Shown here piece by piece: positions 1 to 64,000 of a DNA stretch of 64,000 nucleotides. Positions within the stretch are counted from its first letter, which is position 1. The number at the start of each line of letters is the position of its first letter. The stretch spans positions 240,523-304,522 of the forward strand of contig CAYHBZ010000001.1 in NCBI GenBank assembly GCA_964355175.1. The letters run 5' to 3'. Source of the stretch: an uncultured Gammaproteobacteria bacterium. GTDB taxonomy: Bacteria > Patescibacteriota > Patescibacteriia > Magasanikbacterales > GWA2-37-8. Both the position numbers and the translations under genes were made by a program. The notes below the pieces were generated by a model. The model made no database searches. It worked only from the letters and a program-made list of their open reading frames with translations, and was not told the origin of the DNA.

Positions 1-714
1 CTTTGCTTTATAATTATGAGATAAATATTCTCCAAGTTTGGCAAAATTTTTCACGTCCCATTGTTTTATTTTATTCCCCGCACACGGCACTATACCAACT
101 AATAAATCCTTACCGGGCATTAAACCGTATTGGCCACATAATTGATCCACACTTTGTTTAGCAGACGGTGAAAAACCTAAATGTTTAGTGGTATCATCGG
201 TAAATATATTCAGCGGCTCCAATAAACGCAGATACTCCCGCGGGGCATATTTACCCATAGTGTGTGATTTATTAATTACAAATTTTCGTATTATATTATA
301 ATATAAAGTATTTAAAGGACTATATCCCCCATCCACCACTGGAGAAACTACGCAAGGAATACCAGCCAAATACAACAAAGATAAGCCTATAAAATTTGGC
401 GCGCACATACATCCAAAATCAATCTGTTCTGACCTGATAATTTTTAATAATTGAAAAAAATTTTTGTTATAAACAAAATATTTATCGACATCTTTGTTAT
501 CTTCCAAGATTAATCTATTTATCTCATTGCCAATAACAAAAAGTTGAGAATTTGGAAATTTATCCTTAACTGCTCTAAAAATAGGAGTTGTGCAAACCAT
601 ATCTCCCAACTTAGCAAACTGAGCAACAACCACCTTCTTTGGAGAAGTAATTTTTTTATTAGCCCGACCCTTAATTATATATAATCCAACAACTAGAAAC
701 AGCAGACTCACCAT
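1..714 (-). CDS. Glycosyltransferase family 9 (heptosyltransferase-like), N-terminal ~238 aa. The 3' end lies outside the window.
   Basis: Manual minus-strand translation from ATG (complement of 712-714) gives MVSLLFLVVGLYIIKGRANKK...VVVAQFAKLGDMVCTTPIFRAVKDKFPNSQLFVIGN, the GT9 N-terminal pattern. The reading frame is open to position 1. Confidence 0.5.
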   Translation of the reverse strand, partial: MVSLLFLVVGLYIIKGRANKKITSPKKVVVAQFAKLGDMVCTTPIFRAVKDKFPNSQLFVIGNEINRLILEDNKDVDKYFVYNKNFFQLLKIIRSEQIDFGCMCAPNFIGLSLLYLAGIPCVVSPVVDGGYSPLNTLYYNIIRKFVINKSHTMGKYAPREYLRLLEPLNIFTDDTTKHLGFSPSAKQSVDQLCGQYGLMPGKDLLVGIVPCAGNKIKQWDVKNFAKLGEYLSHNYKAK

Positions 715-829
715 CTTTACGTTTTTAAAAAATACTTTAAACATAAAAATATTTTTCTTTTAATATAAACTTTATTTTTTCATATTTATTCATACAACCT
801 AATAATTAAAGCACTGGATAAAAATCATA

Positions 830-1807
830 TTAAAAATATTTATTCCACTTGGAAACAGGGTAATTACCTACTGCTAAATCAGTCATATGGTCTCGAGAAA
901 ATACACTAGCCAATTTAATCAGAACTAACCATATTTTTTTAGAACCTCTAAATTTCAAAGATGTAGAACTCTTAGATGAGATCGCTTTTTCCATTATAGC
1001 AATTTCATCTTCCGATAGTACTTTTTTATCAATGGCCAAATTAAGTAATGCTCGCCCTAAATCTAAATAACCATAAGATAAGTAGCAACAAAAAGCACGG
1101 ACAATTTTATCATGACTGACTGACTCAGAAAAAATCTTTTCTGGACTCTTAAAGTACAAAGCATTACCAAAAACTAATTGCCCCTTGGACAACTCAGCTC
1201 TATTATCTCTTTGATAAAAACACTTCTGAATATCAAATAACTCAAAACCATTTTCTCTAATAAAACTATCAACATCAGCAAATAACGGCTGTTCTAAATA
1301 AATTGGCGCAAACTCCACCTCTACTTCCAACCCAACAGCGTTCTTTAGTGTATTTTTAGCACCAGCCAAAATTAATTTCTCACATCCTTGGGTATCAATT
1401 TTAATAAAATCCACATCATTAATACCAGCACCGCCCAATTGATTGTCCAGAGTGTCTGCTTCCATCACAATTTCTTTTATAATTTCAAATCTTTCTTTAT
1501 TTATAAATTTTTTTAAAAAATCGTAATTTGGCTTAAAAACAGAAGATACCTTCTGCTTTTTACACAAATAAAAGCTAATTGTTTTCTTAGCATCGGCAAG
1601 GGCTGAATTGAACAGAACTAAATTATTGTCTTTCATCTTAGAAAGAGATTCAAACGCTCTCTTGTCAGGCTCAAACATTATAAATTTTATATTATCAGTC
1701 AGCTGCGACCACCTCACATCAGACCCTCCCGAAGCTCCAATATCAACAACAACAATCGGATTATTATCCATCAACTTAACTTTTTTAGAAAACTTTAAAA
1801 AATTCAT
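830..1807 (-). CDS. FkbM-family SAM-dependent methyltransferase
   Basis: VVVDIGASGGSD ... FEPDKRAF ... LKKFINKE motif layout typical of Methyltransf_21/FkbM. Confidence 0.65.
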   Translation of the reverse strand: MNFLKFSKKVKLMDNNPIVVVDIGASGGSDVRWSQLTDNIKFIMFEPDKRAFESLSKMKDNNLVLFNSALADAKKTISFYLCKKQKVSSVFKPNYDFLKKFINKERFEIIKEIVMEADTLDNQLGGAGINDVDFIKIDTQGCEKLILAGAKNTLKNAVGLEVEVEFAPIYLEQPLFADVDSFIRENGFELFDIQKCFYQRDNRAELSKGQLVFGNALYFKSPEKIFSESVSHDKIVRAFCCYLSYGYLDLGRALLNLAIDKKVLSEDEIAIMEKAISSKSSTSLKFRGSKKIWLVLIKLASVFSRDHMTDLAVGNYPVSKWNKYF

Positions 1808-1819
1808 AGACTTGGGGTG

Positions 1820-2920
1820 TTAATTTAAAATTGAATTTAAAAAATTAATAATACTGCCAGATCTACTATGCCAAGTAAAATTTGCAGATTCTGTAATAGC
1901 TTGACTGGATTTGCGTTGAGCTAGATAATAATTCACCCTAATTAATTTTATTTTTGATATAAAATCATCCGTATCTTCTGGATTAAAAAGGAAAGAATTA
2001 TTATCGTTGAATATTTCAGTGATTGAACCTAGATTAGAGGCCAAAACCGGTGTGCCGCTAGCCAGATATTCAAACATTTTTAAAGCCGAATGATATTTGT
2101 AGGTTTTTAACTCCCTGGTAAACGGCAAAAGCAACAAATCGGCGGCTTTAAGATAAGCGGGAACTTCTTGGTAGGAAACACGAGAAATAAATATTATATT
2201 TTTTGGCTCTCCTCCAGCAAATCCATCGCCTCCCAAAAGCACGAAAATCATGTCCGGGCAGGCGCGGGCGGCTTTAATTATTAAATCAACTCCTTTGCCA
2301 CCAACTTTTAAATTTCCACTATACATCGCGATAAAACAATCATCTGAGAGAGACAACTGTTTTAATAATTTATTTCTGCAAATTTCTTTATCTAGATTAT
2401 CAAAATCTTTTTGGAAGAATCCATCATGAGCCACTAGCAACTTATCTTCATCGATATTATATTTACTCATTACGTAGCATTTGAGCGATTCGGAAATAGC
2501 CACAATCCTAATAACACCAACCAATCGACTAAATAAAAAATTACCAATCTTTGTTTCAAATGGCTTGTGGATTTCATAAATTGTCTTATATCCACAAAGA
2601 TAGTAGAAAAAAACTACCAGAATATCGCGGCTATATATATAGTCTGGCTTAAATTTTAAGATCTCAAACAAAGAAAAAACTATCAAAAATAAATACCTGG
2701 TTGGACGCGATAACCAAGCTGCACTCCAAACCTTAAACCATCTATAGTCAGTTTTTGGCTGATTGTTATTTTTGGGAGAAATCAATAAAAAATCTTCTTT
2801 TAAATTTTCAAAAAAAGCTTGGGCCATCGCCGCTACCTGGATACTCTGAGCGTCCTTTGCTGGTATAGTAATATTGGTTATATAGGCCAATTTCATAAAA
2901 TAATTATCTTTTGACAACAA
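1820..2920 (-). CDS. Glycosyltransferase family 4 (GT-B, retaining). The true start may be the internal Met near 2896.
   Basis: C-terminal EX7E-like region FEYLASGTPVLASNLGSITEIF and KAADLLLLPF. Confidence 0.7.
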   Translation of the reverse strand: MLSKDNYFMKLAYITNITIPAKDAQSIQVAAMAQAFFENLKEDFLLISPKNNNQPKTDYRWFKVWSAAWLSRPTRYLFLIVFSLFEILKFKPDYIYSRDILVVFFYYLCGYKTIYEIHKPFETKIGNFLFSRLVGVIRIVAISESLKCYVMSKYNIDEDKLLVAHDGFFQKDFDNLDKEICRNKLLKQLSLSDDCFIAMYSGNLKVGGKGVDLIIKAARACPDMIFVLLGGDGFAGGEPKNIIFISRVSYQEVPAYLKAADLLLLPFTRELKTYKYHSALKMFEYLASGTPVLASNLGSITEIFNDNNSFLFNPEDTDDFISKIKLIRVNYYLAQRKSSQAITESANFTWHSRSGSIINFLNSILN

Positions 2921-3902
2921 AATGCCAATACGGATTATTATCCGAAACAGTCGTCGTGCTAAAAGTATCGCTTAGAGATAAAATTTCTTTTCGACTGACG
3001 CGCTGCTCTATGCCAGTAAAAAATCTATCATACACATCCTGTTCTATTCTCTTAAATGTTTTATCTTTATAAGCTTCATATAAAGGAATAAATTTACCTT
3101 TGTTAAAAATTTGAAAAATACTGCCAATTAAAATTAACGGATAATAAATCAAATAAACACCTAGATGAGAAAATAATCTGCGAAATAATTTATTTTGCAC
3201 TCGACTTAAAACCAAACGGATACCGGTTACCAACTTCAATAAAATCTTGTAATAACCGGGTCTATTGTCAAGAGCATAATACAAATAGATCAGTAATTCC
3301 GGAGAAAATCTTTTTAAATTCCTCACCTCATTTAGACAATCAGTAGGTAAATGATGCAACACTCCCAAACAAAAAAGAAAATCAGTAAAATCGTTTTTAA
3401 AGGGGATGTCTTTGATATCACACATAAAGAACAGACAATTATTGGAGTTTTTTAAATTATTACGAGCTACAAAAATTGCGTCCGAAAAGTCCACCAACAC
3501 CATCTCTTTGCATTTGTCGCTCAGAAAAAAACTCCAACGGCCGCTACCACAACCCAAATCACACACCCTTTTGGAAAAAAACTTTTGTATATCCACCAAA
3601 TCAAAATATTCTTCAAATTCTTTATGGTGTTCTGGCAAAATATCCTTATACTCTTTCCACTCTTCCCCAAAGCTATATTGGATATCTTGGGCAAAATCCT
3701 TGATTTGTCCCCTATTACCAGCGGACGACGAAATTGATTGTTTGACAAAATTTGAATATTTTTCCGGCTTCAATAAAATTATCACATCGTTTACAATCGG
3801 AAATTCTTGGCCGCTAACCACCAATTTATTATCAAATAAAATAACATCATCTTTCCCAAAGATCTCTTTTAAACTTAAAATTTTATTTTGATAATAATTC
3901 AT
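2904..3902 (-). CDS. Class I SAM-dependent methyltransferase
   Basis: VCDLGCGSGRWSFFLS (motif I), LFCLGVLHHLP. Confidence 0.65.
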   Translation of the reverse strand: MNYYQNKILSLKEIFGKDDVILFDNKLVVSGQEFPIVNDVIILLKPEKYSNFVKQSISSSAGNRGQIKDFAQDIQYSFGEEWKEYKDILPEHHKEFEEYFDLVDIQKFFSKRVCDLGCGSGRWSFFLSDKCKEMVLVDFSDAIFVARNNLKNSNNCLFFMCDIKDIPFKNDFTDFLFCLGVLHHLPTDCLNEVRNLKRFSPELLIYLYYALDNRPGYYKILLKLVTGIRLVLSRVQNKLFRRLFSHLGVYLIYYPLILIGSIFQIFNKGKFIPLYEAYKDKTFKRIEQDVYDRFFTGIEQRVSRKEILSLSDTFSTTTVSDNNPYWHFVVKR

Positions 3903-3913
3903 ATTCTTAAAAA

Positions 3914-6091
3914 TTAATTGGATTCATAAATAGATATAATATTTTGAGCATATTTCTCCCAAGTAAAATGCTGGGCCAATTTACGCGCAGACTCGCCCAT
4001 TTCTTTTATTTTTTCCGGATTTTCATAAAAATATTTCATTTTATCCGCCAAAATTCCCGCATCAGCAACCGGGATTATAAAACCTTGCTTTCCATCTTCC
4101 ACCACTGAGCCGGCATTATAGGTAGTAATAACTGGAAGCCCTGAAGCCAGCGCTTCGTACACTGACTTGGACGATCCTTCCAAAATAGAAGGGAAAACAT
4201 ACACGTTATTTTTGGGCAATTCTTTGGCCATATCGCAAAAACCATATACCGCTATATTGCGCTGTGAAGCGTTTTCTAAATACGAACGCACTTCCGGATA
4301 AACACGACCATATAAATTTAGTTTTGCATTTTTAAAATTATTTTTTTTCCAGGCTTCAATTAAATAAGCAACGCCTTTTCTCTGATTAATGGCTCCGGCA
4401 AAGCAAAAATTTATTTCTTTATTATGTTTCTGCTGGGGCGTAAATTTATTTATATCTACCCCAAAAGGTACTACCGAAATTTTATTTGAATCGACTTCTT
4501 CATAAATCAAAGAATCCTTAACGAATAACGATGGCACTATAAATTGATCGACATGATTAAAACAATCTTTTACATAATCATCCACCTTTAGATTCACATT
4601 TTTATATAGCTCATCTTTACCTTCCAATATTTTACCAAGAAAAGAAGTGAGAGCCATCGGCACATCCTGATAAATTTTAATAGCGGGATTAATTTGTTTT
4701 ATATAAGCATAAACTTTTGGAGTAAAGTCCCAAGAATGTACAAAATCAATATTGGACAGGTCTAATTTCTTTAATTTTTTTAATAAAAAAAACTGAAAAA
4801 TTTCAATTTTAATTTTATTAAGATTAAAGTGTCTGGAAACAGAAAAATAAATATGAAAAAAATTAATCAACTTCATCAATATCTCACCCATTGGAATAAC
4901 TTTTTTTATAAGCGAGGTGGATTCTATATTTTTTAAAAAATTTCTACAAAAAACAAAAACACCATTTCGATAAGATAAATTTTTATAGATTTCAAAAGCG
5001 CGAGATCCAATAGTATTGCGTACACCAAAATCTGAATTTAAAATAAATATCCCCCTCTTCTTTTCAAACCCTCTAATAGCTTTTACCCATTCTGACACAT
5101 CATCTATATTTTTTAATACATGGACTTCTCGGTCATCTACATCTTTATCAATTACCGCTGAACTGGATATTACCGGTATTTTTAAACGACCGGCTTCTAA
5201 GCCAACTCTACCCGAAAAGGTGTTATTCCAACGTGAAATACTTATAGCAACTTTGGTAATTTCATATATTTTAGCCGCATCTTTTTGGACCGGCATAAAC
5301 GTTAGATTGCCTTTTACCAAACGATCGCTGCGATCTTCCACTAGCAAAAATTCATATTCCGGCAAAACTTTAGACACTTTGATAAATATCTCATAAGCCT
5401 TTTCAGAATTTCTACCACCGATAAAGGTGATATATTTTTGCTTCTTAGGATCTACTACAAAATTATTAATAGAAGCAATGTCGATTTTAGGATATTTTAT
5501 TTCATCCGCTTTTAAACCAATACGTTTGTGCAATAAGTCAGCCATCTTATCGGAATTTGCGATTATTCTTGAGGCGTGTTTTAATGCAACTTTATTACTA
5601 ATAATAAAATTTATAGTAAATGGCATTTCCACAATCATTCTAGCAAACTTAAATAATCTTCTTACCCCTCGGGAATAATTAACAAAAAGCATGCTAATAC
5701 TACTATTATCCCTTAGATAATAATGATATTTAATATTATTTTTTATACAGTATGCTGCTATAAAAGGCGAATAAGGTCCTTGCAACACCACAAACTCCGA
5801 TTCTTTAATGGACGATAAATTTTGATCCAAGATACTTTTTACCAAACCCCTGTTAAAAAATAAGAAAGCAAACCGCGAAATAGATAATAAAAACTTATAT
5901 TTTAAGAGAAAATTTTTACCCGCAACGACTCTGAAATCATACTCCGACTGATAATAGAGTATATCAAAAGAAATGGCCTTTATGTCATAACCATTTTTTG
6001 AATATATTTTAAATTCTTCCAAGATAGATTTTTCCGCTCCACCCGCAAACGAAGGGAAAAAAGCAGATAGAAAATAAATTTTTTTAATCAT
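3914..6091 (-). CDS. Large (725 aa) two-module glycosyltransferase with a C-terminal GT4 domain
   Basis: N-terminus MIKKIYFLSAFFPSFAGGAEKS (GT4-like start). C-terminus FPSILEGSSKSVYEALASGLPVITTYNAGSVVEDGKQGFII. Confidence 0.65.
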   Translation of the reverse strand: MIKKIYFLSAFFPSFAGGAEKSILEEFKIYSKNGYDIKAISFDILYYQSEYDFRVVAGKNFLLKYKFLLSISRFAFLFFNRGLVKSILDQNLSSIKESEFVVLQGPYSPFIAAYCIKNNIKYHYYLRDNSSISMLFVNYSRGVRRLFKFARMIVEMPFTINFIISNKVALKHASRIIANSDKMADLLHKRIGLKADEIKYPKIDIASINNFVVDPKKQKYITFIGGRNSEKAYEIFIKVSKVLPEYEFLLVEDRSDRLVKGNLTFMPVQKDAAKIYEITKVAISISRWNNTFSGRVGLEAGRLKIPVISSSAVIDKDVDDREVHVLKNIDDVSEWVKAIRGFEKKRGIFILNSDFGVRNTIGSRAFEIYKNLSYRNGVFVFCRNFLKNIESTSLIKKVIPMGEILMKLINFFHIYFSVSRHFNLNKIKIEIFQFFLLKKLKKLDLSNIDFVHSWDFTPKVYAYIKQINPAIKIYQDVPMALTSFLGKILEGKDELYKNVNLKVDDYVKDCFNHVDQFIVPSLFVKDSLIYEEVDSNKISVVPFGVDINKFTPQQKHNKEINFCFAGAINQRKGVAYLIEAWKKNNFKNAKLNLYGRVYPEVRSYLENASQRNIAVYGFCDMAKELPKNNVYVFPSILEGSSKSVYEALASGLPVITTYNAGSVVEDGKQGFIIPVADAGILADKMKYFYENPEKIKEMGESARKLAQHFTWEKYAQNIISIYESN

Positions 6092-6106
6092 ACTTAAATA
6101 GCCTTT

Positions 6107-7210
6107 TTAAGAACGCTGCTTAAAAAAATCTGTAAATATTTTAATCACATAATCTATTTGCGACTGGGTCATTTCCGGATATACCGGCAAACTGACGACC
6201 TCGTCACAAATTTGTTCTGAAACCGGAAAACTACCTTTGGTATAACCTAAATATTTAAAACAATCCTGTAAATGAAGTGCTAAGGGATAATAAATACCGG
6301 CTGCCACTCCATTTTTCTGTAAATGCTCTAGTAGATTATCTCTATTCTTGGTTAAAACAGCGTACTGGTGAAAAATATGTTTGCCCTTAGGTATTTCTGT
6401 GGGAGTTTTTACTAAATTAATAAATGCCTTATTATATTCACCCGCTATTTCTTTTCTCTTCTTATTCCACTCGTCAATATATCTCAGTTTTATACTCAAA
6501 ACTACCGCCTGCAGTGAATCCAGGCGAGAATTGACTCCCACAAGTTCATGGAAATATTTCTTTTTTGATCCGTGTATTTGTAACTTTTTAATTTTTTCCA
6601 AATCTTCTTGCGAGCGACAAGTTATCAAACCGCCATCACCCGCACCACCTAAATTCTTGGTGGGGAAAAAAGAAAAACAACCAAAATCTCCCATTGTCCC
6701 CGCCTTTTTGTCATTATACTCGGCCCCAAAGGCCTGACAAGCATCTTCAATTACTTTTAAATTATATTTTTTAGCCAGCATCATCACCTTATCCATATCG
6801 GTACACTGACCAAAAATATGAACCACTAAAATGGCTTTAGTTTTTTCGTTAATCGCTTTTTCTATTTTAGAACAATCAATATTAAAAGTATCAACGTCCA
6901 CATCCACAAACACCGGTACGGCACCCAATCTGGCTATTGCTCCCGCAGTAGCAAAAAAAGTAAACGGAGTAGTAATAATTTCATCTCCGGCTTTTATTTC
7001 CATTGCCAACAAAGACAAAAGCAAAGCGTCACTACCGGAAGCACAACCCAGAGATTCTTGTGCCAAATAATCAGAAACATTTTTTTCAAATTTTTTCACT
7101 TCATCACCCATAATAAAAGAACCTTCCTCAAAAACTTTTTCAACGGCCGGCATTATCTCTGTTTTTAGATCCTGATATTGTTTTTTTAAATCCACAAAAG
7201 GGATAATCAT
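6107..7210 (-). CDS. DegT/DnrJ/EryC1/StrS-family PLP-dependent sugar aminotransferase (WbpE/ArnB/PglE-like)
   Basis: FEKNVSDYLAQESLGCASGSDALLLSLLAM ... TTPFTFFATAGAIARLGAVPVFVDVD ... ILVVHIFGQ. Confidence 0.85.
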   Translation of the reverse strand: MIIPFVDLKKQYQDLKTEIMPAVEKVFEEGSFIMGDEVKKFEKNVSDYLAQESLGCASGSDALLLSLLAMEIKAGDEIITTPFTFFATAGAIARLGAVPVFVDVDVDTFNIDCSKIEKAINEKTKAILVVHIFGQCTDMDKVMMLAKKYNLKVIEDACQAFGAEYNDKKAGTMGDFGCFSFFPTKNLGGAGDGGLITCRSQEDLEKIKKLQIHGSKKKYFHELVGVNSRLDSLQAVVLSIKLRYIDEWNKKRKEIAGEYNKAFINLVKTPTEIPKGKHIFHQYAVLTKNRDNLLEHLQKNGVAAGIYYPLALHLQDCFKYLGYTKGSFPVSEQICDEVVSLPVYPEMTQSQIDYVIKIFTDFFKQRS

Positions 7211-7211
7211 A

Positions 7212-7922
7212 TTATTGATTTTCTAATAATTGATCGGTTGGAACATCCTTTAAATATTTGGCCGGAACACCCACCACTACATTTTTTGTCTCCACATCCT
7301 GAGTCACTACCGAACCCGCCCCAACCAGCGCGTCCTCGCCTACAGTAATTCCAGGCAACAACACAGCGCCCACACCAATCCTAGCACCTTTCTTAATATG
7401 AACACCTAAAAATTTAGAAAATCTTTCTTTGGTTCTACCCACATAAGCGTCATTAGACGTTAACACGCCAGGAGCAATAAAAACAAAATCTTCTATTTTT
7501 GAATAAGGCACGATATGAACATTGGACTGAATTTTACATTTATTTCCAATCTGGACTGAATTTTCTATTAATACCCGACTGCCGATTATTGTATTTTCCC
7601 CAATCACTACTTCTTCCCGAATAGTGGCATTATCGGCTAATAAACAGCCGTAACCGATCGTGGCACCCCGATAGACGGTTACACCAGAGCCGATAAGTAC
7701 ATCCGCACCAATTATCAATGGACCGAGTTCTCTATTTTCTGTAGTGGCCGAATTTTTGGAAACCAACGGCATTTTGCCAAGTATCGTATTATCATCAATA
7801 CGAACATTATTACCAATAACAACCTCGTCATAAATGACAACGTTATTTCCTATCACCACATTTTCCCCAATCATGGCACTCGGAGCTATTTTAAAATTAT
7901 TCATTTTTAAAAAAATTAACAA
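7212..7922 (-). CDS. Left-handed beta-helix (hexapeptide-repeat) sugar N-acetyltransferase (WbpD/PglD-like)
   Basis: Repeated [LIV]GxxxxI hexapeptides: IGENVVIGNNVVIYDEVVIGNNVRIDDNTILG. Confidence 0.75.
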   Translation of the reverse strand: MLIFLKMNNFKIAPSAMIGENVVIGNNVVIYDEVVIGNNVRIDDNTILGKMPLVSKNSATTENRELGPLIIGADVLIGSGVTVYRGATIGYGCLLADNATIREEVVIGENTIIGSRVLIENSVQIGNKCKIQSNVHIVPYSKIEDFVFIAPGVLTSNDAYVGRTKERFSKFLGVHIKKGARIGVGAVLLPGITVGEDALVGAGSVVTQDVETKNVVVGVPAKYLKDVPTDQLLENQ

Positions 7923-8853
7923 AATTATTTTCTATCTGGTTCACTACAACAGACTCTCTCATAGCATGAGCCAACTCAATAGCTGGCCGAACATCCTCTA
8001 GACCATAGCCTCCCCCTGTTAAAATCTGCTTATACACTTCAGTGTGCAGATCCGTAAAACCATCAGAAAATTCTACTTTCTCGCCATCAATAGTAATGGA
8101 ACGAAAAGATTTTATTTCTTTACCGTCGGCTTTAGGCAGATCATTTACATCCAAAGACAAAGCCCACTTTACCTTAGCGCGTTCGAGCTCTATGAAACCG
8201 GCCATCTTTTTGGGAGTTCGATAGTGGACTTCCTGCTTAATCACTTTGCCAAATATCCATATCAACATATCAAAAAAATGAATGCCGATATTTGATACTA
8301 CTCCACCTGATTTATTTATATCCCCTTTCCACGAACTCCAATACCAATTGCCCCGAGGAGTAATATAAACCAACTCCACCTCAAATTTCTTTTCGGATTG
8401 ATCATTCTCAATCTTTTCTTTTAAAGCGATAATGGCAGGATGAACCCTAAGCTGTAAAAGATTATAAACTTTTTTGCCACTTTCTTTTTCCATTTCAATT
8501 AAAGGATCAATATTCCAAGGGCTTAATACTAGAGGCTTTTCACAGATAATATCGGCGCCAATCCTAAGGCCAAAACGAATATGGGCGTCATGAAGATAAT
8601 TCGGCGAACAAATAGTGACATAATCTATTTTTTTGCCGGCTTTAGGATTCCTTTTATGCTTTTCCACGTATCGATCAAAGCGCTCAAATTCGGTAAAAAA
8701 ATCAACACCATAACTATAGCTATCAAGAATACCCACCGAATCATTTGGGTCATAAGCCGCCACCAAATTGTTTCCAGTTTCTTTTATGGCTTTTAGATGA
8801 CGTGGGGCAATATACCCTGCCACCCCGATTACCGCAAAATTTTTCGCAGTCAT
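7897..8853 (-). CDS. Gfo/Idh/MocA-family NAD-dependent sugar-nucleotide oxidoreductase (WbpB/GnnA-like)
   Basis: N-terminal Rossmann NFAVIGVAGYIAPRHLKAIKETGNNLVAAYDPN ... ICEKPL. Confidence 0.8.
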   Translation of the reverse strand: MTAKNFAVIGVAGYIAPRHLKAIKETGNNLVAAYDPNDSVGILDSYSYGVDFFTEFERFDRYVEKHKRNPKAGKKIDYVTICSPNYLHDAHIRFGLRIGADIICEKPLVLSPWNIDPLIEMEKESGKKVYNLLQLRVHPAIIALKEKIENDQSEKKFEVELVYITPRGNWYWSSWKGDINKSGGVVSNIGIHFFDMLIWIFGKVIKQEVHYRTPKKMAGFIELERAKVKWALSLDVNDLPKADGKEIKSFRSITIDGEKVEFSDGFTDLHTEVYKQILTGGGYGLEDVRPAIELAHAMRESVVVNQIENNFVNFFKNE

Positions 8854-8938
8854 AATATATGATTAAATAGTGATATAATTATACTGTCAGACCACTAATA
8901 TGTCAATAAATCCGGCTAATTACAGCGGAATTTTAAAT

Positions 8939-10654
8939 TTATTTTAGGATAATTTTATAAACTTTATACCCAGCATTACTGTATAAAACAGGAAAATTTA
9001 AATTCTTACCATCTTGGTTATTTACCAAAAATACATTGCTGGAGCTGTTTGATCTCTTCATCTCCTGCGCTATTTTAATAAAATCGAGCTCTGAAAGCTT
9101 ATCAAAACCCACACGCAAGTCTTCCCCTGGAACATAACCAAGATTTTTCATCCTTTCCAACCAATCAAAACCAAATTGAGGATTAAAATTCATTAGGGTG
9201 CCGTCTTTCCAATCAGCATAAATAGATCTTTGAGACTCCACTCTAAAACCATCCGAATTGGATGGAACAATAAACACATCTTTAATATCTGTATGGTCTT
9301 TGGCCCAATATTGGACATCCAACCAATCTTTGGATTGAGCATTTTTTATAACAAAATCTTTCTGGACAACTCCGGCTGAAGCACCTAGAAAAATAGCTAA
9401 CCCTACCATCGCATACACAAACTGATTGGCGCTCAAAGCCGGACGCTTAAATACCAACCTAGTGACATTTTCGGCCAATAAATAAAACAAGATAACTGAC
9501 AAAAAGGCTCCCAAAGAAAAAAAAGCGACATTCCAATCACGCGTATCATAAAAAAAAGCGATTATGCAAAAAATTGCCAACAACCTTTCCTGAATGTTGA
9601 ATTCGCCTTCAAATTTTTTTATTAAAAAATTGGAAAAATAAATTATGGCAAAATAGGTGATAAATTGAAAACCTCTCAAAAACTGTAATACCATAGCTAT
9701 GGCAAGCGGAATAAATTCGGTAAAAATCACACCGACCGCTCCCAAGATAACCAAGGCGACAGTAAAAATCATCATTTTTCTATGATTATCCGCTTCCGGT
9801 TTGTACTTACAACTAATAATAAAAACCAAAGATATAAATATCGCTTTTAATAATTGGCCAATGCCCCAAGAAAAAGGAAATATATGATGAGGGGAACGCA
9901 ATTTTAAAAGACTGATCCAAGCCGGGTCGGCATATAGAAAATTCATACTAACGGGAGCAGAAATCACTTTCCAGACAATTAACGGACTGATTATCAATAG
10001 AAATAAACCGACATACGACACCAGCCTACGTATCCTGATATTTCTTAGATCCAATAATAAAGAAAATACCGTAATAGCAAAGGGATAAAGAGCCGTAAGA
10101 GGATGTATTAAAAAACAAATGCCTTGTAAAATATAACTGGTATAGTATTTATTTTTAAGAAAAAAATAAATAGCGAACAGAGCCAACGGCAAAGCGACTG
10201 TGATAGTCAACAGCATATCGTTGACGGCTTCGGTCCCCGCCATTATCTGATTGGTAAAAATTAAAAAAAATAAAGATAGATAACCTACTTCTTTTCTTTT
10301 GAATAATAATTTGGCAATAAGATATATTGAAAAAAAAGAAAAAAATATAGAAATAAGATAGACAGTAAACAAAATAATAGGAGTACTGATCCCAGAAAAT
10401 TTGATTATTGCCGCCAACCCAAACCATAGAAAAGTATAATAGTAAGGAACTTGCGCCAAAAGATAATCGTGCGGATATAAACTCGGATTCAAAAAAAAAT
10501 TCAAGAATGCAACAGTGATGGACTGGTCTCCCCAACCATAGCGATATTGATTAATACCAAGAACCGACACAATCAAAAAAATAAGTATTATCAACAAGGG
10601 CGTTATCTGCTTATGAGCAAAAAACTTTTTTATAGATAGAAAAAAAAATTTCAT
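8939..10654 (-). CDS. Polytopic membrane protein (about 12 TM) with a soluble C-terminal domain. Putative GT-C-type glycosyltransferase.
   Basis: Hydrophobic periodicity in the first ~400 aa and a polar C-terminal ~170 aa. No specific motif recognised. Confidence 0.4.
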   Translation of the reverse strand: MKFFFLSIKKFFAHKQITPLLIILIFLIVSVLGINQYRYGWGDQSITVAFLNFFLNPSLYPHDYLLAQVPYYYTFLWFGLAAIIKFSGISTPIILFTVYLISIFFSFFSIYLIAKLLFKRKEVGYLSLFFLIFTNQIMAGTEAVNDMLLTITVALPLALFAIYFFLKNKYYTSYILQGICFLIHPLTALYPFAITVFSLLLDLRNIRIRRLVSYVGLFLLIISPLIVWKVISAPVSMNFLYADPAWISLLKLRSPHHIFPFSWGIGQLLKAIFISLVFIISCKYKPEADNHRKMMIFTVALVILGAVGVIFTEFIPLAIAMVLQFLRGFQFITYFAIIYFSNFLIKKFEGEFNIQERLLAIFCIIAFFYDTRDWNVAFFSLGAFLSVILFYLLAENVTRLVFKRPALSANQFVYAMVGLAIFLGASAGVVQKDFVIKNAQSKDWLDVQYWAKDHTDIKDVFIVPSNSDGFRVESQRSIYADWKDGTLMNFNPQFGFDWLERMKNLGYVPGEDLRVGFDKLSELDFIKIAQEMKRSNSSSNVFLVNNQDGKNLNFPVLYSNAGYKVYKIILK

Positions 10655-10799
10655 ATGATAAATTCTTATTTATTTTTTAACAAATTATTAACAAAATTTC
10701 CAAGATTTTATTATATCCATACCAAATCCTTTTTTGCATAATTCTACCATATATTTGATTTAATTTTCTATATACTTATAGAGAAAATTTAATAAACTA

Positions 10800-12713
10800 C
10801 TAATTGGCTAAATAATATACCACAAATACATTATTTTTATAAAGTATAGGAAACGGCAAAGAATGTAAGGCGTAGGTAACTATAAATTTTAACTGTGGTG
10901 TTTCTAATTTAATTTTCAAAAAATCTTTTTCTTTTAATTCTAGATACTTTTTGGTAAGTACCAAATTTGGATCACTACAATAAATGTTGTATTTCTTCCA
11001 AAAATCTTTTCCAAATAATAATTCTCCGCGATAGAGTATTCTTTGAGCCATATCTTTGTCATGTTGCAAAAGTCCCAGATCTTCATTTATGAAATAAACC
11101 GGTTTTTGAAAAACTCTACGAAAATCATTCATATGAGGAAGTACAACCCATAGTCCATCTTCGTTATTGTTTATCATAAATGCCTGCAATGAAGCCAATT
11201 CAGCATTTGTATTGAAGGGAACGGTTAACCCTCCTAAGAAATTCTGATATTGATTTCTCTCAAGAATAATATTCTTATTTAAAAATCTCATCAATTGCAG
11301 AGGGGGTATGCTTACATATGAGGAAATATCGGTATTTTGTGAATATGTTTTATCTAAATTGATAAAAACATCATAAGATAGATTTAGATTTTCAAAAGAA
11401 AATTTATTATTAACGCCACTAATAATGCTATAATCATTATTAGCGGCTTGACTCATTAAAATATTTTTTTTTATTATTATATGCCACACCGACAAAAAAA
11501 ATATGATTGTAAGAAAAATTCCAAAACGCTCCTCACATCTATTGGTTTTGAGGCTGTTTATAACAATTGCTAATTTTTTAAATTTATTATAAAAATAATC
11601 TTTCCTAACTTCCAAAAAAGTTAATAAATACCTGGATAAAAATACTAGAGATAAAAACAAAAAAAATCTTACCCAACCATAACTTCTTGGCAATTGAATA
11701 TTAATATAATTTTTCACTATAAAATTAGGCAGGATATTTGAATAAATTTCTATCAATGCGCCAAAAACTGGAAGCAGCAACAGAACAAAACTTGTTATCA
11801 AAAAAGGCAAAAAGTTGGTAGGATATGGCTTATAAGCTTTTTGTTTATAAGTAATTATAAATAATGATAAAGTAGTTAAGAAAAATAATCCGTAAACTAG
11901 ATAATGCACTGCTCTAAAAGAACGAACTACAGACCATTCAAATACCAGCTTATTGGCTACAAAAAAATATTCACTTGTGCTTAGGAAAATCGGTTTTAAA
12001 TCTCCCCACTCGGGTTTGAAATAAAGCAAAAATGCTATATTAAAAATGATGGTCAAAATAAAAAAGCCAAAAAACTTCCAGTTAATTTTTTTATTCAAAA
12101 CTAAATATATAAAATATGACAAAAATATAATATGAATATAAAAAGCATTTAGAGGATGGACAAAAGACTGAAAAATTACAATCAAAATGGCCGACCAATA
12201 CCTTTCGCTTAATACCAAAAATAGAAATAGAAGGTTTAAAAACGCACTAACAAGACGGTAATTTAATTCCAAGTTAGCACTATAATCCCATACAGAAAAT
12301 TCAATCCCCATCAAAATAACTACCGCGGTCGCTGCTAGTAATTTTATGTTAAAATTTTTAGAATATCTTCCTAAAAGGATATTGGCGATTTTAAAAGTAA
12401 ATAGGTAGTTAGCGGCCTGCAACAAAGAAACAAGAAATCTCTCAAAAAAAGGAACTTTTTGAATAAAAGGACTAATGAAAAAAAATATATTGAATCTAGA
12501 AACCATAAAACGATTTTTAATATCGCTTAAGCCTACCGAATCTGGATAGAATAATTTATCTACAAACGGCCACTTATAAATATGCAAGGCGAATAAAAAA
12601 TAAACCAAAAAAATAGATAAAAAAAATAATATATCAAAAATACGTTCCTTGCTTGGCGCAAAAACGGATAAAAAATATTTTAGATATTTATTTTTAATAA
12701 AATTTTGATTCAT
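10800..12713 (-). CDS. Polytopic membrane protein with a C-terminal soluble domain. Putative GT-C-type glycosyltransferase.
   Basis: Same architecture as the neighbour at 8939-10654. No specific motif recognised. Confidence 0.4.
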   Translation of the reverse strand: MNQNFIKNKYLKYFLSVFAPSKERIFDILFFLSIFLVYFLFALHIYKWPFVDKLFYPDSVGLSDIKNRFMVSRFNIFFFISPFIQKVPFFERFLVSLLQAANYLFTFKIANILLGRYSKNFNIKLLAATAVVILMGIEFSVWDYSANLELNYRLVSAFLNLLFLFLVLSERYWSAILIVIFQSFVHPLNAFYIHIIFLSYFIYLVLNKKINWKFFGFFILTIIFNIAFLLYFKPEWGDLKPIFLSTSEYFFVANKLVFEWSVVRSFRAVHYLVYGLFFLTTLSLFIITYKQKAYKPYPTNFLPFLITSFVLLLLPVFGALIEIYSNILPNFIVKNYINIQLPRSYGWVRFFLFLSLVFLSRYLLTFLEVRKDYFYNKFKKLAIVINSLKTNRCEERFGIFLTIIFFLSVWHIIIKKNILMSQAANNDYSIISGVNNKFSFENLNLSYDVFINLDKTYSQNTDISSYVSIPPLQLMRFLNKNIILERNQYQNFLGGLTVPFNTNAELASLQAFMINNNEDGLWVVLPHMNDFRRVFQKPVYFINEDLGLLQHDKDMAQRILYRGELLFGKDFWKKYNIYCSDPNLVLTKKYLELKEKDFLKIKLETPQLKFIVTYALHSLPFPILYKNNVFVVYYLAN

Positions 12714-12721
12714 GCTTTATA

Positions 12722-13759
12722 TTAAAAAAACATCTTAAAAAATGAAAGTGCGCCCTGTTTCCAAGGTACTCGATGAGATACGCCAGACTGACCTTTAAAT
12801 TTTTCTAAATTAGCCAAATACCAATCATAATTTCGCACCAATGCCTGCTTATTGGAAAATTTTGGTGCATACCCCAAGACTCTTTGGGCTTTTTCTATTG
12901 AAACAAAGCTGTCTTTTGAAGCGGTTTCATATACCCATTTATAAAGAGGAGACAGATGAAAAGCCTCAAGAAACCGCAACATCAGAATCATAGGCCAAGC
13001 AGGAAACCCAACTATTTTTTTATTAAAACCAGCCTTATCCAATACGGCCTGATAGTCTTCTTTCATGGTGGTAAATTCTTTGGCGCCAATATTAAAAGTA
13101 TCGTTGACTTTTTCTTTAGGCAAAGTAGCGCATAAGTAGATAGCGTCACAAAGATCTTCTACATCGAGCAGTTGATAACGGTTGTGACCACTTCCGATCA
13201 TTGGAAAATTTTTGCCGTCTTTGGCCCAATCATAAAATAAAGCAAATACGCCCAAACGTTCCGGTCCAATAAATGATTTAGGCCTGATAATTGGCACACA
13301 CATGCCCTGACGGGCCGATTCTAAACAGGCGATCTCAGCTAAAATTTTAGCCTGCCCATAAGGTCCTACCCCTTCTAGCTTATCATCTTCCGCGAGCGGA
13401 TGATGGTCAGGAATACCATAAACGGCCGTAGAAGAAACATGGATGACCCTGTCCACTTGGTGATTTTTGGCGCTAAGTAAAATATTTTTGGTGCCTTGAA
13501 CATCAGTAGAAAATATATCTTCTTCTTTATAAAGTGGCAAAGCCGCGGCGCAATGAATTACCACATCCACTCCGATCATTGCTTGGTCGACTTGTTCCAT
13601 ATTCCTAGTATCATATACAAGCGCTTCGATTTTATCTTTTTCAGGATAATCAAACGGCATAATATCAAGTGATCTTACCACGTGACCTTTACTCAATAAA
13701 TATCTAACTAAACTTATTCCTAAAAAGCCAGATCCACCTGTAATTAAATAACGAGACAT
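12722..13759 (-). CDS. NAD-dependent epimerase/dehydratase (extended SDR family)
   Basis: MSRYLITGGSGFLGISLVRYLL Rossmann motif ... YGQAK (YxxxK). Confidence 0.8.
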   Translation of the reverse strand: MSRYLITGGSGFLGISLVRYLLSKGHVVRSLDIMPFDYPEKDKIEALVYDTRNMEQVDQAMIGVDVVIHCAAALPLYKEEDIFSTDVQGTKNILLSAKNHQVDRVIHVSSTAVYGIPDHHPLAEDDKLEGVGPYGQAKILAEIACLESARQGMCVPIIRPKSFIGPERLGVFALFYDWAKDGKNFPMIGSGHNRYQLLDVEDLCDAIYLCATLPKEKVNDTFNIGAKEFTTMKEDYQAVLDKAGFNKKIVGFPAWPMILMLRFLEAFHLSPLYKWVYETASKDSFVSIEKAQRVLGYAPKFSNKQALVRNYDWYLANLEKFKGQSGVSHRVPWKQGALSFFKMFF

Positions 13760-13762
13760 AGA

Positions 13763-15064
13763 TTAAAAATAAAAAATACAAAACATAAATATTAACCAAG
13801 ATAACACACTTAAAAAAATAGTCTTGTCTTTATAAAATAATTTTTCAGGAAATTCTGCACCATGAGAAGTATGCACAATATTGAGATAGCGAAAGATGCC
13901 AATAATTACAAAAACGATGGAATAAACCGTAAGATCGGAAGTAACTCCCAAGATCGTATAGATCCCATATATCACTAAAGTCAACGAAGCGGCGATGGAT
14001 AATAGGTGGTCAAGAAGACTAAGGTTGTAACTTTTTAAAACCGTTCGAATATTAGAACCAGCTAACTCACTTCTTCTTTTACCCACCGTAATAAATAGCG
14101 CCACAAAAATTACCATTAGTATTAGCCAACGAGAAATAAAAGTGTCAGTGGCCAAACCACCAGCAACTACGCGCAAAAGATAACAGAGCGATACGCAAAT
14201 AAGATCAAAAATCGCTACATTTTTAATATAAAAAGAATAAACTAAATTTATAACCAGGTATAAAAATATAGGCAATATAATAGAAGCAGCAAACATATAT
14301 ACTACCCAAGCTCCCACCAAAAAAAGCACCGCGGCTATGCCTACCGCCTCTCTTAGAGAAACAGCGCCGCTGGCAATTGGTCGAACACATTTGAGCGGAT
14401 GACGAGCGTCTACTTCTCTATCCGCGATATCATTTACGACATAAACCAAGCTGGCAAAAAAACAGAAGGCTACAAAGGCTGCAAGCGCTTCTTCAAATTT
14501 TGATGAAAAAAATAATTCCTTGGCGAAAAAAATCGGTATAAATACGGCTAAATTCTTTATCCATTGTTGCGGCCTCATCAATAAAAGATAATTTCTAAAT
14601 TTACTAATAAATCCGATCATATATTTAAAAATATCGTCAATCAAATAAGTAATTTTGGTAAATACACTGTCGTTATCTGATTTTATTCTAGACACATAGA
14701 TAAAATCTGCTTCAATATTATAGGCAAACCGTGCATCAGTAAGATATTTATCCCCAATAACCAGGGAATCCAAATTTTGCTCATTTTTTACCAAATCTAA
14801 TATTTTTTTATTTGGTTTTCGGTAAGTGGTATCTAAAAAAATAGCGCCGCTTAGACTTTCAATTTTTAGATTTCTATTATTTTTATTTTTTTTATTTGAA
14901 CATAAATAAACTTTATTTTTGGTAACCAGCTCTTTGATTTTATTAATTAAATGAACTTCGACTTCATCGCGGCCATCGGAAGTAATAGTGCCGTCAATAT
15001 CCAAAAAAATAATTTTATTCTCAATCTTATTCGTATCTATATCCGCAAAAGAAGTTGGCTTCAT
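13763..15064 (-). CDS. Fusion of an N-terminal HAD-like phosphatase domain with a UbiA-family prenyltransferase (decaprenyl-phosphate phosphoribosyltransferase-like)
   Basis: IIFLDIDGTITSDG (HAD motif I DxDGT), then RPQQWIKNLAVF...YVVNDIADREVDARHP (UbiA NDxxDxxxD) and multiple TM helices. Confidence 0.65.
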   Translation of the reverse strand: MKPTSFADIDTNKIENKIIFLDIDGTITSDGRDEVEVHLINKIKELVTKNKVYLCSNKKNKNNRNLKIESLSGAIFLDTTYRKPNKKILDLVKNEQNLDSLVIGDKYLTDARFAYNIEADFIYVSRIKSDNDSVFTKITYLIDDIFKYMIGFISKFRNYLLLMRPQQWIKNLAVFIPIFFAKELFFSSKFEEALAAFVAFCFFASLVYVVNDIADREVDARHPLKCVRPIASGAVSLREAVGIAAVLFLVGAWVVYMFAASIILPIFLYLVINLVYSFYIKNVAIFDLICVSLCYLLRVVAGGLATDTFISRWLILMVIFVALFITVGKRRSELAGSNIRTVLKSYNLSLLDHLLSIAASLTLVIYGIYTILGVTSDLTVYSIVFVIIGIFRYLNIVHTSHGAEFPEKLFYKDKTIFLSVLSWLIFMFCIFYF

Positions 15065-15068
15065 AAAA

Positions 15069-15656
15069 TCATTTTTTAGCGACTATAAAAAAACTCAGGT
15101 AACCATCCGGCGAAGCATTCACTTCTTCAATAGTCATTTTTAATTCCGTGCTTAAAAAGGAAGTAATCACAGTTGGATCTGGCGCCCATAAATGTTGCTT
15201 ATTTATTCCCACGGCCCACATGGCGCAAACCGGATGCGGCAAGTAAAGACAAATATTTCCACCTATTTTAGTTACCCGATGCCATTCTCTAAGCGCCTCT
15301 TTCCAATCAGCCAGATGCTCCAAATTATGGGAAGAAAATACAAAATCCAAAGAGCTGTCTGCTTCTTTAATTTTATATGCGTTTTCATCTACATTATCCT
15401 CAATGGCTTTGGCGTTGTTAAAAGGCCATCTACCCGCCCCAACATCGACTCCCCTGCCTTGGCAATATTTCAAAGCTGACCACTTTACCGCTTCGGCCAT
15501 ATTACCTTTTTTTAAGTAATCAGGGTAAAACTTGCTGGCCTTGTAATAATCCAAACCACTAATTCTAGATCGAACATCTCCAAAGAAAAAGTAGTAAATA
15601 TCGTAAAAAAATGAAAGGATATAACTAATTAGATATTTAAAATATTTCATAGCCAC
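15069..15656 (-). CDS. Class I SAM-dependent methyltransferase (Methyltransf_11-like)
   Basis: GRGVDVGAGRWPF ... SSHNLEHLADW ... LKIGGNICLY. Confidence 0.55.
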   Translation of the reverse strand: MAMKYFKYLISYILSFFYDIYYFFFGDVRSRISGLDYYKASKFYPDYLKKGNMAEAVKWSALKYCQGRGVDVGAGRWPFNNAKAIEDNVDENAYKIKEADSSLDFVFSSHNLEHLADWKEALREWHRVTKIGGNICLYLPHPVCAMWAVGINKQHLWAPDPTVITSFLSTELKMTIEEVNASPDGYLSFFIVAKK

Positions 15657-16765
15657 TATTTAAGTAATAAATCTTGAATTGCCTTAACGACTTGCTCCAC
15701 AGTGATCCGGGAAATATATTTTTTCACCTCGCTTACCCTTACCGGACCCAAGCCGTTATAAAGGCACACAGGTGGAGGTGGATTCAGATAAACTGCTGAG
15801 AGTTTATTGGCTGAATTAGACAAAAATGGTAAACGTAATTTGGGATCTACCGTTATAAATATAGAAACTGATCTTGGAGCCAAAATATAAGCCAAATGAC
15901 TTGGGCCAGAATCCAAACCTAAATAAAATTTTGATCGCGCCAAGATATAAGCGGTTTGAGGCAAAGTGGTAATTCCAGATAGATTGACTACCCGATCACC
16001 AAATCTCTTTAGTAAGCTCATATAGGTATCGGCCAGATCTGTGTTTTCCTTACTACTATCACCAATAATTATCAATTTATCGACTAAATTTTTATCAAGC
16101 ACCAGACTAATTACTTCCACGAATTTTTCCACCGGCCATTGTCTGTCTGGCCATTTGGACAAAGCCCCCAAGACAAAATATTTATATCCACCCAATAGAT
16201 TATCAAATAAGTCCGGCTTGTCTTGTTTAATTTCTGGATAAATTAAATTATTTTCTTTAATAATTTTAGGATCTAATTCTCGTTTAGCAGCCTCTCCTAA
16301 CAGACCAACCAATTTGAGTGTTCTATGTAAATAATGTTCGCCGCGCAGATCGTATCCACATTTTTTTTGAAAAAAATTTGATTGGCTAATTGGCTTGACA
16401 AAATAACCAAACCAGTATCTCGATTTCAAAATATATTTAAGATGTTTTAAATTTAAAGTGGGAGAAATTACCAAGTCAAAATTTTCATCTTTCAACTTTT
16501 TATAATTTATAAATTCTATCCCTTCAAAATTCACTATTGGTGGCACCGTAGTTATTAGACTAATTTTTGCTTGTGGAAAAATATTTTTAATATATTGAAT
16601 GGCTGGAGATAACATAATCAGATCACCAATGCCAAGAGGTGGCAAAAAGAGGACACCAATATTACTAATTTCCCCCAATGTTTTTTTCTTAAATGAACAT
16701 AATTCCAAAAATATGAATAAAATATTCATCGCTAAAATTTTTATATACAATTTAATTTTATTCAT
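15656..16765 (-). CDS. Glycosyltransferase family 9 (heptosyltransferase). Start assigned to internal MNKIKLYI to avoid overlapping the upstream gene.
   Basis: VLFLPPLGIGDLIMLSPAIQYIKNIFPQAKISLITT (GT9 N-terminus) and C-terminal LSGITTLPQTAYILARSKFYLGLDSGPSHLA. Confidence 0.65.
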   Translation of the reverse strand: MNKIKLYIKILAMNILFIFLELCSFKKKTLGEISNIGVLFLPPLGIGDLIMLSPAIQYIKNIFPQAKISLITTVPPIVNFEGIEFINYKKLKDENFDLVISPTLNLKHLKYILKSRYWFGYFVKPISQSNFFQKKCGYDLRGEHYLHRTLKLVGLLGEAAKRELDPKIIKENNLIYPEIKQDKPDLFDNLLGGYKYFVLGALSKWPDRQWPVEKFVEVISLVLDKNLVDKLIIIGDSSKENTDLADTYMSLLKRFGDRVVNLSGITTLPQTAYILARSKFYLGLDSGPSHLAYILAPRSVSIFITVDPKLRLPFLSNSANKLSAVYLNPPPPVCLYNGLGPVRVSEVKKYISRITVEQVVKAIQDLLLK

Positions 16766-16772
16766 AACTAAA

Positions 16773-17822
16773 CTACGCATTTGAAATATATTTAGCAACA
16801 TCCAATAAATCATTTGCCATAAAATCTGCTTTTATTTCAAACTCTTTATCAGCACAAGCGTGGCCAGTTTTTACTCCAATGGTTTTACATCCCGCGGATT
16901 GACCAGCAAGAATATCCGAGGTTTTGTCGCCAACAATAAAACACTTACTAAAATCCAAATCCAACTCTTCTTTTCCTCTTTCCAATAAACCTGTTTTTGG
17001 CTTACGACAATTACAATTATCTCTTTTTGAATGTGGACAAAAATATATTTTATCAATTATGATTCCATTTTGATCACACTCTTTTAACATTACTCTATTA
17101 ACTTTATAAAAATCTTCTTTGGTGAAGTAACCTAGACCTATACCTGCTTGCGTTGTAATGACTATGATTTTATATCCTAAATCTTGCATTTTTTTCATTC
17201 CGGCTAAAGCATTTTTTTCAAAAACAAATTTTTCAGGTTCATGCAAATATTCGATTTCTTTGTTTATCACACCATCTCTATCCAAAAAAACGGCCTTTTG
17301 TTGAACGCGCTTATCTTCTTTAACACTAGTGTCGGTTACGCCAGTATATAATTTTAGAATTTTTTCGATCAACTTTGATGTAGAAATTCCATCTACAGCT
17401 GGCAATACAATTACTTCACCACCTTTATCTTTTATAATACCTGCGCTAGTCAATTGTTCTGGTGTATAATCTCCGGCTTTAAAGTAATAATCAGGCTGTA
17501 ATAGCTCCAAATTTTTTGCATTCCTTCTTTCTTCAAACAAAAAAACATAATCAATACTACTTAAAGCAGCCATAACTCTTAACCTGTCTTCTTCCCCCAC
17601 CAAAGGTCTTTTCTCTCCCTTATAAATTTTTACTGAGCTATCAGAGTTGATACCGGCCACTAAAACATCACACTGATTTTTTGCCTGCTCAAGAAAAGAA
17701 ACATGGCCGGCATGTAAAATATCAAAAACACCGCTGGTAAAACCTATTTTTTTACCGCCCTTTCTTTGTTCATCTAAAATTTTTACCAAATCTTCTCTAC
17801 TAACAATTTTACTTGCAATCAT
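16773..17822 (-). CDS. Bifunctional D-beta-D-heptose-1-phosphate adenylyltransferase (HldE domain II-like) fused to D,D-heptose-1,7-bisphosphate phosphatase (GmhB-like, HAD)
   Basis: FTSGVFDILHAGHVSFLEQAK (cytidylyltransferase HxGH). Then AVFLDRDGVIN ... CNCRKPKTGLL ... IVGDKTSDILAG (GmhB motifs). Confidence 0.75.
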   Translation of the reverse strand: MIASKIVSREDLVKILDEQRKGGKKIGFTSGVFDILHAGHVSFLEQAKNQCDVLVAGINSDSSVKIYKGEKRPLVGEEDRLRVMAALSSIDYVFLFEERRNAKNLELLQPDYYFKAGDYTPEQLTSAGIIKDKGGEVIVLPAVDGISTSKLIEKILKLYTGVTDTSVKEDKRVQQKAVFLDRDGVINKEIEYLHEPEKFVFEKNALAGMKKMQDLGYKIIVITTQAGIGLGYFTKEDFYKVNRVMLKECDQNGIIIDKIYFCPHSKRDNCNCRKPKTGLLERGKEELDLDFSKCFIVGDKTSDILAGQSAGCKTIGVKTGHACADKEFEIKADFMANDLLDVAKYISNA

Positions 17823-17837
17823 ATAAATACTGACTTT

Positions 17838-19142
17838 TTAATTTTCCATCTTTCTACTATCCTCCACACGATATGAATCAGATTCTTCATGATGGGTACT
17901 TATCTCCAAAATCTCAGAATCTTCCAAACCACCAAATCGATGTTTGACTCCCGGTAAAATTCTAATAAAATTACCGGCGGTCATTGTTAGTATTTCGGAG
18001 CCAGCTTCCACTCTTACTTTACCTTTTAATATTAAAAATGTCTCATCTTTATTTTTATGATAATGCAAACTACATTGATAACCCTTGTTTAAAACCAATA
18101 TTTTACTACAATATTTATCATTATTTTCTATCCATTTTTCATATCCCCATACTTTGGAATAAATATTGAGATCATCAATATGCATACCATCTCCACCAAG
18201 TAAAGTTCTAATTTCATCAATGGTCACAGTGGCGGTACCAATTTTTTGCACCACCAATTGCGCGCCGTAGTTAGCCAATTGGGCCGCTTCTACGAAGTTG
18301 GCTCCAGATAAAATTGCCAAAAAAGCCACCGCCACTACCGTATCACCTGCCCCAGAAACATCGCAAACCTTAACTTTATGGACCAACAGATGGTTTATAT
18401 TTTCCTGCTTATCTATCGCTAAAATACCATTACTACCCATAGTCAAAAGAATATTGGAATAGTTCATTTTTGATAATTTCAATCCAGCTTCCTGTGCCTC
18501 CTTGGCACCGGTTATTTCAAGAGCTTCTTTAAGATTGGGAGTGAGATAATCCACGCCCACAAAATTAGCACTATTTTGTGGTTTAATATCAGCGATAATA
18601 ATTTTATCTTTCTCTTTGATAGCTTTAATTATTTTAGAAGTAAAATCGGCGGAAAAAAGTCCTTTGGCATAATCCGACAATACTACACCATCACACCAAT
18701 CTATCTTTTCTAAAATTTTATTGAACAAAACAGACTCTTGTTCGGAATTAAAACCATCAACCACTTCTTCATCAGCCCGCAAAATCTGCTGATTGCCGGC
18801 TATATATCGGTGCTTAATGGTAGTAGTACGATTTTCAAGCATAATCACACAATCGTGATTTATTCCAAATTTTTCCAACATCCCTAATATTCTCTCCCCA
18901 CCCTCATCATCCCCCATAAAACCAGCCAGGCTTACTTGAGCTCCCAACGACAATAAATTATTTGAGACATTTGAAGCCCCACCTAAAATAAATTTATCCT
19001 CAGTATTGTTCAGAACTGGGACTGGCGCCTCCGGAGAAATTCTATTAACTTGGCCGTAAGTATACCAGTCCAACATAATATCACCGATGACCAAAACATT
19101 TTTTGTTTTAAATTTATCCACTATTTTAATTAGATTATTCAT
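17838..19142 (-). CDS. PfkB-family heptose-7-phosphate kinase (HldE domain I-like) fused to a C-terminal type-II PMI-like cupin domain
   Basis: VLVIGDIMLDWYTYGQVNRISPEAPVPV ... DVSGAGDT. C-terminal WGYEKWIENNDKYCSKILVLNKGYQCSLHYHKNKDETFLILKGKVRVEAG...ILPGVKHRF (cupin). Confidence 0.7.
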   Translation of the reverse strand: MNNLIKIVDKFKTKNVLVIGDIMLDWYTYGQVNRISPEAPVPVLNNTEDKFILGGASNVSNNLLSLGAQVSLAGFMGDDEGGERILGMLEKFGINHDCVIMLENRTTTIKHRYIAGNQQILRADEEVVDGFNSEQESVLFNKILEKIDWCDGVVLSDYAKGLFSADFTSKIIKAIKEKDKIIIADIKPQNSANFVGVDYLTPNLKEALEITGAKEAQEAGLKLSKMNYSNILLTMGSNGILAIDKQENINHLLVHKVKVCDVSGAGDTVVAVAFLAILSGANFVEAAQLANYGAQLVVQKIGTATVTIDEIRTLLGGDGMHIDDLNIYSKVWGYEKWIENNDKYCSKILVLNKGYQCSLHYHKNKDETFLILKGKVRVEAGSEILTMTAGNFIRILPGVKHRFGGLEDSEILEISTHHEESDSYRVEDSRKMEN

Positions 19143-19149
19143 ATCAACT

Positions 19150-21192
19150 TTATTTTTTCTTTATATTACTTACAGAGCTACTTGGTAAAATAAATTGATC
19201 AATAATTTGCTGACCCTGTTCATCAAAGATGACACCTCGGTCGTTGGCAAGCTTCAAAATATTTTTAGCCTTATCCAACTGATTATTAACTTTATAAAGA
19301 TAGGCCAAGCGCCAGTAACCCTCGCCAATTTTTGGATTATCCTCAATAGATTGTTCCAATAATCTGACCCCTTCTGTCATTTTATTTAATTGCATCTTAA
19401 CAGCGGCCAAACCATATATTATTTGTTGCCTTCTAGGCGATTTTCTCAAAGCATCTTCCAAAACACTTTCTGATTTAAAAACGTATGAACTATTATTATT
19501 TACAATCGCTCCTAGCTGATAAACTTGAGATAAAGTGAGTTGATTTCTGATATCCAGAGGATGCAACAATAAATTTTTCTCCAAATTTTGAATTACTAAA
19601 TCCAACAACTCGTTGGTTTTGTCTTTGCCGATCTTTTGCCAACCACTCGATAAAATTTGAATTATAGTGCGACTCATATCGCTTCTAATATCATCGACGT
19701 GCGGAGAAGAGAAGGCCAAAGCCTCACGAGCGGTCGGTATACCCACCACCGGGTCTTGAGATAAAGCCCGCACCGCGCTCAAAGTTTTATTATTGGCTCG
19801 AGCCGGTTGAATATTAAAAATAAAAATTATAATAAACAAACCCAAACCCATTGTAACCAATGTTCCTGGGCCAATATTTTTATCCGCTCTTATCGGAGCA
19901 TTGGCTGTAAACCCGTTTACCATGGCCGTCACTAAAGCCAACCAAAACATGAAATATAAATATGAAGTGGGATTTTCAAATACCGTAATGTTACTAACAA
20001 AATGAGCAACTAGAAAAGAGCCTCCAATTATCATAAAGTGATAATTTATCATATTTCTTTGCCAGGCTTTTACTAAGGCTAATATAGCCAACACAAACAT
20101 CCCTAAATAAGCCAGCAAGCCAACAAAACCTTGTACTGTTAAAGTATTGACCAAAATATTATGAGCGTTATCAAACCATGTTTCACCATATCCAAAGTTC
20201 AGAGACCTTGGATTATAATGAGCATTGAACGCATAAAAATAATTATTTGGACCCCACCCGAATATTGGCTTTTCCTTCCAACTTTGGATAGAAATTTCCC
20301 AAGCAATCCAACGCGGGCTGGCTTGAATTTCAGCCAAAGAAGTATTTACGGCGCGACCAATAGCCGGTAAATTAGTAACAAAATCACTATTTTTAAAAGT
20401 ATAAAGTAGAGAAACGCCAACCACACCCACAACTACTAGACCCACTAGCCCCCATCTAGCTTTGGGATTATTTTTTAAAACTATAATATAAAAAATACTA
20501 GCAAACACCGCGGCTGCGACCAAACCAAGCAAAGCGCCTCTGGTTCCACTCCAAAATATTCCCATAAAGCTAAAGAATACGCTTATGCCATAAAATATTT
20601 TCCATAAACTATTTTTCTCACGACTAAAGAGCAATATGGACAAAAAGGTCAAAAATAACCCGTATCCACCCACATAAATAGCATTTCCCAACGTACTAGC
20701 CACACGAATTGCCCCATTATTCAAAAGTAGATTTGGGTTCTCTGTCTGTAGCCAAGCGATAAACATGACCATACCCCCACCCAAAAGAAAGACTCTGCCA
20801 GCCCATTTCCAATCTTCCCAATCTTTCAAAACACTCGCCAAGATAATATAGTAAATAAAATAATGAATTAAAGTAAATAGCCCCAACATTCTTTCATGAT
20901 TATCCCAAAAACTATGATACACATCCACGCCAACAAAGGTGGAGACAGCAAAACTCAGAAGAAAAGCCGACAAACCAATAATTATATAATTAAGTTTTGG
21001 TTTGTATTGATCCCAATTGATATATAACAAAATCAAATAAGCAAATAACATTACTTCCACTATTGTTCTAAAAAAAATTATTTTCGGCACAATGAAGGGA
21101 AATATAAAAGAACTCGGAACAACCAATAATGGAAGAAAAAAGGTTGTGTAGATTAATAGCTTTAAAAAATTTTCCAATCTCGTTTTTAACAT
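19150..21192 (-). CDS. Wzy_C (O-antigen ligase/O-oligosaccharyltransferase-like) polytopic membrane protein with a C-terminal TPR domain
   Basis: SVFFSFMGIFWSGTRGALLGLVAAAVFASIFYII (Wzy_C core with SxTRG). C-terminal TPR-like LAYLYKVNNQLDKAKNILKLA. Confidence 0.6.
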   Translation of the reverse strand: MLKTRLENFLKLLIYTTFFLPLLVVPSSFIFPFIVPKIIFFRTIVEVMLFAYLILLYINWDQYKPKLNYIIIGLSAFLLSFAVSTFVGVDVYHSFWDNHERMLGLFTLIHYFIYYIILASVLKDWEDWKWAGRVFLLGGGMVMFIAWLQTENPNLLLNNGAIRVASTLGNAIYVGGYGLFLTFLSILLFSREKNSLWKIFYGISVFFSFMGIFWSGTRGALLGLVAAAVFASIFYIIVLKNNPKARWGLVGLVVVGVVGVSLLYTFKNSDFVTNLPAIGRAVNTSLAEIQASPRWIAWEISIQSWKEKPIFGWGPNNYFYAFNAHYNPRSLNFGYGETWFDNAHNILVNTLTVQGFVGLLAYLGMFVLAILALVKAWQRNMINYHFMIIGGSFLVAHFVSNITVFENPTSYLYFMFWLALVTAMVNGFTANAPIRADKNIGPGTLVTMGLGLFIIIFIFNIQPARANNKTLSAVRALSQDPVVGIPTAREALAFSSPHVDDIRSDMSRTIIQILSSGWQKIGKDKTNELLDLVIQNLEKNLLLHPLDIRNQLTLSQVYQLGAIVNNNSSYVFKSESVLEDALRKSPRRQQIIYGLAAVKMQLNKMTEGVRLLEQSIEDNPKIGEGYWRLAYLYKVNNQLDKAKNILKLANDRGVIFDEQGQQIIDQFILPSSSVSNIKKK

Positions 21193-21195
21193 ATA

Positions 21196-23409
21196 CTATC
21201 TATTAAATTTTAACTTAAAATTATTGGCTTCTTCTCTTCTGTTAGTTTTATTTAAATAATCAATATATTTATCTATCAAGTGTAAATTTTGCTTTTCGTC
21301 TTTATCCATTATAATCTTTACGATACTATCTTCTAGTAAATTAATACTACTATAAAGACTAAATAGATCAAAAACAGCGTCCAGCTCATCAGAGTTAAAT
21401 CGATAACCCAACTCTAAGGCTTTTTTAGCAGAATTAAAAGCGGATAAATTATCATTTTTATGACCGTAAATTATCGATTGCATCCAATAAGATGACGGAT
21501 AACTCGGGAAACGAATAATAAAATCAGCCGTAATTTTTAAAGCCTCGTCGTGCTTCCCTTGAAGCATTTTAACAGTGGCCAAACCAAATGTCAAAGCCGG
21601 TCTAGAGGGGCTGGTAGAAAGATAATATTTATAAATTTTTTCCGCTTCATTCAAGTAAACCGGATCTTTCCAAAATTTATATCCGTCTACATAAACCGTA
21701 CCCAAAAGCTTGCCCCCCCTGGTATCGGTTGGATAATCGGAAATAAATGATTGAATTGCTCCAACACCAAAATTATACATCTCTCTTGCTAAAGGACGGT
21801 GAGAGCTCACCACAAAATCCGGATGGGCGCTAATCCAGCTCAAAATAAACTGACCAAATTCAAAAGCAATATCGGGGCGATAAGGGTTTAAAATTTGTAC
21901 GGCTTTTCTATGAAACTCTACAGCTCCTTTGAAATCAACCATGGACTTTTTAACCGCCTGCGCTGCGTAATAATCAGCTTTAGCCGGCAGGTATACAAAT
22001 CTAAAAAGATACAGGCAGGACAAAAAAATTAAAACGCTTATAAATAAAAACTTTAACAACGGTCCAAAAAAAACTTTCAATGATCCTAAATATTTTTCAT
22101 GATTGTTCGCGCCAATATTATTTTTTGTTTTTAGATCAGTATTGCTCACATTATTGTTATATAGATCAATACCCGCCAATAACCAAAAGAAAACCAGGTA
22201 GGAGGAAAGATCTTCAAATACAAATAGATTTCTTATAAAGTGAGATAGCCAAAAGGCACCTAGGCCCAAAAATAGAAATCTTTCATTTTTATTCTTTTGT
22301 TTATAATTTTTAAAAATTAAATAAAAGGCATAAAAATAAATAAAAAGATACAAGCTAAGCCCGACTATTCCGGTAGTGGCCAATAAATTAAAAAAGACAC
22401 TGTGGGCATTGTCCTGCCAATCTTCAGTACGTCCGAAAAATTCGGGTAAATAGTTTTTGTTAAAAAGATCGTAGTAATTTTCCCAACCCCAACCCAGCAA
22501 AGGCTTTTGCTCCCAACCCACCACCGCGGTTTTCCACATCAACAAACGGCTGCCACCACTAGCCTCACTAAGCGGAGTGGTGACAAAGCGATTCAGGATC
22601 GGAATATTTTTTATGAAAGAAAAATTTCTAAAAGAAATCAATATAATCGGAGCTATTACCAACACAGAAAGTACAGACAAAAAAATCTTCCTTTGTCCTT
22701 GCCAATCCAAATCCTTTGCCAAAAAAATCAACAAAAATATTAGACCACCATAAAGACCAACCAAATCACCTCTGGTTTGAGAAGTAAAAATTGTTATCAA
22801 ACTGACTACCATCTCTATCAGCCACAAATATTTCAACTTGGTTTTGGTATTGTAATAAAAAATCAATGAAGAAAAAAATAAAAAACCGGCAAACCCAGCC
22901 AAAAAAATCGGGTTGCCTAGAGTAGAGCTCATACGAGCAGCCCCGGCATTAAGCAATAATCTGGAATTAAATACCTGCAACATCGCTATCAAAGGCGCAA
23001 CCATACCAATACCCACAAACCACTGCCACAACTTGTACCATTGCTCCTTGGAAAATACCGAACGCCAAACTAAAAATAATATGCCATAATGACACATTAT
23101 TACCAAACCGGTCATACGCTCGGTACGACTCCACAAACTACGATTAAAGTTTTCACTAAATATTGAAGCTATAAAAATAGCAACGTAAAACAATAATACG
23201 GAAAGGCTCAGCCAACTAAATCTTGGTTTCAAAAAACGCCAGTTGGAAAGCAGAGCAATTAGCCAAACAACCAAAATTAACAACGAAAATATCTGTAGTA
23301 AAAAGGCTTTGGGAGCGACAAATGGATATACTGAATTTTGCCAAACAATTATAGGCAATAAAAATAACCCCACGGTCAGATAGTATATTATGTTTTTTTC
23401 TCTTTGCAT
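21196..23409 (-). CDS. Paralog of the preceding gene: Wzy_C-like membrane protein with a C-terminal TPR domain
   Basis: ITIFTSQTRGDLVGLYGGLIFLLIF Wzy_C core. TPR-like C-terminus. Same length class as the neighbour. Confidence 0.6.
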   Translation of the reverse strand: MQREKNIIYYLTVGLFLLPIIVWQNSVYPFVAPKAFLLQIFSLLILVVWLIALLSNWRFLKPRFSWLSLSVLLFYVAIFIASIFSENFNRSLWSRTERMTGLVIMCHYGILFLVWRSVFSKEQWYKLWQWFVGIGMVAPLIAMLQVFNSRLLLNAGAARMSSTLGNPIFLAGFAGFLFFSSLIFYYNTKTKLKYLWLIEMVVSLITIFTSQTRGDLVGLYGGLIFLLIFLAKDLDWQGQRKIFLSVLSVLVIAPIILISFRNFSFIKNIPILNRFVTTPLSEASGGSRLLMWKTAVVGWEQKPLLGWGWENYYDLFNKNYLPEFFGRTEDWQDNAHSVFFNLLATTGIVGLSLYLFIYFYAFYLIFKNYKQKNKNERFLFLGLGAFWLSHFIRNLFVFEDLSSYLVFFWLLAGIDLYNNNVSNTDLKTKNNIGANNHEKYLGSLKVFFGPLLKFLFISVLIFLSCLYLFRFVYLPAKADYYAAQAVKKSMVDFKGAVEFHRKAVQILNPYRPDIAFEFGQFILSWISAHPDFVVSSHRPLAREMYNFGVGAIQSFISDYPTDTRGGKLLGTVYVDGYKFWKDPVYLNEAEKIYKYYLSTSPSRPALTFGLATVKMLQGKHDEALKITADFIIRFPSYPSSYWMQSIIYGHKNDNLSAFNSAKKALELGYRFNSDELDAVFDLFSLYSSINLLEDSIVKIIMDKDEKQNLHLIDKYIDYLNKTNRREEANNFKLKFNR

Positions 23410-23480
23410 AGCCTAAAATCCCTCTATAAATAGAATGATCTAAACCTAAATTACAATATAATTATACCTAAACTTACATA

Positions 23481-23513
23481 AAAAAACAACCCCTCCGTTT
23501 TGCAACGGAGGGG
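23481..23513 (-). terminator. Rho-independent terminator of the surface-protein gene
   Basis: 10-bp GC stem CCCCTCCGTT/AACGGAGGGG with a TTGC loop, followed on the minus strand by TTGTTTTTTT. Confidence 0.6.
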
Positions 23514-23551
23514 CATGTCTCTTTCAGAACTAGATCTGTTAAGCTAACAGA

Positions 23552-26500
23552 TTAGTACTGGTAAGTCTTGCCATAAACTGGAATTCCAGTAACTGGCGCA
23601 ACGTTCGTGTAAGCAGACGAACCGTCACCCCAACTAAAGGTAACCAATTGTGTGGTCAATTTCTCAACGCTAGCGGCAGTGTCGCTAAAGTCAGCATCAG
23701 TAGTATCAGCTACGAGATAAACCTGTTTAGCACCGGACCATTCATTTTGGGCGGTTAAAACAATGCTTACCTGATCACTGGTACTAGTAGCCATACTGGT
23801 AAGATACACGCTACCCATGAGATGGGCGCTATCAAATGTACTACCACTATAGGCATAGATAGTGACCGATCCGTTGCCGTTTCCGTCGCCAGCAATCAAG
23901 TTGCCGGTCAATTTCACAGCCAAGGTACCAAGAGTGGAGTTCTGGTTGCTTCCAGCTTCAGGAGAGGAAGTGAAGGTAAATACACCTACAGTATCCTGAG
24001 CCTTGGTGGAGTGTACAACAGAAGCTGTATCACCTTCAGCAACAGCAACGTTAGTCTTGCGAATAGTCTTAGCAGTTACACTGCTATCAACTAAAGCAAC
24101 GGAGTCAACTATACCGTACTGCTTGGAGTTGGAACCTTCACCCAACAAAATGAAATCGTTGGTCAAGTTAGCAGTAGTGCTAAATTGAGCAGATACTTTC
24201 TTGAAACCAATTTTTACAGCGTCGCCAGACACAGCACCATCATTGATAGTGTTGAATAAAGCGCTAACAGTAATTAGATTGCTCTGATCTTTGATCAAGT
24301 AAGCATCCAATTGACCATCGCTGAAAGTACATTCACCAGAGCTGTTCAAGAAACATTCCTTGTTAACAGTTTCGCCAGCTTTGTTCTTATAGGTTACAAT
24401 TGCTTTCTTAACATCTACATACTGGGCAGCAGTACCGAGAGCCAAAGCAGCACCGGTCAATGTGAAGCTTTCTTTGGTAGGAGTCAATTTATAAGTGGTC
24501 ATAGCTACTGGAGTAGCGGAACCAGAAATAACGACATCAGCCAAAGGAGTGGAACCATCCACAGCTACAGTCACAGAACCGCCAGTAGTTACAGTCAAGT
24601 AGATTGGAGAAGAGTCATTAATAACTGAAGTAGAATTCTCAGTTACACTCTTACCGTCGGCAAATGTCTCAACATCGATATCATCATCTGGATCAACATC
24701 TACATTAACATAACGAGTGGCAGTAAGACTGTCTTTGATTACCAACTGAGCTACCAATTTCTTGCTGTCACCAGCTTTCAATTTGTAATTCAAGCTAGAG
24801 AAAGTTACATAATAGTAACCACCACTACCAATCGTACCAGAAAGGTCAGAAAGGTTCTTAGTCATCAAAGGAGTAGTCGCGCCATCTTCCCACAAAGATA
24901 CAGTGTTTACTACAGCATTAGCAGCAGTATCACCAAGATCATTGCTAATAGCGGTGGTGGAAGCAAATACGCGCAATTTCAAACTAGTAATTTTGAGATC
25001 ATCGGAAGTGCCAGCAGTCAACAATAGACCTAAGGCATTCTGAGTAGATCCTTTTACTACAGAAGCTGAAGCTGGAGGAGTTGCGCGGGTTACGGTCAAC
25101 TGAGCTCCAGTAACAGTCATGCTGTTACCAGTCAAAGTGTTTGGAACGATCACAGAAGCGCTCACATATTGTGAGTTATCTACGTATTTTACGTAGTTAG
25201 AACCGCTGTAATCAACTTTGGAGACAACTTTCATGCTGGAAGGCATGCTGGTATCAATATCGGCAACCACGGCAAAGTGACGGGTCTTACCGGCAGCGAT
25301 GTCGTAAGAATCGGTAAACACCTTGTAATAGCTGTTAGCGGAAACTGTAGTACCAGTACCAAAGTCAGATTGAGGTCCAACCATAGTCTGATTGCTGTTG
25401 TCCAAATCTACGATTTTTACATTCTTTACAAATGCATAGTTAGTAGAAGTGCTCAAAGCGTTAGAAACAGAATCTGTCAAAAAGATAGATACTTTAGTGC
25501 TTTTTACAGTTACATTGTTGGAAGAGCTGAAAGAGAACTTCTGCAATATAACGTTGGTTACATTCTTACCAATATTAGTGGCGGCAGGACCATTGTTAGA
25601 CAAGGTCAAATCACCACCAGTAACAGTATAAGTCTGGTTACCAGTAGCAAAACTGTTGGTCAAGTTAACACCGGCATTATATTGAGTGTCTAGGATTCTT
25701 ACATCGCTAGTTTCGTCAACATAAAATGCCACGGTATCAGCTACGCGACCACCAGTGTTGTCAGCGTATACTACGAAAGTCTTAGTATCACCTTTAGTAA
25801 TAGTGTATGGAGTAGCCAAGGTGAAAACAACATGATCGCCAGTCATAGTTGCAGCCGAAGCTACATCAGAGCTGCCGAGAGTCAATTTCAAGTTAGCCAA
25901 GTAATCATTGGATAAAGTACCACCGTTGGTCAAAGTCATATTAACAACTTTAACATCGTTGGTAGCAGAGCTAGCACTAATAGTACCACGAGCCACTTCT
26001 ACTTTAGAAGCACCCAAGCCAAAAGAACCGGTAGAACCAGAGTTATCTACTGTAATAGCAGATACTGAGGAAGCACCAATGCTCATAATAGAACCAACTA
26101 CGCCAGATACAGTAGCATTGTTAGCACTGACAACTTCAAAACCATCGGCATCACCAGAAACAGCAAGAGTAGTATCTAAATCAGCTACTACGCGCAAAGT
26201 TTTTGGAGTGCTGGACAAAGCCACTTTCAAATTACTAAAAGTAACTACGTTAGTATCAGAAGCTACAGTGCGACCACTGGTCAAACGGTTGTTACCATCG
26301 TAAATATATACGCTGGCCAAGTCGTTATAAGCACCCAAACCGATACGGTGTAATTTCAAGTCATTCAATGTGCCGGAACCGGAAACATTGAAGTGCATGA
26401 AGTCAACGCCAGTAGCGTCTTGTGGTAATGGTGTGGCAGCTGGAGAATCAGAAGCCAAGGAAACAGTAACTGGACCAGAAGAAACTGGAGGAACTACAAC

Positions 26501-27268
26501 AGTTCCAGGAACAGCTTTAAATCCAAAAGTTACATCAACCAAAGCAGCTTCCATAGCAGTAACTTGAGTACCAGTGGAGTAACCAGTGGTAGAAGCCATA
26601 GCTACAGCAAATTTAGCTTGGAATTTGTTGGCAGTGAAACCAGTAGCAGTAACTTCGCGTAGGCTCTTGTTTGTAGCCACTACGTAAAATTTACCACCAT
26701 TGGAAACCAAAGCGCCTTCAGAAGGAGCAGCTTCAGTTACTTTCACAGTGCTCATGTTTTTAGCATGAAGTACCATGTCAGCGCTGGAAGCAGGAATTGT
26801 GCGGCCACCTTTTGCAGGTAAAGCAGCATAATTTGCACCATATAGACCAGTAGCGGCAGCAACAGACATTTCTGCCAATTTGCCGTCAGCCATAGTCACA
26901 TACAATTTTTCGGTTGAGCTATCTTTCAAAAGATAGGCGCCTGGGCGAGGAGCAACTACCCCAGCGGCTGGGAAAGAAGCCAAGCAGTCACCAGTAACAT
27001 ACTTGAAAGTATATTTGCTGTCGGCTGTCCAGGATTTAAAAATATCACCTTGTGGGAAATAAGATCTTGATTTGTCGGAGTTTACTACCCAGATATCGGC
27101 ACCGTTAGCTTTGACGAAATCGCCGGCAACAACGGTAGCGCAGTCAACCTGTGTAGCAGCTGTAGCAACAGCTGGTACCAAAGCAGCAACGCCCAAAGAC
27201 CAGAAAATGGTTGTAGAAGCAACACCTACAGTGAAGATCTTCTTACCCAATTTTAATAAATTGTTCAT
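23552..27268 (-). CDS. Secreted, Thr/Ser/Val/Ala/Gly-rich cell-surface protein (S-layer-like; 1239 aa from MNNLLKLGKK)
   Basis: N-terminal signal peptide KIFTVGVASTTIFWSLGVAALVPAVATAA. Low-complexity beta-rich composition. Elevated GC and codon bias relative to neighbours. Strong terminator. Sits beside the glycosylation genes. Confidence 0.55.
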   Translation of the reverse strand: MNNLLKLGKKIFTVGVASTTIFWSLGVAALVPAVATAATQVDCATVVAGDFVKANGADIWVVNSDKSRSYFPQGDIFKSWTADSKYTFKYVTGDCLASFPAAGVVAPRPGAYLLKDSSTEKLYVTMADGKLAEMSVAAATGLYGANYAALPAKGGRTIPASSADMVLHAKNMSTVKVTEAAPSEGALVSNGGKFYVVATNKSLREVTATGFTANKFQAKFAVAMASTTGYSTGTQVTAMEAALVDVTFGFKAVPGTVVVPPVSSGPVTVSLASDSPAATPLPQDATGVDFMHFNVSGSGTLNDLKLHRIGLGAYNDLASVYIYDGNNRLTSGRTVASDTNVVTFSNLKVALSSTPKTLRVVADLDTTLAVSGDADGFEVVSANNATVSGVVGSIMSIGASSVSAITVDNSGSTGSFGLGASKVEVARGTISASSATNDVKVVNMTLTNGGTLSNDYLANLKLTLGSSDVASAATMTGDHVVFTLATPYTITKGDTKTFVVYADNTGGRVADTVAFYVDETSDVRILDTQYNAGVNLTNSFATGNQTYTVTGGDLTLSNNGPAATNIGKNVTNVILQKFSFSSSNNVTVKSTKVSIFLTDSVSNALSTSTNYAFVKNVKIVDLDNSNQTMVGPQSDFGTGTTVSANSYYKVFTDSYDIAAGKTRHFAVVADIDTSMPSSMKVVSKVDYSGSNYVKYVDNSQYVSASVIVPNTLTGNSMTVTGAQLTVTRATPPASASVVKGSTQNALGLLLTAGTSDDLKITSLKLRVFASTTAISNDLGDTAANAVVNTVSLWEDGATTPLMTKNLSDLSGTIGSGGYYYVTFSSLNYKLKAGDSKKLVAQLVIKDSLTATRYVNVDVDPDDDIDVETFADGKSVTENSTSVINDSSPIYLTVTTGGSVTVAVDGSTPLADVVISGSATPVAMTTYKLTPTKESFTLTGAALALGTAAQYVDVKKAIVTYKNKAGETVNKECFLNSSGECTFSDGQLDAYLIKDQSNLITVSALFNTINDGAVSGDAVKIGFKKVSAQFSTTANLTNDFILLGEGSNSKQYGIVDSVALVDSSVTAKTIRKTNVAVAEGDTASVVHSTKAQDTVGVFTFTSSPEAGSNQNSTLGTLAVKLTGNLIAGDGNGNGSVTIYAYSGSTFDSAHLMGSVYLTSMATSTSDQVSIVLTAQNEWSGAKQVYLVADTTDADFSDTAASVEKLTTQLVTFSWGDGSSAYTNVAPVTGIPVYGKTYQY

Positions 27269-27338
27269 AATATATTTATAAGACTCCATTGTTTTGCGCG
27301 CGGCATGTAAACACACCGGTCAAACGCAATGGAATTTG

Positions 27339-27359
27339 TTTCCCGACTAAGTCGGGAAA
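27339..27359. promoter_or_regulatory. Perfect 9-3-9 palindrome TTTCCCGAC-TAA-GTCGGGAAA in the surface-protein upstream region
   Basis: Read directly from sequence. A second imperfect CCCGACA...TGTCGGG stem-loop lies at 27432-27470. Confidence 0.35.
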
Positions 27360-27489
27360 CGTACAAAGATTTTGCAGGCCCGTATGGACCCTCGACTTTT
27401 GGCAAAACCGAACTAAGTTACTTTTCCCTCTCCCGACAATATTTGTCTCACGCTGACAAGTGCTGTCGGGAAAAGAAAAACCCTGCTTA

Positions 27490-28809
27490 TTATCTTTTAA
27501 CCGGATTGGTGGTAGTGACTGGTGTCACTATTACTTTTATTTCCGGAGTGGACGAAGTGGAAGTGGTAATAATTACTTTTATATCTTTTGAGTTGTCAGT
27601 AGCCGCTACCACTACCGGCGATACCGGTACGAGTTGAGCGGCACTCACTATAGTCTTGTCGTAAATTTTTTCCGCTTCTTTGGTCACCGTATTTACATCT
27701 TTCATCGCTTGCACGGCTTGAGTGAGATCACCTTTATTGAGAGAATCTACCGCTTTGGCCACAGCCTGATCAGTAGTTTGGACAGCGGTTTTGGTTTGAG
27801 CCACTGCGACATTAGTAGCGGTGGAAATTTCAGAAATTTTTTGAGTCAAAGCGGCCGTGGTGCTAGCGCTGTTTGTTTTGTCGGCAGACAGATCAGCGGC
27901 CTGAGTCTTGGCGGCGTTTATTACATCTTTTATTTTACCTACGCTCTGACTAGACTGAGCGGCATCGGTAGCACTGGATTGAAGAGTAGTATTAATTTCT
28001 TTTTTTACATCCGCTGCGGAAACGCTGTTGTCCCCTTCTAAGTGTTTGGTCACCATTACTTCCATGGCTTTCACGGAAGCATCTTTGGCCAAGTCTTTTA
28101 CTTCACTCACTGCTTGTACGGTCTGCACGGCGGCATCGGTGGCTGGAGTAGTAGAAGTATTTTGAGCGGCGATACTGAGCAAGCTGGTCTTTACTTCTTG
28201 CAAAGTGTTTTTTACCGCATCGGTGTCTTGTTTTACATCTTTTACCACATCGGCGGACAGAGTTTTATTTGGATCGTTTTTTATTTCATCCAATTTCTGA
28301 TTGACATTGGCGATTTCAATTTTTAAATCATTGACCATCTCCTGAGCCCTGGCTTGTTTGGATGGATCGTTGCCTACTAGGATCTGCTTGGTTTCGTCAG
28401 CGCGGCGTTTGGCAAACTCGGCGTGCAATTTGGTTTCGGCTTTACTGGCACCCACCATCGCGGCCATTGTGACCTGAGTTTTTTCAGCGGCGCGTTTGGC
28501 CGGATACAACCAGTCACCAGGCAATGTATTGTAAGCCGCGTCGACACCGGTAATCCAACCGCTGGTGGCCACCACACTTACTATTAATAGTACGGCCATC
28601 GGACGCACTATATTGAAGACTACCGGACGAGGCATAAAGAGAGCCATCGCGTTCCAGACATTTTCGAGATTAATTTTAGGAGTTTGGCTGCCGACAGTAT
28701 TTTTTATTTGGGATAGCAAAAGGGCGCGGTTGTTTTTCAACCACGCTTCAGACGGCTTTACTTCGCCGTGTTTGAGCTGTTTAAGTTGTGAGATTAATTT
28801 TTTTGGCAT
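27490..28809 (-). CDS. Putative membrane-anchored anti-sigma factor (single TM, Ala/Thr/Gln-rich coiled extracytoplasmic region)
   Basis: Gene immediately 3' of the ECF sigma gene. One TM (MAVLLIVSVVATSGWI) followed by LPGDWLYPAKRAAEK. Confidence 0.45.
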   Translation of the reverse strand: MPKKLISQLKQLKHGEVKPSEAWLKNNRALLLSQIKNTVGSQTPKINLENVWNAMALFMPRPVVFNIVRPMAVLLIVSVVATSGWITGVDAAYNTLPGDWLYPAKRAAEKTQVTMAAMVGASKAETKLHAEFAKRRADETKQILVGNDPSKQARAQEMVNDLKIEIANVNQKLDEIKNDPNKTLSADVVKDVKQDTDAVKNTLQEVKTSLLSIAAQNTSTTPATDAAVQTVQAVSEVKDLAKDASVKAMEVMVTKHLEGDNSVSAADVKKEINTTLQSSATDAAQSSQSVGKIKDVINAAKTQAADLSADKTNSASTTAALTQKISEISTATNVAVAQTKTAVQTTDQAVAKAVDSLNKGDLTQAVQAMKDVNTVTKEAEKIYDKTIVSAAQLVPVSPVVVAATDNSKDIKVIITTSTSSTPEIKVIVTPVTTTNPVKR

Positions 28810-28817
28810 ATCCCAAC

Positions 28818-29378
28818 TTATTTTTTATCTCCCAAAATTTGTTTTAATTTTTTCAAAGCGCGATGCATAGTGACTCGCACGGACAATTGGCTCTTGCCAG
28901 TGATCTCGGCGATCTCACTGATATCGAGCTCATCAACATATTTCAAAGTCAGCACTTCCTGATATTCTTGTTTTAATTTTTTTATCGCTTCGATTATTTT
29001 TCCGGTTTCCATTTTATTGGCCAACTCGTCGTACCATTTACCTTCGTCCCCTACCTCGATATTTTCATCCAGGGTGACTTCTGGTTTGGCAGCGCGAGCG
29101 CGATAAAAATCGATAATACTGTTGCGTGCGATTTTATAGAGCAAGCCACTGAAACTTTTTATCTCCGGCTGTTCTTCGCTATTAGTAATTAGAAACTGCC
29201 AGGCCTTCAAAAAAACTTCTGAAGTGATATCCTCGGCATTCTCATGACTACTAACTTTAAAAAAAACGAAGCGGTAGATTCGTTGTACATATATATCGTA
29301 AAGTTCCGTGTAAGCTTCTGGATCCTTTTTTGTGAATATCCTATATAGTAGGATTTTCTCGGTAAGGAAGTTGCTCAT
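28818..29378 (-). CDS. ECF-type RNA polymerase sigma-70 family factor
   Basis: Region 2 YRFVFFKVSSHENAEDITSEVFLKAWQ. Region 4 LTLKYVDELDISEIAEITGKSQLSVRVTMHRALKKLKQIL. Confidence 0.85.
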   Translation of the reverse strand: MSNFLTEKILLYRIFTKKDPEAYTELYDIYVQRIYRFVFFKVSSHENAEDITSEVFLKAWQFLITNSEEQPEIKSFSGLLYKIARNSIIDFYRARAAKPEVTLDENIEVGDEGKWYDELANKMETGKIIEAIKKLKQEYQEVLTLKYVDELDISEIAEITGKSQLSVRVTMHRALKKLKQILGDKK

Positions 29379-29509
29379 TATAGAAGACGAAAGAAAGTTA
29401 AAATTGTTACACTACTGCCTAACTACCTATTTAGACCTTTTCTGTCCTGCAAGCGATTTGCATATATTACCAAAAAAGGCATGAACGGTCAAATATGATA
29501 GTAGCGGTA

Positions 29510-29686
29510 TTGGCTAATAAAATGCTTTTTCAAACTGTGAAAATATTCGCACAATTTGCAACCCACTCGGCTCTGTCCCTGAACTCGTCGCTTGACGCTC
29601 CTCAGACAGCAGGGACAGACACGCCTCGTGGCTCACAAATTGTCTGCTCGTATTTTCAATGTTTTCAAAATCATTTTATTAGCCAA
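29510..29686 (+). repeat. Copy A of a ~176-nt conserved GC-rich inverted-repeat element (candidate structured RNA or cis-element)
   Basis: 15-bp terminal helix TTGGCTAATAAAATG/CATTTTATTAGCCAA. Internal core AATTTGCAAC...CCCTGAACTCG...CAGCAGGGACAG...CTCACAAATT is shared with 45486-45661. Confidence 0.5.
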
Positions 29687-29696
29687 TACCTTTACA

Positions 29697-29720
29697 TTTG
29701 TATACACTAGTCTATACAAA
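29697..29720. promoter_or_regulatory. 24-bp near-palindrome TTTGTATACACTAGTCTATACAAA (operator-like), copy 1
   Basis: Arms TTTGTATA/TATACAAA around an ACTAGT core. An identical copy lies at 29795-29818. Confidence 0.45.
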
Positions 29721-29769
29721 ACTAGCACGAAACTATACCAAATAAAACTCAAAAAGTCAATGATTACCC

Positions 29770-29818
29770 TTGACAGAACCTTAAAAATAAGGTAGTTTGT
29801 ATACACTAGTCTATACAA
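29770..29818 (+). promoter_or_regulatory. Putative sigma70 promoter (TTGACA-17-TAGTTT) overlapped by near-palindrome copy 2 (29795-29818)
   Basis: TTGACA at 29770-29775. The palindrome spans the -10 and TSS region of the downstream HTH gene. Confidence 0.35.
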
Positions 29819-29823
29819 ATTTT

Positions 29824-30249
29824 ATGGATAGCTCCAAAGGTCAACTAGCCAACAATGAACAAAAACCAAAAGAAATGATCCGCGTCTCTGTGTCAGAGGC
29901 GGCTAGACTTTTTGGTGTAAACTCTCAGACTATTCGTCGCGCTATCGCCGCTCAAGAGATAACCTATGTGATAGTAGCCGGACGCTATAAAGTAAACTTT
30001 GAGAGTTTGGTAAAGTGGTCACAACAACACACTACCGTAAAGAATAAATTAGCCAATCGTGGTATCGGTCAATTTGTTGAAAAGTGGAAAATAAAAAACC
30101 CTCTATACTCCCCCAACCCAAAATCGCTTTCCAAACCAACCGCACCAGCCGCCAAAAAAGTAGAAAAAATAGAACCGGAAAAAATCGAAAACAAACCCAC
30201 CGAAGACAACGAAACCAACCTGCCAAGCACTTACCTCAAACCCGATTAA
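29824..30249 (+). CDS. Small helix-turn-helix DNA-binding protein (Xis/MerR-like HTH). Start may be ATG 29824 or 29874; the ORF-track TTG start at 29797 is unlikely.
   Basis: IRVSVSEAARLFGVNSQTIRRAIAAQEITYV HTH. Lys/Pro-rich C-terminal tail. Confidence 0.55.
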   Translation: MDSSKGQLANNEQKPKEMIRVSVSEAARLFGVNSQTIRRAIAAQEITYVIVAGRYKVNFESLVKWSQQHTTVKNKLANRGIGQFVEKWKIKNPLYSPNPKSLSKPTAPAAKKVEKIEPEKIENKPTEDNETNLPSTYLKPD

Positions 30250-30266
30250 CAGTCGGGTTTTTTATT
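30238..30266 (+). terminator. Rho-independent terminator (AAACCCGA-TTAACAG-TCGGGTTT + T-run)
   Basis: Stem-loop contains the stop codon, followed by TTTTTTATTT. Confidence 0.55.
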
Positions 30267-30302
30267 TGACCATAACACTAATAATGGAGTAAAATAACTG
30301 AT

Positions 30303-32045
30303 ATGTTAAAAACTATCCATAAATCTTTAAATAACCATTACCACAAGAACTACCATAATCAGTACGAGCACGCCAAAAAATTATTTGTCTTTGATATTTT
30401 CTTGTTGGCCGTGGCGGTCGTAATGTTTGGTAGTACTCTTTATTTTTTATTTTGGAATCCCGGACTCACCGACCAAATTGATTTAAAAATTTCTTTGGGA
30501 GAGAGTCGTATCAAAAGCGGTGAAGAAGTCAGACTGACAGTGGATTATAAAAACCGTAGTAAATACGCTCTGCGTGACGCGGTAATCGCCCTACACTTAC
30601 CGGCCGGTTTTGTGATAGATAGAGAAAAGACCCCGACTGATATTTTTTCCGATCAATCTACTTTTTCCGTACAAAATATTCGACCGGGAGCCAAGGGCCA
30701 GCTAGAGGTGTATGGCTACGTCTGGATCACTCCCAAAACCGACCAAGATATCACTGCCCTACTTTCTTATATCCCAGAAAATTCCAAATATAAAGAACAG
30801 AAACTAGGAAAATTTTTGATGAATTTGCCTGAGAGTGTGGTGCAAGGAAATTTACAAATGGTGACGACTTCTTTTGCCAACAACACCATACCATTTGCTT
30901 TGACTCTCAAAAATACTTCCGACCGCAAGCTCGACAACTTGAATATACAACTCAGCTTCCCTGGAAAAATAAACACAGACGATGGCGTCCTGCAAAACAT
31001 TGCTTTGGAAAAAAATACTGAAAAAATTGTGACCGGCACTATCATCATGCCGACCAAATCCGGACAATACAATCTATTGGCCATATTAAATGGTATATTT
31101 AATAATACAAAAATAGAAATATTGAAAACTCAAAATAGTGTTAAAACCTTTTCTCCTGAGGTAGCTACCCGGGCTTCCATAAACGACTCCCTAAACTACG
31201 GCGAACCAAACAAAGAAATTAACGCTTCCGTAACTTGGAAAAATAACGGCCAACTCCAACTCCAAAATCAGACGGTGCATATTGCCTTTACTCCTGGAGT
31301 CGTAGATCTCAAAGCCACCGCTCGAGCCAACAACTTTAAATTGGACAATAACGGACTGCTCGTAGACAGCTCAATACGCACCGCTCTTGCCAACGGCGCT
31401 CCCGGTGCCACCGAACAATTCAATTTTAAAGTAATTTTATTACCATCTTTTTCTTTGGGAAATTCGGAAAGCCCGTCGCTAGAAATCAAACCATCCTTTA
31501 CGGCTGAATTAAAAGATATGGCTGGTCAAAAATTTGAAGTGTACGGACAAAGTGCTAAACTACCATTAGCAACTGAGCTCTACCTTACACCTAGCGTGCG
31601 TTATTATTCCGACGATGGCGACCAGCTCGGTCGCGGCCCTCTACCTCCTGCTGTTGGTCAAACTACCAAATATTGGATCTTCATACAGCTCAACAACACT
31701 ACGAATCCAATCAAAGACGCGACTCTCCAAATTTCTCTAAATAGCGACGCTACTTTCACCGGTAAACAAAGCGTCACCATCGGCTCAGCCCTTGCTCACA
31801 ACAACGGAAATATTTCCTGGAATTATCGCGAACTACCAGCTCACAGCCAAACCGGTTGGTATTTTGAAGTGGCCGTGACTCCGACCACCGAACAACTTGG
31901 ACAAAATATCAGCCTGGTGAACAATATTAAATTTACAGCTACCGACAAAACTACCGGCAAAGAATTTTCTTTGACAAAATCCTCGCTAAAGAATTCTTTA
32001 CCGAACGCCGATAGAGGTAGTGACAAAAGCAATCTGGTAGAATAA
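30303..32045 (+). CDS. Membrane-anchored extracytoplasmic protein with repeated beta-sandwich (DUF11/CARDB-like) modules
   Basis: N-terminal TM FVFDIFLLAVAVVMFGSTLYFLFW. Repeat-like VRLTVDYKNRSKYALRDAVIALHLPAGFVI. Confidence 0.45.
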   Translation: MLKTIHKSLNNHYHKNYHNQYEHAKKLFVFDIFLLAVAVVMFGSTLYFLFWNPGLTDQIDLKISLGESRIKSGEEVRLTVDYKNRSKYALRDAVIALHLPAGFVIDREKTPTDIFSDQSTFSVQNIRPGAKGQLEVYGYVWITPKTDQDITALLSYIPENSKYKEQKLGKFLMNLPESVVQGNLQMVTTSFANNTIPFALTLKNTSDRKLDNLNIQLSFPGKINTDDGVLQNIALEKNTEKIVTGTIIMPTKSGQYNLLAILNGIFNNTKIEILKTQNSVKTFSPEVATRASINDSLNYGEPNKEINASVTWKNNGQLQLQNQTVHIAFTPGVVDLKATARANNFKLDNNGLLVDSSIRTALANGAPGATEQFNFKVILLPSFSLGNSESPSLEIKPSFTAELKDMAGQKFEVYGQSAKLPLATELYLTPSVRYYSDDGDQLGRGPLPPAVGQTTKYWIFIQLNNTTNPIKDATLQISLNSDATFTGKQSVTIGSALAHNNGNISWNYRELPAHSQTGWYFEVAVTPTTEQLGQNISLVNNIKFTATDKTTGKEFSLTKSSLKNSLPNADRGSDKSNLVE

Positions 32046-32047
32046 AT

Positions 32048-33190
32048 ATGAGCAATAAAAATTTGATTTTATTTTGCGGTTTTTTCACGACGCTAATTTT
32101 GGCGATTCACCTGATTTTCCCGAGCATCCTCAATGGGATGAACTCGCTGGGACAAGGACCAATTCTTTCATACGAATTCAATGAGTCTATTTGGAGACTT
32201 CACAAAGTTCACCCTACCTTTGCCGGCAGATTTACAACTACCAGTTTATTGTCAATTTTAAATAGTCTAGGCCTACCATTTGCCTGGTCTTTTTTGATCA
32301 TCAACTTTTCCCTGTTGTTTCTGAATGGAATATTGATAGCCAAAATATCAAATAATTTTGGATTTAACGCGAAACAAGAAAAAATCAGCCTGCTGTTATT
32401 TTATTTAAGCTTTAGCATCTTATTCGCTTTCTTCCGTAGTATTGATACCTACGACGATCTGATACAATATTTCTTCTTATTTGGATCCGTCCTAGCATTT
32501 CTAAAAAATAAAAATTTGGTTGGATCCACTTTTTTCCTAGCCTCGCTAATGACTCGAGAAACTGGCTTACTACTAATACCGGGATTATTTTTGATAATAA
32601 AAAACCGCTCGATATTTTATAAATTTTGTGCTGTAATAATTCCGGCCGTTATTTTTGAAATAATTAATTTATTTATTTTTTACAGATTAAATTTACTACA
32701 CCAAAACAAGACTTACCTGGAAAATTCCCGGTTCGCTCACTTTATCTATAATTTCCAAAACTTAAATTTTTCAATCGAAACCATAGTGTCCGCCTTTTTA
32801 GTTTTAGCAATACCAATTTATTTAGTTTATAAAATATATAAGAAAAATTTAATCGAAGAATCACACTCTGATCTCCTAAAAGCCGGTGCCATCTCAATAT
32901 TAATAAACACCCCGATTGTTTTACTAAGCACTCGGGCTCGCGAAGCCAGACTTTTTGCCCTACCTTTAGTTTTTCTATGGCCACTGCTCGGATACTATTT
33001 TGAAAAATTAAAAATTAGATTTTCTTTCGCGGAAAAAAAGATTTTTTATATCAATTTATTTTTAATCGCGATTTTATCGGCATTTATTTATAAACCCACC
33101 TACTCCGGCGGTTTTGACTACGGCTATCGTCTGTATTTATTTTTATTTATAATTTTTTTCGGAATTATAATAAAAAATTCAAAAAAATAA
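32048..33190 (+). CDS. Polytopic membrane protein (EpsG/Wzy-like or GT-C-like). Function unknown.
   Basis: About 10 predicted TM helices. No diagnostic motif recognised. Confidence 0.45.
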   Translation: MSNKNLILFCGFFTTLILAIHLIFPSILNGMNSLGQGPILSYEFNESIWRLHKVHPTFAGRFTTTSLLSILNSLGLPFAWSFLIINFSLLFLNGILIAKISNNFGFNAKQEKISLLLFYLSFSILFAFFRSIDTYDDLIQYFFLFGSVLAFLKNKNLVGSTFFLASLMTRETGLLLIPGLFLIIKNRSIFYKFCAVIIPAVIFEIINLFIFYRLNLLHQNKTYLENSRFAHFIYNFQNLNFSIETIVSAFLVLAIPIYLVYKIYKKNLIEESHSDLLKAGAISILINTPIVLLSTRAREARLFALPLVFLWPLLGYYFEKLKIRFSFAEKKIFYINLFLIAILSAFIYKPTYSGGFDYGYRLYLFLFIIFFGIIIKNSKK

Positions 33191-33194
33191 AAAC

Positions 33195-33226
33195 AAAAAA
33201 TCCCGACCAAATGATCGGGATTTTTA
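33195..33226. terminator. Bidirectional rho-independent terminator between convergent genes
   Basis: A-run, AATCCCGA-CCAAATGA-TCGGGATT, T-run. Confidence 0.55.
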
Positions 33227-33233
33227 AATTTAA

Positions 33234-34388
33234 TTATTTTACTCCGGCGGCTTTTTTCAATTCCTTTACTTTGTCTACTTTCTCCCACGGGAACTGAACG
33301 CGACCAAAGTGACCATAGGCCGAAGAAGCGCGATAGATGGGGCGAAGTAAATTGAGGTGCTGAATAATTTTACCCGGACGGAAATCAAATACTTTTTTCA
33401 CGGCGGATTCCAGAGTGTCATCACTAACTACACCAGTACCAAAGGTATCGACATGAACAGAAGTAGGTTCGGCACGTCCGATAACATACGCTACCTGCAC
33501 TTCACATTTATCAGCAAGTCCAGCGGCTACGATGTTTTTGGCCACGTAGCGAGCCATATAAGCGCCGGAGCGGTCTACCTTGCTTGGATCCTTACCGGAG
33601 AAACAACCGCCGCCATGACGGCCCATGCCGCCATAAGTATCCACAATAATCTTGCGACCGGTCAAACCAGTATCACCTTGTGGACCGCCGATTACAAAAC
33701 GGCCGGTCATGTTGATAAATAACTCGGTATTTTTGTCCATATACTCACCGCAAACCGGTTTGATCACCTTTTTGGCGATATCAGCGCGCAATTTTTCGGT
33801 AGACACCGTGTCGTGGTGCTGAGCGGAAATAACCACATTTTTCAATACGGTTGGTTTGCCGTCTACATACTCTACCGCTACCTGGGATTTACCATCTGGG
33901 CGCAGATATGGAATTTCTCCACTCTTGCGCACTTCAGTGAGGCGTAGCGCCAATTTATGGGCCAAGCTAATTGGCAATGGCATTAATTCCGGTGTTTCAT
34001 TACAGGCATAACCAAACATCAAACCCTGATCACCAGCGCCCTGCTCTTCCACTTTTTTCTTACTGACACCTTGAGCAATATCTGGAGATTGCTCATGGAT
34101 TGAAATCAAGACACCGGCATGTTCACTATCAATACCATAAGCCGGATCGGTATAACCGATATCGAGCAAAACATCACGCACTATTTTTTGAACATCGGCA
34201 CTGGCCGTGGTAGTAACTTCACCACCCACAATTACCAAACCGGTAGTGGTAAAACATTCTACCGCTACGCGAGATTTTGGATCTTGAGATAAAAATTTAT
34301 CCAAGACCGCGTCAGAGATCTGATCACAAATTTTATCCGGGTGACCTTCGGTCACCGACTCGGAAGTAAATACAAATTTATTAGACAT
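33234..34388 (-). CDS. metK: S-adenosylmethionine synthetase
   Basis: [24 protein letters not shown] ... [34 protein letters not shown]. Confidence 0.95.
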
Positions 34389-34465
34389 AATCTAAAATGA
34401 TATAGAAGACAGAAGGAAGTTGCTGATATGTAATCGACCCTTAACATAATAACAACCAACACCGT

Positions 34466-35641
34466 CTAGTAATTAACAAGATTAAGTATACTAGCGATTG
34501 TGACAGTTGTAAATACCAAAAAAATTGTGATTGCCACCCAATTACTATGGCGCAAACCATATTTCGCCGCTGGCAAATGTCCGTAATGTTGGGCGCGCAG
34601 ATAGATAAAAACCAAAAGCATGGCGTCCAGACCGGACAATAGACCACCAATTAGGCCAATTACTTTAAGAAAATCATGCCAACCAATCATATAAAAAGTA
34701 AGTGGCGCGGTAATGACCAAAACTACCGCCAAAAATGGCGAGACTTTCCAGTCCCAAATCAAAGTCTGTTTCATAGCCAAACCCAAACCCAAAAACCCGG
34801 TACCCATCGCAAAAATAGCAAAGGTGTTGATCAAAAATTTGATCCACATGCCGAATTTTTCGCCAAGACCGGTACTAGCTATCGGCGTAGTACTAAGCCC
34901 AAGCACTCCCACTGTCGCCACCGCAAACAACATATACACAAATATAGGGATCAGGGTACCGATGATCAAAGCCTTTTTAAATTTCTTGGGATCTCCCGGC
35001 AATAGAGCGTGCGCTTCGGCGATAGCCGGAGACGCCTGCAGAGCAAATAAAATTACACCCAGCGGCAAAAATAAATTACCCGGATCATAATAATGAAAAT
35101 TCGCAATATTAATTTGCGGCAAAATTCCAAAAGACAAACCGATTATAATACTTAAAACAACAATACTAAAAACTTTTTCCAAAACTTTCACTGTTTGCAA
35201 ACCGCGCCATACCGAAAAACTGGCAATTGTCCAAAAAATTACCGCCCAAACTTCGGGGGTACCACCAAATAAATTGGACAAAGCTTCGCCTTCGCCAATC
35301 AGGTAAGCGAGTAGAGCGCCCAAACCACCCATTACGACCATGATAGACATCAAAACTTTGGCCCAACCACCAATATATTTCCCCGCCAAACCCGGCAATT
35401 GAAAACTGGCTTTGGTACGCACCACGATTTCACCAATCATTAAATTTAATAACAAAACCACGGCGCCTAATATTGCGATATATCCCAAGCCCATCACCAA
35501 CCCCACTCTAGAAACAACATAAGGAATACCAAGAATACCAGCACCAATTGTCATGCCGGTAATCATAAATACAGCACTACTGACACTCACCTTTTCTTTG
35601 TATACTCCCTGATGAAAAACTAAATTATTTTTTGATTGCAT
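34466..35641 (-). CDS. Amino-acid permease (aromatic/Aa_trans-like, about 11 TM)
   Basis: SVSSAVFMITGMTIGAGILGIPYVVSRVGLVMGL N-terminal signature. Polytopic. Confidence 0.65.
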   Translation of the reverse strand: MQSKNNLVFHQGVYKEKVSVSSAVFMITGMTIGAGILGIPYVVSRVGLVMGLGYIAILGAVVLLLNLMIGEIVVRTKASFQLPGLAGKYIGGWAKVLMSIMVVMGGLGALLAYLIGEGEALSNLFGGTPEVWAVIFWTIASFSVWRGLQTVKVLEKVFSIVVLSIIIGLSFGILPQINIANFHYYDPGNLFLPLGVILFALQASPAIAEAHALLPGDPKKFKKALIIGTLIPIFVYMLFAVATVGVLGLSTTPIASTGLGEKFGMWIKFLINTFAIFAMGTGFLGLGLAMKQTLIWDWKVSPFLAVVLVITAPLTFYMIGWHDFLKVIGLIGGLLSGLDAMLLVFIYLRAQHYGHLPAAKYGLRHSNWVAITIFLVFTTVTIASILNLVNY

Positions 35642-35722
35642 AAAATAAAATTGGATATATTATATCACAAAAAATGCAAAATAAAAAACAGAGAGGTGTC
35701 TCTGTTTAAAAATTTAAATCGT

Positions 35723-35796
35723 GGGCAGTAAAGGATTCGAACCTTTGACCCCCTCGGTGTAAACGAGGTGCTCTAACCAACTGAGCTAACTGCCCA
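35723..35796 (-). tRNA. tRNA-Val (anticodon TAC). No encoded CCA.
   Basis: Minus-strand transcript GGGCAGUUAGCUCAGUUGGUUAGAGCACCUCGUUUACACCGAGGGGGUCAAAGGUUCGAAUCCUUUACUGCCCA. Cloverleaf folds with anticodon loop UUUACAC. Confidence 0.9.
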
Positions 35797-35846
35797 AAAC
35801 TGTGATTAATATACTAGAAAATTTAATTTTAGTCAATGGCCGGTAA

Positions 35847-36842
35847 TTATTTTTGTAGACCGGATACATAATCCGCAATTTCGCTATCACCGTGAAGCTC
35901 GAGCCAATACCACCACTCTACCCCCCAAAAATAAGAACGACTAAAACCGGTCTTTTGGGCAAACTCCAAATTTTTCTTCAAACGATCCAGATTCATGGAT
36001 TTAAATTGTTCGGTGATGTTTTCAACTGTCACAATATTTTGCGGCAACCAAGGCTCGGCCTGCAATTCGGCCACCCAAGTACTAGCGAGAGAGCGTCCAT
36101 GGCCCAGAGCGCGCCAGCGGTAATATATCGCCGGCACCCAATCATACCCTACATATCCCAAATCTGGATTCCATACGACACGATAAACTGTGCTACCAAA
36201 TAGATCGCCGGCCATAGCGGTCTTATTCCAAAAACTCAGCTCACCACTATCGGTCACCAACACTTGGCGAGACGAATCGATTTTTTTGACGGTCGCAATT
36301 TCAGCTTGAAGCTTATCCGTGGTCATTTTACGACAGACCGCGCCAAAGGCTAAAAATGGCTCATTTTCTACCTGCCAAATTTCCACCGCTGGATTATTTT
36401 TATAACGCTCGGTGACGACGCTCAAATAATTATTCAAAGCGGAAAAATATTTACCTTCCGGCAAATTCTGAGTCCAGGCCGGCACATTGCATTCCGGCCA
36501 ACGGGGAGTCTTTTGTCCCATCGCCAGTACTACTTTGGCATTGCGTTTGGCCGCCTCGGCAATAAAATAATCAACTTGCGTGAAATCAAATTTTCCTTTT
36601 TGTGTTTCCACCACATCCCAACGTGCGGTGAGACGCAAATATTTAAATTTATATTTATCCAAAATTACCTGGTAAGTTTCTTTGGGATCTAGTCCCAGAT
36701 ATTGGGCATATTCAGGACTAAAAGAAACACCCAAGAGCATATCTTTATTGGGCCGAGAAAATATTTTTTCGGCGCAATACAAAAATAATATTATCACCGC
36801 CAAAATAATTAAAATTATAAAAAATATTTTTGTAAATTTCAT
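35847..36842 (-). CDS. Membrane-anchored TIM-barrel glycoside hydrolase (GH5/GH113-like)
   Basis: N-terminal TM. VEIWQVENEPFLAF (NEP catalytic acid motif). Confidence 0.5.
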   Translation of the reverse strand: MKFTKIFFIILIILAVIILFLYCAEKIFSRPNKDMLLGVSFSPEYAQYLGLDPKETYQVILDKYKFKYLRLTARWDVVETQKGKFDFTQVDYFIAEAAKRNAKVVLAMGQKTPRWPECNVPAWTQNLPEGKYFSALNNYLSVVTERYKNNPAVEIWQVENEPFLAFGAVCRKMTTDKLQAEIATVKKIDSSRQVLVTDSGELSFWNKTAMAGDLFGSTVYRVVWNPDLGYVGYDWVPAIYYRWRALGHGRSLASTWVAELQAEPWLPQNIVTVENITEQFKSMNLDRLKKNLEFAQKTGFSRSYFWGVEWWYWLELHGDSEIADYVSGLQK

Positions 36843-37756
36843 ACTAATAAAATTAAACCCACACCAATTAATACTACCGCCAAAAATTCTTGAATCATTT
36901 CTGCCGGCGTATAATCTTCCTTAAAGACTTTTGGCCAAAAGCGGCTGAGCAACATTACGCCCAATATTAAAACCGCATATTGCAGACCACCCAGAGCGCT
37001 GACCAGCGACACACTGCCTATCGCCGTAGCGTATTGAATGAATAATACCGCGACTACCGCCAATATCTTATTAAAAATAATCAATCCGGTATGCTTATTT
37101 TTTTGAACCGCGAATTTATTTTTTATTTTATCCAGCCAGGTAGGACGCAGGAGAGATTTCAAAGTTTCAGGACTAAATAAAAAAAACAAACCGGATATAC
37201 CAATGAAAAATCGGCTCCAAACAAAGCCGGTCATAAATCCATATTTGTCATACAAATATTTGGCGCTCACATAAGATACGGCAAAAAATAATCCGGACAA
37301 AATCCCATAGACCACTCCCAAATGCAGACCATTATGTTTTTTACTTTTTTCAAACGCTATTAATACCGAACCAATAATCAGCAATCCCACCGCCCACAAT
37401 TCCGACGAAATCAAAGCTTCGCCCAAAAATAAATTACTAAAAATAAGCACAAACAATGGTGAAGCCGCTCCCACGAGCGGACCAACATGACTGACTTCAC
37501 TTTTTTCAAAACCCAAAAACATCATCCACATCGCCAAGGTGTAGGTGGTGCCGCAAATGATCGCCCATCCCCAATCCTCCCAACCGGATACCAATCCGGG
37601 ATAAAAAAAATAAAGAATAACAATTGCCAATAACGGGGCCGAAGAATAAAAAGTATAAAGTGCCGGTTTCACTTTCGCAGAAGACAATAAAAATTTATCA
37701 ACAATACAAACCAAAGCCAAAAGAATATAACCAGCCGCTGAAAATAAAAACCACAT
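36839..37756 (-). CDS. EamA/DMT-superfamily transporter (10 TM)
   Basis: Two 5-TM halves. Start overlaps the upstream stop (ATGA). Confidence 0.55.
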   Translation of the reverse strand: MWFLFSAAGYILLALVCIVDKFLLSSAKVKPALYTFYSSAPLLAIVILYFFYPGLVSGWEDWGWAIICGTTYTLAMWMMFLGFEKSEVSHVGPLVGAASPLFVLIFSNLFLGEALISSELWAVGLLIIGSVLIAFEKSKKHNGLHLGVVYGILSGLFFAVSYVSAKYLYDKYGFMTGFVWSRFFIGISGLFFLFSPETLKSLLRPTWLDKIKNKFAVQKNKHTGLIIFNKILAVVAVLFIQYATAIGSVSLVSALGGLQYAVLILGVMLLSRFWPKVFKEDYTPAEMIQEFLAVVLIGVGLILLV

Positions 37757-37872
37757 AAATATTTAAAATAAATTCTTTTATTATTATAACACAAAAAAAC
37801 ATCCGAATCTAATCGAATGTTTTTTGTTTTACCATATCCACTGTCTACTTTTTCAAATAAACATTGGACATG

Positions 37873-38397
37873 GAGAGTAGCGCGCGACTACCAACCCCAG
37901 AGGTCAGGTACGCGATGCGACGCAGACTACACGAGGCCAGCCTACTTCGGCCAGACACTCGGTGCGACGGCCGGCTGGACGGCGTGAATCCGGGGCGAAG
38001 ACGGACTGCGACTGGTCGTCCAGCGATCAGGATTGGCTTCGGGATGTACGAAGCCCTCCTCCTCGCCGACAGGCGACGTCAGGAGCGACGCAGCCGCCGG
38101 CTTGGGCTCAGCGCCACCGAGGCCACCGTGTCCGGACGGGAGGAAGTGCAAGGACTCGGGACCACCGCACTGGGCGCGGCTGAAATTTCGGACTGCCAAG
38201 GGATGTTGTGGATGGGAACGACCGTCGGACATGACTGCCTCCTTCTCTTGCGAGAAGTGTTGCGAGCTCTCTGCGATTGGCATTGAGCTGGCCTCCCACC
38301 ATAAAGCGAAGTTGCCAAAGAGCGGGGAAAGATTATCCAAACTTTAGATATTCTTTCCCCACTCTTTGCACAAACTTGCTGTTTGCGCGCTACTCTA
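37873..38397. repeat. ~525-bp GC-rich non-host-like block bounded by 13-bp terminal inverted repeats AGAGTAGCGCGCG / CGCGCGCTACTCT
   Basis: Abrupt jump to GC-rich composition versus ~35% flanks. Exact inverted repeat read from sequence. Only overlapping low-quality ORFs inside. Confidence 0.4.
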
Positions 38398-38562
38398 ATT
38401 TATAAAGAACAATCTCTCAAAGTAAATATATTTAAAAAAATAAAAATATATTTGCCTTGGGCATCGTCGTGGCTGTATGAAAACAACCACGACAATGTAA
38501 ATGTGAATATGAAATTCGCGCCAAAGCGCAAAGCTCATAAATACGAAAGAGCAAACTACCTG

Positions 38563-38601
38563 CCGCGGGTGGGCTACACAATCGAAACTGCGTAGCCCAC
38601 C
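38563..38601 (-). terminator. GC-rich 12-bp stem-loop downstream of the high-GC minus-strand ORF
   Basis: CGGGTGGGCTAC-(14 nt)-GTAGCCCACCCG, followed on the minus strand by a T-rich stretch. Confidence 0.4.
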
Positions 38602-38646
38602 CGGATGGCTGTCACGGACTCGATCTTCCCAGACTTCCTGCGCTAG

Positions 38647-39012
38647 CTACGCTGCCATGATCTTCACGATCGCGAGCTGGCACTTGGCGGCCAGCGGATC
38701 GTGTTCACGCTCGAGCGCCTTGCTCTCCCAGACCACCACGCGGGCGATCTGGGCGTGCGGCTTGATGGACTCGACGGCCGTGTGGACGGCAGGAATGCGG
38801 AACCGGTCGGCGGCGACTTCCACGACGTGGGTGTGCTGGAAGCGGCCGGGGCGCAGCTTCGTGCTGTCCTTCAGGGACTCGAGCACGATATGCGCAAGCT
38901 CTTCATCCGTCCCTTCGAAGTGGGGGCGGCTGTTGCTGGTCGGGCTGTACTTGCGCACGGTGGGGTGGAGTTTGATGCCTTGAATGCCATCGGGCACGGG
39001 GACAACGGTCAT
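38647..39012 (-). CDS. Hypothetical 121-aa protein encoded with strong GC3 codon bias (foreign-like)
   Basis: Codons overwhelmingly NNC/NNG (e.g. ACC GTT GTC CCC GTG CCC GAT GGC), unlike every neighbouring gene. Overlapping plus-strand ORFs are probably shadows. Confidence 0.45.
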   Translation of the reverse strand: MTVVPVPDGIQGIKLHPTVRKYSPTSNSRPHFEGTDEELAHIVLESLKDSTKLRPGRFQHTHVVEVAADRFRIPAVHTAVESIKPHAQIARVVVWESKALEREHDPLAAKCQLAIVKIMAA

Positions 39013-39451
39013 GGCGATACCTTTTCCTTGGCAAAAATCAATCTGTAGTCCTGGAGACTACTCTTCGCTCCGCGGTAGAGCGACCCCGGCCGATTGACAA
39101 TTTTTGTGCACTCCGGGAAATTATATCCAAATCATTAGATATATTTCCCCGGAATACACTTTTTTAAAAGAACTCTTTTTATAAAAAATCACCCTAATCT
39201 TTCGATTTAGGGTGATTGTTATAAATTTTATTTTATACAATTTTACCCTAAATCATTTACCCAAACAAAAGCATAGCGTACCAAGGTAGCTGTCTTCAAT
39301 GTCTTGCGAATGTTTAGATGGTTAAATTGCATACAAAAATAATCTTATCAGAAATTCAGAAAAAGTCAACTGGTCTATCCACATTGCGACCAAAACGCTT
39401 TTGGCCAATGACATTATTTGGCTTATTTTAGCCAAGATTTGCCCAAAGGCC

Positions 39452-39480
39452 TTGACAAAATCCTGTACTTGTGGTATCCT
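39452..39480 (+). promoter_or_regulatory. Putative sigma70 promoter TTGACA-17-TATCCT for the GT4 gene
   Basis: TTGACA 39452-39457. TGgTATCCT 39472-39480. About 33 nt upstream of ATG 39513. Confidence 0.4.
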
Positions 39481-39512
39481 TTAGAGTTTTAATTACTAAG
39501 TCAACGCCCAAT

Positions 39513-40676
39513 ATGCGTATAGCCATGATCGGACAAAAAGGTATCCCAGCCATCTACGGTGGCGTGGAGCGCCACGTGGAAGACTTGTCTCTGGAGTTGA
39601 CCAAACAAGGCCATGATATTTTGGTATACGCTCGCGCTTGGTACACCCCAACTGCTCTGAAAAATTACCACGGTGTACGCGTAATTCATACCCCTACTAT
39701 TCATACCAAAAATCTTGATGCCATTGTCGGTACTTTTACTGCCACTGTTCATGCCCTGTTTCAAAACTATGATGTAATTCATTATCATGGTGTTGGTCCG
39801 GCTTTACTTTCTTGGATTCCAAGATTGTTTGCGCCGAAAACAAAAGTGATTGTAACTTTCCATTGTATTGATCGCTACCACCAAAAATGGGGACCAGTGG
39901 CCAGACTGATGTTGTGGCTCGGTGAAAAAGCCGCTTGTACTTTCCCCCACCAGACTATCGTGGTATCTCGCACTATCCAAAGTTATTGTCTCAACGAATT
40001 CCAACGCAAAACCGATTTCATTCCAAATGGTGTAAGCATGGCCAAAAATATTGGCGATAGCTTGTTGCACAAATTTGATATCAAAAAGAACAAATATATT
40101 TTGATGGTCGCGCGTCTCGTGCGCCACAAAGGCGCTCACTATTTGCTAGAAGCTTGGCAGATTGCCCGTCAGCAATATCCACATTTGCTCAAAGACCATA
40201 AATTGGTAATTGTGGGTGGCAGTACTTTTACTGATAGTTATGTAAAAGAATTACGCCATATTGCGCGCGGTGATAAAAGTATTGTCTTTACCAACTGGCA
40301 GAATGGTCAGATACTCGAAGAGCTTTACAAAAATTGTGAGCTCTATGTAAACCCATCTGAAAATGAAGGGTTGCCAATCTCAGTACTGCAAGCCATGGCT
40401 TATGGTAAACCAGTATTGCTTTCCAACATTCCTGAACACTTGGAACTGATTGAAAATCCAAATTTTTTCTTTCACAATGCCAGCATCACTTCTTTGGCTG
40501 ATAAAATTGTGCAATTGATGAAAGATAAAGCCGCTCTATCCGAGCAAGGTGAAATCAATAAAACGCTCACAATCAAAAAATACGATTGGAAAAAATTGAG
40601 TCGTCAGACTTTGGCGGTGTATCACACCGGTGAAGATAAAATAAAAAAAGCACAATATAAAATCAGGCAAGCTTAA
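39513..40676 (+). CDS. Glycosyltransferase family 4 (GT-B). Start at MRIAMIGQKG rather than the ORF-track 39471.
   Basis: MRIAMIGQKGIPAIYGGVERHVEDL (GT4 N-terminus) ... NPSENEGLPISVLQAMAYGKPVLLSN (EX7E). Confidence 0.75.
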   Translation: MRIAMIGQKGIPAIYGGVERHVEDLSLELTKQGHDILVYARAWYTPTALKNYHGVRVIHTPTIHTKNLDAIVGTFTATVHALFQNYDVIHYHGVGPALLSWIPRLFAPKTKVIVTFHCIDRYHQKWGPVARLMLWLGEKAACTFPHQTIVVSRTIQSYCLNEFQRKTDFIPNGVSMAKNIGDSLLHKFDIKKNKYILMVARLVRHKGAHYLLEAWQIARQQYPHLLKDHKLVIVGGSTFTDSYVKELRHIARGDKSIVFTNWQNGQILEELYKNCELYVNPSENEGLPISVLQAMAYGKPVLLSNIPEHLELIENPNFFFHNASITSLADKIVQLMKDKAALSEQGEINKTLTIKKYDWKKLSRQTLAVYHTGEDKIKKAQYKIRQA

Positions 40677-40706
40677 ACTACACTACTACCCATTGTGTAG
40701 TTTTTG
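40675..40706 (+). terminator. Rho-independent terminator of the GT4 gene
   Basis: AAACTACAC-(11 nt)-GTGTAGTTT + TTT. The stem includes the stop codon. Confidence 0.55.
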
Positions 40707-40830
40707 CTATAAAATATATTTTTGATACTCACCTTTATTTTTAAATAGAGGTGATTTAAAAAGTATATTGAATTGTTCTTTTAAAAAAATGTCATTCCCG
40801 CGAAAGCGGGAATCTATATGTACTGATACA

Positions 40831-40891
40831 AGAGGCAAAAGGTATTATTTTTTTCTAAATTTTAGGAATACATAATACCCTTTGCCTCTGG
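40831..40891. repeat. 18-bp inverted repeat with a 25-nt loop at the left edge of GC island 2
   Basis: AGAGGCAAAAGGTATTAT ... ATAATACCCTTTGCCTCT. Confidence 0.35.
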
Positions 40892-40948
40892 AATTTTCTC
40901 CTGAGGCATCCGTCGGTTGGGCCCGACATTTCCCTCTGGAGGTATCCC

Positions 40949-41458
40949 ATGCGCCACAAGCGCTTCGTTCCCGTGTTCGTGGTTCTGGCCATTGTAGCCG
41001 CGCAACTCTTCACCGGGACCGCCAAGGCCGAGCCGGCCGTCGGCAAGGACATGCGCAAGCTGCACGTGATGAACAATTGTTCCGACGAGCAGTGCTTCTA
41101 CACCGAAATCCCCAAGGGCTGGCACGCCCCCAAGGAAAAACCAAACCCCGCGCAAGTCCGCCAAGTCTACTACCTGGCAGACGACCGCTCGAACCAGAAG
41201 AAGCTCTCGGTCGTTTCGATCACCCCGACCGACCAGGAAAAGAGCGACTTCAAGGAGAAGATGCATCAACAGTGCGAAGCGCAGTCGGCCCGGTACGGTT
41301 GGGACAAGAAAACCTGCCTGAACAACCGGCAAGAACTCAAGCAGACGATGTACGCGATCTGTACGCCCAGCATCAAGGGCTGCGACAAGTTCGAGTGCTT
41401 GAAGGACTGCTACGAGCCGTACCCGACCAAGCCGCCGGCGCGCAACGCCAAGAAGTAG
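40949..41458 (+). CDS. Secreted cysteine-rich 169-aa protein encoded in a high-GC, high-GC3 island
   Basis: Signal peptide MRHKRFVPVFVVLAIVAAQLFTGTAKA. Ten Cys. GGAGG RBS 7 nt upstream. Codon usage is NNC/NNG-dominated. Confidence 0.55.
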   Translation: MRHKRFVPVFVVLAIVAAQLFTGTAKAEPAVGKDMRKLHVMNNCSDEQCFYTEIPKGWHAPKEKPNPAQVRQVYYLADDRSNQKKLSVVSITPTDQEKSDFKEKMHQQCEAQSARYGWDKKTCLNNRQELKQTMYAICTPSIKGCDKFECLKDCYEPYPTKPPARNAKK

Positions 41459-41591
41459 ACGGGGGTGCTACCGTCGACGCGTGTCCCACTCGCCAACAAG
41501 CGGGCAGTGGGACGCAGGCAGTATAAAATATCACTCGCCGCGCAATTTGAAAATAACATATTTGTTTTCAGATTGTGCGAGTGATATAAAC

Positions 41592-41624
41592 GCTTAAATA
41601 TAAAAACATCCGAATTTTCGGGTG
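41592..41624 (+). terminator. Rho-independent terminator (ACATCCGAA-TT-TTCGGGTGT + T-run)
   Basis: A-run, 9-bp stem with one G-U pair, TTTTTTG. Confidence 0.5.
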
Positions 41625-41695
41625 TTTTTTGTTTATGATTGACTGCCTTGCCTATATTTTGTATACTAGGATTATTAAATAAAATAATAATTTAT

Positions 41696-42058
41696 ATGGA
41701 GGAAATTATTAAAAAATTAGATGTGCTTGATACCAAGGTCGAAAAAATCGACCAGAGGTTAGACGAGCACGGCGGTAAGTTCGAAAAGTTTTTCAACACC
41801 CTTGATGAGCATACAAACATACTAGATGAGCACACTGAACAATTGGATATTATCGCTCGTACGGTAGCAGAACATAGCGGACGCCTGGATAGAATCGAAT
41901 ACAAACTCGAAGGAATGGAAACTAAGATAGACAAAGTGATAAATATTTTGGATGATGTGGCTGGGTTGGTCAAAAAGCACGATGAAGAAATAGTGATAAT
42001 TAATCACAATCACAGAACATTGGATCGACGCGTAGAGATACTAGAACAGAAAGTTTAA
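41696..42058 (+). CDS. Small coiled-coil protein with repeated LDEH heptad-like motifs. Start at MEEIIKK.
   Basis: KIDQRLDEHGGKFEKFFNTLDEHTNILDEHTEQLDIIARTVAEHSGRLDRIEYKLEGME. Confidence 0.45.
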   Translation: MEEIIKKLDVLDTKVEKIDQRLDEHGGKFEKFFNTLDEHTNILDEHTEQLDIIARTVAEHSGRLDRIEYKLEGMETKIDKVINILDDVAGLVKKHDEEIVIINHNHRTLDRRVEILEQKV

Positions 42059-42062
42059 ACAA

Positions 42063-42100
42063 ATAAAATATCCCGAATTTATCGGGATATTTTTTATTTA
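42063..42100. terminator. Bidirectional terminator between convergent genes
   Basis: A-run, ATATCCCGA-ATTTA-TCGGGATAT, TTTTTT. Confidence 0.6.
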
Positions 42101-42103
42101 AAA

Positions 42104-42805
42104 TTATTTTGTCGCGATCGCCACCAAATTACGGCCGGTCTTGCCAGTAAACTTTACATTACTATCATAAGACATTTTAATATTTTTAAATCCGGCTCTT
42201 TTTAAAAGTGATTTTAATTCCTCTTGGCTAAAATGATGATAATACCTTTTTACTATCGACTCCCCTTTTCCATTTTTCCAAGGAACAATAAAATCATTCT
42301 CATTAATTTTTTCCCAATCTGTTTTCAATTTACTTTGCGCCCAATCGGATTCAAAATTCCAATTCCTTAAAATTATTTTCCCTTTTGGTTTTAATTCCTG
42401 ATAAATTTTTTTGAGCGTATCCAGGCGAGTGGCATCATCTGGCAAATGATGAAAAGAGGCTATAAAAAATGCCAAATCGAAAAATTCATTTGAAAATTTT
42501 TTTGGTCGGGCGGCGGTAGAAAAAAATTTAACTTGGCCAGATTTAATTTTATCGGCCCATTGTTTCTTGGCCTCGCTGAGCAATCCAATACTTTGATCCA
42601 AACCAAAATAGTTTACTTTTTTACCTTCAAGTAAATAAATAAGCCGTCCATTGCCGCAGCCCCAATCCAAAATATTTTGACCATTTTTAAGAAGTTTTTT
42701 AAACGGTTTGAGGTCGTCTCCAAGCTTGTAACGGGTAGCGGCATATAGGGGGGCGATAAGGTTGTAATCTTCCCGGGTTTTGTGTATAATGGCCTTTGAA
42801 TCCAT
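42104..42805 (-). CDS. Class I SAM-dependent methyltransferase (start MDSKAIIHK at complement of 42803-42805)
   Basis: ILDWGCGNGRLIYLL motif I. FFIASFHHLPDD. Confidence 0.65.
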   Translation of the reverse strand: MDSKAIIHKTREDYNLIAPLYAATRYKLGDDLKPFKKLLKNGQNILDWGCGNGRLIYLLEGKKVNYFGLDQSIGLLSEAKKQWADKIKSGQVKFFSTAARPKKFSNEFFDLAFFIASFHHLPDDATRLDTLKKIYQELKPKGKIILRNWNFESDWAQSKLKTDWEKINENDFIVPWKNGKGESIVKRYYHHFSQEELKSLLKRAGFKNIKMSYDSNVKFTGKTGRNLVAIATK

Positions 42806-44416
42806 ATGGAAAAAATCAAGAGTATTGAAGAAAAAATTATCCGGGAGTGCTATAAAAAACCTCCAAAAAAACCAGACGATATCAATGTGATAAAGCGTCG
42901 AATTTTGCGCGCCCATTTTGGCGGCGGCACACCACCGACTTCGACACAATTGCTTAAAGCATATCATAAACTAGTCAAAGAAAACAAGCTCAAACCCAAC
43001 CTGGCTCTGGAAAATGTGCTCCAGCGCCGCGCGGTGCGCACCATGTCCGGTGTGACTATCGTCACTGCTCTCACCAAGCCATATCCATGCCCAGGTCTCT
43101 GCACCTACTGCCCCACCGAAGCGCGCATGCCCAAGAGTTATATTTCCGACGAGCCGGCGGCGGCCCGGGCTTTGGCTTTGGAATTTGATCCTTATGAACA
43201 AACTTGGCGCCGTCTCGAGGCGCTACGCAAAAATGGCCATCCGATTGATAAGGTAGAATTAATTATCAAAGGTGGTACTTGGAATTCTTATCCGATTACT
43301 TATCAATACTGGTTTATCGCCCGCTGTTTTGAAGCCTGCAATCGCGTACGCAAAACCAAAGTATCGGAAAAAATGACGTTGGATGAATTGCGAGCGGCGA
43401 TGGTAAAAATTCAAAATAAAAATGAAACGGCTAAACATCGTATTATTGGTTTAACTTTGGAAACTCGTCCGGATTTTATTACTCATAAAACAATTCTCGC
43501 GATGCGTGAAATGGGTACCACTCGTATTGAAATCGGTGTGCAGCATATCGACGAAAAAATAATGAAGATGACCAAACGCGGACATGGACTGAAAGAAACC
43601 GTAGACGCAAGTAAACTTTTGCGCCAATACGGATTTAAAGTAGATTATCATTTGATGCCGCAACTGCCATTTAGCACTCCAGCCAAAGATCTCAAAATGT
43701 TACGCCAAATTTTTACCGACAATCGTCTGCGTCCCGACATGATTAAAATTTATCCATGTACGGTCGTAAAAAATTCCGAATTATACGAATGGGTAAAAAC
43801 CGGACAGTTCAAACCTTACGCCGACAAACATCTTCTGCGAATTCTCAAAGAATTTAAATCTGATGTCCCCCGCTATCTACGCATCTCGCGCCTGATTCGT
43901 GACATTCCATCTCATCATATCGTGGCGGGAAATATGGTCACCAATTTACGCCAAGTAATTCAAGCGGAAATGAAAGCCGAAGGAAACACTTGTCGCTGTT
44001 TGCGTTGTCGCGAAGTGGGCCACCAGACCGAGATTGATTGGAAAAAAGAAAAAATAAAAAAATTCGTAGACCAATACGAAACCAGCGGTGGCCAAGAATA
44101 CTTTATGAGTTTTGAAAATGAAACGCGTGACGCGGTGTTGGCTTTTTGTCGCTTCCGTATTGATCCGTCCGGCATCTATCCGGCCTTTGTGCGCGAGCTA
44201 CATGTATACGGACAGTCCGTAGAAATCGCTGGACACAAAAAAGGCGCTTCTCAACACACTGGCTTTGGAAAAGAACTGGTAAAAACCGCGATGGAAATTT
44301 GTAAACAAAATAAAATACCGCGCTTGGCGGTAATTTCGGGTGTGGGCGTGCGTGATTACTATCGCAAACAAGGTGCGAAGCTGGATGGAAATTATATGGT
44401 CTTTGATGTTAAATAA
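42806..44416 (+). CDS. Elp3-like tRNA-modifying radical-SAM + GNAT acetyltransferase
   Basis: KPYPCPGLCTYCP (Elp3-type CX9CX2C radical-SAM cluster) ... IEIGVQHIDEKI ... C-terminal GNAT QHTGFGKELVKTAMEIC. Confidence 0.8.
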   Translation: MEKIKSIEEKIIRECYKKPPKKPDDINVIKRRILRAHFGGGTPPTSTQLLKAYHKLVKENKLKPNLALENVLQRRAVRTMSGVTIVTALTKPYPCPGLCTYCPTEARMPKSYISDEPAAARALALEFDPYEQTWRRLEALRKNGHPIDKVELIIKGGTWNSYPITYQYWFIARCFEACNRVRKTKVSEKMTLDELRAAMVKIQNKNETAKHRIIGLTLETRPDFITHKTILAMREMGTTRIEIGVQHIDEKIMKMTKRGHGLKETVDASKLLRQYGFKVDYHLMPQLPFSTPAKDLKMLRQIFTDNRLRPDMIKIYPCTVVKNSELYEWVKTGQFKPYADKHLLRILKEFKSDVPRYLRISRLIRDIPSHHIVAGNMVTNLRQVIQAEMKAEGNTCRCLRCREVGHQTEIDWKKEKIKKFVDQYETSGGQEYFMSFENETRDAVLAFCRFRIDPSGIYPAFVRELHVYGQSVEIAGHKKGASQHTGFGKELVKTAMEICKQNKIPRLAVISGVGVRDYYRKQGAKLDGNYMVFDVK

Positions 44417-45410
44417 AAAACTCTCGTGCTGATCGGATCAGAGCAATATTATTCGCGCCGGCAGCATACAGCTCCGGTGCGTTTTCTTTATTTATTCCAC
44501 CGATAGCTACCCATGGAATAAATATTTCTTTTTTAATTTTCTTGATTGCTTCCACGCCGACCGGTATGCGATCTTTTTTTATTGGGGTTGGGAAAATTGG
44601 GCCAATACTTACATAGTCCGCGCCCTCTGCTACTGACACTTTCATCTGATCCAAATTATTATTGGACTTACCAATAATTTTCGCGCTGCCCAAAATTTTT
44701 CTGGCTTGCAATAGCGGCATGTCTGCTTGGCCAATATGAATACCAGCCACTGGTAATTTAGCGGCGACTTCGGCACAATCGTCGATGATCAAAAGTATCG
44801 GCGTATAATCAAACGCGGTTTTATCTTTTTTATCTATATATTCGCAAAGAAATTTAGCTTGATTATAAATTTCATTTTTGTCCCCGGTTTTATTTCTGAG
44901 TTGCAACACTTTGGCACCATGATCCATGAGCCAAATTAATTCATCCGTGCTATCACTGACCGGATACACAATTCCAGATTCAAAATATAATTGGAGCCAA
45001 TAATGCGGGGTCGCGGACAACACTTCAAACTCTAGACGATAAACATCGTGGCGTAATTTCTCAAAGTATGAAAAATGGTGAGGAAGGTAAATTTTGGAGT
45101 ATTCTTCGAGCACGCGCAAAGCCTCCTCTAGACGAGAAAAATTGGCTTTCATTAAACCCCAGAAATTGCGTCTAGCGGCCAAGTTGTTCTCTTCACTACC
45201 TTTGCCCACATCCTGTCCAAAATCGCGCCCAGTCAATCTAGTGGCTGAACCTAACAAATACTCCAGCTGTGCCAAAAGATGTCGTAACGGTCGAATTTTG
45301 GCGTACAGAGCCTCATTGCGTAACACAAATCTAGCGGTATCTTCTACCACTCTCATTCCCTCTTTTGCCCTACTTAAATTGGCATCAATTAGCGAAAAAT
45401 CTGTATTCAT
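44409..45410 (-). CDS. thiE: Thiamine-phosphate synthase (ThiE) domain with an N-terminal ~150-aa uncharacterised domain
   Basis: C-terminal half HIGQADMPLLQARKILGSAKIIGKS ... VSIGPIFPTPIKKD ... WVAIGGI (TMP-TPase). N-terminal half unassigned. Confidence 0.7.
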   Translation of the reverse strand: MNTDFSLIDANLSRAKEGMRVVEDTARFVLRNEALYAKIRPLRHLLAQLEYLLGSATRLTGRDFGQDVGKGSEENNLAARRNFWGLMKANFSRLEEALRVLEEYSKIYLPHHFSYFEKLRHDVYRLEFEVLSATPHYWLQLYFESGIVYPVSDSTDELIWLMDHGAKVLQLRNKTGDKNEIYNQAKFLCEYIDKKDKTAFDYTPILLIIDDCAEVAAKLPVAGIHIGQADMPLLQARKILGSAKIIGKSNNNLDQMKVSVAEGADYVSIGPIFPTPIKKDRIPVGVEAIKKIKKEIFIPWVAIGGINKENAPELYAAGANNIALIRSAREFFI

Positions 45411-45485
45411 AAGGCATTTGCCTGGTTATTGGCGTTATGGTATCATAAATATCACTAAAAGCAAGTTACAATATGATCTAGTATC

Positions 45486-45661
45486 ACTCGCGAATACATC
45501 CCTTTCACTCACCTAGAAAACACTCGGATAATTTGCAACTCCCTGAGCCTCTGGCCCTGAACTCGCCTGTGGGCTCAAACAGCAGGGCCAGCCACGACTC
45601 TGGGACTCACAAATTATTTCCTCGTGTTTTCACGGTTCGTTACAGGGATATATTCGCGAGT
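45486..45661 (+). repeat. Copy B of the ~176-nt conserved inverted-repeat element, immediately upstream of glyA
   Basis: 18-bp terminal helix ACTCGCGAATACATCCCT/AGGGATATATTCGCGAGT. Core AATTTGCAAC...CCCTGAACTCG...CAGCAGGGCCAG...CTCACAAATT. Confidence 0.5.
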
Positions 45662-45693
45662 TCTTTATTTTTATAAAATTTTTTATCTATCCT

Positions 45694-46941
45694 ATGTACA
45701 CTCATACACTAAAAGAGTTCGATCCGATTGTTTTGGAAAGTATTAAAAAAGAACAACAACGCCAAGAAGAAGGACTGGAAATGATCCCGTCTGAAAATTT
45801 TGTTTCCCCGGCTGTGCTTGAAGCACTTGGATCTGTGCTTACCAATAAATATTCAGAAGGTTATGCTGGCAAACGCTATTATGGTGGTTGTGAATTTATT
45901 GATGAAGTGGAAACTTTGGCGATCGAACGCGCTAAATTACTTTTTGGTGCGGAACATGTGAATGTCCAGCCGCTTTCTGGTGCACCGGCAAATGTGGCTG
46001 TCTATTTTGCTTTATTGCAACCAGGTGATACGGTACTTGGCATGGACCTATCTCACGGCGGACACCTGACTCACGGACACCCGGTGACCTACATGGCAAA
46101 AATTTTTAATTTCATTAGGTACAAAACTAACGCCGAGGGAAAAATTGATTTGGATAATTTGCGCACTATGGCACTGGAGCACAAACCAAAAATTATTTTG
46201 GTTGGATACAGTGCGTATTCACGCGAAATTGAATATGAAAAAATAAAAGCAATCGCGGATGAAGTTGGCGCTATCACTATGGCCGACATTGCGCACATCG
46301 CTGGCTTGATTGCCGGCGGACAGATGAACAATCCGGTGCCACTTTTTGATGTCGTCACTACCACTACCCACAAAACTTTGCGCGGTCCTCGTGGTGGTAT
46401 GATTATGTGTAAAGAAAAATTTGCCAGCGCAATTGATAAAGCGGTATTCCCTGGTCTGCAAGGCGGGCCACACGAAAATAATATTGCAGCTAAGGCAGTT
46501 GCTTTCAAAGAAGCACTGTTACCTGAATTCAAAGAATATACTGCTCAGATAAAAAAGAACGCCAAAGTACTCGAATCTAAATTTAATGAATTTGGTTACA
46601 AACTTTGTTTTGGTGGCACTGACAACCACCTGCTTTTGATTGATGTGACTATGAAAGGTATTGGCGGTAAACAGGCTCAAATCGCGCTTGATAAAGCTGG
46701 TATCACGGTGAACAAAAATATGATTCCAGATGATACTCGTTCTCCTTTTGATCCTAGCGGTATCCGCCTAGGCACTCCTGCTCTGACCACTCGTGGCATG
46801 AAAGAAGCTGAGATGGAAACAATCGCCACCTGGATAAATGAAGTGATAATAAATCATGATAACGAAACAAAATTGGCTGAGATAAAAAACCAGGTGAAAG
46901 AATTAACCAAAAAATTCCCTCTTTACCCGACATTGGTCTAA
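45694..46941 (+). CDS. glyA: Serine hydroxymethyltransferase
   Basis: [41 protein letters not shown] ... [18 protein letters not shown] (PLP-Lys motif). Confidence 0.95.
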
Positions 46942-46945
46942 AGGG

Positions 46946-46974
46946 TTGACAAAAACTAAAAAAACCTCTATAAT
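46946..46974 (+). promoter_or_regulatory. Perfect-consensus sigma70 promoter TTGACA-17-TATAAT overlapping the glyA terminator stem
   Basis: TTGACA 46946-46951. Spacer aaaactaaaaaaacctc (17 nt). TATAAT 46969-46974. Confidence 0.4.
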
Positions 46975-46997
46975 GAAATGTTTATAGAGGTTTTTTC
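46955..46997 (+). terminator. Rho-independent terminator of glyA
   Basis: CCTCTATAA-(8 nt)-TTATAGAGG + TTTTTT. Confidence 0.55.
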
Positions 46998-47137
46998 ATT
47001 CTATAAAATTGTTCTTTGATAAGTTTCGCTTACCAATAGCAAAAAGGAAGTATATAATGCTTCTTATTTGCTGTTGGGAGGTGAACGAAACTTTTCGTTC
47101 TGTTTCACTTCAGTAAACCCGAGCCCAAGGAAAGAAA

Positions 47138-47440
47138 GTGCAGATCCTATTTACGATCTTGGTCCCGTCTGTTTTGGCCTACCTTCTCTTCATTTTCGGG
47201 CGGCGACAACTCCGCAAGAGGGAGTGGGCGCGCCTCACCGGGAAGCGGTGGCAGGAACCGAGCAGCGAGTTCGAAAACACCTGGTCATTCCAGGACACGA
47301 TCCTCACGGTCATCGCCAAGTCCGGCGATCATGACCGCTTCGAAGCTACTCGCAAGCTTGCTAGCCAATTGGAGCTCGGACATCCGTGGACCAGCCGTCC
47401 GCGCGAGATTCCGCAATTCGGGGTCTACGCCAACCGATGA
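47138..47440 (+). CDS. Small (100 aa) high-GC membrane protein with a GTG start
   Basis: AAGGAAAG SD 5 nt upstream of GTG. N-terminal TM ILFTILVPSVLAYLLFIFG. GC-rich codons, in contrast to flanks. Confidence 0.4.
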   Translation: MQILFTILVPSVLAYLLFIFGRRQLRKREWARLTGKRWQEPSSEFENTWSFQDTILTVIAKSGDHDRFEATRKLASQLELGHPWTSRPREIPQFGVYANR

Positions 47441-47539
47441 ATCCGACGAGACAGAACGAAGACGGCGACGGAGTGCAAACTCCGCCGCCTGCTTCAATGA
47501 AATACTTTTGCAAAAAGGTAAAGGTACTTGATTAAAGCA

Positions 47540-47580
47540 AATTTAAAAAATAAAAAAGAACTAAAATTTTTTAGTTCTTT
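47540..47580. terminator. AT-rich bidirectional hairpin terminator between island 3 and pyk
   Basis: AAGAACTAA-AATTTT-TTAGTTCTT flanked by A- and T-runs. Confidence 0.4.
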
Positions 47581-47593
47581 TTTATTTTTTAAA

Positions 47594-49024
47594 TTAAATT
47601 TCTCTTACTTCTACCAAATTTACTTTACTTTCCTGCCCTATCGGATCACCGGCTACCACCACAATCTTATCACCTTTTTTAGCCAGCTTATTCTTTTTTA
47701 TATACTCGGTCGCTTTTTTTATAAAATCTTCAATGTGCTTCACGCGTGGAATAATAAAAGGCACTACTCCCCAAGATAAATTTAGTTGTCTTTGCACACG
47801 CAAAGAATTGGTTGCTACCAAAATTGGCACTTGCGGACGCACACGGGCAATCATACGGGCAGTTTCTCCAGACACTGAATCCGCCACAATTAATTTGGAA
47901 CCGACTTCAAAAGAAAGAGTGCGGGATAATTCAGTAATCGCCGACGGAGCCGAACCTTTGATAGAAGTCGGCATCGCCAAGTCATCAAACGGCGAGGCTT
48001 CGGTAGTAATTACAATATCACTCATCGTTTTGACGGTCAAAACCGGAAACTCTCCGGAAGCAGTTTCGTTGGATAACATCACCGCATCGGCATGATCGAT
48101 GACCGCATTGGCAACATCGGAAACCTCCGCGCGAGTAGGACGACGATTATGTTGCATGGAATCAAGCATCTGAGTAGCCACAATTACCGGTTTGGACAAA
48201 GCGTTGGCTTTGGCAATCATCGCTTTTTGCAACAAAGGTACTTCGGCGGCTTTCATCTCCAGACCCAAATCGCCGCGGGCGACCATAATACAATCCACCG
48301 CTTGTAAAATAGCGTCCATATTTTCTACCGCTTCATGTTGTTCTATTTTGGCAATAATTAAAATTGGCGCTTGTTTTTTTAGTTTTAATTTTTTTTCAAA
48401 CTTTTTTATCAAAGCGCGCAAACGGATAATATCCTGCGCGGCATGCACAAACGACAGAGCGACAAACTCCACGCCAATCTTTACGCCAAATTCCAAATCT
48501 TCAATATCCTTTTTGCTAAGCGCCGGAATTTTCAAAACACTATCCGGAAAATTTAGGCCTTTGTGAGAAGACAATAATTCCCCTTCAATTACCTGCCCAA
48601 AAATTTTGCTACCTACGATCTTTTCAATCTTTACTTCCATATGACCGTCATCAAGCAAAAAGTGTTGGCCTTTTTTCAAAAATTTCTGCAAACCAGGATA
48701 AGAGACCGGCAATTCTTTGCCTTTGTATTCTTTTAAGTTAGTATCAAAAATAATTTTTTCTCCAGCTTTTATCAGCAGACCTTTTTCCGGCAAAATACCC
48801 AAACGAATTTTTGGTCCCTGCAAATCCTGCAAAATCGCCACCGGCATACCAGTCTTTTTTTCTACCTTTCGGATATTGTTTATCAATTTTTTGTGGCTGG
48901 CGTAAGTACCGTGAGAAAAATTCAGCCTGGCTACATTCACTCCGGCCTTTACCATTTGGGTCAAGGTTTTTTCATCAGCACAAGCCGGACCAATAGTCGC
49001 TACGATCTTGGTAGATTTATACAT
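47594..49024 (-). CDS. pyk: Pyruvate kinase
   Basis: KIVATIGPACADEKTLTQMVKAGVNVARLNFSHGTYASHKKLI ... MVARGDLGLE. Confidence 0.95.
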   Translation of the reverse strand: MYKSTKIVATIGPACADEKTLTQMVKAGVNVARLNFSHGTYASHKKLINNIRKVEKKTGMPVAILQDLQGPKIRLGILPEKGLLIKAGEKIIFDTNLKEYKGKELPVSYPGLQKFLKKGQHFLLDDGHMEVKIEKIVGSKIFGQVIEGELLSSHKGLNFPDSVLKIPALSKKDIEDLEFGVKIGVEFVALSFVHAAQDIIRLRALIKKFEKKLKLKKQAPILIIAKIEQHEAVENMDAILQAVDCIMVARGDLGLEMKAAEVPLLQKAMIAKANALSKPVIVATQMLDSMQHNRRPTRAEVSDVANAVIDHADAVMLSNETASGEFPVLTVKTMSDIVITTEASPFDDLAMPTSIKGSAPSAITELSRTLSFEVGSKLIVADSVSGETARMIARVRPQVPILVATNSLRVQRQLNLSWGVVPFIIPRVKHIEDFIKKATEYIKKNKLAKKGDKIVVVAGDPIGQESKVNLVEVREI

Positions 49025-49027
49025 AAT

Positions 49028-49462
49028 TTATTTTAATAACGCCTTTAGCTGTTCTTGTTTGGCAGCATCGAGGGGTAAAATTTTAAACAGTTGCTCCATA
49101 GAATTGGCGGACGAAGCGGTGCTAGTCGCGGACTTGGCACCAAAAAAACCGCCATAATTATTTTGAAAATCCTGAATAATTCCTGGCAGATACCACAGCG
49201 CCCAAATTAATGGGAGCAGAATCAAAAACACTCGAATCCAACCAGCTACTGCTGTCCACATCATCTTACTGTGAATTTTACGATTTTGCTCATAGATGAT
49301 CTGTGACCACTTGAGATTTTTTTCGAGCAAATCTTTTATTACATCGTGTTCGGTTTTGGTTACTACTGGAGTTGATTTTTCGGCTACGGATTTATTTTCC
49401 ACCGCCGGGGCGGCTTCAGCATTCTTTTCAACCGATACATTTTTATCTTGATGTCTAAACAT
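49028..49462 (-). CDS. Hypothetical small membrane protein
   Basis: Single TM WTAVAGWIRVFLILLPLIWALWYL. No motif recognised. Confidence 0.45.
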   Translation of the reverse strand: MFRHQDKNVSVEKNAEAAPAVENKSVAEKSTPVVTKTEHDVIKDLLEKNLKWSQIIYEQNRKIHSKMMWTAVAGWIRVFLILLPLIWALWYLPGIIQDFQNNYGGFFGAKSATSTASSANSMEQLFKILPLDAAKQEQLKALLK

Positions 49463-49463
49463 A

Positions 49464-49913
49464 TTATTTAGCTAAACGTTTTAATTCGCTTTCAAAATTT
49501 TTAACATCTTTGAAATCACGATAGATGCTGGCAAAACGAATATAGGCAACTTTATCAAAAGTGCGTAAATTTTTCATCACAAATTCACCAAGTTCGGCAC
49601 TGCTCAATTCGCGTTTTTTCCTTTTTTGGATATCGCGTTCGATAGCGTGCACTAAATGGTGAAAATCTTCCTGAGTAAAAGCCCGTTTGGTAAGCGAACG
49701 ACGAATTCCGCTTTCTAGCTTATCGCGCATATAAGCTTCACGCTTGCCGTCGCGCTTCACCACAATCAAATCCAAAAGCTCGGTTTCCTCAATAGTAGAA
49801 AAACGATATTCACATTTATCACACTCGCGTCGACGCCTAGTAGACAGGTCATTCTCGACCGGTCTGGTATCGACTACGCTAGTATTTTTATGGTTACAAA
49901 CAGGACAACGCAT
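49464..49913 (-). CDS. nrdR: Transcriptional repressor NrdR
   Basis: MRCPVCNHKNTSVVDTRPVENDLSTRRRRECDKCEYRFSTIE zinc ribbon + ATP-cone. Confidence 0.9.
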   Translation of the reverse strand: MRCPVCNHKNTSVVDTRPVENDLSTRRRRECDKCEYRFSTIEETELLDLIVVKRDGKREAYMRDKLESGIRRSLTKRAFTQEDFHHLVHAIERDIQKRKKRELSSAELGEFVMKNLRTFDKVAYIRFASIYRDFKDVKNFESELKRLAK

Positions 49914-50003
49914 ATTTTTGTTATATAAATGATAACATTTTGACCGATAAAAAACAAGACAAAAATACCTAGGTATTTTTGTCTTGTTTTTTAGTGATGA
50001 ATT

Positions 50004-51245
50004 TTATATACCCATTTTCTTACGGATAAACGCCGGGATCTCGAGCTCATCATCAGCTGATTTTGGCTTGGTCGTTACAATCGGCTGAGCTTTTGTCTCT
50101 TCCCTAAAAGCGTTTATTACTACCGGAGCGATCTGAGGCTCTTTGGCTACCGGCTTTTGGACAAACTGTTTAAATTTCTTTTCTTCCTCTTCATCATCTC
50201 TCTGCGCTTTGCGGGCAAAGGCATTGTTGGTAAATTTGGACGCGCTAAAGAATGAAGTTTCCTCATCAGCGGCTAGCAAAGCGCTTGGTCGGCGGCCATC
50301 AAAGCCAGTGGCGATTACGGTGATACGAATACCATCAGTAAGAGTTTCGTCGATAGTAGCACCAAAAATAACTTTGGCATCTTCGGAAGCGGAACTGGTA
50401 ATAATCTTGGCGGCTTCACTGACTTCATTCATAGTAAGATCAGTGCCACCGGTGATAGTAAATAGAATGCCGTTGGCGCCATCAATAGACAGATCAAGGA
50501 GCGGACTGGAGATGGCCATCTTGGCGGCTTCAACCGCCCGATTTTCACCACTGCCGTTACCGATACCCATCAAAGCAGAGCCGGTGTCGCGCATAATAGT
50601 TTTGACATCGGCGAAGTCCACATTAATAAGCGAAGGAGTGGTAATAATTTCCGAGATCCCTTGCACACCCTGGCGCAAAACATCATCGACAATTTTAAAG
50701 GCATCCAGCAAACTGGTTTTTTTATCAATCACTTGTAAAATACGATCATTTGGAATAGTGATAATAGCGTCCACACTGCGAGCCAATTTTTCCCAAGCGG
50801 CTTCACCTACTTCTTTTCTTTTTGGCCCTTCAAAACCAAATGGCTTGGTGACCACCGCCACAGTAAGCGCGCCTAATTCTTTGGCCACTTCAGCCACTAC
50901 CGGAGAAGCTCCCGATCCGGTGCCACCACCCAAACCACAGGTGATGAAAACCATATCGGAATCTTTCAAAATTTCTCTGATTTCATTTTGACTTTCCTCG
51001 GCGGCTTTGCGTCCAATTTCCGGATCCATACCGGCTCCCAAACCACGAGTAACACTTTTTCCAATATGTAATTTTTGGGAAGCTGAACTATGGTGCAAAG
51101 CCTGCACATCAGTATTCATTGCGATAAAATCAATGCCGCGAATTTTTGAAGCCACCATCCGATTGACGGCACTGCCGCCGGATCCTCCCACTCCGACTAC
51201 TTTAATTTTTGCAAAGGTTTCCATTTCAGGTTTTACTTGAGGCAT
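50004..51245 (-). CDS. ftsZ: Cell division GTPase FtsZ
   Basis: [17 protein letters not shown] ... [24 protein letters not shown] (GGGTGTG tubulin signature). Confidence 0.95.
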
Positions 51246-51375
51246 AAACTTCTTTGATTAACTTGAACACTTTTTGTATTCAACACACTTTAATAAAAAA
51301 ATAGCGATCCGTTATCGCTACCTAGTTTATATTACCTATGAGCTACTGTCAAGCAATAGAACTTAGCCAAAATTA

Positions 51376-52644
51376 TTATGGTAACAAGGCTTTAAACCAG
51401 TCTTTGATAGCTCCGGCTGAGCCACCAACTTTTTTCAGACCATCAAATAATTTGGCATTTTTAGCGCTGTGTCCTGAGCTCATCATACTACCCCATTTGA
51501 GCAGACCCACCACATTTACAAAACCAAGATCATTAATTTTATCCGTGGCACTAATAAAATTTAGCGGGTATCCCAGCGTGGCCGGCAAACGCAAATATTT
51601 TTTACCGGCTTCGGTAATGCCCGGCAATTTGGCGCCACCGCCGGTAAATACCACGCCAGATGGGAGCATACCACTGCGTCCAACTTTGCGTAATTCATCA
51701 TCAATTTTTTGCATGATTTCTTCGACACGAGCTTCAATGATTTCACTGAGGTATTTACGCTTTACGGTTTCATGTTCGCTGGCTCCGAGTTCATACAAAT
51801 CAATTTCTTCTTTCTTGGAAACAGTGTTTGAAAAACAATCACCATACTCTATCTTCACACGCTCAGCCACATCTATCGCGGTACGCAGACCAATCGCGAT
51901 ATCATTGGTAATATGTTCGGAACCAATCGGTAAGATGGTGGAATGCAATATTTCTCCTTCTTCGTATACGGCCAAGCTGGTAGTGGAAGCGCCAAAATCT
52001 ACCACCGCCACTCCAAGATCTTTTTGTCTGTTAGTCACCGCGGCTTCACTACTAGCCAAAATTGAAAGCACCAAATCCTCTATTTCGAGGCCAGAACGAT
52101 AGATAGCTTTGGTAAGATTTTTTATCTGGGCAGAAGCTCCAAGTATTATTTGCGCATCCACCTCTAGGCGAATACCGGTCATGCCTACTGGATCCTTAAT
52201 CCCGGTTTGACCGTCCACCGAAAATCTTTTTGGCAAGACGTGTAATACCTCGTAGTTGAGAGGTGTAGAAATAGAGCGAGCAGCCTCAAGAGCGCGATCC
52301 ACATCGGTTTCGGATATTTCACTATCGGCCTTGGATACGGCCACTACCCCTTTACTATTTTGTGACATAATATGCAAACCAGAGACACCTGTCCAAACTC
52401 TGTCTATCGGCAATCCCACAGTGCGTTCCATTTTTTCCAAACAAGAAGATACCGCGGATACCAAATCCTCGATACTATTGATGGAGCCTTTATGCATACC
52501 TTCGGATGGCACTTCGGCGGCTCCCAAAATCTGCATTTCCGCCTGAGTTTCATCACCGCGATAAACCATCTGTCCAACGGCCATGCGCACCATACTGGAA
52601 CCAATATCAAGACCGGCAATTATATTTTGTTTTCCTTTGGACAT
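51376..52644 (-). CDS. ftsA: Cell division protein FtsA
   Basis: IIAGLDIGSSMVRMAVGQ ... actin-like ATPase motifs VVDFGASTTSLAVY, VVFTGGGAKLPGI. Confidence 0.9.
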   Translation of the reverse strand: MSKGKQNIIAGLDIGSSMVRMAVGQMVYRGDETQAEMQILGAAEVPSEGMHKGSINSIEDLVSAVSSCLEKMERTVGLPIDRVWTGVSGLHIMSQNSKGVVAVSKADSEISETDVDRALEAARSISTPLNYEVLHVLPKRFSVDGQTGIKDPVGMTGIRLEVDAQIILGASAQIKNLTKAIYRSGLEIEDLVLSILASSEAAVTNRQKDLGVAVVDFGASTTSLAVYEEGEILHSTILPIGSEHITNDIAIGLRTAIDVAERVKIEYGDCFSNTVSKKEEIDLYELGASEHETVKRKYLSEIIEARVEEIMQKIDDELRKVGRSGMLPSGVVFTGGGAKLPGITEAGKKYLRLPATLGYPLNFISATDKINDLGFVNVVGLLKWGSMMSSGHSAKNAKLFDGLKKVGGSAGAIKDWFKALLP

Positions 52645-52679
52645 ACTAACATTCTAAATAAGAGAAACTATATTATACC

Positions 52680-53045
52680 TTATTTTAACAAAGCGATAAA
52701 GTGGGGTAAAAAAATAATGAGACCAATAGCCAAAGCTCCGATAGAAGTGACCAAAACAGCGGCCGCCATAACATCTTTAATTATCGATACATAATGATTG
52801 AGACGCGGCTTGAGCAAATCAGCTACATATTCCAAGGCGGTATTGAGCAACTCCACGGTCAAAACACTGACTACCAATAAAATTAAAAGAATAATTTCCC
52901 AAATCTTTAAAGGAAATATTAAAGTCAAACACAAAACCACCAAAGCCAAAAAAACCTGAATACGAAAATTTTGTTCATGCCAAAAAGCGTATCGCAAACC
53001 GCGAAAAGCATCCCTAAAACTCTTTAATAATCTTTTAAGCGACAT
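52680..53045 (-). CDS. dgkA: Diacylglycerol/undecaprenol kinase (DgkA family)
   Basis: Three TM helices. ELLNTALEYVAD motif. Confidence 0.7.
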   Translation of the reverse strand: MSLKRLLKSFRDAFRGLRYAFWHEQNFRIQVFLALVVLCLTLIFPLKIWEIILLILLVVSVLTVELLNTALEYVADLLKPRLNHYVSIIKDVMAAAVLVTSIGALAIGLIIFLPHFIALLK

Positions 53046-53496
53046 ATTTTAAATTCTTTAAAACACCTTCTTGCAAACCAAACATTTTTTTTGCCTCCAC
53101 CACTTCGTGATGTTCATGACCGGCCAGATGCAGCAGACCGTGCACCAGCATACGAGCAAACTCTTGTTTCTGCGGTATGCCAAGCTCTTTTGACTGGCGC
53201 TGAATCTGCTGTGGACAGATATATATCTGTCCAAGATACGGAGTTTTGATAAACTCATCTTCAGACCAAGCAAAGGAAAGCACATCGGTCGGATATTTTT
53301 TGCCGCGAAATTGAAAATTTAATTTAGTCATTTCGCTATCCCCTACCAAATTTATTTCCACTATGCCTTTTATCTTCTTCTCTTTTTTTGCCGCGACGGT
53401 GGCTATTTTTTGCAGTTCACTGTCCGACAATAAACTATTTTTTGTTTTAAAATTTATTTCAATTTTTATCATAATACTAGGGGGTGCTGGAGGCAA
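53035..53496 (-). CDS. ybeY: Endoribonuclease YbeY (rRNA maturation)
   Basis: MLVHGLLHLAGHEHHE (HxxxHxxGxxH zinc motif). Confidence 0.85.
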   Translation of the reverse strand: MPPAPPSIMIKIEINFKTKNSLLSDSELQKIATVAAKKEKKIKGIVEINLVGDSEMTKLNFQFRGKKYPTDVLSFAWSEDEFIKTPYLGQIYICPQQIQRQSKELGIPQKQEFARMLVHGLLHLAGHEHHEVVEAKKMFGLQEGVLKNLKYVA

Positions 53497-54577
53497 ATGG
53501 GTTAACTTCCACTACTCTATTTGGCACATCTTCAGAATTTCCAAACTGAAAACTACGCATGAATAATTTATTTACAATACGATAATTCAGCGGGCTGGAA
53601 TTGGCAGCGTGATAAATAATAGCAAAAACCTGATTATCAACTGGGAAAAAGTAAACCATATTATCTTTACGCCCAAATCCGGGCTGTTTGAAAACAGATT
53701 CGATTGGCGCGTAATCGGCATAGCTTTCGGTGGGGACAAATCTCGCAAACCAATCAACAAAACTTTCATCCGCATTTTTAGCAATTACTCTTACCTCAAT
53801 ATTTTCTCCCGTAAAGGTACTAAACAAGACATCTTTATATCCCGAATCTACACTACCTACTGCCCAGCTTTTTGGATAATATAATTTGTAGCCAAATACC
53901 GGATTGGTATATACACTAACCAGTCCAGAATCAATAAGCTTCATCGGCTCTTTACCGACCGGATTGTAAAGATGATAAATTTCGTGATTATCCGGGTATT
54001 TATCAACATCGGTGTCTGGCAATGTAGCATCGGTGGTAAATAATTCCTCTGCCGGATCCGCCAATTCATCTTTATCGGTATCAGTGGTATCACCCAATAA
54101 AGTAGAGGGCAAATCAAGCGGAGCCTCTCCCAAAGAAGGGGTGACCTTGGCAAGCGGTTGCTGAGTTTCATTAATTACCGGCGCAACTGGCGTTTCACTT
54201 GGTGCTGGTTCCACATTTGTCACCACCGGCGCGACTGGCGCTGGAGCCGGTTTATTTTTTTGATACTGCCAAAAATAATAAACACCGCCTACGATACTGA
54301 CCAAGGCAATAATAATCAAAAAAGTAAAAAATAAAAACTTGGAATTGGCCATTAAATTTACCGGATGTAATTTATTGCCGGCACCTACACTAGTTTGCTT
54401 ATCCAATAATTTTTTTTCCGTGGTTGATAAAACCATGGGTTTGACTTCTTTAGGAGCCACCACGGTTTCAACTGTCATAAATTTTACCACCGGATTACTG
54501 CCACCATAAAAATCATCTGGAATTTTATTCAGATTTATTTCCGGCAATGATTCAATTGGCGCTTTTTTACCAAACAT
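53477..54577 (-). CDS. Hypothetical membrane-anchored protein with a Pro/Ala-rich linker and an extracytoplasmic domain
   Basis: TM FLFFTFLIIIALVSIVGGVYYFW, then PAPAPVAPVV. Confidence 0.4.
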   Translation of the reverse strand: MFGKKAPIESLPEINLNKIPDDFYGGSNPVVKFMTVETVVAPKEVKPMVLSTTEKKLLDKQTSVGAGNKLHPVNLMANSKFLFFTFLIIIALVSIVGGVYYFWQYQKNKPAPAPVAPVVTNVEPAPSETPVAPVINETQQPLAKVTPSLGEAPLDLPSTLLGDTTDTDKDELADPAEELFTTDATLPDTDVDKYPDNHEIYHLYNPVGKEPMKLIDSGLVSVYTNPVFGYKLYYPKSWAVGSVDSGYKDVLFSTFTGENIEVRVIAKNADESFVDWFARFVPTESYADYAPIESVFKQPGFGRKDNMVYFFPVDNQVFAIIYHAANSSPLNYRIVNKLFMRSFQFGNSEDVPNRVVEVNPFASSTP

Positions 54578-54586
54578 AATTATAAA

Positions 54587-55372
54587 CTATTTTTTAGTGG
54601 CGGTAGCTGATACACCGGCAGTAGTAGAAGCGGAAGTGGCGGTACTGGTAGGCACATTAAATAATTTTCCAGAACCAAGTGGATTGTATCCATGGAATAC
54701 CTCTGAACCATCAGCATAGGTATCACCATCCGTATCGGAATTCAAAGGATTGGTTTTCCAGATTATCACTTCATCACCGTCGTTTAGACCATCACTATCA
54801 CTGTCGGCTTTGCGTGAATCGGTGCCCAATTGTTTTTCGCGGACATCATCAAGCCCATCATGATCACTGTCAACAGATTCGCCAAATAAAATTTTATCAT
54901 TATTCATGCTAGCGCTCACTTCGCTACTACTGACTGTACTGTTTGTTACCGGTTCGTTAGGCTGATTATTTTCAACGACTGGCTCTGTGACAACCGGTGT
55001 GATATTAGTGTTTTTAGTTTCGGTAACAGCCGGCGATTTGGCCGCGGTGAATTTATTATAAAAATACCAACCACCAAATCCAAGACCACCGAGCGCCGCT
55101 ACCAAAAATACCAATAATAAAATCTTACCGAGAACAGGCTGTTTCATTTCGTACATTGAACCAGACACCGTGGCTGGCGCGGCATTATTCATATCAGAAG
55201 CCGAGCTATCTTTTTTCTTCAGCAAACCGGCGCTCAGAGCATTCGGAGTCTGAGGTATCTCAGGTGGCAAATCTTCGCCACCAAGATCTTTTTCCGTACC
55301 GGCGAACATATCCACCGGCTCCATTGGCAAATTACCAGGAACGCCGCCAGCATTTTGTTGATCATCAAACAT
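54587..55372 (-). CDS. Membrane-anchored protein with thrombospondin type-3-like Asp-rich Ca-binding repeats
   Basis: DSDHDGLDDVREKQLGTDSRKADSDSDGLNDGDEV ... NSDTDGDTYADGSEV. Confidence 0.55.
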   Translation of the reverse strand: MFDDQQNAGGVPGNLPMEPVDMFAGTEKDLGGEDLPPEIPQTPNALSAGLLKKKDSSASDMNNAAPATVSGSMYEMKQPVLGKILLLVFLVAALGGLGFGGWYFYNKFTAAKSPAVTETKNTNITPVVTEPVVENNQPNEPVTNSTVSSSEVSASMNNDKILFGESVDSDHDGLDDVREKQLGTDSRKADSDSDGLNDGDEVIIWKTNPLNSDTDGDTYADGSEVFHGYNPLGSGKLFNVPTSTATSASTTAGVSATATKK

Positions 55373-55404
55373 AGAAATAAAATTAGGATTATTTTTAAAT
55401 AAAA

Positions 55405-55842
55405 TTATTTTTTAAGTTTTCCCGGACCAAGCGGATCGTAATCACGACGCAATTCAGCTCCGTCGCTATAGCTATCACCATCGGTATCGTACTTGAGCGG
55501 ATTAGTATGATAAGTCTGCACCTCATCATAATCAGTAAGGCCGTCGCCATCGGTATCAATCCTGGATGGATCGGTGCCGAGTTGTTTTTCCTGGGCATCA
55601 CTGACTCCATCCAAATCAGAATCATTTTTTTGTTTTTCATCCAAAACTTTCTGCAAATCCACCAAATCACTTTCTATTTTTTGACTTTCCTGCTGAATTA
55701 CTTCAGGGGAAGATGACGGTGTCGCCTCGGAATTTGAAAGTTTATTTATATTATTAGTTTTATATTTAAACCAAGCAAAGCCGCCGGCCAGCAAAACCAG
55801 TATCACCACCAAAGCTATAATCAAAAATTTTTTATTTATCAT
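55405..55842 (-). CDS. Paralogous small membrane-anchored TSP3-repeat protein
   Basis: DSDLDGVSDAQEKQLGTDPSRIDTDGDGLTDYDEV ... DTDGDSYSDGAEL. Confidence 0.55.
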   Translation of the reverse strand: MINKKFLIIALVVILVLLAGGFAWFKYKTNNINKLSNSEATPSSSPEVIQQESQKIESDLVDLQKVLDEKQKNDSDLDGVSDAQEKQLGTDPSRIDTDGDGLTDYDEVQTYHTNPLKYDTDGDSYSDGAELRRDYDPLGPGKLKK

Positions 55843-55845
55843 ATT

Positions 55846-58800
55846 CTAATAAACTAATTTTATATCGGTACGAACGCTGTTGTATTGTTTATCCTTAGGC
55901 AGATTGGTTCCAACATAAAAATGATTGGCGTATTCTGCGATTGGACTATTGTCTTTTAGCACGTTGAAAACATGCCAATACTGTGCGCCATTATTGGAAG
56001 ATGGAATCGCCTGTGAAAAATAGAAGGTCTTTATCGGACGGGCGAAGTGGCGGTACACATCATTATTTTCCTGCGCACGCTGAGGTTCGGCGGCATAAAT
56101 TTCTACCTTTAATTTGGCGTCTTTCCCTACCTGAGCAATTGGCAAAGACGAAGAACTTATTTGCACAAAAAATGCGTAGGAGCTGACACTCATCCTGGTG
56201 GTATCAATAGTAAAAGCTTCTTCGTTTATATTAAATTCCGGAACAGAACCAAAACCGTGGAACCAAACCGTATCATCGTTATTTAAATAATAACTGGAAT
56301 AACCATCAACATTACTTTTATTTGGCACCCACTTAGAAGGTACAAAATCCGAACCTAATAAACCAGCAGAAAATTGAGACACATCCTTTCCTACCCAGCT
56401 GACTACGATACGAATATCGTTGGGACGAGCTACGGTATTTACTACACTGTTTACATTATTTTGAGGAATAACTGGCGACAATAACAAATTATAACTATCT
56501 GGCGCAGAGGCGGTAAATACCGGGAAATCAACCAAATGTTCCTTGGACAAATCCGCATTCAGAGATAAACGATAATAACGATCTTGGGAAGTGTCCGAAC
56601 AGACTGGATTGGAAGCAATTTTTGCATCCACAGTGCCGGAATTGCTATCAGTCTGAAATTTATATGAAACAACTTCACTACCAAAAGCATACCGATCAAA
56701 AGCTACTGCATATGCAGCTGCATTTCCGGTAATGGCGGAATCTTTTTTAGGGTATAATAGACCCATATAGCCTAAATGCTGCCCGGGAATCACACTCTCC
56801 GGTTCGGCGATCAACGGATTTTTTCCTGTTGGATCCAACACATTTACTATACCTCCGGAAACAACCACACCTTTATCACTCAAACCACAGGCCACACAAC
56901 TACTCTGGATTGGACTATTGGATCCAATACCACAATTGGCCGCGCAAGATTTTTCACCGATTTTACCGATTAAATTATTCTTTGCATCGGGATCGCCTGC
57001 CAAAAACTGGCTATACCAATAAGAGCTAGTAGCGTTTAAAGTAGTATTAAATTCAGCATAGCATTGAAGCACTTTATATCCGCCATGATTAGTATAAATA
57101 CTGTTAAATGTACTTAACCCTTTACTATTTACATAATCATTGCCGGTACCGGATGAAGTAGCAATAGAAACCAGACTTCCAATACTATCGACTTCACATT
57201 TTTCTGGGCCATTGATAATAGTATCACCACAATAACCAGCCGCATTTACGGTTATTACATTTTCACAATCAAATGAGCAGTAAGTACAGGATTGATTATA
57301 ACTAGACACACAAGGTTTGCCATTTTCACTGCCTTTATCACAAACTTCACCATTTTCGATTTCAACCTTGCCATTGTTACAGCTGCCAGCAATAGCAACT
57401 TCTTTTGGAGCGCTGCTTAGCTCACAAAAATTGGCCGAATTTGCATATAAATCTTTTATTTCAATGGCAGATAGAGCGCGTCCATACAACTGCACTTCGT
57501 CCATGCCACCTTTAAAGAAACTGGTATCGTCATGACCAAGTTTAATTGGATAATTGTGGTCAGCTTTTAAAGTAGCACTGCCATTAGTGGCGCCTACACC
57601 TATGAGATTGCCATCCACATAATAATTGGTATTACGCATAGCATCGACAGTAACCGCTACAAAATGCCATTCATTTGTTGACATTTTCAAATCCACACCA
57701 TTACTACCAAAAATTGGTACGGACGAAGAATTTATAGCACTATAATTGTTTGAAAAAACACGAGATGAGAGATGTAGTTTGCTTACAAACTTTTCTGGGC
57801 CACTCGTAGTCTTTACTAGATACAAATTATAATCACGATTATGATCATAGGTCCTACCATCGCCAGCCACTCCTCCAAAACCATCTTTACTGTTTTCTTT
57901 GCTTACAATAGTGTGATAACCATCAGATATTGTGGGATCCACATTAATCCAAGCGGAAAAAGTGAGCTCATTTATATTAAATTTATTTTGATGATCGACG
58001 ATAAAATAATTACTGGTGCCATTGAAAGACATTGCCTGTTTTTTGGATACTGACAGTGAAGGAACTGGTATTGGACAACCCTGAGCGCCGTTGCCTGAAC
58101 AATAAGCTTTATAAGGTACCAAATTATCACCGGTACTAGACGCCGAATTTGGAACATAGCTATTATTTGCTGGCACATACGCGACATTGCTCACCCAAAC
58201 ATCATCAAACTTATAATATAAAATCGCCGTATTATTTTTCCATTTACACTCATTACTGCATAATCTACTTCCAGAAACATCAGCAATGGAACAGCTTTGA
58301 TTGCCGTCACACTCTTCGCCAAATTCTGTCTGTGCTATACCATCACCACAATAAGGACCGTATTTTTGACAATCAGAAGCACAGGAATCGACTTTCTTTA
58401 AACTATATTTATTTTTATTTAAATTCAAACTTTCCAATTTACCATCATTGCTGAGAAACGGAGAACTAAGCCAAAAATTACAGAAGGTATCATTGGTAGC
58501 CGTACCGTTGTTCGATTGCATAAACCACATAAGACCATCCACACACCACCCAAAATAATTATTAGACTTTGTATCACAAACTTCATTGGCCTGATCGACT
58601 GCTCCATCGCCACAAGTAGAAGAAAAACCAGTACAAGTAGCATTACAGTGTCCATACTGACCATTCAATACACCCTCATCGCAGGTCTCGCCTACCTCCA
58701 CGATACCATTTTTACATTTGGAAAGTTTTGCTCCACAGCTGGTAGAAGTAGCGCTTACCTGCCATTGGCAACTCTTGGAACAAATATCGCCGTGCAAAAC

Positions 58801-61800
58801 AGTGATGGCTATAGCGCCTTGCACACTACACTCGGATAAATTCCATTTCACACCACCAGGTGGATCACACTGTTCGTTCTTTCCTACTTTTCCATCACCA
58901 CAGGTACCCATTACCAAACTGGAAATTTCTTTACTTTGATTACAGATGCCGCTGTCACTATTGAATTTGGAAGCGTTGCCCGATGGGACAAAATCATCAA
59001 AGAGATTGGCTTTGTTTAAAATATTCAAACCTTGACCAAGCCCAATGATTTCCCAATTCATTTTAACTACATAATTATTGGCTCCAGGAACAGTGGATGA
59101 AGTAGAGGTGGCGATATAGCGATAAGCCAAAGAACTTGGCGCACAGGCAAAACTGAAGCGCTGATTTTCCGTACTCCAGCCGGTATTTGCATCATGTAAA
59201 ACACATTTCTGATCAGCTGGAATTTGGGTACCACAATCGGCGTCTTTCACACAGAAAACTCCAGTAGATACAGCACAGGTGCCGGCTATACCAAGCTTAT
59301 TAATAGGATCAACCGGTAAAGAATTGCCTGGACTACTGACGGCATTGGCCAATACGGACCAAGATGGCCAAGTGCTGATAGTTTGACCAGTGAGATAGGT
59401 GCCGGCTTTCAAATCCGGATAAGTAGCGCCATGGGTTTTATAATAACTATCCAGAGCGTTAAAAATTTTACCGGTATCCTGCAGTCTCTTGAAGTCGCGT
59501 TGTAATTTATCTTTTTGGGCGGAACATACCGGTGTGGAGGTGGCCGTAGCCAGACAATCAAAATCCGATACACAGGCAGGAGCATCCGCGGCCGGACCAT
59601 TACCCGGCACTATACAGCGCCTATCGTTTGTCAGGTTCAAATTAAATTTAAGATTCTTTATGAATTGATCAAAAACTTTTCTAGTCTCCTGATTGGCGTT
59701 TGGATTAATACTAAATAAATAAGTATTAGTATACAAATTACCGCTATTAACATTTATAGTAGAGGCAGTGAAATTGAGAGCATTTACATAAATATTATTG
59801 CCATCGCTGACCGCGTCATAGCCGTCTACCGAAATATCTTGCAACCCACCACTAGATTTGAATCCTTGTCCGCCCAACTTTTTATCCAACTCAAACCACT
59901 GTCTGGCAGTAAGATGATTTGGATTGGATAATATTTGTACACCGATAGCATCGCTATTTTTTGTACTAGTAAAGAAGAAGCGTTTAAGGGCGTTAAATGG
60001 TTTGGCCAAAGATTGCTCTACACTAGAAGTAACCACTTTGGTATGAGGAACACAGGTCGATAAAACTTTTACCGGGCTATAATTATTTAGACCATTACAT
60101 TTCATTGTCTTGGTAGCGTCTAAATTATTATAAAAATTACCAAAAGGTTGGTTAGTGCCTAGAGCATCCAAACAATCTTGAACGACATCACAGTTCACCG
60201 GATGATTATTGGCATCAAAATAATAATTAATATTGGTGGCGGTACTTGGCACACACATACCAGTTTTCCCAGTAATAAAGGTCTGCTTGCCACCAAACAT
60301 ACTTAAAGTATAATTTGTACAATCGCCATCAGCAGCACATTGTAGACCAACATCATTGGCACAAGTGCTTTTATCAGGAACAGTCTGACTAATTTCCGTA
60401 ACCGCGTTAACAAAACTACCACTACCTAAAGTAGTAGAAGCCACTTGTACAGCCGGTTTCAAATACGGTAAATCATCAATATTATTTCCCGAAGTGCCAC
60501 TATCAGCACAATAATAAGTACTAAAATTGAAGTAACCGGCACTTACTACCTGTGAAGCCGGAATAGCCGTATTATCAAAAATATTTTGAGAAAGATTAAA
60601 ATTATCATTGTTCCCTACTTTATCTTCATAAGGAAAAATGGTAAACGGACCATTTGTTCCCACTTTCTGTTTGAGCGGTGGCCAAGGATTTTCACACAAA
60701 AATACTATTATGTGAGATCGGCCGGTACCCACCAAACCAGTTTGTTTAGTGAATTTATTATCGACTATGTTCGCGCTGGCATATACATCCAATTCGCCAT
60801 TTCTGTTTTGAGAAACGATATTATTGATACTACTGCTGGTATTATTTACAGTAATAAAATCATTTACTTTTGGGCCCCAGACATAATTCCAAGCATAACC
60901 AGGCACTGATTGAATTATCTGATTATTTTGAGTACGAGCCTCGGCGACCAAAGTGGTACTAACATTAGCCACATTGAAAGCATAATGATCCGGAGCCACA
61001 GTTACCGAAGATACTTCACAAATATTGCCACCAGTAGTAAATTTCCAGCCAAGCGGTTTACCGCCGACACCATTTCTAATACTTACGCCTCGGATATCTT
61101 TAATTCCAGTCTTGAGCACTACTGCGTAAGTAGTATTCACAGCCAAAGCCTTATTTAACTGTAAAATAACTTTTGAACCCCCATTGCCATCTGGCACCAC
61201 CGCTGGAGTGGCTAGATCGGCACCCGCGCACCAAACACTGGCCTGAGCATATTTATTACCAAAAATATTTTTTACTACTGATACCGCTTTGTACCAGATT
61301 TTCTTATACCAAGCCAAATTTTGATTATTAACAGAAGAAGCGATCAGATCGTTACTTACCATTTCCGTGCCGGTTGCGCAGACATTACTCTTGTCGTCAT
61401 ATTTGGCCAGGAGCAAATTACCGGCTAAAGTATTAATATTGATCACACTATCAAAATCAGCCTGGATATAAGTATTGATACAAATATTACTGATTGTTTC
61501 AACGGTACTGCCCGGATAAACTTTGGTCAATTGCGGACGAGCATAGCAACAAGTATCATCACCTACGCCACGGTTTAGATCATTAAATTTACCCGAACAT
61601 TCGGCGTCACTTTGCCAACCACATTCTACCTGGTATTTACCGGAACCGGATTTAGCGTTGGTAGTGCCGGTGATATTACTAAATTGTACCGGCGGCACAC
61701 CGCTTGGCTGACCTCCACCCTCACCAATGGCCAAAACCCACGGATCGACAAAAGTCTTAATTACGCCAACAAAATTCGCTACATCATCACACTGCGCGTC

Positions 61801-64000
61801 TTCACCAGCACCCGCCACACCATCTCCACATACGGATGGCCCTGGCCCTGGAGGCATTGGATACATTAAAGAAGAGCCTTGTTTTTGACCACTATCACTA
61901 CATCCCACTTCACCGGCAACACATCGCACCAATTTCAAACAACGATCATTACAAGAATTGTCATGATTTCCGTTTCCAATATCACAGCCAACATCTTCGT
62001 TATAATCCACCACACCATCACCACAGCGACTAAAGGCTCCAGCACAGGCTTGATTGAATTCTTCGGTAGAAAATCCACCTTTATCCACTTTGTGATCTTT
62101 ACACCAAGCTGATGATAATGATGTGCCGGAATGCAAACAATTAGCATTGCAGTACATGGCCGAAGTAGTAACAGTGGAAGACGGAGCAATTCCCAAATCA
62201 CAATCTTCATCTATTCCCAACAATCCATTTCCACAAATAGAAGCGTTTACATCTTTTGCGTCTGTATTTATCTGTGAACCTTTTTTAGTTTTTCCAATAG
62301 TTAAACAATTCAAACTGCAATTGGCCAATTTATTCGGTGCTAAACAATCTTCACCTGCTTCAATCACATTATTACCACAAACAGGATAACTAGCGGACGC
62401 TGATCCCGCAGGAATATTACTACCGGTCAACAAACAATTACTGGTACAATAAGGATTGTGGCCTTTGGTAGTGAAAGATTTAATCGAAGCAACCTGAAGA
62501 TTGCTTGAAGCCCAATTCCAAGTCGATTTATATGGATTTAATTTTTGACCACTAACACTGCAGGCGTCTGGAGCAGAATATGGCTGAGCGGTAAACACGG
62601 CGCGATCATCTAATTTTTGCGCGGTAAATATTTTTGGTGCTACTTCTACTCTATCGATAGCGCAAGCTTCTTTTTTGGTACGAAAACGCCATGAGAATTC
62701 TTGATTAAAAGGTTTGGAAAAACTAGTGGGATCACTGGCTTTGCCCAAAGACCAAAGTTGCGATAGACCAGCAAGGTCTGGTGAGGAGGTAGAAGACAAT
62801 ACTACTTTATACATAGTATTTGGCAACAAACTCTGACCATTAACATTATTAAAAATTTTTAACCAGCGACGATCGTTGATAGATTTACTATCAATTGATT
62901 GCGAATTAACAGCTACCAATACAGGTGCCAGACAATTCTCATCATTATCGGCGCACTTATAAAGTTTTGCGGCAGTCACTTTATTCTTATCAGACATACT
63001 AACATTAAATGTAGCCGATACGAGCGCATCGGTACAAGCCTCCAAACATTTTGGCTCATAGTCTACTACTTTTGGATTGGACAAATCTATAGTGAGAGAA
63101 CTGGTGCCGGTTTTGGAAGTTACCACACCATTGCTAGTGGTAGCCGCAGTCGCATTAATATATACGCTGTTATCCGGCAAACCAATTCCTACAGTATTGG
63201 CTTCAGAGCCAAACTGAGCCAAACGGTTGCTTGGACCAAAGGTACTAAGACGCTTCACATACTGTGTAACGGCAGGACTCCAGGTCCAAGCAAAACCATT
63301 TACATTCATCATAATACAACGCTGAGTGCTCAAACCATTACCAGAATAAGTAATGTCGTAAGCATCACCGCCGACTGTGTGATATCTGATAGGCTCTTCT
63401 AGAACACTGGTCCAAAATTGACTAGGAGTAACTATTACTTGTTTTAATTTACAATCACCTTGCCCAGCGCGGAAAGAAAAACAGTAAGCCGTGCCATCCC
63501 CGCAAGGTTTGTTAGCGGCCAAATCAAATTGAATGCTTTCATTATATTTATTTTTAGAAACCAGTGATTTTATACCAGAATTTAAAACTACCTGATACCA
63601 AGTATTTGGCGTCCATTTCTGATTATCCTTTAAAGAAATTTCCAGATAATGGTGCGGGGTATTATTGGAATTACTATTGGAAACTTTTAATTCGTAACTT
63701 TTTTGATTAATCTGAGCATTATCTATAAGTTTTTGATCCACACATTTGTTACCATTGATAGAGCTACAAGTAAAAATTTTAACCGTGTTAGCGTTTACCG
63801 TGGCCTGATCTAGTGTGGCGGTAAATTCCACGGTGGCCACAGCTGTCTGACAAACATTGCTAGCGTCCACCGAGCCGCCTGTATTCCAAAGTGTGGATGG
63901 TGATGGTGAAGGAATAAAGTTCCCAGCTTCAGTGGTGGCATCACAGCGCTCTACCACCTGAGGGATAGATGAAATGCCGCCGGTAGAAAATAACCAGACA
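55846..64000 (-). CDS. Giant (>2715 aa) extracellular protein with Myxococcus-type Cys-rich repeats and a LamG/ConA-like lectin domain. The N-terminus lies beyond the window.
   Basis: At least 10 CG(D/N)GxxxxxE.CD repeats (CGDGKVGKNEQCD, CKNGIVEVGETCDEG, CGDGIAQTEFGEECDGN ...). LamG-like block FNGTSNYFIVDH...LHLSS...WHFVAVTVD...GGMDEVQLYGRALS. Frame open to position 64000. Confidence 0.7.
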   Translation of the reverse strand, partial: VWLFSTGGISSIPQVVERCDATTEAGNFIPSPSPSTLWNTGGSVDASNVCQTAVATVEFTATLDQATVNANTVKIFTCSSINGNKCVDQKLIDNAQINQKSYELKVSNSNSNNTPHHYLEISLKDNQKWTPNTWYQVVLNSGIKSLVSKNKYNESIQFDLAANKPCGDGTAYCFSFRAGQGDCKLKQVIVTPSQFWTSVLEEPIRYHTVGGDAYDITYSGNGLSTQRCIMMNVNGFAWTWSPAVTQYVKRLSTFGPSNRLAQFGSEANTVGIGLPDNSVYINATAATTSNGVVTSKTGTSSLTIDLSNPKVVDYEPKCLEACTDALVSATFNVSMSDKNKVTAAKLYKCADNDENCLAPVLVAVNSQSIDSKSINDRRWLKIFNNVNGQSLLPNTMYKVVLSSTSSPDLAGLSQLWSLGKASDPTSFSKPFNQEFSWRFRTKKEACAIDRVEVAPKIFTAQKLDDRAVFTAQPYSAPDACSVSGQKLNPYKSTWNWASSNLQVASIKSFTTKGHNPYCTSNCLLTGSNIPAGSASASYPVCGNNVIEAGEDCLAPNKLANCSLNCLTIGKTKKGSQINTDAKDVNASICGNGLLGIDEDCDLGIAPSSTVTTSAMYCNANCLHSGTSLSSAWCKDHKVDKGGFSTEEFNQACAGAFSRCGDGVVDYNEDVGCDIGNGNHDNSCNDRCLKLVRCVAGEVGCSDSGQKQGSSLMYPMPPGPGPSVCGDGVAGAGEDAQCDDVANFVGVIKTFVDPWVLAIGEGGGQPSGVPPVQFSNITGTTNAKSGSGKYQVECGWQSDAECSGKFNDLNRGVGDDTCCYARPQLTKVYPGSTVETISNICINTYIQADFDSVININTLAGNLLLAKYDDKSNVCATGTEMVSNDLIASSVNNQNLAWYKKIWYKAVSVVKNIFGNKYAQASVWCAGADLATPAVVPDGNGGSKVILQLNKALAVNTTYAVVLKTGIKDIRGVSIRNGVGGKPLGWKFTTGGNICEVSSVTVAPDHYAFNVANVSTTLVAEARTQNNQIIQSVPGYAWNYVWGPKVNDFITVNNTSSSINNIVSQNRNGELDVYASANIVDNKFTKQTGLVGTGRSHIIVFLCENPWPPLKQKVGTNGPFTIFPYEDKVGNNDNFNLSQNIFDNTAIPASQVVSAGYFNFSTYYCADSGTSGNNIDDLPYLKPAVQVASTTLGSGSFVNAVTEISQTVPDKSTCANDVGLQCAADGDCTNYTLSMFGGKQTFITGKTGMCVPSTATNINYYFDANNHPVNCDVVQDCLDALGTNQPFGNFYNNLDATKTMKCNGLNNYSPVKVLSTCVPHTKVVTSSVEQSLAKPFNALKRFFFTSTKNSDAIGVQILSNPNHLTARQWFELDKKLGGQGFKSSGGLQDISVDGYDAVSDGNNIYVNALNFTASTINVNSGNLYTNTYLFSINPNANQETRKVFDQFIKNLKFNLNLTNDRRCIVPGNGPAADAPACVSDFDCLATATSTPVCSAQKDKLQRDFKRLQDTGKIFNALDSYYKTHGATYPDLKAGTYLTGQTISTWPSWSVLANAVSSPGNSLPVDPINKLGIAGTCAVSTGVFCVKDADCGTQIPADQKCVLHDANTGWSTENQRFSFACAPSSLAYRYIATSTSSTVPGANNYVVKMNWEIIGLGQGLNILNKANLFDDFVPSGNASKFNSDSGICNQSKEISSLVMGTCGDGKVGKNEQCDPPGGVKWNLSECSVQGAIAITVLHGDICSKSCQWQVSATSTSCGAKLSKCKNGIVEVGETCDEGVLNGQYGHCNATCTGFSSTCGDGAVDQANEVCDTKSNNYFGWCVDGLMWFMQSNNGTATNDTFCNFWLSSPFLSNDGKLESLNLNKNKYSLKKVDSCASDCQKYGPYCGDGIAQTEFGEECDGNQSCSIADVSGSRLCSNECKWKNNTAILYYKFDDVWVSNVAYVPANNSYVPNSASSTGDNLVPYKAYCSGNGAQGCPIPVPSLSVSKKQAMSFNGTSNYFIVDHQNKFNINELTFSAWINVDPTISDGYHTIVSKENSKDGFGGVAGDGRTYDHNRDYNLYLVKTTSGPEKFVSKLHLSSRVFSNNYSAINSSSVPIFGSNGVDLKMSTNEWHFVAVTVDAMRNTNYYVDGNLIGVGATNGSATLKADHNYPIKLGHDDTSFFKGGMDEVQLYGRALSAIEIKDLYANSANFCELSSAPKEVAIAGSCNNGKVEIENGEVCDKGSENGKPCVSSYNQSCTYCSFDCENVITVNAAGYCGDTIINGPEKCEVDSIGSLVSIATSSGTGNDYVNSKGLSTFNSIYTNHGGYKVLQCYAEFNTTLNATSSYWYSQFLAGDPDAKNNLIGKIGEKSCAANCGIGSNSPIQSSCVACGLSDKGVVVSGGIVNVLDPTGKNPLIAEPESVIPGQHLGYMGLLYPKKDSAITGNAAAYAVAFDRYAFGSEVVSYKFQTDSNSGTVDAKIASNPVCSDTSQDRYYRLSLNADLSKEHLVDFPVFTASAPDSYNLLLSPVIPQNNVNSVVNTVARPNDIRIVVSWVGKDVSQFSAGLLGSDFVPSKWVPNKSNVDGYSSYYLNNDDTVWFHGFGSVPEFNINEEAFTIDTTRMSVSSYAFFVQISSSSLPIAQVGKDAKLKVEIYAAEPQRAQENNDVYRHFARPIKTFYFSQAIPSSNNGAQYWHVFNVLKDNSPIAEYANHFYVGTNLPKDKQYNSVRTDIKLVY

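Follow-up and report, generated by a model that had tools for sequence, protein, structure and literature searches.

Two neighboring genes on the minus strand of the window (the whole 64-kb stretch of DNA that was analyzed) encode fusion proteins whose domains belong to heptose activation. The first, at 17838–19142 (−), is an open reading frame for a 434-residue protein, identified by TIGR02198 and Pfam as an HldA-type D-glycero-beta-D-manno-heptose-7-phosphate kinase joined to a phosphomannose isomerase (PMI)-like cupin. Its kinase domain (residues 9–313, at 18204–19118 (−)) is delimited by the match to TIGR02198 (rfaE_dom_I; 312.9 bits, E = 2e-93, equivalog cut-off 345), far ahead of the second-ranked family, ribokinase, at 81.6 bits. 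PF00294 (PfkB) covers residues 14–305 with 137 bits, and in the PfkB motif DVSGAGDT the residues G264, A265, G266 and D267 are invariant across the alignment examined. The cupin domain, for which we propose a role as sedoheptulose-7-phosphate isomerase, was placed by Pfam ranges and invariant columns at residues ~330–430 (17853–18155 (−)). It is matched by Cupin_2 (36.8 bits) and, above the gathering score of 23.6, by the C-terminal MannoseP_isomer family PF01050 (residues 330–427, 27.0 bits), in agreement with the PMI-like character first ascribed to it; TIGR01479 (GMP_PMI), whose cut-off is 373, gives 28 bits. The motifs WGYEKW, SLHYH and PGVKHRF, quoted in the initial annotation, are all found in the translation.

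The second gene, at 16773–17822 (−), encodes a 349-residue protein identified by TIGR02199, NF006506 and PDB matches as an HldC-type heptose-1-phosphate nucleotidyltransferase fused to a GmhB-type heptose-1,7-bisphosphate 7-phosphatase. The HldC domain (residues 15–156, at 17355–17780 (−)) matches TIGR02199 (rfaE_dom_II) with 165.4 bits against a curated cut-off of 181.5 and contains the HxGH motif, as HAGH, and an ISTS motif, with the alignment giving Ala at the arginine position of ‘STTR5’. The GmhB domain (residues 175–347, at 16782–17300 (−)) reaches 167.7 bits with NF006506 (cut-off 178) and 133.3 bits with TIGR00213 (cut-off 149.6), and it exceeds the cut-offs of the HAD-IIIA models TIGR01656 (140 bits versus 84) and TIGR01662 (105.9 versus 44.6). 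The HldA, HldC and GmhB assignments thus each fall just short of a curated NCBIfam cut-off, a point against the pathway reading given below. The best PDB matches of the protein are HldC from B. pseudomallei (5X9Q, 97 bits) and E. coli GmhB (3L8E/2GMW); the DxD motif FLDRDG and the zinc motif CPH...C.CRKP line up with 3L8E, in columns that are invariant among homologues.

The initial annotation had proposed this pair of fusions, kinase with cupin and adenylyltransferase with GmhB; both open reading frames run exactly as it described, and the profiles confirm their domains. An assembly or frameshift artefact was ruled out, because the identical 434-residue protein occurs on six contigs, from several independent assemblies, and its architecture recurs in over 100 homologues: PfkB together with Cupin_2 was present in 120 of the best 120 homologues (45–79% identity).

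A GT9 family glycosyltransferase, a putative heptosyltransferase, is encoded at 15656–16813 (−); it is matched by PF01075 (53.1 bits, gathering score 22) and by the heptosyltransferase I/III/RfaQ models (39–44 bits), and, with the first ATG taken as its start, its gene shares 41 nt with the end of the HldC-GmhB gene. Directly upstream of the kinase-cupin gene, after a 7-nt gap and in the same tightly packed minus-strand string, lie two tandem Wzy_C (O-antigen ligase/polymerase-like) + TPR membrane proteins (19150–23409 (−); PF04932, 75.6 and 76.7 bits). Two nearby GT9 heptosyltransferases had been claimed at the outset, and the one at 15656–16813 is solid. The other spans 1–759 (−), not 1–714, and is the N-terminal part of a weakly GT9-like protein that continues past the window edge: it matches the RfaQ model (33.3 bits, E = 2e-8, model positions 4–213) and its LGD..TP motif aligns with the solid GT9 protein, but Pfam gave no match to it, and hence none to PF01075.

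The host is a CPR/Patescibacteria bacterium with a tiny genome, and such a host is not expected to make LPS. The lack of an SIS-type GmhA in view, remarked on earlier, holds for the entire window, in which neither phmmer with four GmhA seeds nor an HMM built from GmhA and CPR SIS proteins found one; a marginal match to the SIS HMM (12 bits) at 50004–51245 turned out to be FtsZ. The window's contig is NODE_2 of ENA ERZ4201064, with 953,736 bp. Besides the window, the part of the 954-kb genome examined comprised one 16-kb locus, where a second kinase-cupin paralogue adjoins a true HldD 6-epimerase (409.9 bits versus a cut-off of 274.6). The presence of HldD beside the paralogue speaks for a heptose rather than a hexose as the sugar.

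In the cupin domain, the putative metal ligands are H360, H362, E367 and H401, which are invariant in three alignments; K363, K365, R402 and R425 are conserved basic residues, and the C-terminal motif reads STHHEESDSYR. The AlphaFold2 model (pLDDT 94.9) is a small cupin barrel. Members of the family are ~120 residues long, with stand-alone homologues 55–71% identical across bacteria and archaea, and the family, to which 234 cluster representatives were matched at E ≤ 1e-30, occurs widely among CPR bacteria and DPANN archaea. The degenerate, non-metal-binding cupin considered in the initial annotation is contradicted by the His-x-His, Glu and His ligands, invariant across the family. Small cupins are often ligand-binding modules, and weak AraC_binding matches in three family representatives would suit a domain that binds sugar or metal without catalysis and regulates the kinase, with the pathway relying on a conventional GmhA. 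We regard this as highly improbable: ligands of catalytic type, several Lys/Arg and many charged residues in all are invariant from CPR to DPANN at 55–70% identity, the cupin is often a stand-alone gene in its operon and not tied to one partner, and, as described below, SIS genes are locally excluded by it.

Profile searches of the family against the PDB gave quercetinases as the best matches overall, followed among sugar-acting enzymes by the D-lyxose isomerase 2Y0O (E = 6e-10) and the 110-residue Thermococcus PMIs 7ZVY and 7ZVM (E ~1e-6), with the D-lyxose/D-mannose isomerase 7NZO also matched. CapF was not among the best 60 PDB matches, RmlC-type enzymes were insignificant in the same search (E = 0.057), and the WbuC model, whose cut-off is 42, gave 18 bits on the window cupin. 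By these profiles, the nearest characterized sugar-acting relatives are aldose-ketose isomerases of manno/lyxo specificity. Structural superposition of the cupin model placed a small archaeal PMI first (best 1.7 Å), but CapF, KdgF and PAC13 scored nearly as high; small cupins all score alike, and the modeled fold alone does not discriminate function. Identity as a cupin-type phosphoglucose isomerase (PF06560) was dropped, as Pfam gave no match.

Like the type II PMI cupins (PF01050; AlgA/ManC) and the ~110-residue Thermococcus PMIs, the window cupin is a small metal-binding cupin, and it shares with them an N-terminal WG.E motif, the HxH...E...H ligands and an acidic/Arg C-terminal motif. However, it is only ~16–17% identical to the solved PMIs and belongs to a tightly conserved family of its own, and its partners are heptose enzymes instead of a mannose-1-phosphate guanylyltransferase; the substrate proposed here has seven carbons. 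An ordinary phosphomannose (hexose-phosphate) isomerase that is simply fused to heptose genes or placed in an operon with them, or serves a module making NDP-beta-mannose from fructose-6-phosphate by identical kinase, phosphatase and transferase steps, would account for the PF01050 match, seen also in 20 of 44 multidomain family representatives, and for the top structural match. It would also fit a cupin-NTP_transferase fusion that looks like a reversed GMP/PMI enzyme, and the sugar-1-phosphate nucleotidyltransferase that adjoins the cupin at 29 archaeal loci. Both versions taken together nevertheless seem very unlikely, since the fused kinase is specifically HldA-like by its 312.9 bits, HldD, a heptose C6 epimerase with no role in hexose metabolism, is present in the operons as well as beside the paralogue, GT9 heptosyltransferases accompany the clusters (35 related loci), and the cupin takes turns with GmhA, an isomerase specific to heptose.

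Genomic linkage was surveyed in 80 GTDB loci retrieved via the cupin. It is fused to the HldA kinase in 16 and in an operon with the kinase in 37, and no heptose gene is near it in 25, such as those with Planctomycetota Ddl-cupin synteny. PfkB is by far the commonest fusion partner (25 of 44 multidomain representatives), and at least six fusion architectures were recognized: kinase-cupin, cupin-kinase, kinase-HldC-cupin, GT9-cupin-kinase, HldC-cupin and cupin-HldD. The typical operon in DPANN archaea runs cupin-HldD-HldA-GmhB-HldC, with the cupin first and as the sole gene without an assigned activity; its five genes match the number of activities required, leaving the isomerase slot for the cupin. 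In CPR locus L005, overlapping cupin, GmhB and kinase genes are joined by HldC and GT9, with neither an SDR nor an SIS gene. Being independent of one another, these fusions and operons link the cupin family with the heptose pathway in both CPR and DPANN.

Some of these arrangements also recall epimerase/reductase pairs, namely the archaeal order cupin-SDR, the cupin-HldD fusion and a cupin-RmlD-NUDIX fusion, and could mean that the cupin is a CapF- or RmlC-like epimerase acting with an HldD-like SDR on a keto-intermediate of the NDP-heptose, the isomerase being an SIS GmhA encoded elsewhere. CapF of S. aureus, an SDR + Zn-cupin C3-epimerase/reductase, is a fair parallel: it too has a small metal-binding cupin with a good fold match, and in its nucleotide-sugar pathway this cupin is physically joined to an SDR, as cupin and SDR are coupled here. 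Yet sequence-profile similarity to CapF is not significant, the family resembling CapF or RmlC less closely than it does PMIs and lyxose isomerases, and the main partner is a sugar-phosphate kinase rather than an SDR. In both L005 and the window, moreover, the cupin occurs with kinase, GmhB and HldC and no adjacent HldD-like SDR, and its exclusion of SIS genes beside orthologous kinases would be unexpected of an accessory tailoring enzyme. We consider the epimerase role unlikely.

That exclusion was seen when loci with HldA-type kinases were compared for SIS genes within 5 kb of the kinase: there were none in 55 cupin-linked loci versus 12 in 30 loci without cupin (Fisher p = 7e-7, for loci that share phylogenetic history and so are not independent). 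Neither group stands closer than the other to the window in its kinases or HldC-GmhB proteins, as illustrated by the kinases of the SIS-linked locus L107 (42.9% identity) and the cupin-linked locus L105 (42.3%). Among metagenomic proteins, those nearest to the HldC-GmhB fusion of the window (L100–L102, 37–41% identity) adjoin an SIS gene and a kinase that lacks the cupin. Judged by gene content, cupin and SIS GmhA exclude each other locally, beside orthologous HldA kinases, and in the archaeal operon as in this contrast the isomerase slot of the heptose cluster appears to be taken by the cupin. It is not a member of the GmhA family (TIGR00441/PF13580), being a cupin beta-barrel instead of the SIS flavodoxin-like fold and having no SIS match in the window, so what is proposed is a GmhA-like function only.

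On the best reading of these sequence data, to which we assign a probability of roughly 0.65, the cupin acts as a metal-dependent sedoheptulose-7-phosphate isomerase and displaces GmhA. The replacement by a non-orthologous enzyme suggested in the initial annotation gains support from the intact metal site, the pathway linkage and the exclusion of SIS genes, and so does its idea of four steps in two polypeptides, with the kinase, phosphatase and transferase domains assigned by profiles and the isomerase role proposed for the cupin. The route would lead from sedoheptulose-7-phosphate to a nucleotide-activated heptose with two consecutive steps on each polypeptide. In step 1, the cupin, with a divalent metal at His360/His362/Glu367/His401, would convert the ketose sedoheptulose-7-phosphate to the manno-configured aldose heptose-7-phosphate by chemistry analogous to that of the cupin phosphomannose and lyxose isomerases, in place of the unrelated SIS-fold GmhA. 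The product may be handed straight to the fused HldA kinase domain, which would phosphorylate O1 in step 2, as its domain identity predicts. The GmhB domain of the 349-residue protein is then expected to remove the 7-phosphate (step 3), and its HldC domain to add the nucleotide (step 4). The product of the locus would be a nucleotide-activated D-glycero-beta-D-manno-heptose, most probably in the form of ADP-heptose, which the adjacent GT9 transferase(s) would presumably place on an envelope glycan or glycoprotein built by the surrounding operon of glycosyltransferase, Wzy-like and methyltransferase genes.

Compared with the canonical ADP-L-glycero-beta-D-manno-heptose pathway of Gram-negative bacteria (GmhA, HldE or HldA + HldC, GmhB, HldD), the kinase, nucleotidyltransferase and phosphatase are homologous, the 6-epimerase homologue lies elsewhere in the genome, the reactions follow the same order and GT9 enzymes would be the consumers, whereas the isomerase slot holds a cupin rather than the SIS-fold GmhA. 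The fusions differ as well: canonical HldE unites kinase and transferase, while here the kinase is joined to the cupin and HldC to GmhB (steps 1 + 2 and 4 + 3). Cell envelopes incorporate ADP-heptose and related NDP-heptoses as building blocks; these sugars are also potent agonists of innate immunity, and GmhA is a target for antibiotic adjuvants. To our knowledge, the first enzyme of the pathway has so far been regarded as universally the SIS-fold GmhA. In isomerase-containing fusions surveyed previously, the isomerase is presumably GmhA-type. That survey of NDP-heptose enzymes (Tang et al. 2024, Science), in the summary given by PMC11461863, describes multi-functional enzymes beyond Gram-negatives, archaea as producers, and fusions that include isomerase + kinase + transferase; the summary makes no mention of a cupin, whereas kinase-HldC-cupin and other cupin fusions were found here. 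Full-text literature searches returned no description of a cupin phosphoheptose or sedoheptulose isomerase and nothing relevant on heptose in DPANN.

The cupin-type phosphoglucose isomerases (PF06560) of Euryarchaeota, sporadic in CPR bacteria (Jaffe et al. 2020, PMC7304191), are a precedent for the convergent displacement of an SIS-type sugar-phosphate isomerase by a metal-dependent cupin. With somewhat better than even odds, in our estimate, the cupin family constitutes a third, convergent class of sugar-phosphate isomerase, a cupin-type phosphoheptose isomerase, and defines a GmhA-independent NDP-heptose pathway across CPR and DPANN. If so, it would add a further non-orthologous displacement parallel to that of cupin and SIS phosphoglucose isomerases, give a function to thousands of CPR and DPANN proteins labeled ‘RfaE domain I’ or ‘cupin domain-containing’, put right those metabolic reconstructions in which the heptose module counts as incomplete, and indicate heptose-bearing surface glycans in ultrasmall, LPS-less organisms. 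GmhA-homology surveys of NDP-heptose (ALPK1-agonist) producers would then have overlooked these lineages.

CPR bacteria also carry an SIS protein that resembles GmhA and is highly conserved; its genes lie apart, in clusters of GDP-heptose type with a GHMP kinase and an NTP-transferase. Both systems are present in one relative, L015, with the SIS gene 6 kb from the kinase-cupin gene, and hence a second candidate isomerase can occur alongside the cupin; among the best 120 matches listed for the L015 SIS protein (≥74% identity), L015's own contig is the only one known to bear a kinase-cupin. In genomes that contain an SIS GmhA too, the cupin may be a separate source for the beta-anomer route, or even act with another stereochemical outcome.

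The span 16773-19142, which the initial annotation described as a rewired ADP-heptose pathway, comprises exactly two adjacent minus-strand ORFs, encoding a 434-aa kinase-cupin protein (17838-19142) and a 349-aa HldC-GmhB protein (16773-17822). Both lie within a long, densely packed minus-strand gene string: 7 nt separate the kinase-cupin ORF from the upstream Wzy_C/TPR gene, 15 nt separate the two ORFs, and the downstream GT9 glycosyltransferase gene (15656-16813, minus strand; profile match) overlaps the second. Profile searches bear out both annotated fusions. Residues 9-313 of the 434-aa protein match heptose-7-phosphate kinase (TIGR02198, 312.9 bits; ribokinase, the next family, 81.6); both Cupin_2 (36.8 bits) and the C-terminal domain of type II phosphomannose isomerases (PF01050, 27.0 bits against a gathering score of 23.6) are recognised over residues ~330-430. 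The 349-aa protein matches heptose-1-P adenylyltransferase over residues 15-156 (TIGR02199, 165.4 bits) and GmhB over residues 175-347 (NF006506, 167.7 bits); its HxGH, DxD and Zn-loop motifs line up with the solved structures of HldC and GmhB. The kinase, HldC and GmhB domains fall narrowly below all three equivalog cut-offs, which is unsurprising because the organism is deeply divergent. The second proposed GT9 heptosyltransferase, a fragment at 1-714, proved to be an ORF at 1-759 (minus strand) that resembles heptosyltransferases weakly. Sequence and HMM searches found no SIS/GmhA-like ORF anywhere in the 64-kb window, as first noted; the one marginal SIS-HMM match was FtsZ and was rejected.

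An identical 434-aa protein is present on six contigs from several assemblies (the longest 953,736 bp), and PfkB and Cupin_2 occur together in 120/120 of its best homologues (45-79% identity), the named ones belonging to Parcubacteria, Paceibacterota, Daviesbacteria and Liptonbacteria, which identifies the host as a CPR/Patescibacteria bacterium. One genome holds two kinase-cupin genes: the window's own 953,736-bp contig carries a paralogue (locus L003, 4596-6954; 53% identity) that keeps all cupin ligands and has a bona fide ADP-glyceromanno-heptose 6-epimerase, HldD (409.9 bits; cut-off 274.6), as the next gene downstream.

Searched alone, the cupin domain retrieves ~120-aa stand-alone proteins (55-71% identity), the named ones from Woesearchaeota and Nanoarchaeia, together with a few fragments of kinase-cupin proteins (one named Parcubacteria). 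Run against 1.84 billion cluster representatives, the family profile matched 234 at E ≤ 1e-30, rising to 3,249 at E ≤ 1e-10. The concern that the cupin might be degenerate and non-metal-binding is not borne out: the predicted metal ligands (His-x-His, Glu, His), a number of Lys/Arg positions and an STHHExSDSYR motif are fully or almost fully conserved across what is, judged from sequence, a distinct, conserved, enzyme-like family. A PDB search returned no close solved structure; the top sugar enzyme for the family profile was D-lyxose ketol-isomerase (E 6e-10), and ~110-aa Thermococcus phosphomannose isomerases (E ~1e-6) and a D-lyxose/D-mannose isomerase were also matched. Each of these enzymes is a metal-dependent aldose-ketose isomerase that forms or consumes a sugar of manno/lyxo configuration at C2.

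With one genome scanned per GTDB species, 205 cupin relatives were recovered; among the best 80 of these 205 loci, the cupin is fused to an HldA kinase in 16, in an operon with the kinase in 37 and beside HldC alone in 2. A recurrent DPANN order, cupin - HldD-like SDR (264 bits; cut-off 274.6) - HldA - GmhB - HldC, often with GT9 upstream, sets five genes against the five activities for ADP-L-glycero-beta-D-manno-heptose, leaving the cupin as the lone unassigned gene and the isomerase as the lone unassigned activity. Many independent cupin fusions were found (kinase-cupin, cupin-kinase, kinase-HldC-cupin, GT9-cupin-kinase, HldC-cupin and cupin-HldD), and 25 of the 44 multidomain family representatives have PfkB as partner; fusions of HldC with GmhB also come in both orders. 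Unusual architectures among cluster representatives P0461, P0419, P0403, P0369 and P0373 are cupin-RmlD_sub_bind-NUDIX, cupin-NTP_transferase, GT9-cupin-kinase, kinase-HldC-cupin and HldC-cupin. The main rival reading, in which the cupin is a CapF-like nucleotide-sugar epimerase working with an SDR, is kept alive by cupin-SDR adjacency and cupin-SDR fusions; CapF is absent among the top 60 PDB matches of the family profile, and RmlC-type epimerases were insignificant in that search. In the CPR locus L005, genes overlap in the order cupin-GmhB-kinase and are accompanied by HldC and GT9, and no SDR or SIS protein was found there.

We put at about two in three the probability that the cupin is a sedoheptulose-7-P isomerase in place of GmhA, and the non-orthologous replacement first proposed from the window appears well supported by comparative genomics (operons, fusions and exclusion of SIS). 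The metal-bound cupin would isomerise sedoheptulose-7-P to D-glycero-D-manno-heptose-7-P (step 1), the fused kinase would make the beta-1,7-bisphosphate (step 2), and the 349-aa protein would complete the NDP-heptose through its GmhB and HldC domains (steps 3 and 4). Each polypeptide would thus carry consecutive steps, whereas E. coli HldE fuses steps 2 and 4. An arginine in the nucleotidyltransferase is reported, in the summary in PMC11461863, to confer CTP/UTP use; the window's HldC aligns an Ala at the position described there.

A SIS HMM built from GmhA and CPR SIS proteins matched 2 of 92 loci (L001-L092), L015 and L063; in both, >5 kb separates the SIS gene, which is part of a second gene set, from the cupin-linked kinase. 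In a sample independent of cupin selection, a metagenome scan anchored on the HldC-GmhB protein, 33 loci had an HldA-type kinase: 12 had SIS within 5 kb, 2 the family cupin (plus 1 weak match), 18 neither and none both. Pooled, SIS occurs at 0/55 cupin-linked kinase loci versus 12/30 cupin-less ones (Fisher p = 7e-7, or 4e-5 with L015 and L063 counted as having both), values that are indicative only because the loci share phylogeny. The kinase partners of SIS and cupin are orthologous (42.9% identity to the window's kinase domain for SIS-linked L107, 42.3% for cupin-linked L105), and the HldC-GmhB fusion of the window has its nearest metagenomic relatives (L100-L102, 37-41% identity) adjoining SIS and a cupin-less kinase. 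The L015 SIS protein belongs to a highly conserved CPR SIS_2 family (at least 74% identity among the 120 best matches), named sedoheptulose-7-P isomerase by JGI. Its cluster (L015, 10364-20260; also L093-L099) runs SDR - GHMP kinase (HddA-like) - oxidoreductases - transaldolase - SIS - GmhB - NTP_transferase, a GDP-heptose (alpha-anomer) type route, and no cupin, PfkB kinase or HldC was found at the CPR SIS/GHMP-kinase loci examined. SIS thus goes with the GHMP/NTP-transferase route, and PfkB/HldC is the route of the cupin; this separate pairing, and the side-by-side SIS-type and cupin-type clusters of L015, each with its own GmhB, support a predicted functional equivalence of SIS and cupin as first genes. 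Since CPR bacteria have SIS GmhA, the window's genome could carry one beyond the 80 kb examined. Archaeal L063 (16188-19648) and L057 (14309-16443) have a second gene set with a distant PfkB kinase, 25% identical to the cupin-linked one and accompanied in L063 by SIS, a cytidylyltransferase and a radical SAM enzyme; the set may serve a further route to heptose or a related sugar.

Heptose genes are lacking at 25 of the 80 analysed cupin loci, mostly Planctomycetota with Ddl-cupin synteny, so in some lineages the family may act on other substrates. Planctomycetota loci L042, L052, L076, L078 and L089 have cupins 54-60% identical to the query in a recurrent gene order, with heptose genes absent nearby; D-Ala-D-Ala ligase and a CarboxypepD_reg-domain protein flank the L042 cupin, L089 also has the Ddl flank, and L052, L076 and L078 match L042 in ORF sizes only. 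The stand-alone cupins of some DPANN genomes (L010/L026, L055, L082) have gyrB, a nucleoside deoxyribosyltransferase or a HIT protein as neighbours instead of heptose genes.

No account of a cupin-type phosphoheptose isomerase turned up in full-text literature searches, and in databases the proteins go under the names 'cupin domain-containing' or 'rfaE domain I'. The cross-kingdom survey of NDP-heptose enzymes, as summarised in PMC11461863, describes isomerase-containing fusions, with cupins unmentioned in that summary. Comparative genomics lends good support to what appears to be a real, widespread, unannotated variation on the known heptose pathway.

Genes around the heptose ORFs in the same operon code for a 1,254-aa surface protein, two Wzy_C/TPR proteins, a DPPR-synthase-like UbiA, GT4 and GT9 transferases, methyltransferases and an aminotransferase, a setting that suggests an envelope glycan or glycoprotein as the putative heptose acceptor. 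The genes at 830-10654 (GT4s, methyltransferases, DegT aminotransferase, acetyltransferase) and at 19150-27316 (minus strand; by profile search, two tandem Wzy_C + TPR membrane proteins, with the 1,254-aa protein, which has zero NCBIfam matches, upstream) make up a ~27-kb envelope-glycan locus. At 12722-15064 (minus strand), HAD-IIIA fused to a decaprenyl-phosphate phosphoribosyltransferase-like UbiA (NF008977, 203 bits; cut-off 234) precedes an HpnA-like SDR, and the two resemble a route to a lipid-linked pentose donor within this CPR glycan operon. Housekeeping genes at 33234-52644 (SAM synthetase, tRNA-Val, ThiD2/ThiE, SHMT, pyruvate kinase, NrdR, FtsZ, FtsA) confirm a cellular chromosome, and GC there reaches ~41%, compared with ~32-36% for the glycan locus. 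A 2,703-aa ORF (55846-63957, minus strand) is preceded by small ORFs, among them a TSP3-repeat protein (54587-55372).

Follow-up and report, generated by a model that had tools for sequence, protein, structure and literature searches.

Two adjacent, paralogous genes, A and B, in a locus of Candidatus Magasanikbacteria (CPR) may encode outer-face transferases of the WaaL/PglL fold that glycosylate a hydroxyl acceptor, B being partnered with the neighbouring secreted protein S and A acting more generally. We put the probability of this reading at roughly 45%. It draws on the domain architecture, fold and catalytic residues of the two proteins, on the conservation of gene order in relatives and on the independence of A and B from sugar-gene content.

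Gene order and domain composition

The principal genes lie on the reverse strand of the window (the whole stretch of DNA analysed, 64,000 nt).

19150..21192, (-), gene A: membrane enzyme of 680 aa with a WaaL-fold Wzy_C core and a TPR domain at its C-terminus; its homologues are termed A-type
21196..23409, (-), gene B: 737-aa paralogue of A with a Wzy_C core and a degenerate TPR tail; its homologues are termed B-type
21199..21999, (-), TPR-like C-terminal tail of B, aa 471–737
23552..27268, (-), gene S: 1238-aa secreted protein from an ATG at 27268; candidate acceptor, putatively S-layer-like
830..19142, (-), sugar gene island with a GC content of 28–36%, downstream of A

Both A and B start with ATG, and the gap between them is only 3 nt. 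End to end, the proteins are 30% identical (E 2e-85), with conservation lowest (24%) in the tail. Pfam Wzy_C matches A at 75.6 bits and B at 76.7 bits (gathering cutoff 31.7), and the domain was matched in 38/38 aligned relatives. In the tail of A, TPR_19 scores 26.3 bits, barely above its cutoff of 25. A profile of the family gives strong matches to solved TPR proteins, such as the TPR domain of OGT (E 4e-28), and in the AF2 model the tail of A superposes on the TPR domains of OGT and MamA; the domain comprises about 220 aa and 5–6 repeats. The tail of B scores 19.8 bits with TPR_19, and its best solved match is the TPR domain of SPINDLY (E 0.002). B-type homologues score on many TPR families. 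ORFs, Pfam and profile matches agree with the Wzy_C and TPR architecture at 680 and 737 aa that was given in the preliminary description; the TPR of B is below the cutoff when taken alone, but it can be aligned to the tail of A and is homologous to it. The placement of both genes between sugar genes and a large Thr/Ser-rich secreted protein is likewise as first described, with the length of that protein corrected from 1239 to 1238 aa. The combination of Wzy_C and TPR is very common.

Domain searches of A and B at E<=0.1 and E<=1 gave neither PglL_A (PF15864) nor Wzy_C_2, and the 25 most frequently matched families of 38 family members do not include them. Both are also missing from TfpO and TfpM, so their absence is compatible with O-oligosaccharyltransferase (O-OTase) activity (PMC12645811). 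The nearest NCBIfam models (IctB, TuaE and an exosortase-linked ligase) all score far below cutoff, TuaE being a weak match for A.

Fold, catalytic residues and topology

In the AF2 model (pLDDT 91.6, pTM 0.90), A has a WaaL-like fold of 12 helices, in which a large external loop separates helices 9 and 10. Foldseek returned WaaL (7tpg_B) as the best solved fold (E 5e-9, TM 0.67 normalised to the WaaL chain), and 7tpg was the sole membrane-protein fold matched at E<=0.001. The family profile also matches the WaaL sequence (E 1.7e-12). The modelled order is nine transmembrane helices, the loop (residues 266–345), three transmembrane helices as in WaaL, an extra helix at residues 442–479 and the TPR helices.

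20158..20394, (-), extracytoplasmic catalytic loop of A, aa 267–345, with R294, W298, P309-x2-G312-x-G314, D341 and H344
19153..19806, (-), exit of the 13th transmembrane helix and TPR tail of A, aa 463–680; predicted to be extracellular from the AF2 helix order

With nine helices before the loop and four after it, the 13th being extra, the TPR tail ends up on the face of the membrane that also carries the catalytic loop. Helix parity with WaaL would place the TPR domain of A outside the cell, which fits the external position considered in the preliminary description.

R218 (just ahead of the loop), R294, W298, the P309-x2-G-x-G motif, D341 and H344 are invariant in a 38-sequence alignment. 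A-type, B-type and divergent second copies retain these positions as well, the Arg/Arg/His triad being intact in 23 of 23. R218/R294/H344 of A correspond to R215/R288/H338 of Escherichia coli WaaL and to R224/R298/H349 of PglL (residue list in PMC3643930), the equivalence to PglL being one of position within the Wzy_C domain rather than of direct alignment. The catalytic loop is the best conserved region of A, with a mean identity of 66% in 69 A-type orthologues. An intact WaaL/PglL triad on a WaaL-type fold is consistent with the earlier assignment to candidate O-OTases, a class that cannot be told apart by sequence from WaaL and some polymerases (PMC3643930).

Surface protein S and the sugar gene island

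Further features of the reverse strand surround S.

27490..28809, (-), DUF5667 protein (Pfam), conserved upstream partner of S
28818..29378, (-), ECF-type sigma factor (Pfam), conserved upstream partner of S
23489..23514, (-), intrinsic-terminator-like hairpin of 11 bp (7 GC) followed by a T-run, 38 nt past the S stop codon
23461..23466, (-), TATAAT hexamer, after the hairpin and ahead of B

S is acidic and rich in Thr, Ser, Val and Ala (T 12.2% and S 11.1%, together 23% Ser/Thr), with 0.3% Cys. A signal-peptide-like N-terminus is followed by an alpha/beta domain of ~210 aa, a Pro/Ser/Val linker and about nine Ig-like beta-sandwich domains. The fold matches of its AF2 model (pLDDT 86.8) are Ig-domain arrays, including the Haloferax S-layer protein 7ptp. 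There are 61 homologues of similar length, none with a functional name; the sequence is conserved over the first ~620 aa and hypervariable over the last ~500 aa. Searches of Pfam, NCBIfam and named proteins gave no match to S, nor any homology to known S-layer families. The signal peptide, composition, Ig array, terminator and conserved and hypervariable halves are indirect signs that S may be an S-layer-like protein. The Bacteroidetes glycosylation motif D(S/T)(A/I/L/V/M/T) occurs at 11 sites in S, against 8.8 +/- 2.7 expected; no obvious motif was apparent. Synteny of the sigma factor and DUF5667 genes upstream of S is found in loci L001, L005, L006, L087 and L089 and in many GTDB loci. The strong terminator at the end of S means that S, B and A need not share one transcript. 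Hairpin and hexamer together suggest that S is transcribed apart from B, A and the sugar genes, which would share a second transcription unit.

The island downstream of A includes ADP-heptose pathway genes (an HldE kinase and cupin fusion, and an HldE adenylyltransferase and GmhB fusion), a GT9, methyltransferases, a HAD and UbiA phosphoribosyltransferase (decaprenyl-phosphate phosphoribosyltransferase-like) and an epimerase. It also encodes two GT-C-like membrane proteins, a GFO/hexapeptide/DegT trio (WbpB/D/E-like) and GT4s. Genes of the decaprenyl-phosphate-pentose pathway lie at 12722–15064 of the window. The low GC content extends to about position 23,500. No lipid A/core genes were seen in the window.

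Conservation among related genomes

A module of ECF sigma factor, DUF5667 protein, S, in some loci a B-type gene, and an A-type gene recurs in relatives, with downstream sugar genes that change completely (compared over about 8 kb). At least 803 homologues of A were scored; the best 120 listed are 51–73% identical (best local alignment), and the named sources among these 120 are Patescibacteria-type MAGs, except for one Candidatus Udaeobacter. Across the class, A-type identity is 45–73%. Of the 65 evaluable A-type loci, 36 have an S-family gene upstream in the same orientation; at least five others have a gene for a different large secreted protein there. Upstream genes are unrelated in about 24 of the 65, leaving about a third with no large surface-protein gene. 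Sugar genes follow the A-type gene almost always, and many loci carry A-type only. Since A-type genes with unrelated upstream genes still have sugar genes downstream, a general glycan-processing role fits at least as well as a dedicated one.

B-type proteins form only about 18 close homologue clusters. The B-type gene directly follows S in all eight loci with this type of S (S at least 57% identical), compared with none of the 31 with other S types. In locus L006, B-type and S are present with no sugar genes after them. Identity among B-type proteins is 39–68% across loci with entirely different sugar genes; in 10–12 loci, the slot next to S holds a strongly divergent gene (22–28% identical). 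The heptose/UbiA set of the window recurs only in L018 and partly in L049, both of which are without the S family and B-type, and the A-type protein that accompanies this set elsewhere is 51–54% identical. In close relatives, the sigma factor and DUF5667 protein are 86–98% identical, as against 37–73% for S, 43% for B and 58–62% for A. Beyond Magasanikbacteria, more distantly related Patescibacteria also show the order S then Wzy_C-TPR, and a large secreted protein that is not homologous to S can take its place. Wzx flippases are present in the clusters of relatives.

Conservation of A-type and B-type over differing sugar genes argues against repeat-unit-specific Wzy polymerases. Serotype-specific Wzy polymerases are not conserved in the way that A-type is, and over the roughly 8 kb compared neither A-type nor B-type showed their usual co-variation with the sugar gene set and high divergence between glycan types. 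The possibility, named in the preliminary description, that these are plain polymerases of this kind is made less likely, as neither paralogue follows sugar-gene content. Adjacency to the putative target, which is typical of TfpO, TfpM and PglS, was found for B-type (8/8) and in part for A-type (36/65); it is supportive rather than class-defining. The dedicated surface-protein O-glycosylation system first proposed stands in so far as S and Wzy_C-TPR genes are neighbours in many species and B-type is tied to the type of S, but it is less apt for A-type, which also occurs without S. A and B are not equivalent, B appearing substrate-linked and A general, and a description as tandem O-OTases of one dedicated system is too simple.

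Proposed mechanism and comparison with known systems

Against the proposed reading speak the occurrence of A-type with unrelated upstream genes, the terminator between S and B, the missing PglL_A and Wzy_C_2 domains, the NCBIfam models far below cutoff and the lack of an obvious glycosylation motif in S. TPR domains also act as polysaccharide-export scaffolds, and we know of no direct evidence for protein glycosylation in any CPR bacterium. By analogy with a known system in other bacteria, A and B may attach sugars to S. The finished glycan would be taken from a polyprenyl-pyrophosphate carrier and moved en bloc by A or B to a hydroxyl acceptor. The conserved Arg218 and Arg294 would hold the pyrophosphate, with His344 in the external loop. 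The extra 13th helix would set the TPR domain beside the catalytic loop, where it most likely grips an acceptor polypeptide. B may be partnered with S next to it, much like TfpO or TfpW, which are encoded beside pilA. A may be a general transferase found across the class that, like PglL, tolerates different glycans, its gene standing at the head of the particular sugar cluster of each genome.

WsfB and PglL combine Wzy_C with TPR, and the idea that such a protein acts as an S-layer O-OTase has already been published for WsfB of the Firmicutes (PMC2943079). WsfB of Paenibacillus alvei and WsaB/WsaA of Geobacillus stearothermophilus, predicted oligosaccharyl:S-layer-protein transferases, resemble A and B in architecture. 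As with WsfB, a C-terminal TPR motif follows Wzy_C, and WsfB belongs to an S-layer glycosylation cluster in a bacterium without an outer membrane (PMC2943079). The CPR proteins differ in forming a large family of their own, with two paralogues of different linkage behaviour, and the candidate acceptor S, a putative S-layer protein, is unrelated to SpaA or SgsE.

The Gram-negative enzymes PglL, PglS, TfpO and TfpM share with A and B the WaaL-like fold, the Wzy_C loop and the Arg/Arg/His residues, and the P-x2-G-x-G spacing of A equals that of PglL P313/G316/G318. O-OTase genes commonly adjoin their targets (PMC3643930; PMC12645811), and one organism can hold both a target-specific and a general enzyme (PMC12645811); Acinetobacter, as cited there, has one pilin-specific and one general OTase. 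Unlike PglL and PglS, A and B are without PglL_A and Wzy_C_2. Compared with all four enzymes, the TPR is much larger and follows a 13th helix, and the candidate target is a 1238-aa Ig-repeat protein instead of a pilin. WaaL of Cupriavidus metallidurans (7TPG), the best structural match of A, has its catalytic loop between the same helices, but it stops at 12 helices, lacks a TPR domain and uses lipid A-core as its acceptor, a molecule not expected from a CPR bacterium.

In TfpW of Pseudomonas aeruginosa Pa5196, a membrane glycosyltransferase, the TPR domain is periplasmic, and the gene directly follows that of its substrate, pilA (bioRxiv 10.1101/2020.04.19.049825). Like the eukaryotic TMTC1-4, OGT and SPY, TfpW is a glycosyltransferase fused to an acceptor-facing TPR, and its decaprenyl-phosphate-pentose pathway recalls the genes at 12722–15064. 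However, TfpW and the TMTCs are GT-C-fold enzymes that draw on polyprenyl-monophosphate sugars, whereas the WaaL fold of A and B uses pyrophosphate-linked glycans.

Alternative explanations

A or B, or both, could be ligases to a non-protein acceptor, such as a membrane glycolipid anchor or another envelope polymer, that give a lipoglycan or a lipoteichoic-acid-like product which might in turn anchor S. They would then work like pneumococcal TacL or Gram-negative WaaL. A and B share their fold and catalytic triad with WaaL, of which tolerance of the glycan, seen here as a lack of co-variation with sugar genes, is also typical; A-type almost always heads a sugar cluster and is not always near a surface-protein gene; and S-layer genes of Firmicutes can adjoin genes for the anchoring polymer. 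This explanation is a serious one but unlikely, given that TPR is typical of peptide recognition, that the known WaaL and TacL proteins are without it, that B-type tracks the type of S and nothing else, and that the window showed no lipid A/core genes. It is also rather unlikely that the two are a polymerase and ligase pair of a Wzx/Wzy-type pathway, in which one paralogue, most probably that of the variable B slot, would be the Wzy polymerase and the other would attach the polymer or pass it to a further enzyme, such as an LCP enzyme that fixes it to the wall. Pfam Wzy_C spans both polymerases and ligases, such a pathway requires both, and the flippases of related clusters, the TuaE match of A and the 22–28% identity in the slot next to S (the usual pattern of Wzy polymerases) would all fit. 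A polymerase should, however, follow the sugar genes; B-type is conserved over unrelated ones and accompanies S where they are missing (L006), A-type stands alone in many loci, and the His of WaaL and PglL is retained in all copies.

The proximity of S could also be functionally meaningless if S, A and B merely share a hypervariable, recombination-prone surface locus, with A and B serving general exopolysaccharide production. The extension of the low-GC island to about 23,500 and the much lower identity of S, B and A than of the sigma factor and DUF5667 protein in close relatives are consistent with such cassette exchange. We regard it as improbable, as the order S then Wzy_C-TPR persists to distant Patescibacteria even with non-homologous secreted proteins, and as the 8/8 versus 0/31 association of B-type with S type is hard to obtain by chance linkage. 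Glycosylation of a hydroxyl acceptor, with B partnered to S, is the reading that we retain. A bolder form of it, a two-tier surface-protein O-glycosylation in Magasanikbacteria and related CPR, is speculative and doubtful as a whole: a general A-type enzyme would accept the glycan of the island, while the B-slot cassette would be swapped along with the hypervariable outer half of the ~1240-aa Ig-repeat protein, read by the B-slot TPR, and S would be a long-sought S-layer family under ECF-sigma/DUF5667 control.

Implications

The surface of CPR bacteria, ultra-small and uncultured organisms with tiny genomes that live on other cells, is central to their biology. To our knowledge, almost nothing is known of the molecular make-up of this surface. 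If A and B are lipid or wall-polymer ligases, the locus would be an ordinary envelope polysaccharide cluster. If they glycosylate S, they would be new O-OTases that carry their own acceptor-binding domain and seem relaxed in their glycan specificity, properties of practical interest for glycoconjugate engineering. The locus would then name a candidate S-layer protein family, and a large part of a ~1 Mb genome would be spent on variable surface glycans.

Domain organization and distribution of the Wzy_C–TPR paralogues

Two paralogous genes lie in tandem, with a gap of 3 nt between the ORFs:

19150-21192, minus strand: gene A, ORF of 680 aa, Wzy_C with a TPR tail
21196-23409, minus strand: gene B, ORF of 737 aa, Wzy_C with a TPR-like tail

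All checkable details of the preliminary description (the ORFs, Wzy_C, TPR, the paralogy, the gene for the secreted protein S upstream and the sugar genes downstream) proved right. Wzy_C spans residues ~200-360 in both proteins and scores well above the Pfam cutoff of 31.7 bits (75.6 bits in A, 76.7 bits in B). For TPR_19 (cutoff 25 bits) the tail of A lies above the threshold at 26.3 bits and that of B under it at 19.8 bits, although B is homologous to A end to end (30% identity, E 2e-85). Many TPR families score on B-type relatives, the homologues of B, and the family profile matches solved TPR proteins, among them the OGT TPR domain (E 4e-28), as well as the WaaL sequence (E 1.7e-12). PglL_A and Wzy_C_2, the recognition domains of PglL and PglS, were not detected by Pfam in A or B, nor among the families most often matched by 38 family members; TfpO and TfpM are also without both (PMC12645811).

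A, B and S have their homologues in metagenome-assembled genomes of Candidatus Magasanikbacteria and other Patescibacteria (CPR). Relatives of A number at least 803 at E<=1e-5, the best 120 listed being 51-73% identical (best local alignment) and ~680-700 aa long; the B-type comprises only about 18 close clusters (39-68% identity). The Wzy_C–TPR architecture is common, not rare: 444 stretches in a one-genome-per-species collection encode relatives, and among 50%-identity representatives the family profile has 10,201 protein matches at E<=1e-30, almost all of the top 150 being matched over their full length and 650-830 aa long. The CPR family forms a large and distinct branch, which is undescribed as far as the literature library searched can tell: nothing specific turned up there on Wzy_C/O-antigen ligase proteins with TPR in CPR/Patescibacteria.

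Predicted fold, topology and catalytic residues

The AlphaFold2 model of A, built from a 38-sequence alignment, is confident (pLDDT 91.6, pTM 0.90). The sole membrane protein among PDB fold matches at E<=0.001 is WaaL 7tpg (E 5e-9, TM 0.67 normalised to WaaL), and in a fold search with the predicted model the tail matches the TPR domains of OGT, SPY and MamA. Helices were taken from the AlphaFold2 secondary structure, as prediction from hydropathy only counted too few. Nine membrane helices are followed by an external loop (266-345), three WaaL-like helices, an extra long helix (442-479) and the TPR helices. The loop of WaaL is reportedly periplasmic and its C-terminus cytoplasmic; with a 13th helix added to this topology, helix parity indicates that the TPR domain of A should lie outside the cell, next to the catalytic loop, in agreement with the external position considered in the preliminary description.

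Invariant columns in the 38-sequence alignment are R218, R294, W298, G312, G314, N317, W339, D341 and H344. All except N317 and W339, which vary in several divergent second copies, are kept in 23/23 A-type, B-type and highly divergent second copies. Invariant residues of the A family correspond to WaaL R215/R288/H338 and PglL R224/R298/H349, which are functionally important (Schulz et al., PMC3643930), and the spacing P309-x2-G312-x-G314 in A is that of P313/G316/G318 in PglL (PMC3643930). Conservation is highest in the external loop (66% among A-types) and, between A and B, lowest in the tail (24%). Two tail motifs, S585-P586-R/K588 and P545-x-D-x-R, were rejected as a ligand site: profile alignment to consensus TPR proteins identifies the canonical TPR turn 'al.l.P.', so that they are silent on the ligand.

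The candidate surface protein S and its surroundings

23489-23514: strong terminator-like hairpin with a T-run, 3' end of the S gene
23552-27268 (from ATG), minus strand: S, 1238 aa, signal-like N-terminus, upstream of B
27490-29378, minus strand: DUF5667 protein and ECF-type sigma factor, upstream of S
29797-33190, plus strand: HTH_17 protein, 580-aa DUF11/CLIPPER-like protein and 380-aa protein without matches, divergent from the sigma gene
53477-63957, minus strand: large surface/adhesion module, a 2703-aa protein, two small proteins and a 366-aa protein

S contains 12.2% Thr, 11.1% Ser and 0.3% Cys, has a net acidic charge, and gave no Pfam or NCBIfam match and no informative PDB sequence match. 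In its AlphaFold2 model (pLDDT 86.8) an alpha/beta N-terminal domain of ~210 aa is joined by a disordered Pro/Ser/Val linker to about nine beta-sandwich domains; the fold matches are generic Ig-domain arrays, including the Haloferax volcanii S-layer protein 7ptp. The beta-sandwich modules are internally repeated. Homologues are uniform in length (about 1150-1340 aa), with a conserved N-terminal region of ~620 residues and a hypervariable C-terminal region of ~500 residues that is alignable among the closest relatives only, a division typical of surface proteins that are diversified by selection or exchanged as cassettes. These features would suit an S-layer protein or another major surface protein, for which S is a candidate. 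The predicted terminator would fit a separately and highly expressed gene, and co-transcription of S and B is not required. For the Bacteroidetes O-glycosylation motif D(S/T)(A/I/L/V/M/T), S shows no enrichment (11 occurrences, 8.8 +/- 2.7 in shuffles). Apart from the Pro/Ser/Val linker near residues 252-264, its only S/T/A/P/G run is a short one, 'ATPPASAS' at 729.

The ECF-type sigma and DUF5667 genes always precede S (the window, L001, L005, L006, L087, L089 and many GTDB loci). They are conserved at up to 98% and 91%, respectively, versus 73% for S, and may represent a sigma/anti-sigma pair controlling the surface protein. In close relatives the two are 86-98% identical, versus 37-73% for S, 43% for B and 58-62% for A; it is therefore the surface genes of this locus that change fast or are exchanged. 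The 580-aa DUF11/CLIPPER-like gene is syntenic in relatives (51-70% identity). The region 53477-63957 is another large surface or adhesion module: the 2703-aa protein has Big_5 and Laminin_G_3/ConA-like domains, and after it come two small proteins carrying bacterial thrombospondin type 3 repeats, and the 366-aa protein, which has no matches.

Gene order in relatives

A module of ECF sigma, DUF5667, S, one or two Wzy_C–TPR genes and sugar genes recurs among relatives. Of the 80 best A-type loci, each from another species, 65 had upstream sequence long enough for a judgement. An S-family protein precedes the A-type gene on the same strand in 36/65, the S position is taken by another secreted protein, 850 aa or longer, in at least five, and about 24 have unrelated upstream genes. 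Non-homologous secreted proteins of 900-1300 aa occupy the S position in L003, L014, L016, L018, L049, L052, L072 and L074, one of them bearing a Lamin-tail domain. In the loci inspected, these replacements are preceded by a protein of ~150-175 aa with an N-terminal hydrophobic segment, possibly pilin-like.

Sugar genes come after the A-type gene in the loci inspected gene by gene, and the sets differ completely. The heptose/GT9/UbiA set of the window is seen again only in L018 and, in part, L049; in these two a non-homologous large protein replaces S and the B-type gene is missing. A B-type gene (39-68% identical) directly follows S in 8/8 loci with S at 57% identity or more (the window, L005, L006, L059, L065, L087, L088 and L089), in L006 without sugar genes following, and in 0/31 loci where S is at 37% identity or less; of these 31, 10-12 carry a second copy in the slot after S that is more divergent still. 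B is linked to S type. This tracking is limited to presence or absence of the B-type, quantitative tracking of B and S divergence being rejected (S at 80% accompanies B at 45%, but S at 69% accompanies B at 68%). A is linked to the sugar island and present class-wide, so that a single dedicated tandem system, as first proposed, oversimplifies the pair.

The sugar gene island

15656-16813 and 16773-19142, minus strand: ADP-heptose genes, plus the left edge 1-~700 with a partial second GT9
8939-15064, minus strand: pentose-type genes, namely HAD-phosphatase/UbiA, NAD epimerase/reductase, and membrane proteins of 637 and 571 aa

The island downstream of A (GC 28-36%) encodes an ADP-heptose pathway, GT9, a HAD-UbiA gene, two GT-C-like membrane proteins, a WbpB/D/E-like trio, GT4s and methyltransferases. 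GC steps sharply, from 28-38% over 1-24000, which takes in the island with A and B, to 40-49% over the remainder (24000-64000); low-GC glycan islands are usually a sign of horizontal exchange. The ADP-heptose route looks complete, in a bacterium expected to be without LPS. An HldE kinase domain carries a cupin as C-terminal fusion partner, a possible substitute for the absent GmhA isomerase, and the HldE adenylyltransferase domain is fused to a GmhB phosphatase. Next comes one GT9 heptosyltransferase-like gene; a second, partial GT9 is located at the left edge of the window, past which the sugar cluster continues. No flippase, initiating phosphoglycosyltransferase or further polymerase was found between 830 and 19142. 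GT9-like enzymes include protein O-heptosyltransferases, so the heptose could be destined for protein or glycan.

The HAD-phosphatase/UbiA fusion is similar to decaprenyl-phosphate phosphoribosyltransferase, its 203 bits narrowly missing the cutoff of 234, and is followed by the NAD epimerase/reductase and then the two large membrane proteins. Searches of Pfam, NCBIfam and PDB sequences found nothing informative for the 637-aa protein, and for the 571-aa protein only a weak match to PMT_2 and DUF6798. This region looks like a polyprenyl-phosphate-pentose pathway with external GT-C-type transferases, of the kind seen in mycobacteria and in P. aeruginosa Pa5196 pilin arabinosylation. The 571-aa PMT-like protein offers an alternative candidate for a protein glycosyltransferase.

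Possible functions of A and B

We give a probability of roughly 45% to A and B being putative protein O-oligosaccharyltransferases (O-OTases), B linked to S and A general. A glycan-tolerant transferase that has the catalytic residues of WaaL/PglL and a TPR domain predicted to be external, and whose gene repeatedly lies beside that of a large secreted protein, would be best explained as an O-OTase. OGT, SPY and TMTC are TPR–glycosyltransferase fusions acting on proteins, and FlmG reportedly offers a further precedent for a TPR fused to a protein-modifying glycosyltransferase. TfpW is likewise a precedent, as are WsfB and PglL (PMC2943079). The A/B split resembles the target-specific and general O-OTases of Acinetobacter, whose genes reportedly lie in the order pilA-tfpO-pglL; a study title cited in PMC12645811 names one enzyme of each kind. 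The O-OTase function originally proposed is thus partly supported, by the residues, predicted topology, S linkage and independence of the sugar set; the PglL signature domains are absent.

The O-OTase reading is weakened by the inseparability of WaaL and O-OTases by sequence (PMC3643930), by A-type loci without any surface-protein gene and by the terminator between S and B. A ligase with a glycolipid or wall-polymer acceptor, which the likeness to WaaL would also fit, is unlikely but deserves serious consideration; the TPR tail and the tracking of S type by the B-type speak against it. Slightly less probable is a polymerase and ligase pair: as neither paralogue varies with the sugar genes, repeat-unit-specific Wzy polymerases are not favoured. 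That the genes merely share a variable surface locus, their adjacency having no meaning, seems improbable beside the presence of the B-type according to S type; the low-GC island and the rapid change of S, B and A would agree with it.

A Wzy_C protein with C-terminal TPR in an S-layer glycan cluster, WsfB of Paenibacillus alvei, was proposed more than a decade ago as an oligosaccharyl:S-layer-protein transferase (PMC2943079). The idea of a Wzy_C–TPR S-layer transferase is thus already known. The division between an S-linked and a general enzyme and the candidate surface-protein family are useful leads.

Follow-up and report, generated by a model that had tools for sequence, protein, structure and literature searches.

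Several classes of hairpin-forming sequence are known from bacterial genomes. The interspersed ERIC/IRU repeats of enterobacteria and Correia/NEMIS repeats of Neisseria are imperfect palindromes of 100-160 bp that lie between genes or within operons in either orientation, are present in some strains and absent from others at a given site, and form hairpins when they are co-transcribed with their neighbours. In both families the whole repeat is conserved, ends included, and Correia elements are delimited by terminal inverted repeats and a TA duplication. Correia hairpins are also substrates of RNase III. REPINs are shorter (~70-110 nt) and consist of conserved REP sequences of 20-40 bp, bearing a GTAG/CGTC tag, that form the outer stem around a variable loop. 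They are hairpin-forming and multi-copy, they persist vertically at orthologous sites with compensated mutations in their arms, and recognition is believed to act on the hairpin. Integron attC sites are likewise imperfect palindromes of variable sequence, recognised as a folded single strand and packed between ORFs, in which the base (R''/L'' and L'/R' boxes) is conserved while the tip varies, and which have cassettes as neighbours. In rolling-circle origins a conserved loop that contains the nick sequence is carried on a variable stem, with iterons beside it. Finally, 6S RNA is a largely double-stranded rod of ~180 nt, sometimes encoded by more than one gene per genome, with a central open-promoter-like bubble and a ~20-bp terminal stem-loop. 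It binds the sigma-70 holoenzyme and serves as a template for pRNA, and in E. coli its gene adjoins ygfA.

The small genomes of CPR/Patescibacteria are almost unstudied as regards non-coding elements. Here we analyse two copies of a hairpin-forming element found in a stretch of 64 kb of such DNA (hereafter the window) and their homologues elsewhere. The conclusion that we consider robust is that they belong to a new multi-copy hairpin family with a conserved asymmetric apex, which is gained and lost, is partly fixed at orthologous sites and has a homogenised core.

The two hairpins of the window

The original prediction had described two inverted-repeat copies in divergent intergenic regions, and both the copies and their placement are borne out. 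Within the limits set by covariance model R1, which was built from the two copies, copy A spans positions 29506-29691 (213.5 bits with R1 and 167.6 bits with R2) and copy B positions 45483-45665 (214.9 and 174.1 bits), both on the + strand, taken here as that of the conserved motif as modelled. Copy A is flanked on one side by a sigma-70-family gene on the - strand (28818-29378) and on the other by an HTH_17/excisionase-family gene on the + strand (29824-30249, with TTG as ORF start). Copy B lies between a ThiD2/TMP-TENI gene on the - strand (44409-45410) and glyA on the + strand (45694-46941), whose start codon is 28 nt past the hairpin. A third copy in the window was picked up neither by motif searches nor by an unfiltered covariance-model run. 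The copies are hence solitary, and solitary, dispersed hairpins without an array do not correspond to the stem-loop guide arrays associated with Tas, in which tandem box C/D-like hairpin units are found beside a tas gene (PMC12045711).

Each copy folds into a single, near-perfect hairpin of ~180 nt, with a minimum free energy (MFE) of -78.5 kcal/mol for copy A (z = -13.0 against dinucleotide shuffles) and -77.7 kcal/mol for copy B (z = -9.1); none of 200 dinucleotide shuffles was as stable. Both are GC-rich within an AT-rich genome. The terminal helices had been predicted to be specific to each copy and yet self-complementary, as TTGGCTAATAAAATG/CATTTTATTAGCCAA in copy A and ACTCGCGAATACATCCC/GGGATATATTCGCGAGT in copy B, and this is what we found. 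In the fold and in the RNAalifold structure of the two copies, the basal helix of copy A pairs GGTATTGGCTAATAAAATG (29506-29524, +) with CATTTTATTAGCCAATACC (29672-29690, +), an arm that is also defined by the family alignment, and that of copy B pairs ACTCGCGAATACATCCC (45486-45502, +) with GGGATATATTCGCGAGT (45645-45661, +). The outer 17-19 bp are thus almost wholly different between the copies, paired within each of them, and enclose a common core: identity is 52-53% in the basal arms and 72% in the core. RNAalifold places 54 pairs in common, 13 of which have changed on both sides with pairing kept.

The rod is continuous and interrupted by small internal loops, the only large loop being apical (5x8 nt plus a hairpin of 3-8 bp). 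This 5x8 apical loop, a U/CCAC bulge and a CAAC/CUCA loop are asymmetric and conserved, with covarying helices between them. The conserved apical module was delimited by a regular expression combined with a scan for pairing of the flanks, and by invariant columns of the alignments. In copy A it occupies positions 29573-29618 (+), with 9/9 flanking pairs: helix P5, CTGTCCCTG (29573-29581), is followed by AACTCG (29582-29587), a small hairpin of variable sequence, CTCAGACA (29601-29608), a G and the P5' arm CAGGGACAG (29610-29618). In copy B the module occupies 45551-45591 (+), where P5 reads CTGGCCCTG (45551-45559) and is followed by AACTCG (45560-45565), the hairpin CCTGTGGG, CTCAAACA (45574-45581), a G and P5' CAGGGCCAG (45583-45591). 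The paired T>G / A>C change that had been pointed out between CTGTCCCTG...CAGGGACAG and CTGGCCCTG...CAGGGCCAG is present, in P5.

The element had been reported as unrecognised, and Rfam gave the same answer. At gathering score, the only match of the window to Rfam 15 was a tRNA (35722-35795). At E<=10 only chance miRNA and snoRNA hairpins appeared. In particular, the 6S family (RF00013) had no match at gathering in the window and none at E<=10 in positions 29300-29900.

We then looked at transcription signals. No promoter or terminator belonging to the element itself could be demonstrated. A candidate shared promoter, ATATGAT..TAGTA before both copies, was discarded, as it overlaps sites that look like promoters for the minus-strand genes of the divergent pairs. 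A role as intrinsic terminator was rejected too: no terminator-like site, with a U-tract right behind the stem, was found at either copy, terminator scans were negative at both, and both copies lie between divergent genes. Across the family, T content after the hairpin was 3.4/8 vs 2.6/8 in the opposite direction, a T-tail that is not significant. A consensus scan did find a sigma-70-like promoter match on the + strand ~36 nt upstream of copy B (TTGCCT, 17 nt, TATCAT, with TG; 45418-45446), and a similar site, TTGCCT-17-TAATAT, precedes the orthologous copy at L104. Since the 28 nt between the copy B hairpin and the glyA ATG are too short for another promoter, copy B is probably part of the transcribed glyA 5' leader, if the predicted promoter is functional.

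Covariation and distribution of the family

The close homologues of the HTH protein carry the names Candidatus Magasanikbacteria or Patescibacteria. We took 80 loci around relatives of this protein, with one genome per species, and model R1 showed that the corresponding sigma/HTH spacer contains a full-length homologue in L015, L016, L017, L021 and L022, and one in the opposite orientation in L023. A search with the conserved-apex pattern yielded 15 more copies in JGI metagenome contigs. The homologues that the original prediction had proposed to seek in related genomes are therefore there, and the family set from which the following results derive comprises 21 distinct full-length copies in total, from Magasanikbacteria genomes and metagenomes. 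The unit is an imperfect hairpin of ~180 nt, in which a basal helix of ~17-25 bp is specific to the locus, a core of ~110 nt is shared and the sequence of the stem is mostly free.

Covariation was assessed in two alignments, A5, which contains 19 relatives and leaves out the window copies, and A8, which contains all 21. In both of them 92.7% of the cells were paired, compared with 36-46% (A5) and 35-46% (A8) in slid controls, in which partners were moved by 1-3 columns. Double-sided changes affected 41 of the 54 pairs and 202 cells in A5, and 40 of the 54 pairs and 233 cells in A8; none of 500 shuffles reached the observed values in either case. These alignments are fitted to the model and hence favour the structure, yet every sequence taken alone folds to the same hairpin. 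The conserved structure with compensatory changes that the original prediction had described is supported. At the base, 15 of 15 pairs of helix 1 show double-sided changes and 95.3% of the cells are paired (A8). The P5 helix below the apex is near-invariant but for one freely covarying pair. One-sided changes were few (26 vs 233 two-sided changes in A8), G-U pairs are rare overall, and the changes in the basal helix are mostly AU<->UA flips, which suggests arm replacement or templated correction as much as stepwise compensation.

The genomic context of the copies is in part conserved. The sigma/HTH-spacer locus is syntenic across species, with copy A and six relatives, although L023 and L108 have the element turned round at that site; the locus upstream of glyA is syntenic as well (copy B, L104 and L099). 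Orthologues group by locus and not by genome. Other copies are squeezed among unrelated housekeeping genes, between an xseA-like gene and xseB or immediately before queA, ruvX or an epimerase gene. Often only 5-20 nt separate a hairpin from the ORFs, or it overlaps a stop codon, and some hairpins are inside operons. With respect to the flanking genes they are in sense orientation at ~5 loci, in antisense orientation at ~4, and in the spacer of convergent genes at one. A start codon on the same strand is found 5-28 nt past the hairpin in ~8 of the 21 copies (two glyA orthologues, ruvX, xseB, queA, the epimerase gene and others).

The element is also variably present. In the close relatives L018-L020 the sigma/HTH spacer is shorter and has no element, and at most of the 80 loci the covariance models detected nothing around the HTH gene. 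There are two copies in the 64-kb window, three on one 145-kb contig and two inverted copies 2.2 kb apart on another, densities from which copy numbers per genome are extrapolations, given that at most 20 kb was read per related genome. Comparison of three copies is informative as to how the parts evolve. L106a and L106b, on the same contig, are 93% identical in the core, where the central ~100 nt are identical, and 62-74% in the basal arms. In contrast, L106a and the orthologous L096 from another sample are 79-87% identical in the basal arms and only 81% in the core. These identities indicate that cores are transferred or converted from one paralogue to another, and that the basal helix stays with its locus.

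No enzyme that could mobilise the element was found, and neither were target-site duplications or a conserved terminal repeat. Direct repeats flanking the 21 copies were not evident, and the filled and empty sites compared were too diverged to fix the borders of the element. The ORFs near the copies included no gene for a HUH protein, Rep or transposase; they were examined with Pfam where it was run and otherwise by inspection. The suggestion that the element is MITE-like holds in part. It is dispersed in multiple copies, in either orientation, with presence/absence polymorphism between relatives; on the other hand, its terminal inverted repeats differ from copy to copy, as every basal pair varies among the 21.

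The apical module outside Magasanikbacteria

The invariant part of the family is the apical module: a helix, AACUC, a variable hairpin closed by G..C, UCAARACAG and the second arm of the helix. We searched for it with the expression A[AC]CTC[GA]..CTCA[AG]ACA and a test of flanking complementarity. In 1.3 Mb of CPR loci the scan gave 24 matches, 19 of them with at least 8/9 flanking pairs; in shuffled CPR loci it gave 1-5 matches and none with flanking pairs. The module is carried on entirely different flanking helices in L025 (two), L049 (two), L056 (three, one of them within the sigma/HTH spacer), L063, L069, L075 (two) and a second site of L097.

A minimal 19-mer, AACTCGCTTCGCTCAAACA, had 60 exact matches in IMG/VR viral contigs. 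About 40 of them were discounted, as they come from one phage lineage in which the 19-mer is inside the ORF of a replication protein and count as a single chance event; ~10 further matches are from filamentous-phage contigs, where the 19-mer falls on a junction instead of a hairpin tip. The matches also include at least seven independent lineages of viral contigs (GC 34-63%) with the 19-mer at the tip of long imperfect hairpins. In these lineages a small U/A-rich hairpin precedes the long one, together with a repeat of its A-rich arm, and the same layout is found in the CPR loci L025, L047, L056 and L063. Short inverted or direct repeats, ACTTTCTTTG / CAAAGAAAGT / CAAAGAAAGG, adjoin the hairpin in these forms from outside the window. 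The first pattern used for collection, CCCTGAACTCGN{10,40}CAGCAGGG, produced 10 matches in viral contigs, all by chance, and two later viral patterns produced four chance matches and a real one (L113). Nothing useful came from BLAST searches of cultured phages and E. coli genomes with the variants from phages and bacteria.

Neighbouring proteins place these elements in Ralstonia (downstream of ubiA), in a Mu-like prophage of Variovorax and in a gut phage, beside a terminase gene whose cluster has named members from Gastranaerophilales and Bacteroides. In PLSDB, a 38-nt probe matched 141 plasmid or megaplasmid records at up to 9 places per replicon. A repeat of ~235 bp reaches 13 places on one replicon, a Ralstonia megaplasmid, with 83-100% identity between records, and is also found in Paraburkholderia, Variovorax and Chitinibacter; one copy is inside a malonate decarboxylase (mdc) operon, between mdcE and madL (CP076412.1), and another Ralstonia copy occupies positions 756858-757089 of NC_003296.1. 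Moreover, an A/G polymorphism in CUCARACA is identical in CPR and Ralstonia. Homology between the CPR elements and those of Ralstonia and phages would nonetheless rest mainly on the 14-19-nt apex and the shared architecture, there being no full-length alignment. Rfam recovered only tRNAs, one unrelated hammerhead and chance miRNA hairpins from the CPR loci with larger variants, the viral loci and the Ralstonia copy, and the literature searched holds no description of the element or its 19-mer. To our knowledge the apex, examined by eye for leads only, fits no kink-turn, SRP domain IV loop, boxA, T-loop, parS or attC box.

Nature of the element and known systems

Which strand and which molecule are active is a question on which we lean only slightly, towards RNA over single-stranded DNA. 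The complementary strand folds better in 20 of the 21 copies, by 11 kcal/mol on average. However, shuffling moves the controls by nearly the same amount and the two strands have similar z-scores, the difference being largely due to composition and purine-purine mismatches, and MFE was therefore rejected as a criterion for the choice of strand. When the 5' arm is compared with the reverse complement of the 3' arm 1276 positions are Watson-Crick and 337 are transversion mismatches. Of the transition mismatches, 22 would read as G-U on the motif strand and 37 on its complement. Three pairs of P4 form an AU/GU/GC series on the motif (+) strand, an RNA-type signature that is the best single argument for this strand. 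On the complementary strand the minimal apex is TGTTTGA-GCGAAGC-GAGTT, and the GCGAAGC that it contains is reportedly, according to Hirao et al., the classic and very stable GAA mini-hairpin when in DNA form.

Our preferred interpretation, held tentatively and at a little less than even confidence, is that the family consists of undescribed interspersed long-hairpin (quasi-palindromic) elements that behave like ERIC/IRU, Correia/NEMIS and REPINs, and whose apex is read by a putative factor. The active form would be the hairpin in its folded state, whether transcribed or as single-stranded DNA, and the conserved apex would be the recognition site of the factor that spreads or maintains the element. 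When a copy is co-transcribed, as copy B may be in the glyA leader, its long perfect basal helix could act in any orientation as an element for mRNA stability or RNase III-type processing. Several observations count against it. Neither an enzyme for mobilisation nor target-site duplications or conserved ends came to light, and the link from the CPR elements to those of Ralstonia and phages relies mainly on the apex and architecture. The retention of orthologous copies with compensated stems across species argues for a host-level function over a purely selfish repeat; the P4 series on the + strand would fit a dedicated RNA gene better than a repeat free in its orientation; and the terminal helices, conserved in MITEs and REPINs, are the least conserved part of the CPR copies. 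A broader and somewhat more speculative proposal is that the apical module defines a new class of hairpin elements across phyla (CPR, Betaproteobacteria and phages), read by conserved putative machinery, which could be a mobilising enzyme that works on folded RNA or single-stranded DNA, or else a widespread RNA-binding factor, with the CPR copies domesticated at fixed loci, the glyA leader among them. In any case, a 180-nt structure kept between housekeeping genes across species is costly to the cell and presumably has some function.

The main rival is a dedicated family of structured RNAs with a protein partner, that is, a genuine ncRNA transcribed from the motif (+) strand, either from sRNA genes or as RNAs excised by cleavage of the basal helix, whose apical and other internal loops would bind protein and whose copies would be ancient paralogues. 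Its asymmetric loops separated by covarying helices, the P4 series, the grouping of orthologues by locus, the promoter-like site kept upstream of the glyA-locus copy and the GC-richness of the element are what such a family would display. We nevertheless find it rather doubtful, given that no promoter or terminator of its own is demonstrable (T content and terminator scans included), that ORFs abut both ends of many copies and leave no room for a promoter, that ~4 loci are antisense to both neighbours with inversions in place in L023 and L108, that G-U pairs are rare and two-sided changes greatly outnumber one-sided ones, and that the opposite strand folds better in nearly all copies. Another rival is a hairpin acting as single-stranded DNA, extruded or formed during replication, transfer or phage replication and read through its apex by a DNA enzyme (HUH-type nuclease or transposase, primase or primosome factor), with the complementary strand as the relevant one. 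The mini-hairpin in its apex, the scarcity of wobble pairs on both strands (22 vs 37 transition mismatches among ~1600 arm positions), changes that are almost always double, an orientation independent of transcription, the occurrence on phage contigs and megaplasmids, and the repeats beside the hairpins outside the window, which recall iterons next to a nick-site hairpin, all agree with it. Still, we judge this improbable: no HUH, Rep or transposase gene is seen next to any copy, correction of the palindrome would erase the conserved mismatched internal loops unless they were selected, the P4 series suits RNA better, and the filamentous-phage contigs have the 19-mer away from the hairpin tip.

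Support decreases further for a cis-regulatory leader, be it a riboswitch, a protein-binding attenuator or a translation element, acting on the gene immediately downstream. The start codons 5-28 nt past the hairpin and the apparent position of copy B in the glyA leader speak for it, and the original prediction had in fact placed the element upstream of + strand genes as a possible cis-regulatory structure. Across the family that picture breaks down. Homologues are upstream of, downstream of or between unrelated genes, sense or antisense to them, in one case between convergent genes and in others inverted at the HTH locus, which is neither the fixed orientation nor the coherent gene set of a riboswitch or leader. 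Furthermore, a 75-bp stem leaves no alternative switch fold and there is no terminator-like tail, making a leader quite unlikely. The likeness to 6S RNA that had been put forward is the least credible of all, and we give a 6S-like RNA that binds RNA polymerase next to no weight. Apart from length, rod-like fold and a position of copy A beside a sigma-factor gene and of copy B beside a folate-pathway gene, it finds no support: RF00013 does not match even at E<=10, the loop is apical instead of a large central bubble with a ~20-bp terminal stem, and copies at a density of at least three per 145 kb, inside operons and antisense to genes, are too many for it.

Among described systems, the interspersed-element reading that we favour finds close counterparts in ERIC/IRU and Correia/NEMIS, whose intergenic or intra-operon placement, free orientation and presence/absence it reproduces. 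There is no sequence similarity to them, and where these repeats are conserved up to their ends, the element has ends specific to each locus, with only core and apex conserved, and an apex shared across phyla. With REPINs it has in common vertical persistence and compensated arms, in an arrangement that is reversed: variation is in the outer stem and conservation at the tip, no GTAG/CGTC tag is visible at the ends of the copies, and no RAYT-like gene is present among the ORFs examined near them (<=20 kb per genome). Rolling-circle origins also have a conserved loop on a variable stem, and the short lineage-specific repeats beside the Ralstonia, phage and some CPR hairpins add to this likeness; unlike them, the copies have no nearby Rep gene or nicking motif of a known family, and are chromosomal, between housekeeping genes.

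That the same tip is found on unrelated hairpins of Ralstonia megaplasmids, a Variovorax prophage and gut phages implies a putative recognition partner shared across phyla. Ralstonia solanacearum is culturable and has public transcriptomes, and strand, molecule, partner and mobility are directly testable there. What sets the element apart is its inverted pattern of conservation, a free base below an invariant asymmetric tip, and it is the reverse of the pattern in integron attC sites: these are also imperfect palindromes packed between ORFs, with a conserved base, a variable tip and cassettes around them, and the hairpin described here is set beside syntenic housekeeping genes.

Putative regulatory sequences beside the two hairpin copies

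Each hairpin copy in the window lies next to a promoter-like site of the divergent minus-strand gene. At copy A this site (29492-29464, minus strand) belongs to the sigma-factor gene, and the 5′ base of the hairpin directly abuts its TTGACC -35 hexamer; the site is kept in relatives (GGTCAAAT, plus-strand reading). At copy B the site of the ThiD2 gene (45471-45442, minus strand) has its TTGTAA hexamer 12 nt away from the hairpin.

On the other side of copy A, the spacer preceding the HTH_17 gene carries a 24-bp palindrome, TTTGTATACACTAGTCTATACAAA, twice. One occurrence (29697-29720) begins 6 nt past the end of copy A. The other (29797-29820) overlaps the likely HTH_17 promoter (TTGACA at 29769) and immediately precedes the ATG at 29824; because of this placement, the palindrome looks like an autoregulatory operator. 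The promoter-proximal occurrence alone is present in the close relatives that lack the hairpin (L018-L020). Between the two occurrences there is a minus-strand promoter-like site (29760-29732, TTGACT-17-TATAGT), directed into copy A.

Several start codons in the window, among them those of the sigma gene (29378) and glyA (45694), have no visible Shine-Dalgarno-like sequence ahead of them. The hairpin in related contigs is followed by gene starts at a distance of 5-18 nt. Together, these features of the sequence suggest low Shine-Dalgarno usage in this lineage.

A larger unit around the apical module

Among more distantly related Magasanikbacteria and Patescibacteria, the conserved hairpin tip (the apical module) is embedded in a bigger conserved unit of ~330-400 nt. 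This was the case in four candidate phyla radiation loci: L049 (~3090-3480 and ~11200-11590), L056 (~2740-3080 and ~12400-12760 (minus strand)), L069 (~3100-3560, minus strand) and L075 (~9100-9480, minus strand). A 5′ U/A hairpin comes first, then GGAAAGAAAUCGCUCGCGGUGGAAA; the long hairpin and a small one follow, and a 3′ block containing GACCGAGCCUAU comes last. The ends of the unit look able to pair with each other (AGGCUC/GAGCCU). Rfam gave no match for this unit, which may be the full-size relative of the hairpin element in the window.

Copies also frequently form close inverted pairs, as in L075 (9082-9118, plus; 9305-9344, minus) and in a metagenome contig, L106 (2028-2205, plus; 4214-4392, minus). 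Ralstonia solanacearum strains (L174-L176) carry a partial second copy in reverse orientation, ≤~150 bp downstream of the first.

GC-rich stretches and viral contigs

Downstream of glyA, a GC-rich 100-aa ORF (47138-47440, plus strand) with a hydrophobic N-terminal segment lies in AT-rich surroundings and looks foreign in composition. Two GC-rich islands (37860-39050 and 40860-41530; GC up to 67% in 200-nt windows), whose sole ORFs are odd and overlapping (one of 169 aa, 40949-41458), may be acquired DNA. Neither the ORF nor the islands matched Rfam.

A Ralstonia-like prophage contig (L132) bears a type II hammerhead ribozyme (3881-3947, minus strand; 71.9 bits) ~9.6 kb from a hairpin element. 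The 19-mer that is the minimal form of the apical module was not found in a hairpin-tip position in eight viral contigs (L119, L127, L138, L139, L143, L152, L161 and L172; a Zot-like protein is encoded on L152). It is located instead at a junction, with one flank (CTGGCGCACTTCGTTTGCGGTTCGACTGG...) common to the contigs and the opposite flank variable, an arrangement that resembles the end of an integrated element.

Follow-up and report, generated by a model that had tools for sequence, protein, structure and literature searches.

The CIRCE element of the HrcA system consists of two 9-bp arms with a 9-bp spacer and has chaperone genes as its targets. In the gal and lac systems, the operator pairs OE/OI and O1/O3 form two-operator repression loops which bracket promoters. 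The sites of RacA from B. subtilis are dispersed palindromes, and those of pSK1 Par are located upstream of par's own gene. Classical MerR regulators, which also use palindromic sites, have their operator inside a promoter spacer of 19-20 bp. BldC and Xis, with a length of about 55-70 aa (BldC ~68 aa), bind as monomers, head-to-tail, to direct repeats (PMC5859096).

The locus described here, in which a 24-bp palindrome recurs next to the gene of a small winged-helix protein, can be compared with all of these systems and is, as judged from sequence and predicted structure, probably an autoregulated operator-repressor pair of the HTH_17, MerR-like winged-helix class with a regulon. It resembles CIRCE/HrcA in that a conserved inverted repeat with two 9-bp arms lies over a start site or leader and occurs, lineage-wide, at the regulator's own operon and a few other places. 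In comparison, HrcA is unrelated to the HTH_17 winged helix, the spacer measures 9 bp in CIRCE and 6 bp here, the CIRCE targets are chaperone genes whereas the contexts found here involve tRNA genes, a non-coding RNA, and DnaA boxes, and CIRCE, unlike the present palindromes, is not present in two to three copies about 70-120 bp apart. As in gal OE/OI and lac O1/O3, one operator sits on the core promoter, and a second, auxiliary one at a distance of about 90-115 bp encloses one or more promoters together with it; the regulators of gal and lac belong to the LacI and GalR families, however, and looping is suggested here by clustered spacings.

The window, i.e., the whole stretch of 64 kb that was analysed, contains the sequence TTTGTATACACTAGTCTATACAAA exactly twice, at 29697-29720 (O_A) and 29796-29819 (O_B), with a start-to-start distance of 99 bp and a gap of 75 bp. 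Each copy is self-complementary at 22 of its 24 positions, the mismatched pair being positions 9/16. A search of the window at up to three mismatches revealed no further copy, and a relaxed search for the arms only found nothing besides O_A and O_B. None of 100 dinucleotide shuffles contained a match to TTTGTATACACTAGTCTATACAAA, and none is expected by chance, which rules out a chance repeat as the origin of the 24-mer. The preliminary description of the locus had reported a near-palindromic 24-mer in two copies, and this proved exact except that it placed the second copy at 29795-29818, one base off. It had also correctly put the TTG start of the mechanical ORF (29797) within O_B; the conserved start codon of the HTH gene is the ATG at 29824. 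The features of the region, in window coordinates, are as follows.

27490..28809, minus strand: gene of a DUF5667 protein (Pfam DUF5667), an anti-sigma-like partner, downstream of the sigma gene in conserved synteny
28818..29378, minus strand: ECF sigma factor gene (Pfam Sigma70_r2 and r4_2; NCBIfam ECF families), divergent from the HTH gene
29386..29411, minus strand: ECF-type promoter, TGTAAC-N16-CGTC, with its end 7 nt ahead of the sigma ATG
29464..29492, minus strand: sigma70-type promoter of the sigma operon, TTGACC-17-TGnTAATAT, conserved
29501..29695, no strand assigned: structured hairpin element of ~195 nt, copy A, with inverted repeats and a fold z-score of -11.5
29697..29720, no strand assigned: O_A, distal palindrome, proposed auxiliary operator 99 bp upstream, corresponding to O2 of three-site loci
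29732..29760, minus strand: leftward sigma70-type promoter-like site, TTGACT-17-TGnTATAGT, 10/12 match plus TG, between O_A and O_B
29770..29798, plus strand: HTH promoter, -35 TTGACA at 29770-29775, 17-nt spacer, -10 TAGTTT at 29793-29798
29796..29819, no strand assigned: O_B, proximal palindrome, proposed autorepression operator over the -10 and predicted start, corresponding to O3 of three-site loci
29824..30249, plus strand: HTH gene, encoding a 141-aa winged-helix protein of the HTH_17/excisionase family, the proposed palindrome binder
30238..30260, plus strand: terminator-like hairpin, overlapping the HTH stop codon

The -10 box of the HTH promoter extends into the first three bases of O_B, and the 3' end of O_B is followed after 4 nt by the ATG of the HTH gene. 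In the window, this -10 (TAGTTT) is weak and falls below the threshold of the promoter scan, and relatives carry TGnTATAxT at the same place; the promoter assignment thus leans on the relatives. Extended -10 boxes of the type TGnTATxAT seem to be the norm among the promoters of this lineage. The hairpin at the stop codon suggests a monocistronic HTH transcript, and a 580-aa DUF11-like protein is encoded past it, downstream of the HTH gene.

A scan of species-representative genomes yielded 80 loci, and almost all of them display the gene order DUF5667, sigma, intergenic region, HTH, DUF11-like, a chromosomal synteny which is conserved in about 130 loci. In the species-representative loci, the palindrome is confined to the sigma/HTH intergenic region, and no copy was found in the remaining ~600 kb of their flanks. 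Together with the metagenome loci among the matches listed, 124 HTH loci with at least 350 nt of upstream sequence could be compared. All 124 carry the palindrome, with one copy in 13, two in 38, and three in 73 loci, and TTTGTATAC-ACTAGT-GTATACAAA, a perfect palindrome, is their consensus. There is hardly any variation at arm positions 2-8 and 17-23, positions 9/16 and the centre being looser, and the arms stay this constant although the sigma proteins are only 50-75% identical and the rest of the intergenic DNA is unalignable.

Alignment of the loci on the gene-proximal copy reveals a promoter TTGACA-17-TGnTATAxT (spacer 16-18 bp across loci, mostly 17) whose -10 reaches into the palindrome at its first bases. 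In 98 of the 124 loci, 26-28 nt separate the start of a TTGACA-like -35 box from that of the palindrome, the offset in the window being 26. Transcription is predicted to begin 6-8 nt after the -10, at about positions 8-11 of the palindrome, and the 3' end of the palindrome lies 1-9 nt ahead of the ATG, which leaves no space for a Shine-Dalgarno sequence. Upstream copies are present in 111/124 orthologous loci, with O1 and O2 sitting between the two divergent gene sets. The O1-O2 spacing is bimodal (69-70 or 78-84 bp), and the O2-O3 spacing clusters near 77, 88, and 95-99 bp. Helical phasing of the operators was rejected, as the best periods differ by interval (11.75 vs 9.75 bp) and phylogeny is uncontrolled; the regularities may reflect phylogenetic inertia. 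A palindrome over the -10 and predicted start of the regulator's own gene is the arrangement of an autoregulated repressor, and the autoregulatory-operator geometry put forward in the preliminary description is supported by the conservation of this promoter overlap in about 100 loci, by the conserved upstream copies, and by the covariation of a recognition-helix residue with an operator base, as described below.

Self-complementary sites of this kind might also work as nucleic-acid structure, either in RNA, as a stem-loop at the 5' end, a terminator, or a site of processing, or in DNA, as a cruciform. The predicted start of the HTH transcript inside O_B speaks against this, since the mRNA would contain the right arm only and the hairpin could not form, and many copies are located upstream of -35 boxes. 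The hairpins are weak (-4 to -8 kcal/mol), the flanks are T-rich on the 5' side and A-rich on the 3' side, which is the opposite of a terminator, and the arms are kept in sequence, with substitutions mostly disrupting the pairing. In a set of 464 sites with 161 distinct sequences, the pair 6/19 is broken 48 times, a wobble 11 times, and compensated 8 times, and at positions 9/16 broken pairs outnumber compensatory ones by 222 to 38. This excess of broken over compensatory changes points to two protein half-sites held to a consensus and not to a hairpin. A structural role would suit the copies between tRNA genes, where no promoter fits, and O_A, which would be transcribed whole from the leftward promoter; on balance, we regard it as highly unlikely. 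A structured RNA or terminator was rejected on the shortage of compensatory changes, the weak folds, the wrong flank polarity, and the Rfam searches, which gave no match at the gathering threshold in the window or at E<=1 in 29440-29830.

The 141-aa protein matches Pfam HTH_17 (PF12728) with 29.9 bits at a cut-off of 27, while its score for the excisionase-family domain TIGR01764 is just under the cut-off (27.9 vs 28.8). It has more than 1700 homologues, assigned, where named, to Candidatus Magasanikbacteria or Patescibacteria, and is taken to be a protein of Magasanikbacteria, which belong to the candidate phyla radiation (CPR). Identity over the first ~100 residues is 70-90%, and 52 invariant positions were counted in 26 sequences; the invariant part reaches residue 100 and thus includes a segment of ~40 residues past the winged helix, which is followed by a variable tail. 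AlphaFold2 and Foldseek agree on a beta-alpha-alpha-beta-beta winged-helix fold, with the elements E20-22, H23-30, H34-42, E48-51, E54-58, and H59-70, the wing corresponding to residues 48-58. The core (residues 21-70) was modelled with mean pLDDT values of 85-91 in blocks of 10 residues. Residues 79-141 have low pLDDT, and the model shows no confident dimerisation domain, coiled coil, or effector domain. In some of the HTH proteins, a variable low-complexity linker leads to a conserved C-terminal (S/T)Y(L/I)(K/N)PD (30226-30246 in the window), which could be a short docking motif.

The top Foldseek matches are Pukovnik Xis, BldC, RacA, and RdfS (target TM-scores 0.56-0.75), pSK1 Par was also found, and the fold resembles Xis, BldC, and RacA as solved on DNA; a search of the PDB sequences with the family profile returned no homologue. 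With BldC and Xis (PDB 6ama, 6amk, 4j2n), the protein shares the small MerR-like winged-helix fold, as seen by both Pfam HTH_17 and Foldseek, and BldC, too, acts pleiotropically and has several sites at each promoter. The present sites are inverted repeats, however, and with 141 aa, including the invariant ~40-residue segment and the variable tail, the protein is longer, so that a direct-repeat binder of the BldC type was rejected; the binding mode remains putative. RacA and pSK1 Par are MerR-like winged-helix proteins acting on centromere-like repeats and structural neighbours of the HTH protein. They differ from it by their coiled-coil C-terminal domains and, in the case of RacA, by a GC-rich site, and the palindromes described here show neither evidence of origin clustering, there being no GC-skew switch, nor a partition partner gene. 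The classical MerR regulators have a related DNA-binding fold and palindromic sites, but a classical MerR regulator was rejected here, since the promoter spacer is 16-18 bp (17 bp in the window), the palindrome lies in or after the -10, and no confident coiled coil or effector domain was predicted. Two points speak against the proposed binding of the palindrome by this protein: its structural relatives Xis and BldC are direct-repeat binders acting as monomers, and the distance of about 15 bp between the half-site centres is odd if a dimer were to contact a single face of the helix.

The base at half-site position 6 varies together with residue 35, which comes second in the predicted recognition helix, as follows.

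Q35, 112 loci: A at half-site position 6 in 511/552 half-sites
L35, 8 loci: G at half-site position 6 in 14/34 half-sites
A35, 5 loci: G at half-site position 6 in 8/28 half-sites

The association is significant per locus (Fisher p = 1.6e-7) and rests on a handful of lineages, as the non-Q35 loci fall into about five lineages according to the nearest neighbours of the linked sigma protein, four of which have G at position 6. Direct readout predicts such a pattern, in which a Gln-adenine contact would be lost along with the adenine. It is mainly on this covariation, an indirect argument, that we take the HTH protein to be the reader of the palindrome.

Due to the excisionase-family annotation, recombination has to be considered as well. 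The palindromes would then be sites of recombination or of a mobile element, the protein would be a directionality factor, and the hairpin element together with O_A would form a mobile unit. Two 9-bp arms with a 6-bp core do resemble the core site of a tyrosine recombinase, the asymmetric positions 9/16 flip from locus to locus, and element and O_A are co-present or co-absent in close relatives, with the element inverted in L009. However, there is no integrase or recombinase within ~10 kb or in the conserved synteny of about 130 loci. Of the 10 flanking proteins in this ~10 kb, two are without a Pfam match and none is a recombinase or integrase; O-antigen-ligase-like proteins, MetK, a transporter, and a glycosyltransferase are among them. 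Moreover, relatives are collinear between the two sites and show no inversion there, the position of the palindrome relative to the promoter is fixed, and no palindrome was matched in viral contigs. We thus consider a recombination function extremely improbable. An invertible segment between O_A and O_B was rejected because the relatives are collinear, and an excisionase or recombination directionality factor on account of the missing neighbouring recombinase, the chromosomal synteny, and the absence of viral matches.

Beyond the HTH promoter, the same 24-mer was found at other loci of related genomes, though no more copies exist in the window. A metagenome scan with the query TTTGTATASACTAGTSTATACAAA returned at least 120 matching loci; among the 120 matches listed, an HTH or sigma gene is present in 52 and absent from 68. 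This makes the palindrome look like the site of a wider regulator and not of one gene only. The preliminary description had named a dispersed repeat unrelated to the gene as the outcome that would speak against its reading. The repeat is indeed dispersed, but it is not unrelated, for every HTH locus has a site.

Among the matches listed, the 68 non-HTH loci fall mainly into two recurrent contexts. In context A (22 loci), the palindrome occurs with an RmuC-like gene, tRNA genes, and an O-antigen-ligase-like gene, and some copies are located within 45-65-nt spacers of co-oriented tRNA genes. TRNA-spacer palindromes without room for a promoter were noted at L081 1928, L124 395, L157 1127, and L120 5272. 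The repressor model leaves these copies unexplained. In context B (22 loci among the matches listed), DksA-like, lspA, and comM-like genes recur, and a strong promoter recurs in several loci. In one of these loci, L128, fusA is followed by a palindrome adjoining three DnaA-like boxes, a TTAGCCA/TGGCTAA repeat, a second palindrome, a promoter TTGACA-17-TGnTATACT, a non-coding stretch of ~330 nt that includes a terminator, and a DksA-like gene.

The non-coding stretch is a candidate RNA of ~330 nt (L128, about 7916-8250), which was also seen in L158, L183, L175, L091, L122, and L146. Its promoter TTGACA-17-TGnTATACT begins 2-4 nt past the palindrome, and the candidate has a conserved transcript start AATTATGTAGTT and a terminator; Rfam gave no match for it even at E<=1. 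Another motif, TTAGCCAA/TTGGCTAA, was repeatedly seen at a distance of 8-15 nt from palindromes, often as the small inverted repeat GGCTAAAATTAGCC, namely at 29679-29686 in the window, between O1 and O2 of three-site loci (e.g., L024, L035, L047), and in L106, L108, and L109. In the window, this motif is the stem base of the hairpin element.

DnaA-like boxes, defined as TTATCCACA with at most one mismatch, occur within 60 nt of the non-HTH palindromes at 7.97 per kb vs 0.50 per kb in the remainder of the same loci, a 16-fold enrichment among the matches listed. At least one such box was found near 88/136 palindrome sites among these matches, and palindromes directly adjoin box triplets, for instance in L128 (7729-7876), L084 (1839-1997), and L141 (1343-1490) within the range L081-L200. 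The sigma/HTH intergenic regions do not regularly contain such boxes, and the 64-kb window has no cluster of them. The GC skew does not switch at the palindrome/DnaA-box clusters, its sign being mostly kept, and no dnaA signature was detected in the fetched loci, both in flanks of only 2-14 kb. An origin of replication (oriC) or an origin-linked centromere was rejected for lack of a GC-skew switch and of dnaA, a weak test with flanks of 2-14 kb.

The enrichment of DnaA-like boxes at non-HTH sites, the palindromes in tRNA spacers, and the absence of the HTH gene from 68/120 of the loci carrying the 24-mer (among the matches listed) would also agree with another lineage-wide factor binding the palindrome, such as a DnaA partner or a nucleoid protein, with the HTH gene as one target and the HTH protein reading something else. 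Against this, no gene of another DNA-binding protein was seen to recur in all contexts. The HTH gene alone is always accompanied by palindromes, usually two to three, and residue 35 of its recognition helix covaries with the operator base. We therefore judge another factor to be unlikely, while giving it some weight.

On the sigma side of the intergenic region, the ECF-type promoter keeps its place in almost every orthologous locus and is probably the autoregulated promoter of the sigma factor itself; it also implies a leaderless or near-leaderless sigma mRNA. The suggestion that the divergent region coordinates the sigma gene as well therefore remains putative, as sigma has two conserved promoters of its own, one sigma70-type and one ECF-type, which lie nearer.

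A strong leftward promoter-like site at 29732-29760 had been overlooked in the preliminary description. It points at O_A, the hairpin element, and the sigma gene, and its predicted transcript begins ~5 nt before O_A, so that O_A would occupy about +5 to +28. This promoter is restricted to the subclade of the window: it is kept in L003, L005, L007, L008, and L009, even in L005, which is without the hairpin element, and is missing from most three-site loci.

The hairpin element itself, whose copy A ends 1 nt ahead of O_A, had been regarded as a possible part of the regulatory system, and this view could not be maintained. It is restricted to close relatives (L001-L003, L007-L009, L192) besides the two copies of the window and is absent from most palindrome loci; L004-L006 lack both the element and O_A, and in L009 it is inverted. 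The second, diverged copy in the window (45478-45666) lies between a ThiE-like gene and glyA with no palindrome nearby. The outer stems of the two ~190-nt window copies show compensatory changes, and the minus strand folds 3-24 kcal/mol better in 9/9 copies. Rfam has no match for the element at E<=1. The element is thus a lineage-restricted neighbour and not a component of the palindrome system.

Taken together, we think it rather likely that the adjacent winged-helix protein, a putative repressor of its own gene with auxiliary operators and a small regulon, recognises the 24-bp palindrome. RNA polymerase with the housekeeping sigma factor would start at the TTGACA(29770)-17-TAGTTT promoter, within O_B. 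Once accumulated, the winged-helix protein would occupy O_B, from the last bases of the -10 to about the 15th transcribed base, and would thereby block transcription of the HTH gene in a negative autoregulation. O_A, joined by O1 in most relatives, would serve as an auxiliary operator which probably raises the occupancy of O_B by cooperative binding or looping. Since O_A would be contained in the initial ~30 nt of the leftward transcript, its occupation may block leftward transcription too. The sites at a few other loci in related genomes would make this a small regulon rather than a private switch. The effect of the protein elsewhere could differ, e.g., in context B, where the site is centred near -50, and a repressor role is not obvious at the tRNA-spacer or DnaA-box sites.

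The composite modules of a palindrome with three DnaA boxes, found at tRNA clusters and at the promoter of the ~330-nt RNA, allow for a wider interpretation. The winged-helix protein and the palindrome might form a lineage-wide system working with DnaA, in which these modules would make the transcription of stable RNAs, or else the titration of DnaA and the timing of replication, depend on how much of the protein is present, as a growth or cell-cycle module specific to the reduced-genome CPR bacteria. We regard this as a speculative and rather doubtful extension of autoregulation by the winged-helix protein. In the literature searched on Magasanikbacteria/Patescibacteria, DUF5667, and CPR regulons, we found no description of the protein, the site, or a coupling to DnaA boxes.

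To our knowledge, almost nothing is known about the control of transcription in CPR bacteria, which cannot be grown alone. The present locus provides a concrete, sequence-defined putative regulator-operator pair in this group, which is conserved over a class-level lineage and has a predicted contact, that of Q35 to adenine 6. The pair is open to in vitro study with recombinant protein and synthetic DNA, for which no culture is needed. Its predicted regulon reaches tRNA genes and clusters of DnaA boxes, and the association of the palindrome with both is unexplained and potentially the more novel aspect. A functional link to the DnaA boxes would hint at a layer of replication or growth control so far undescribed in CPR bacteria.
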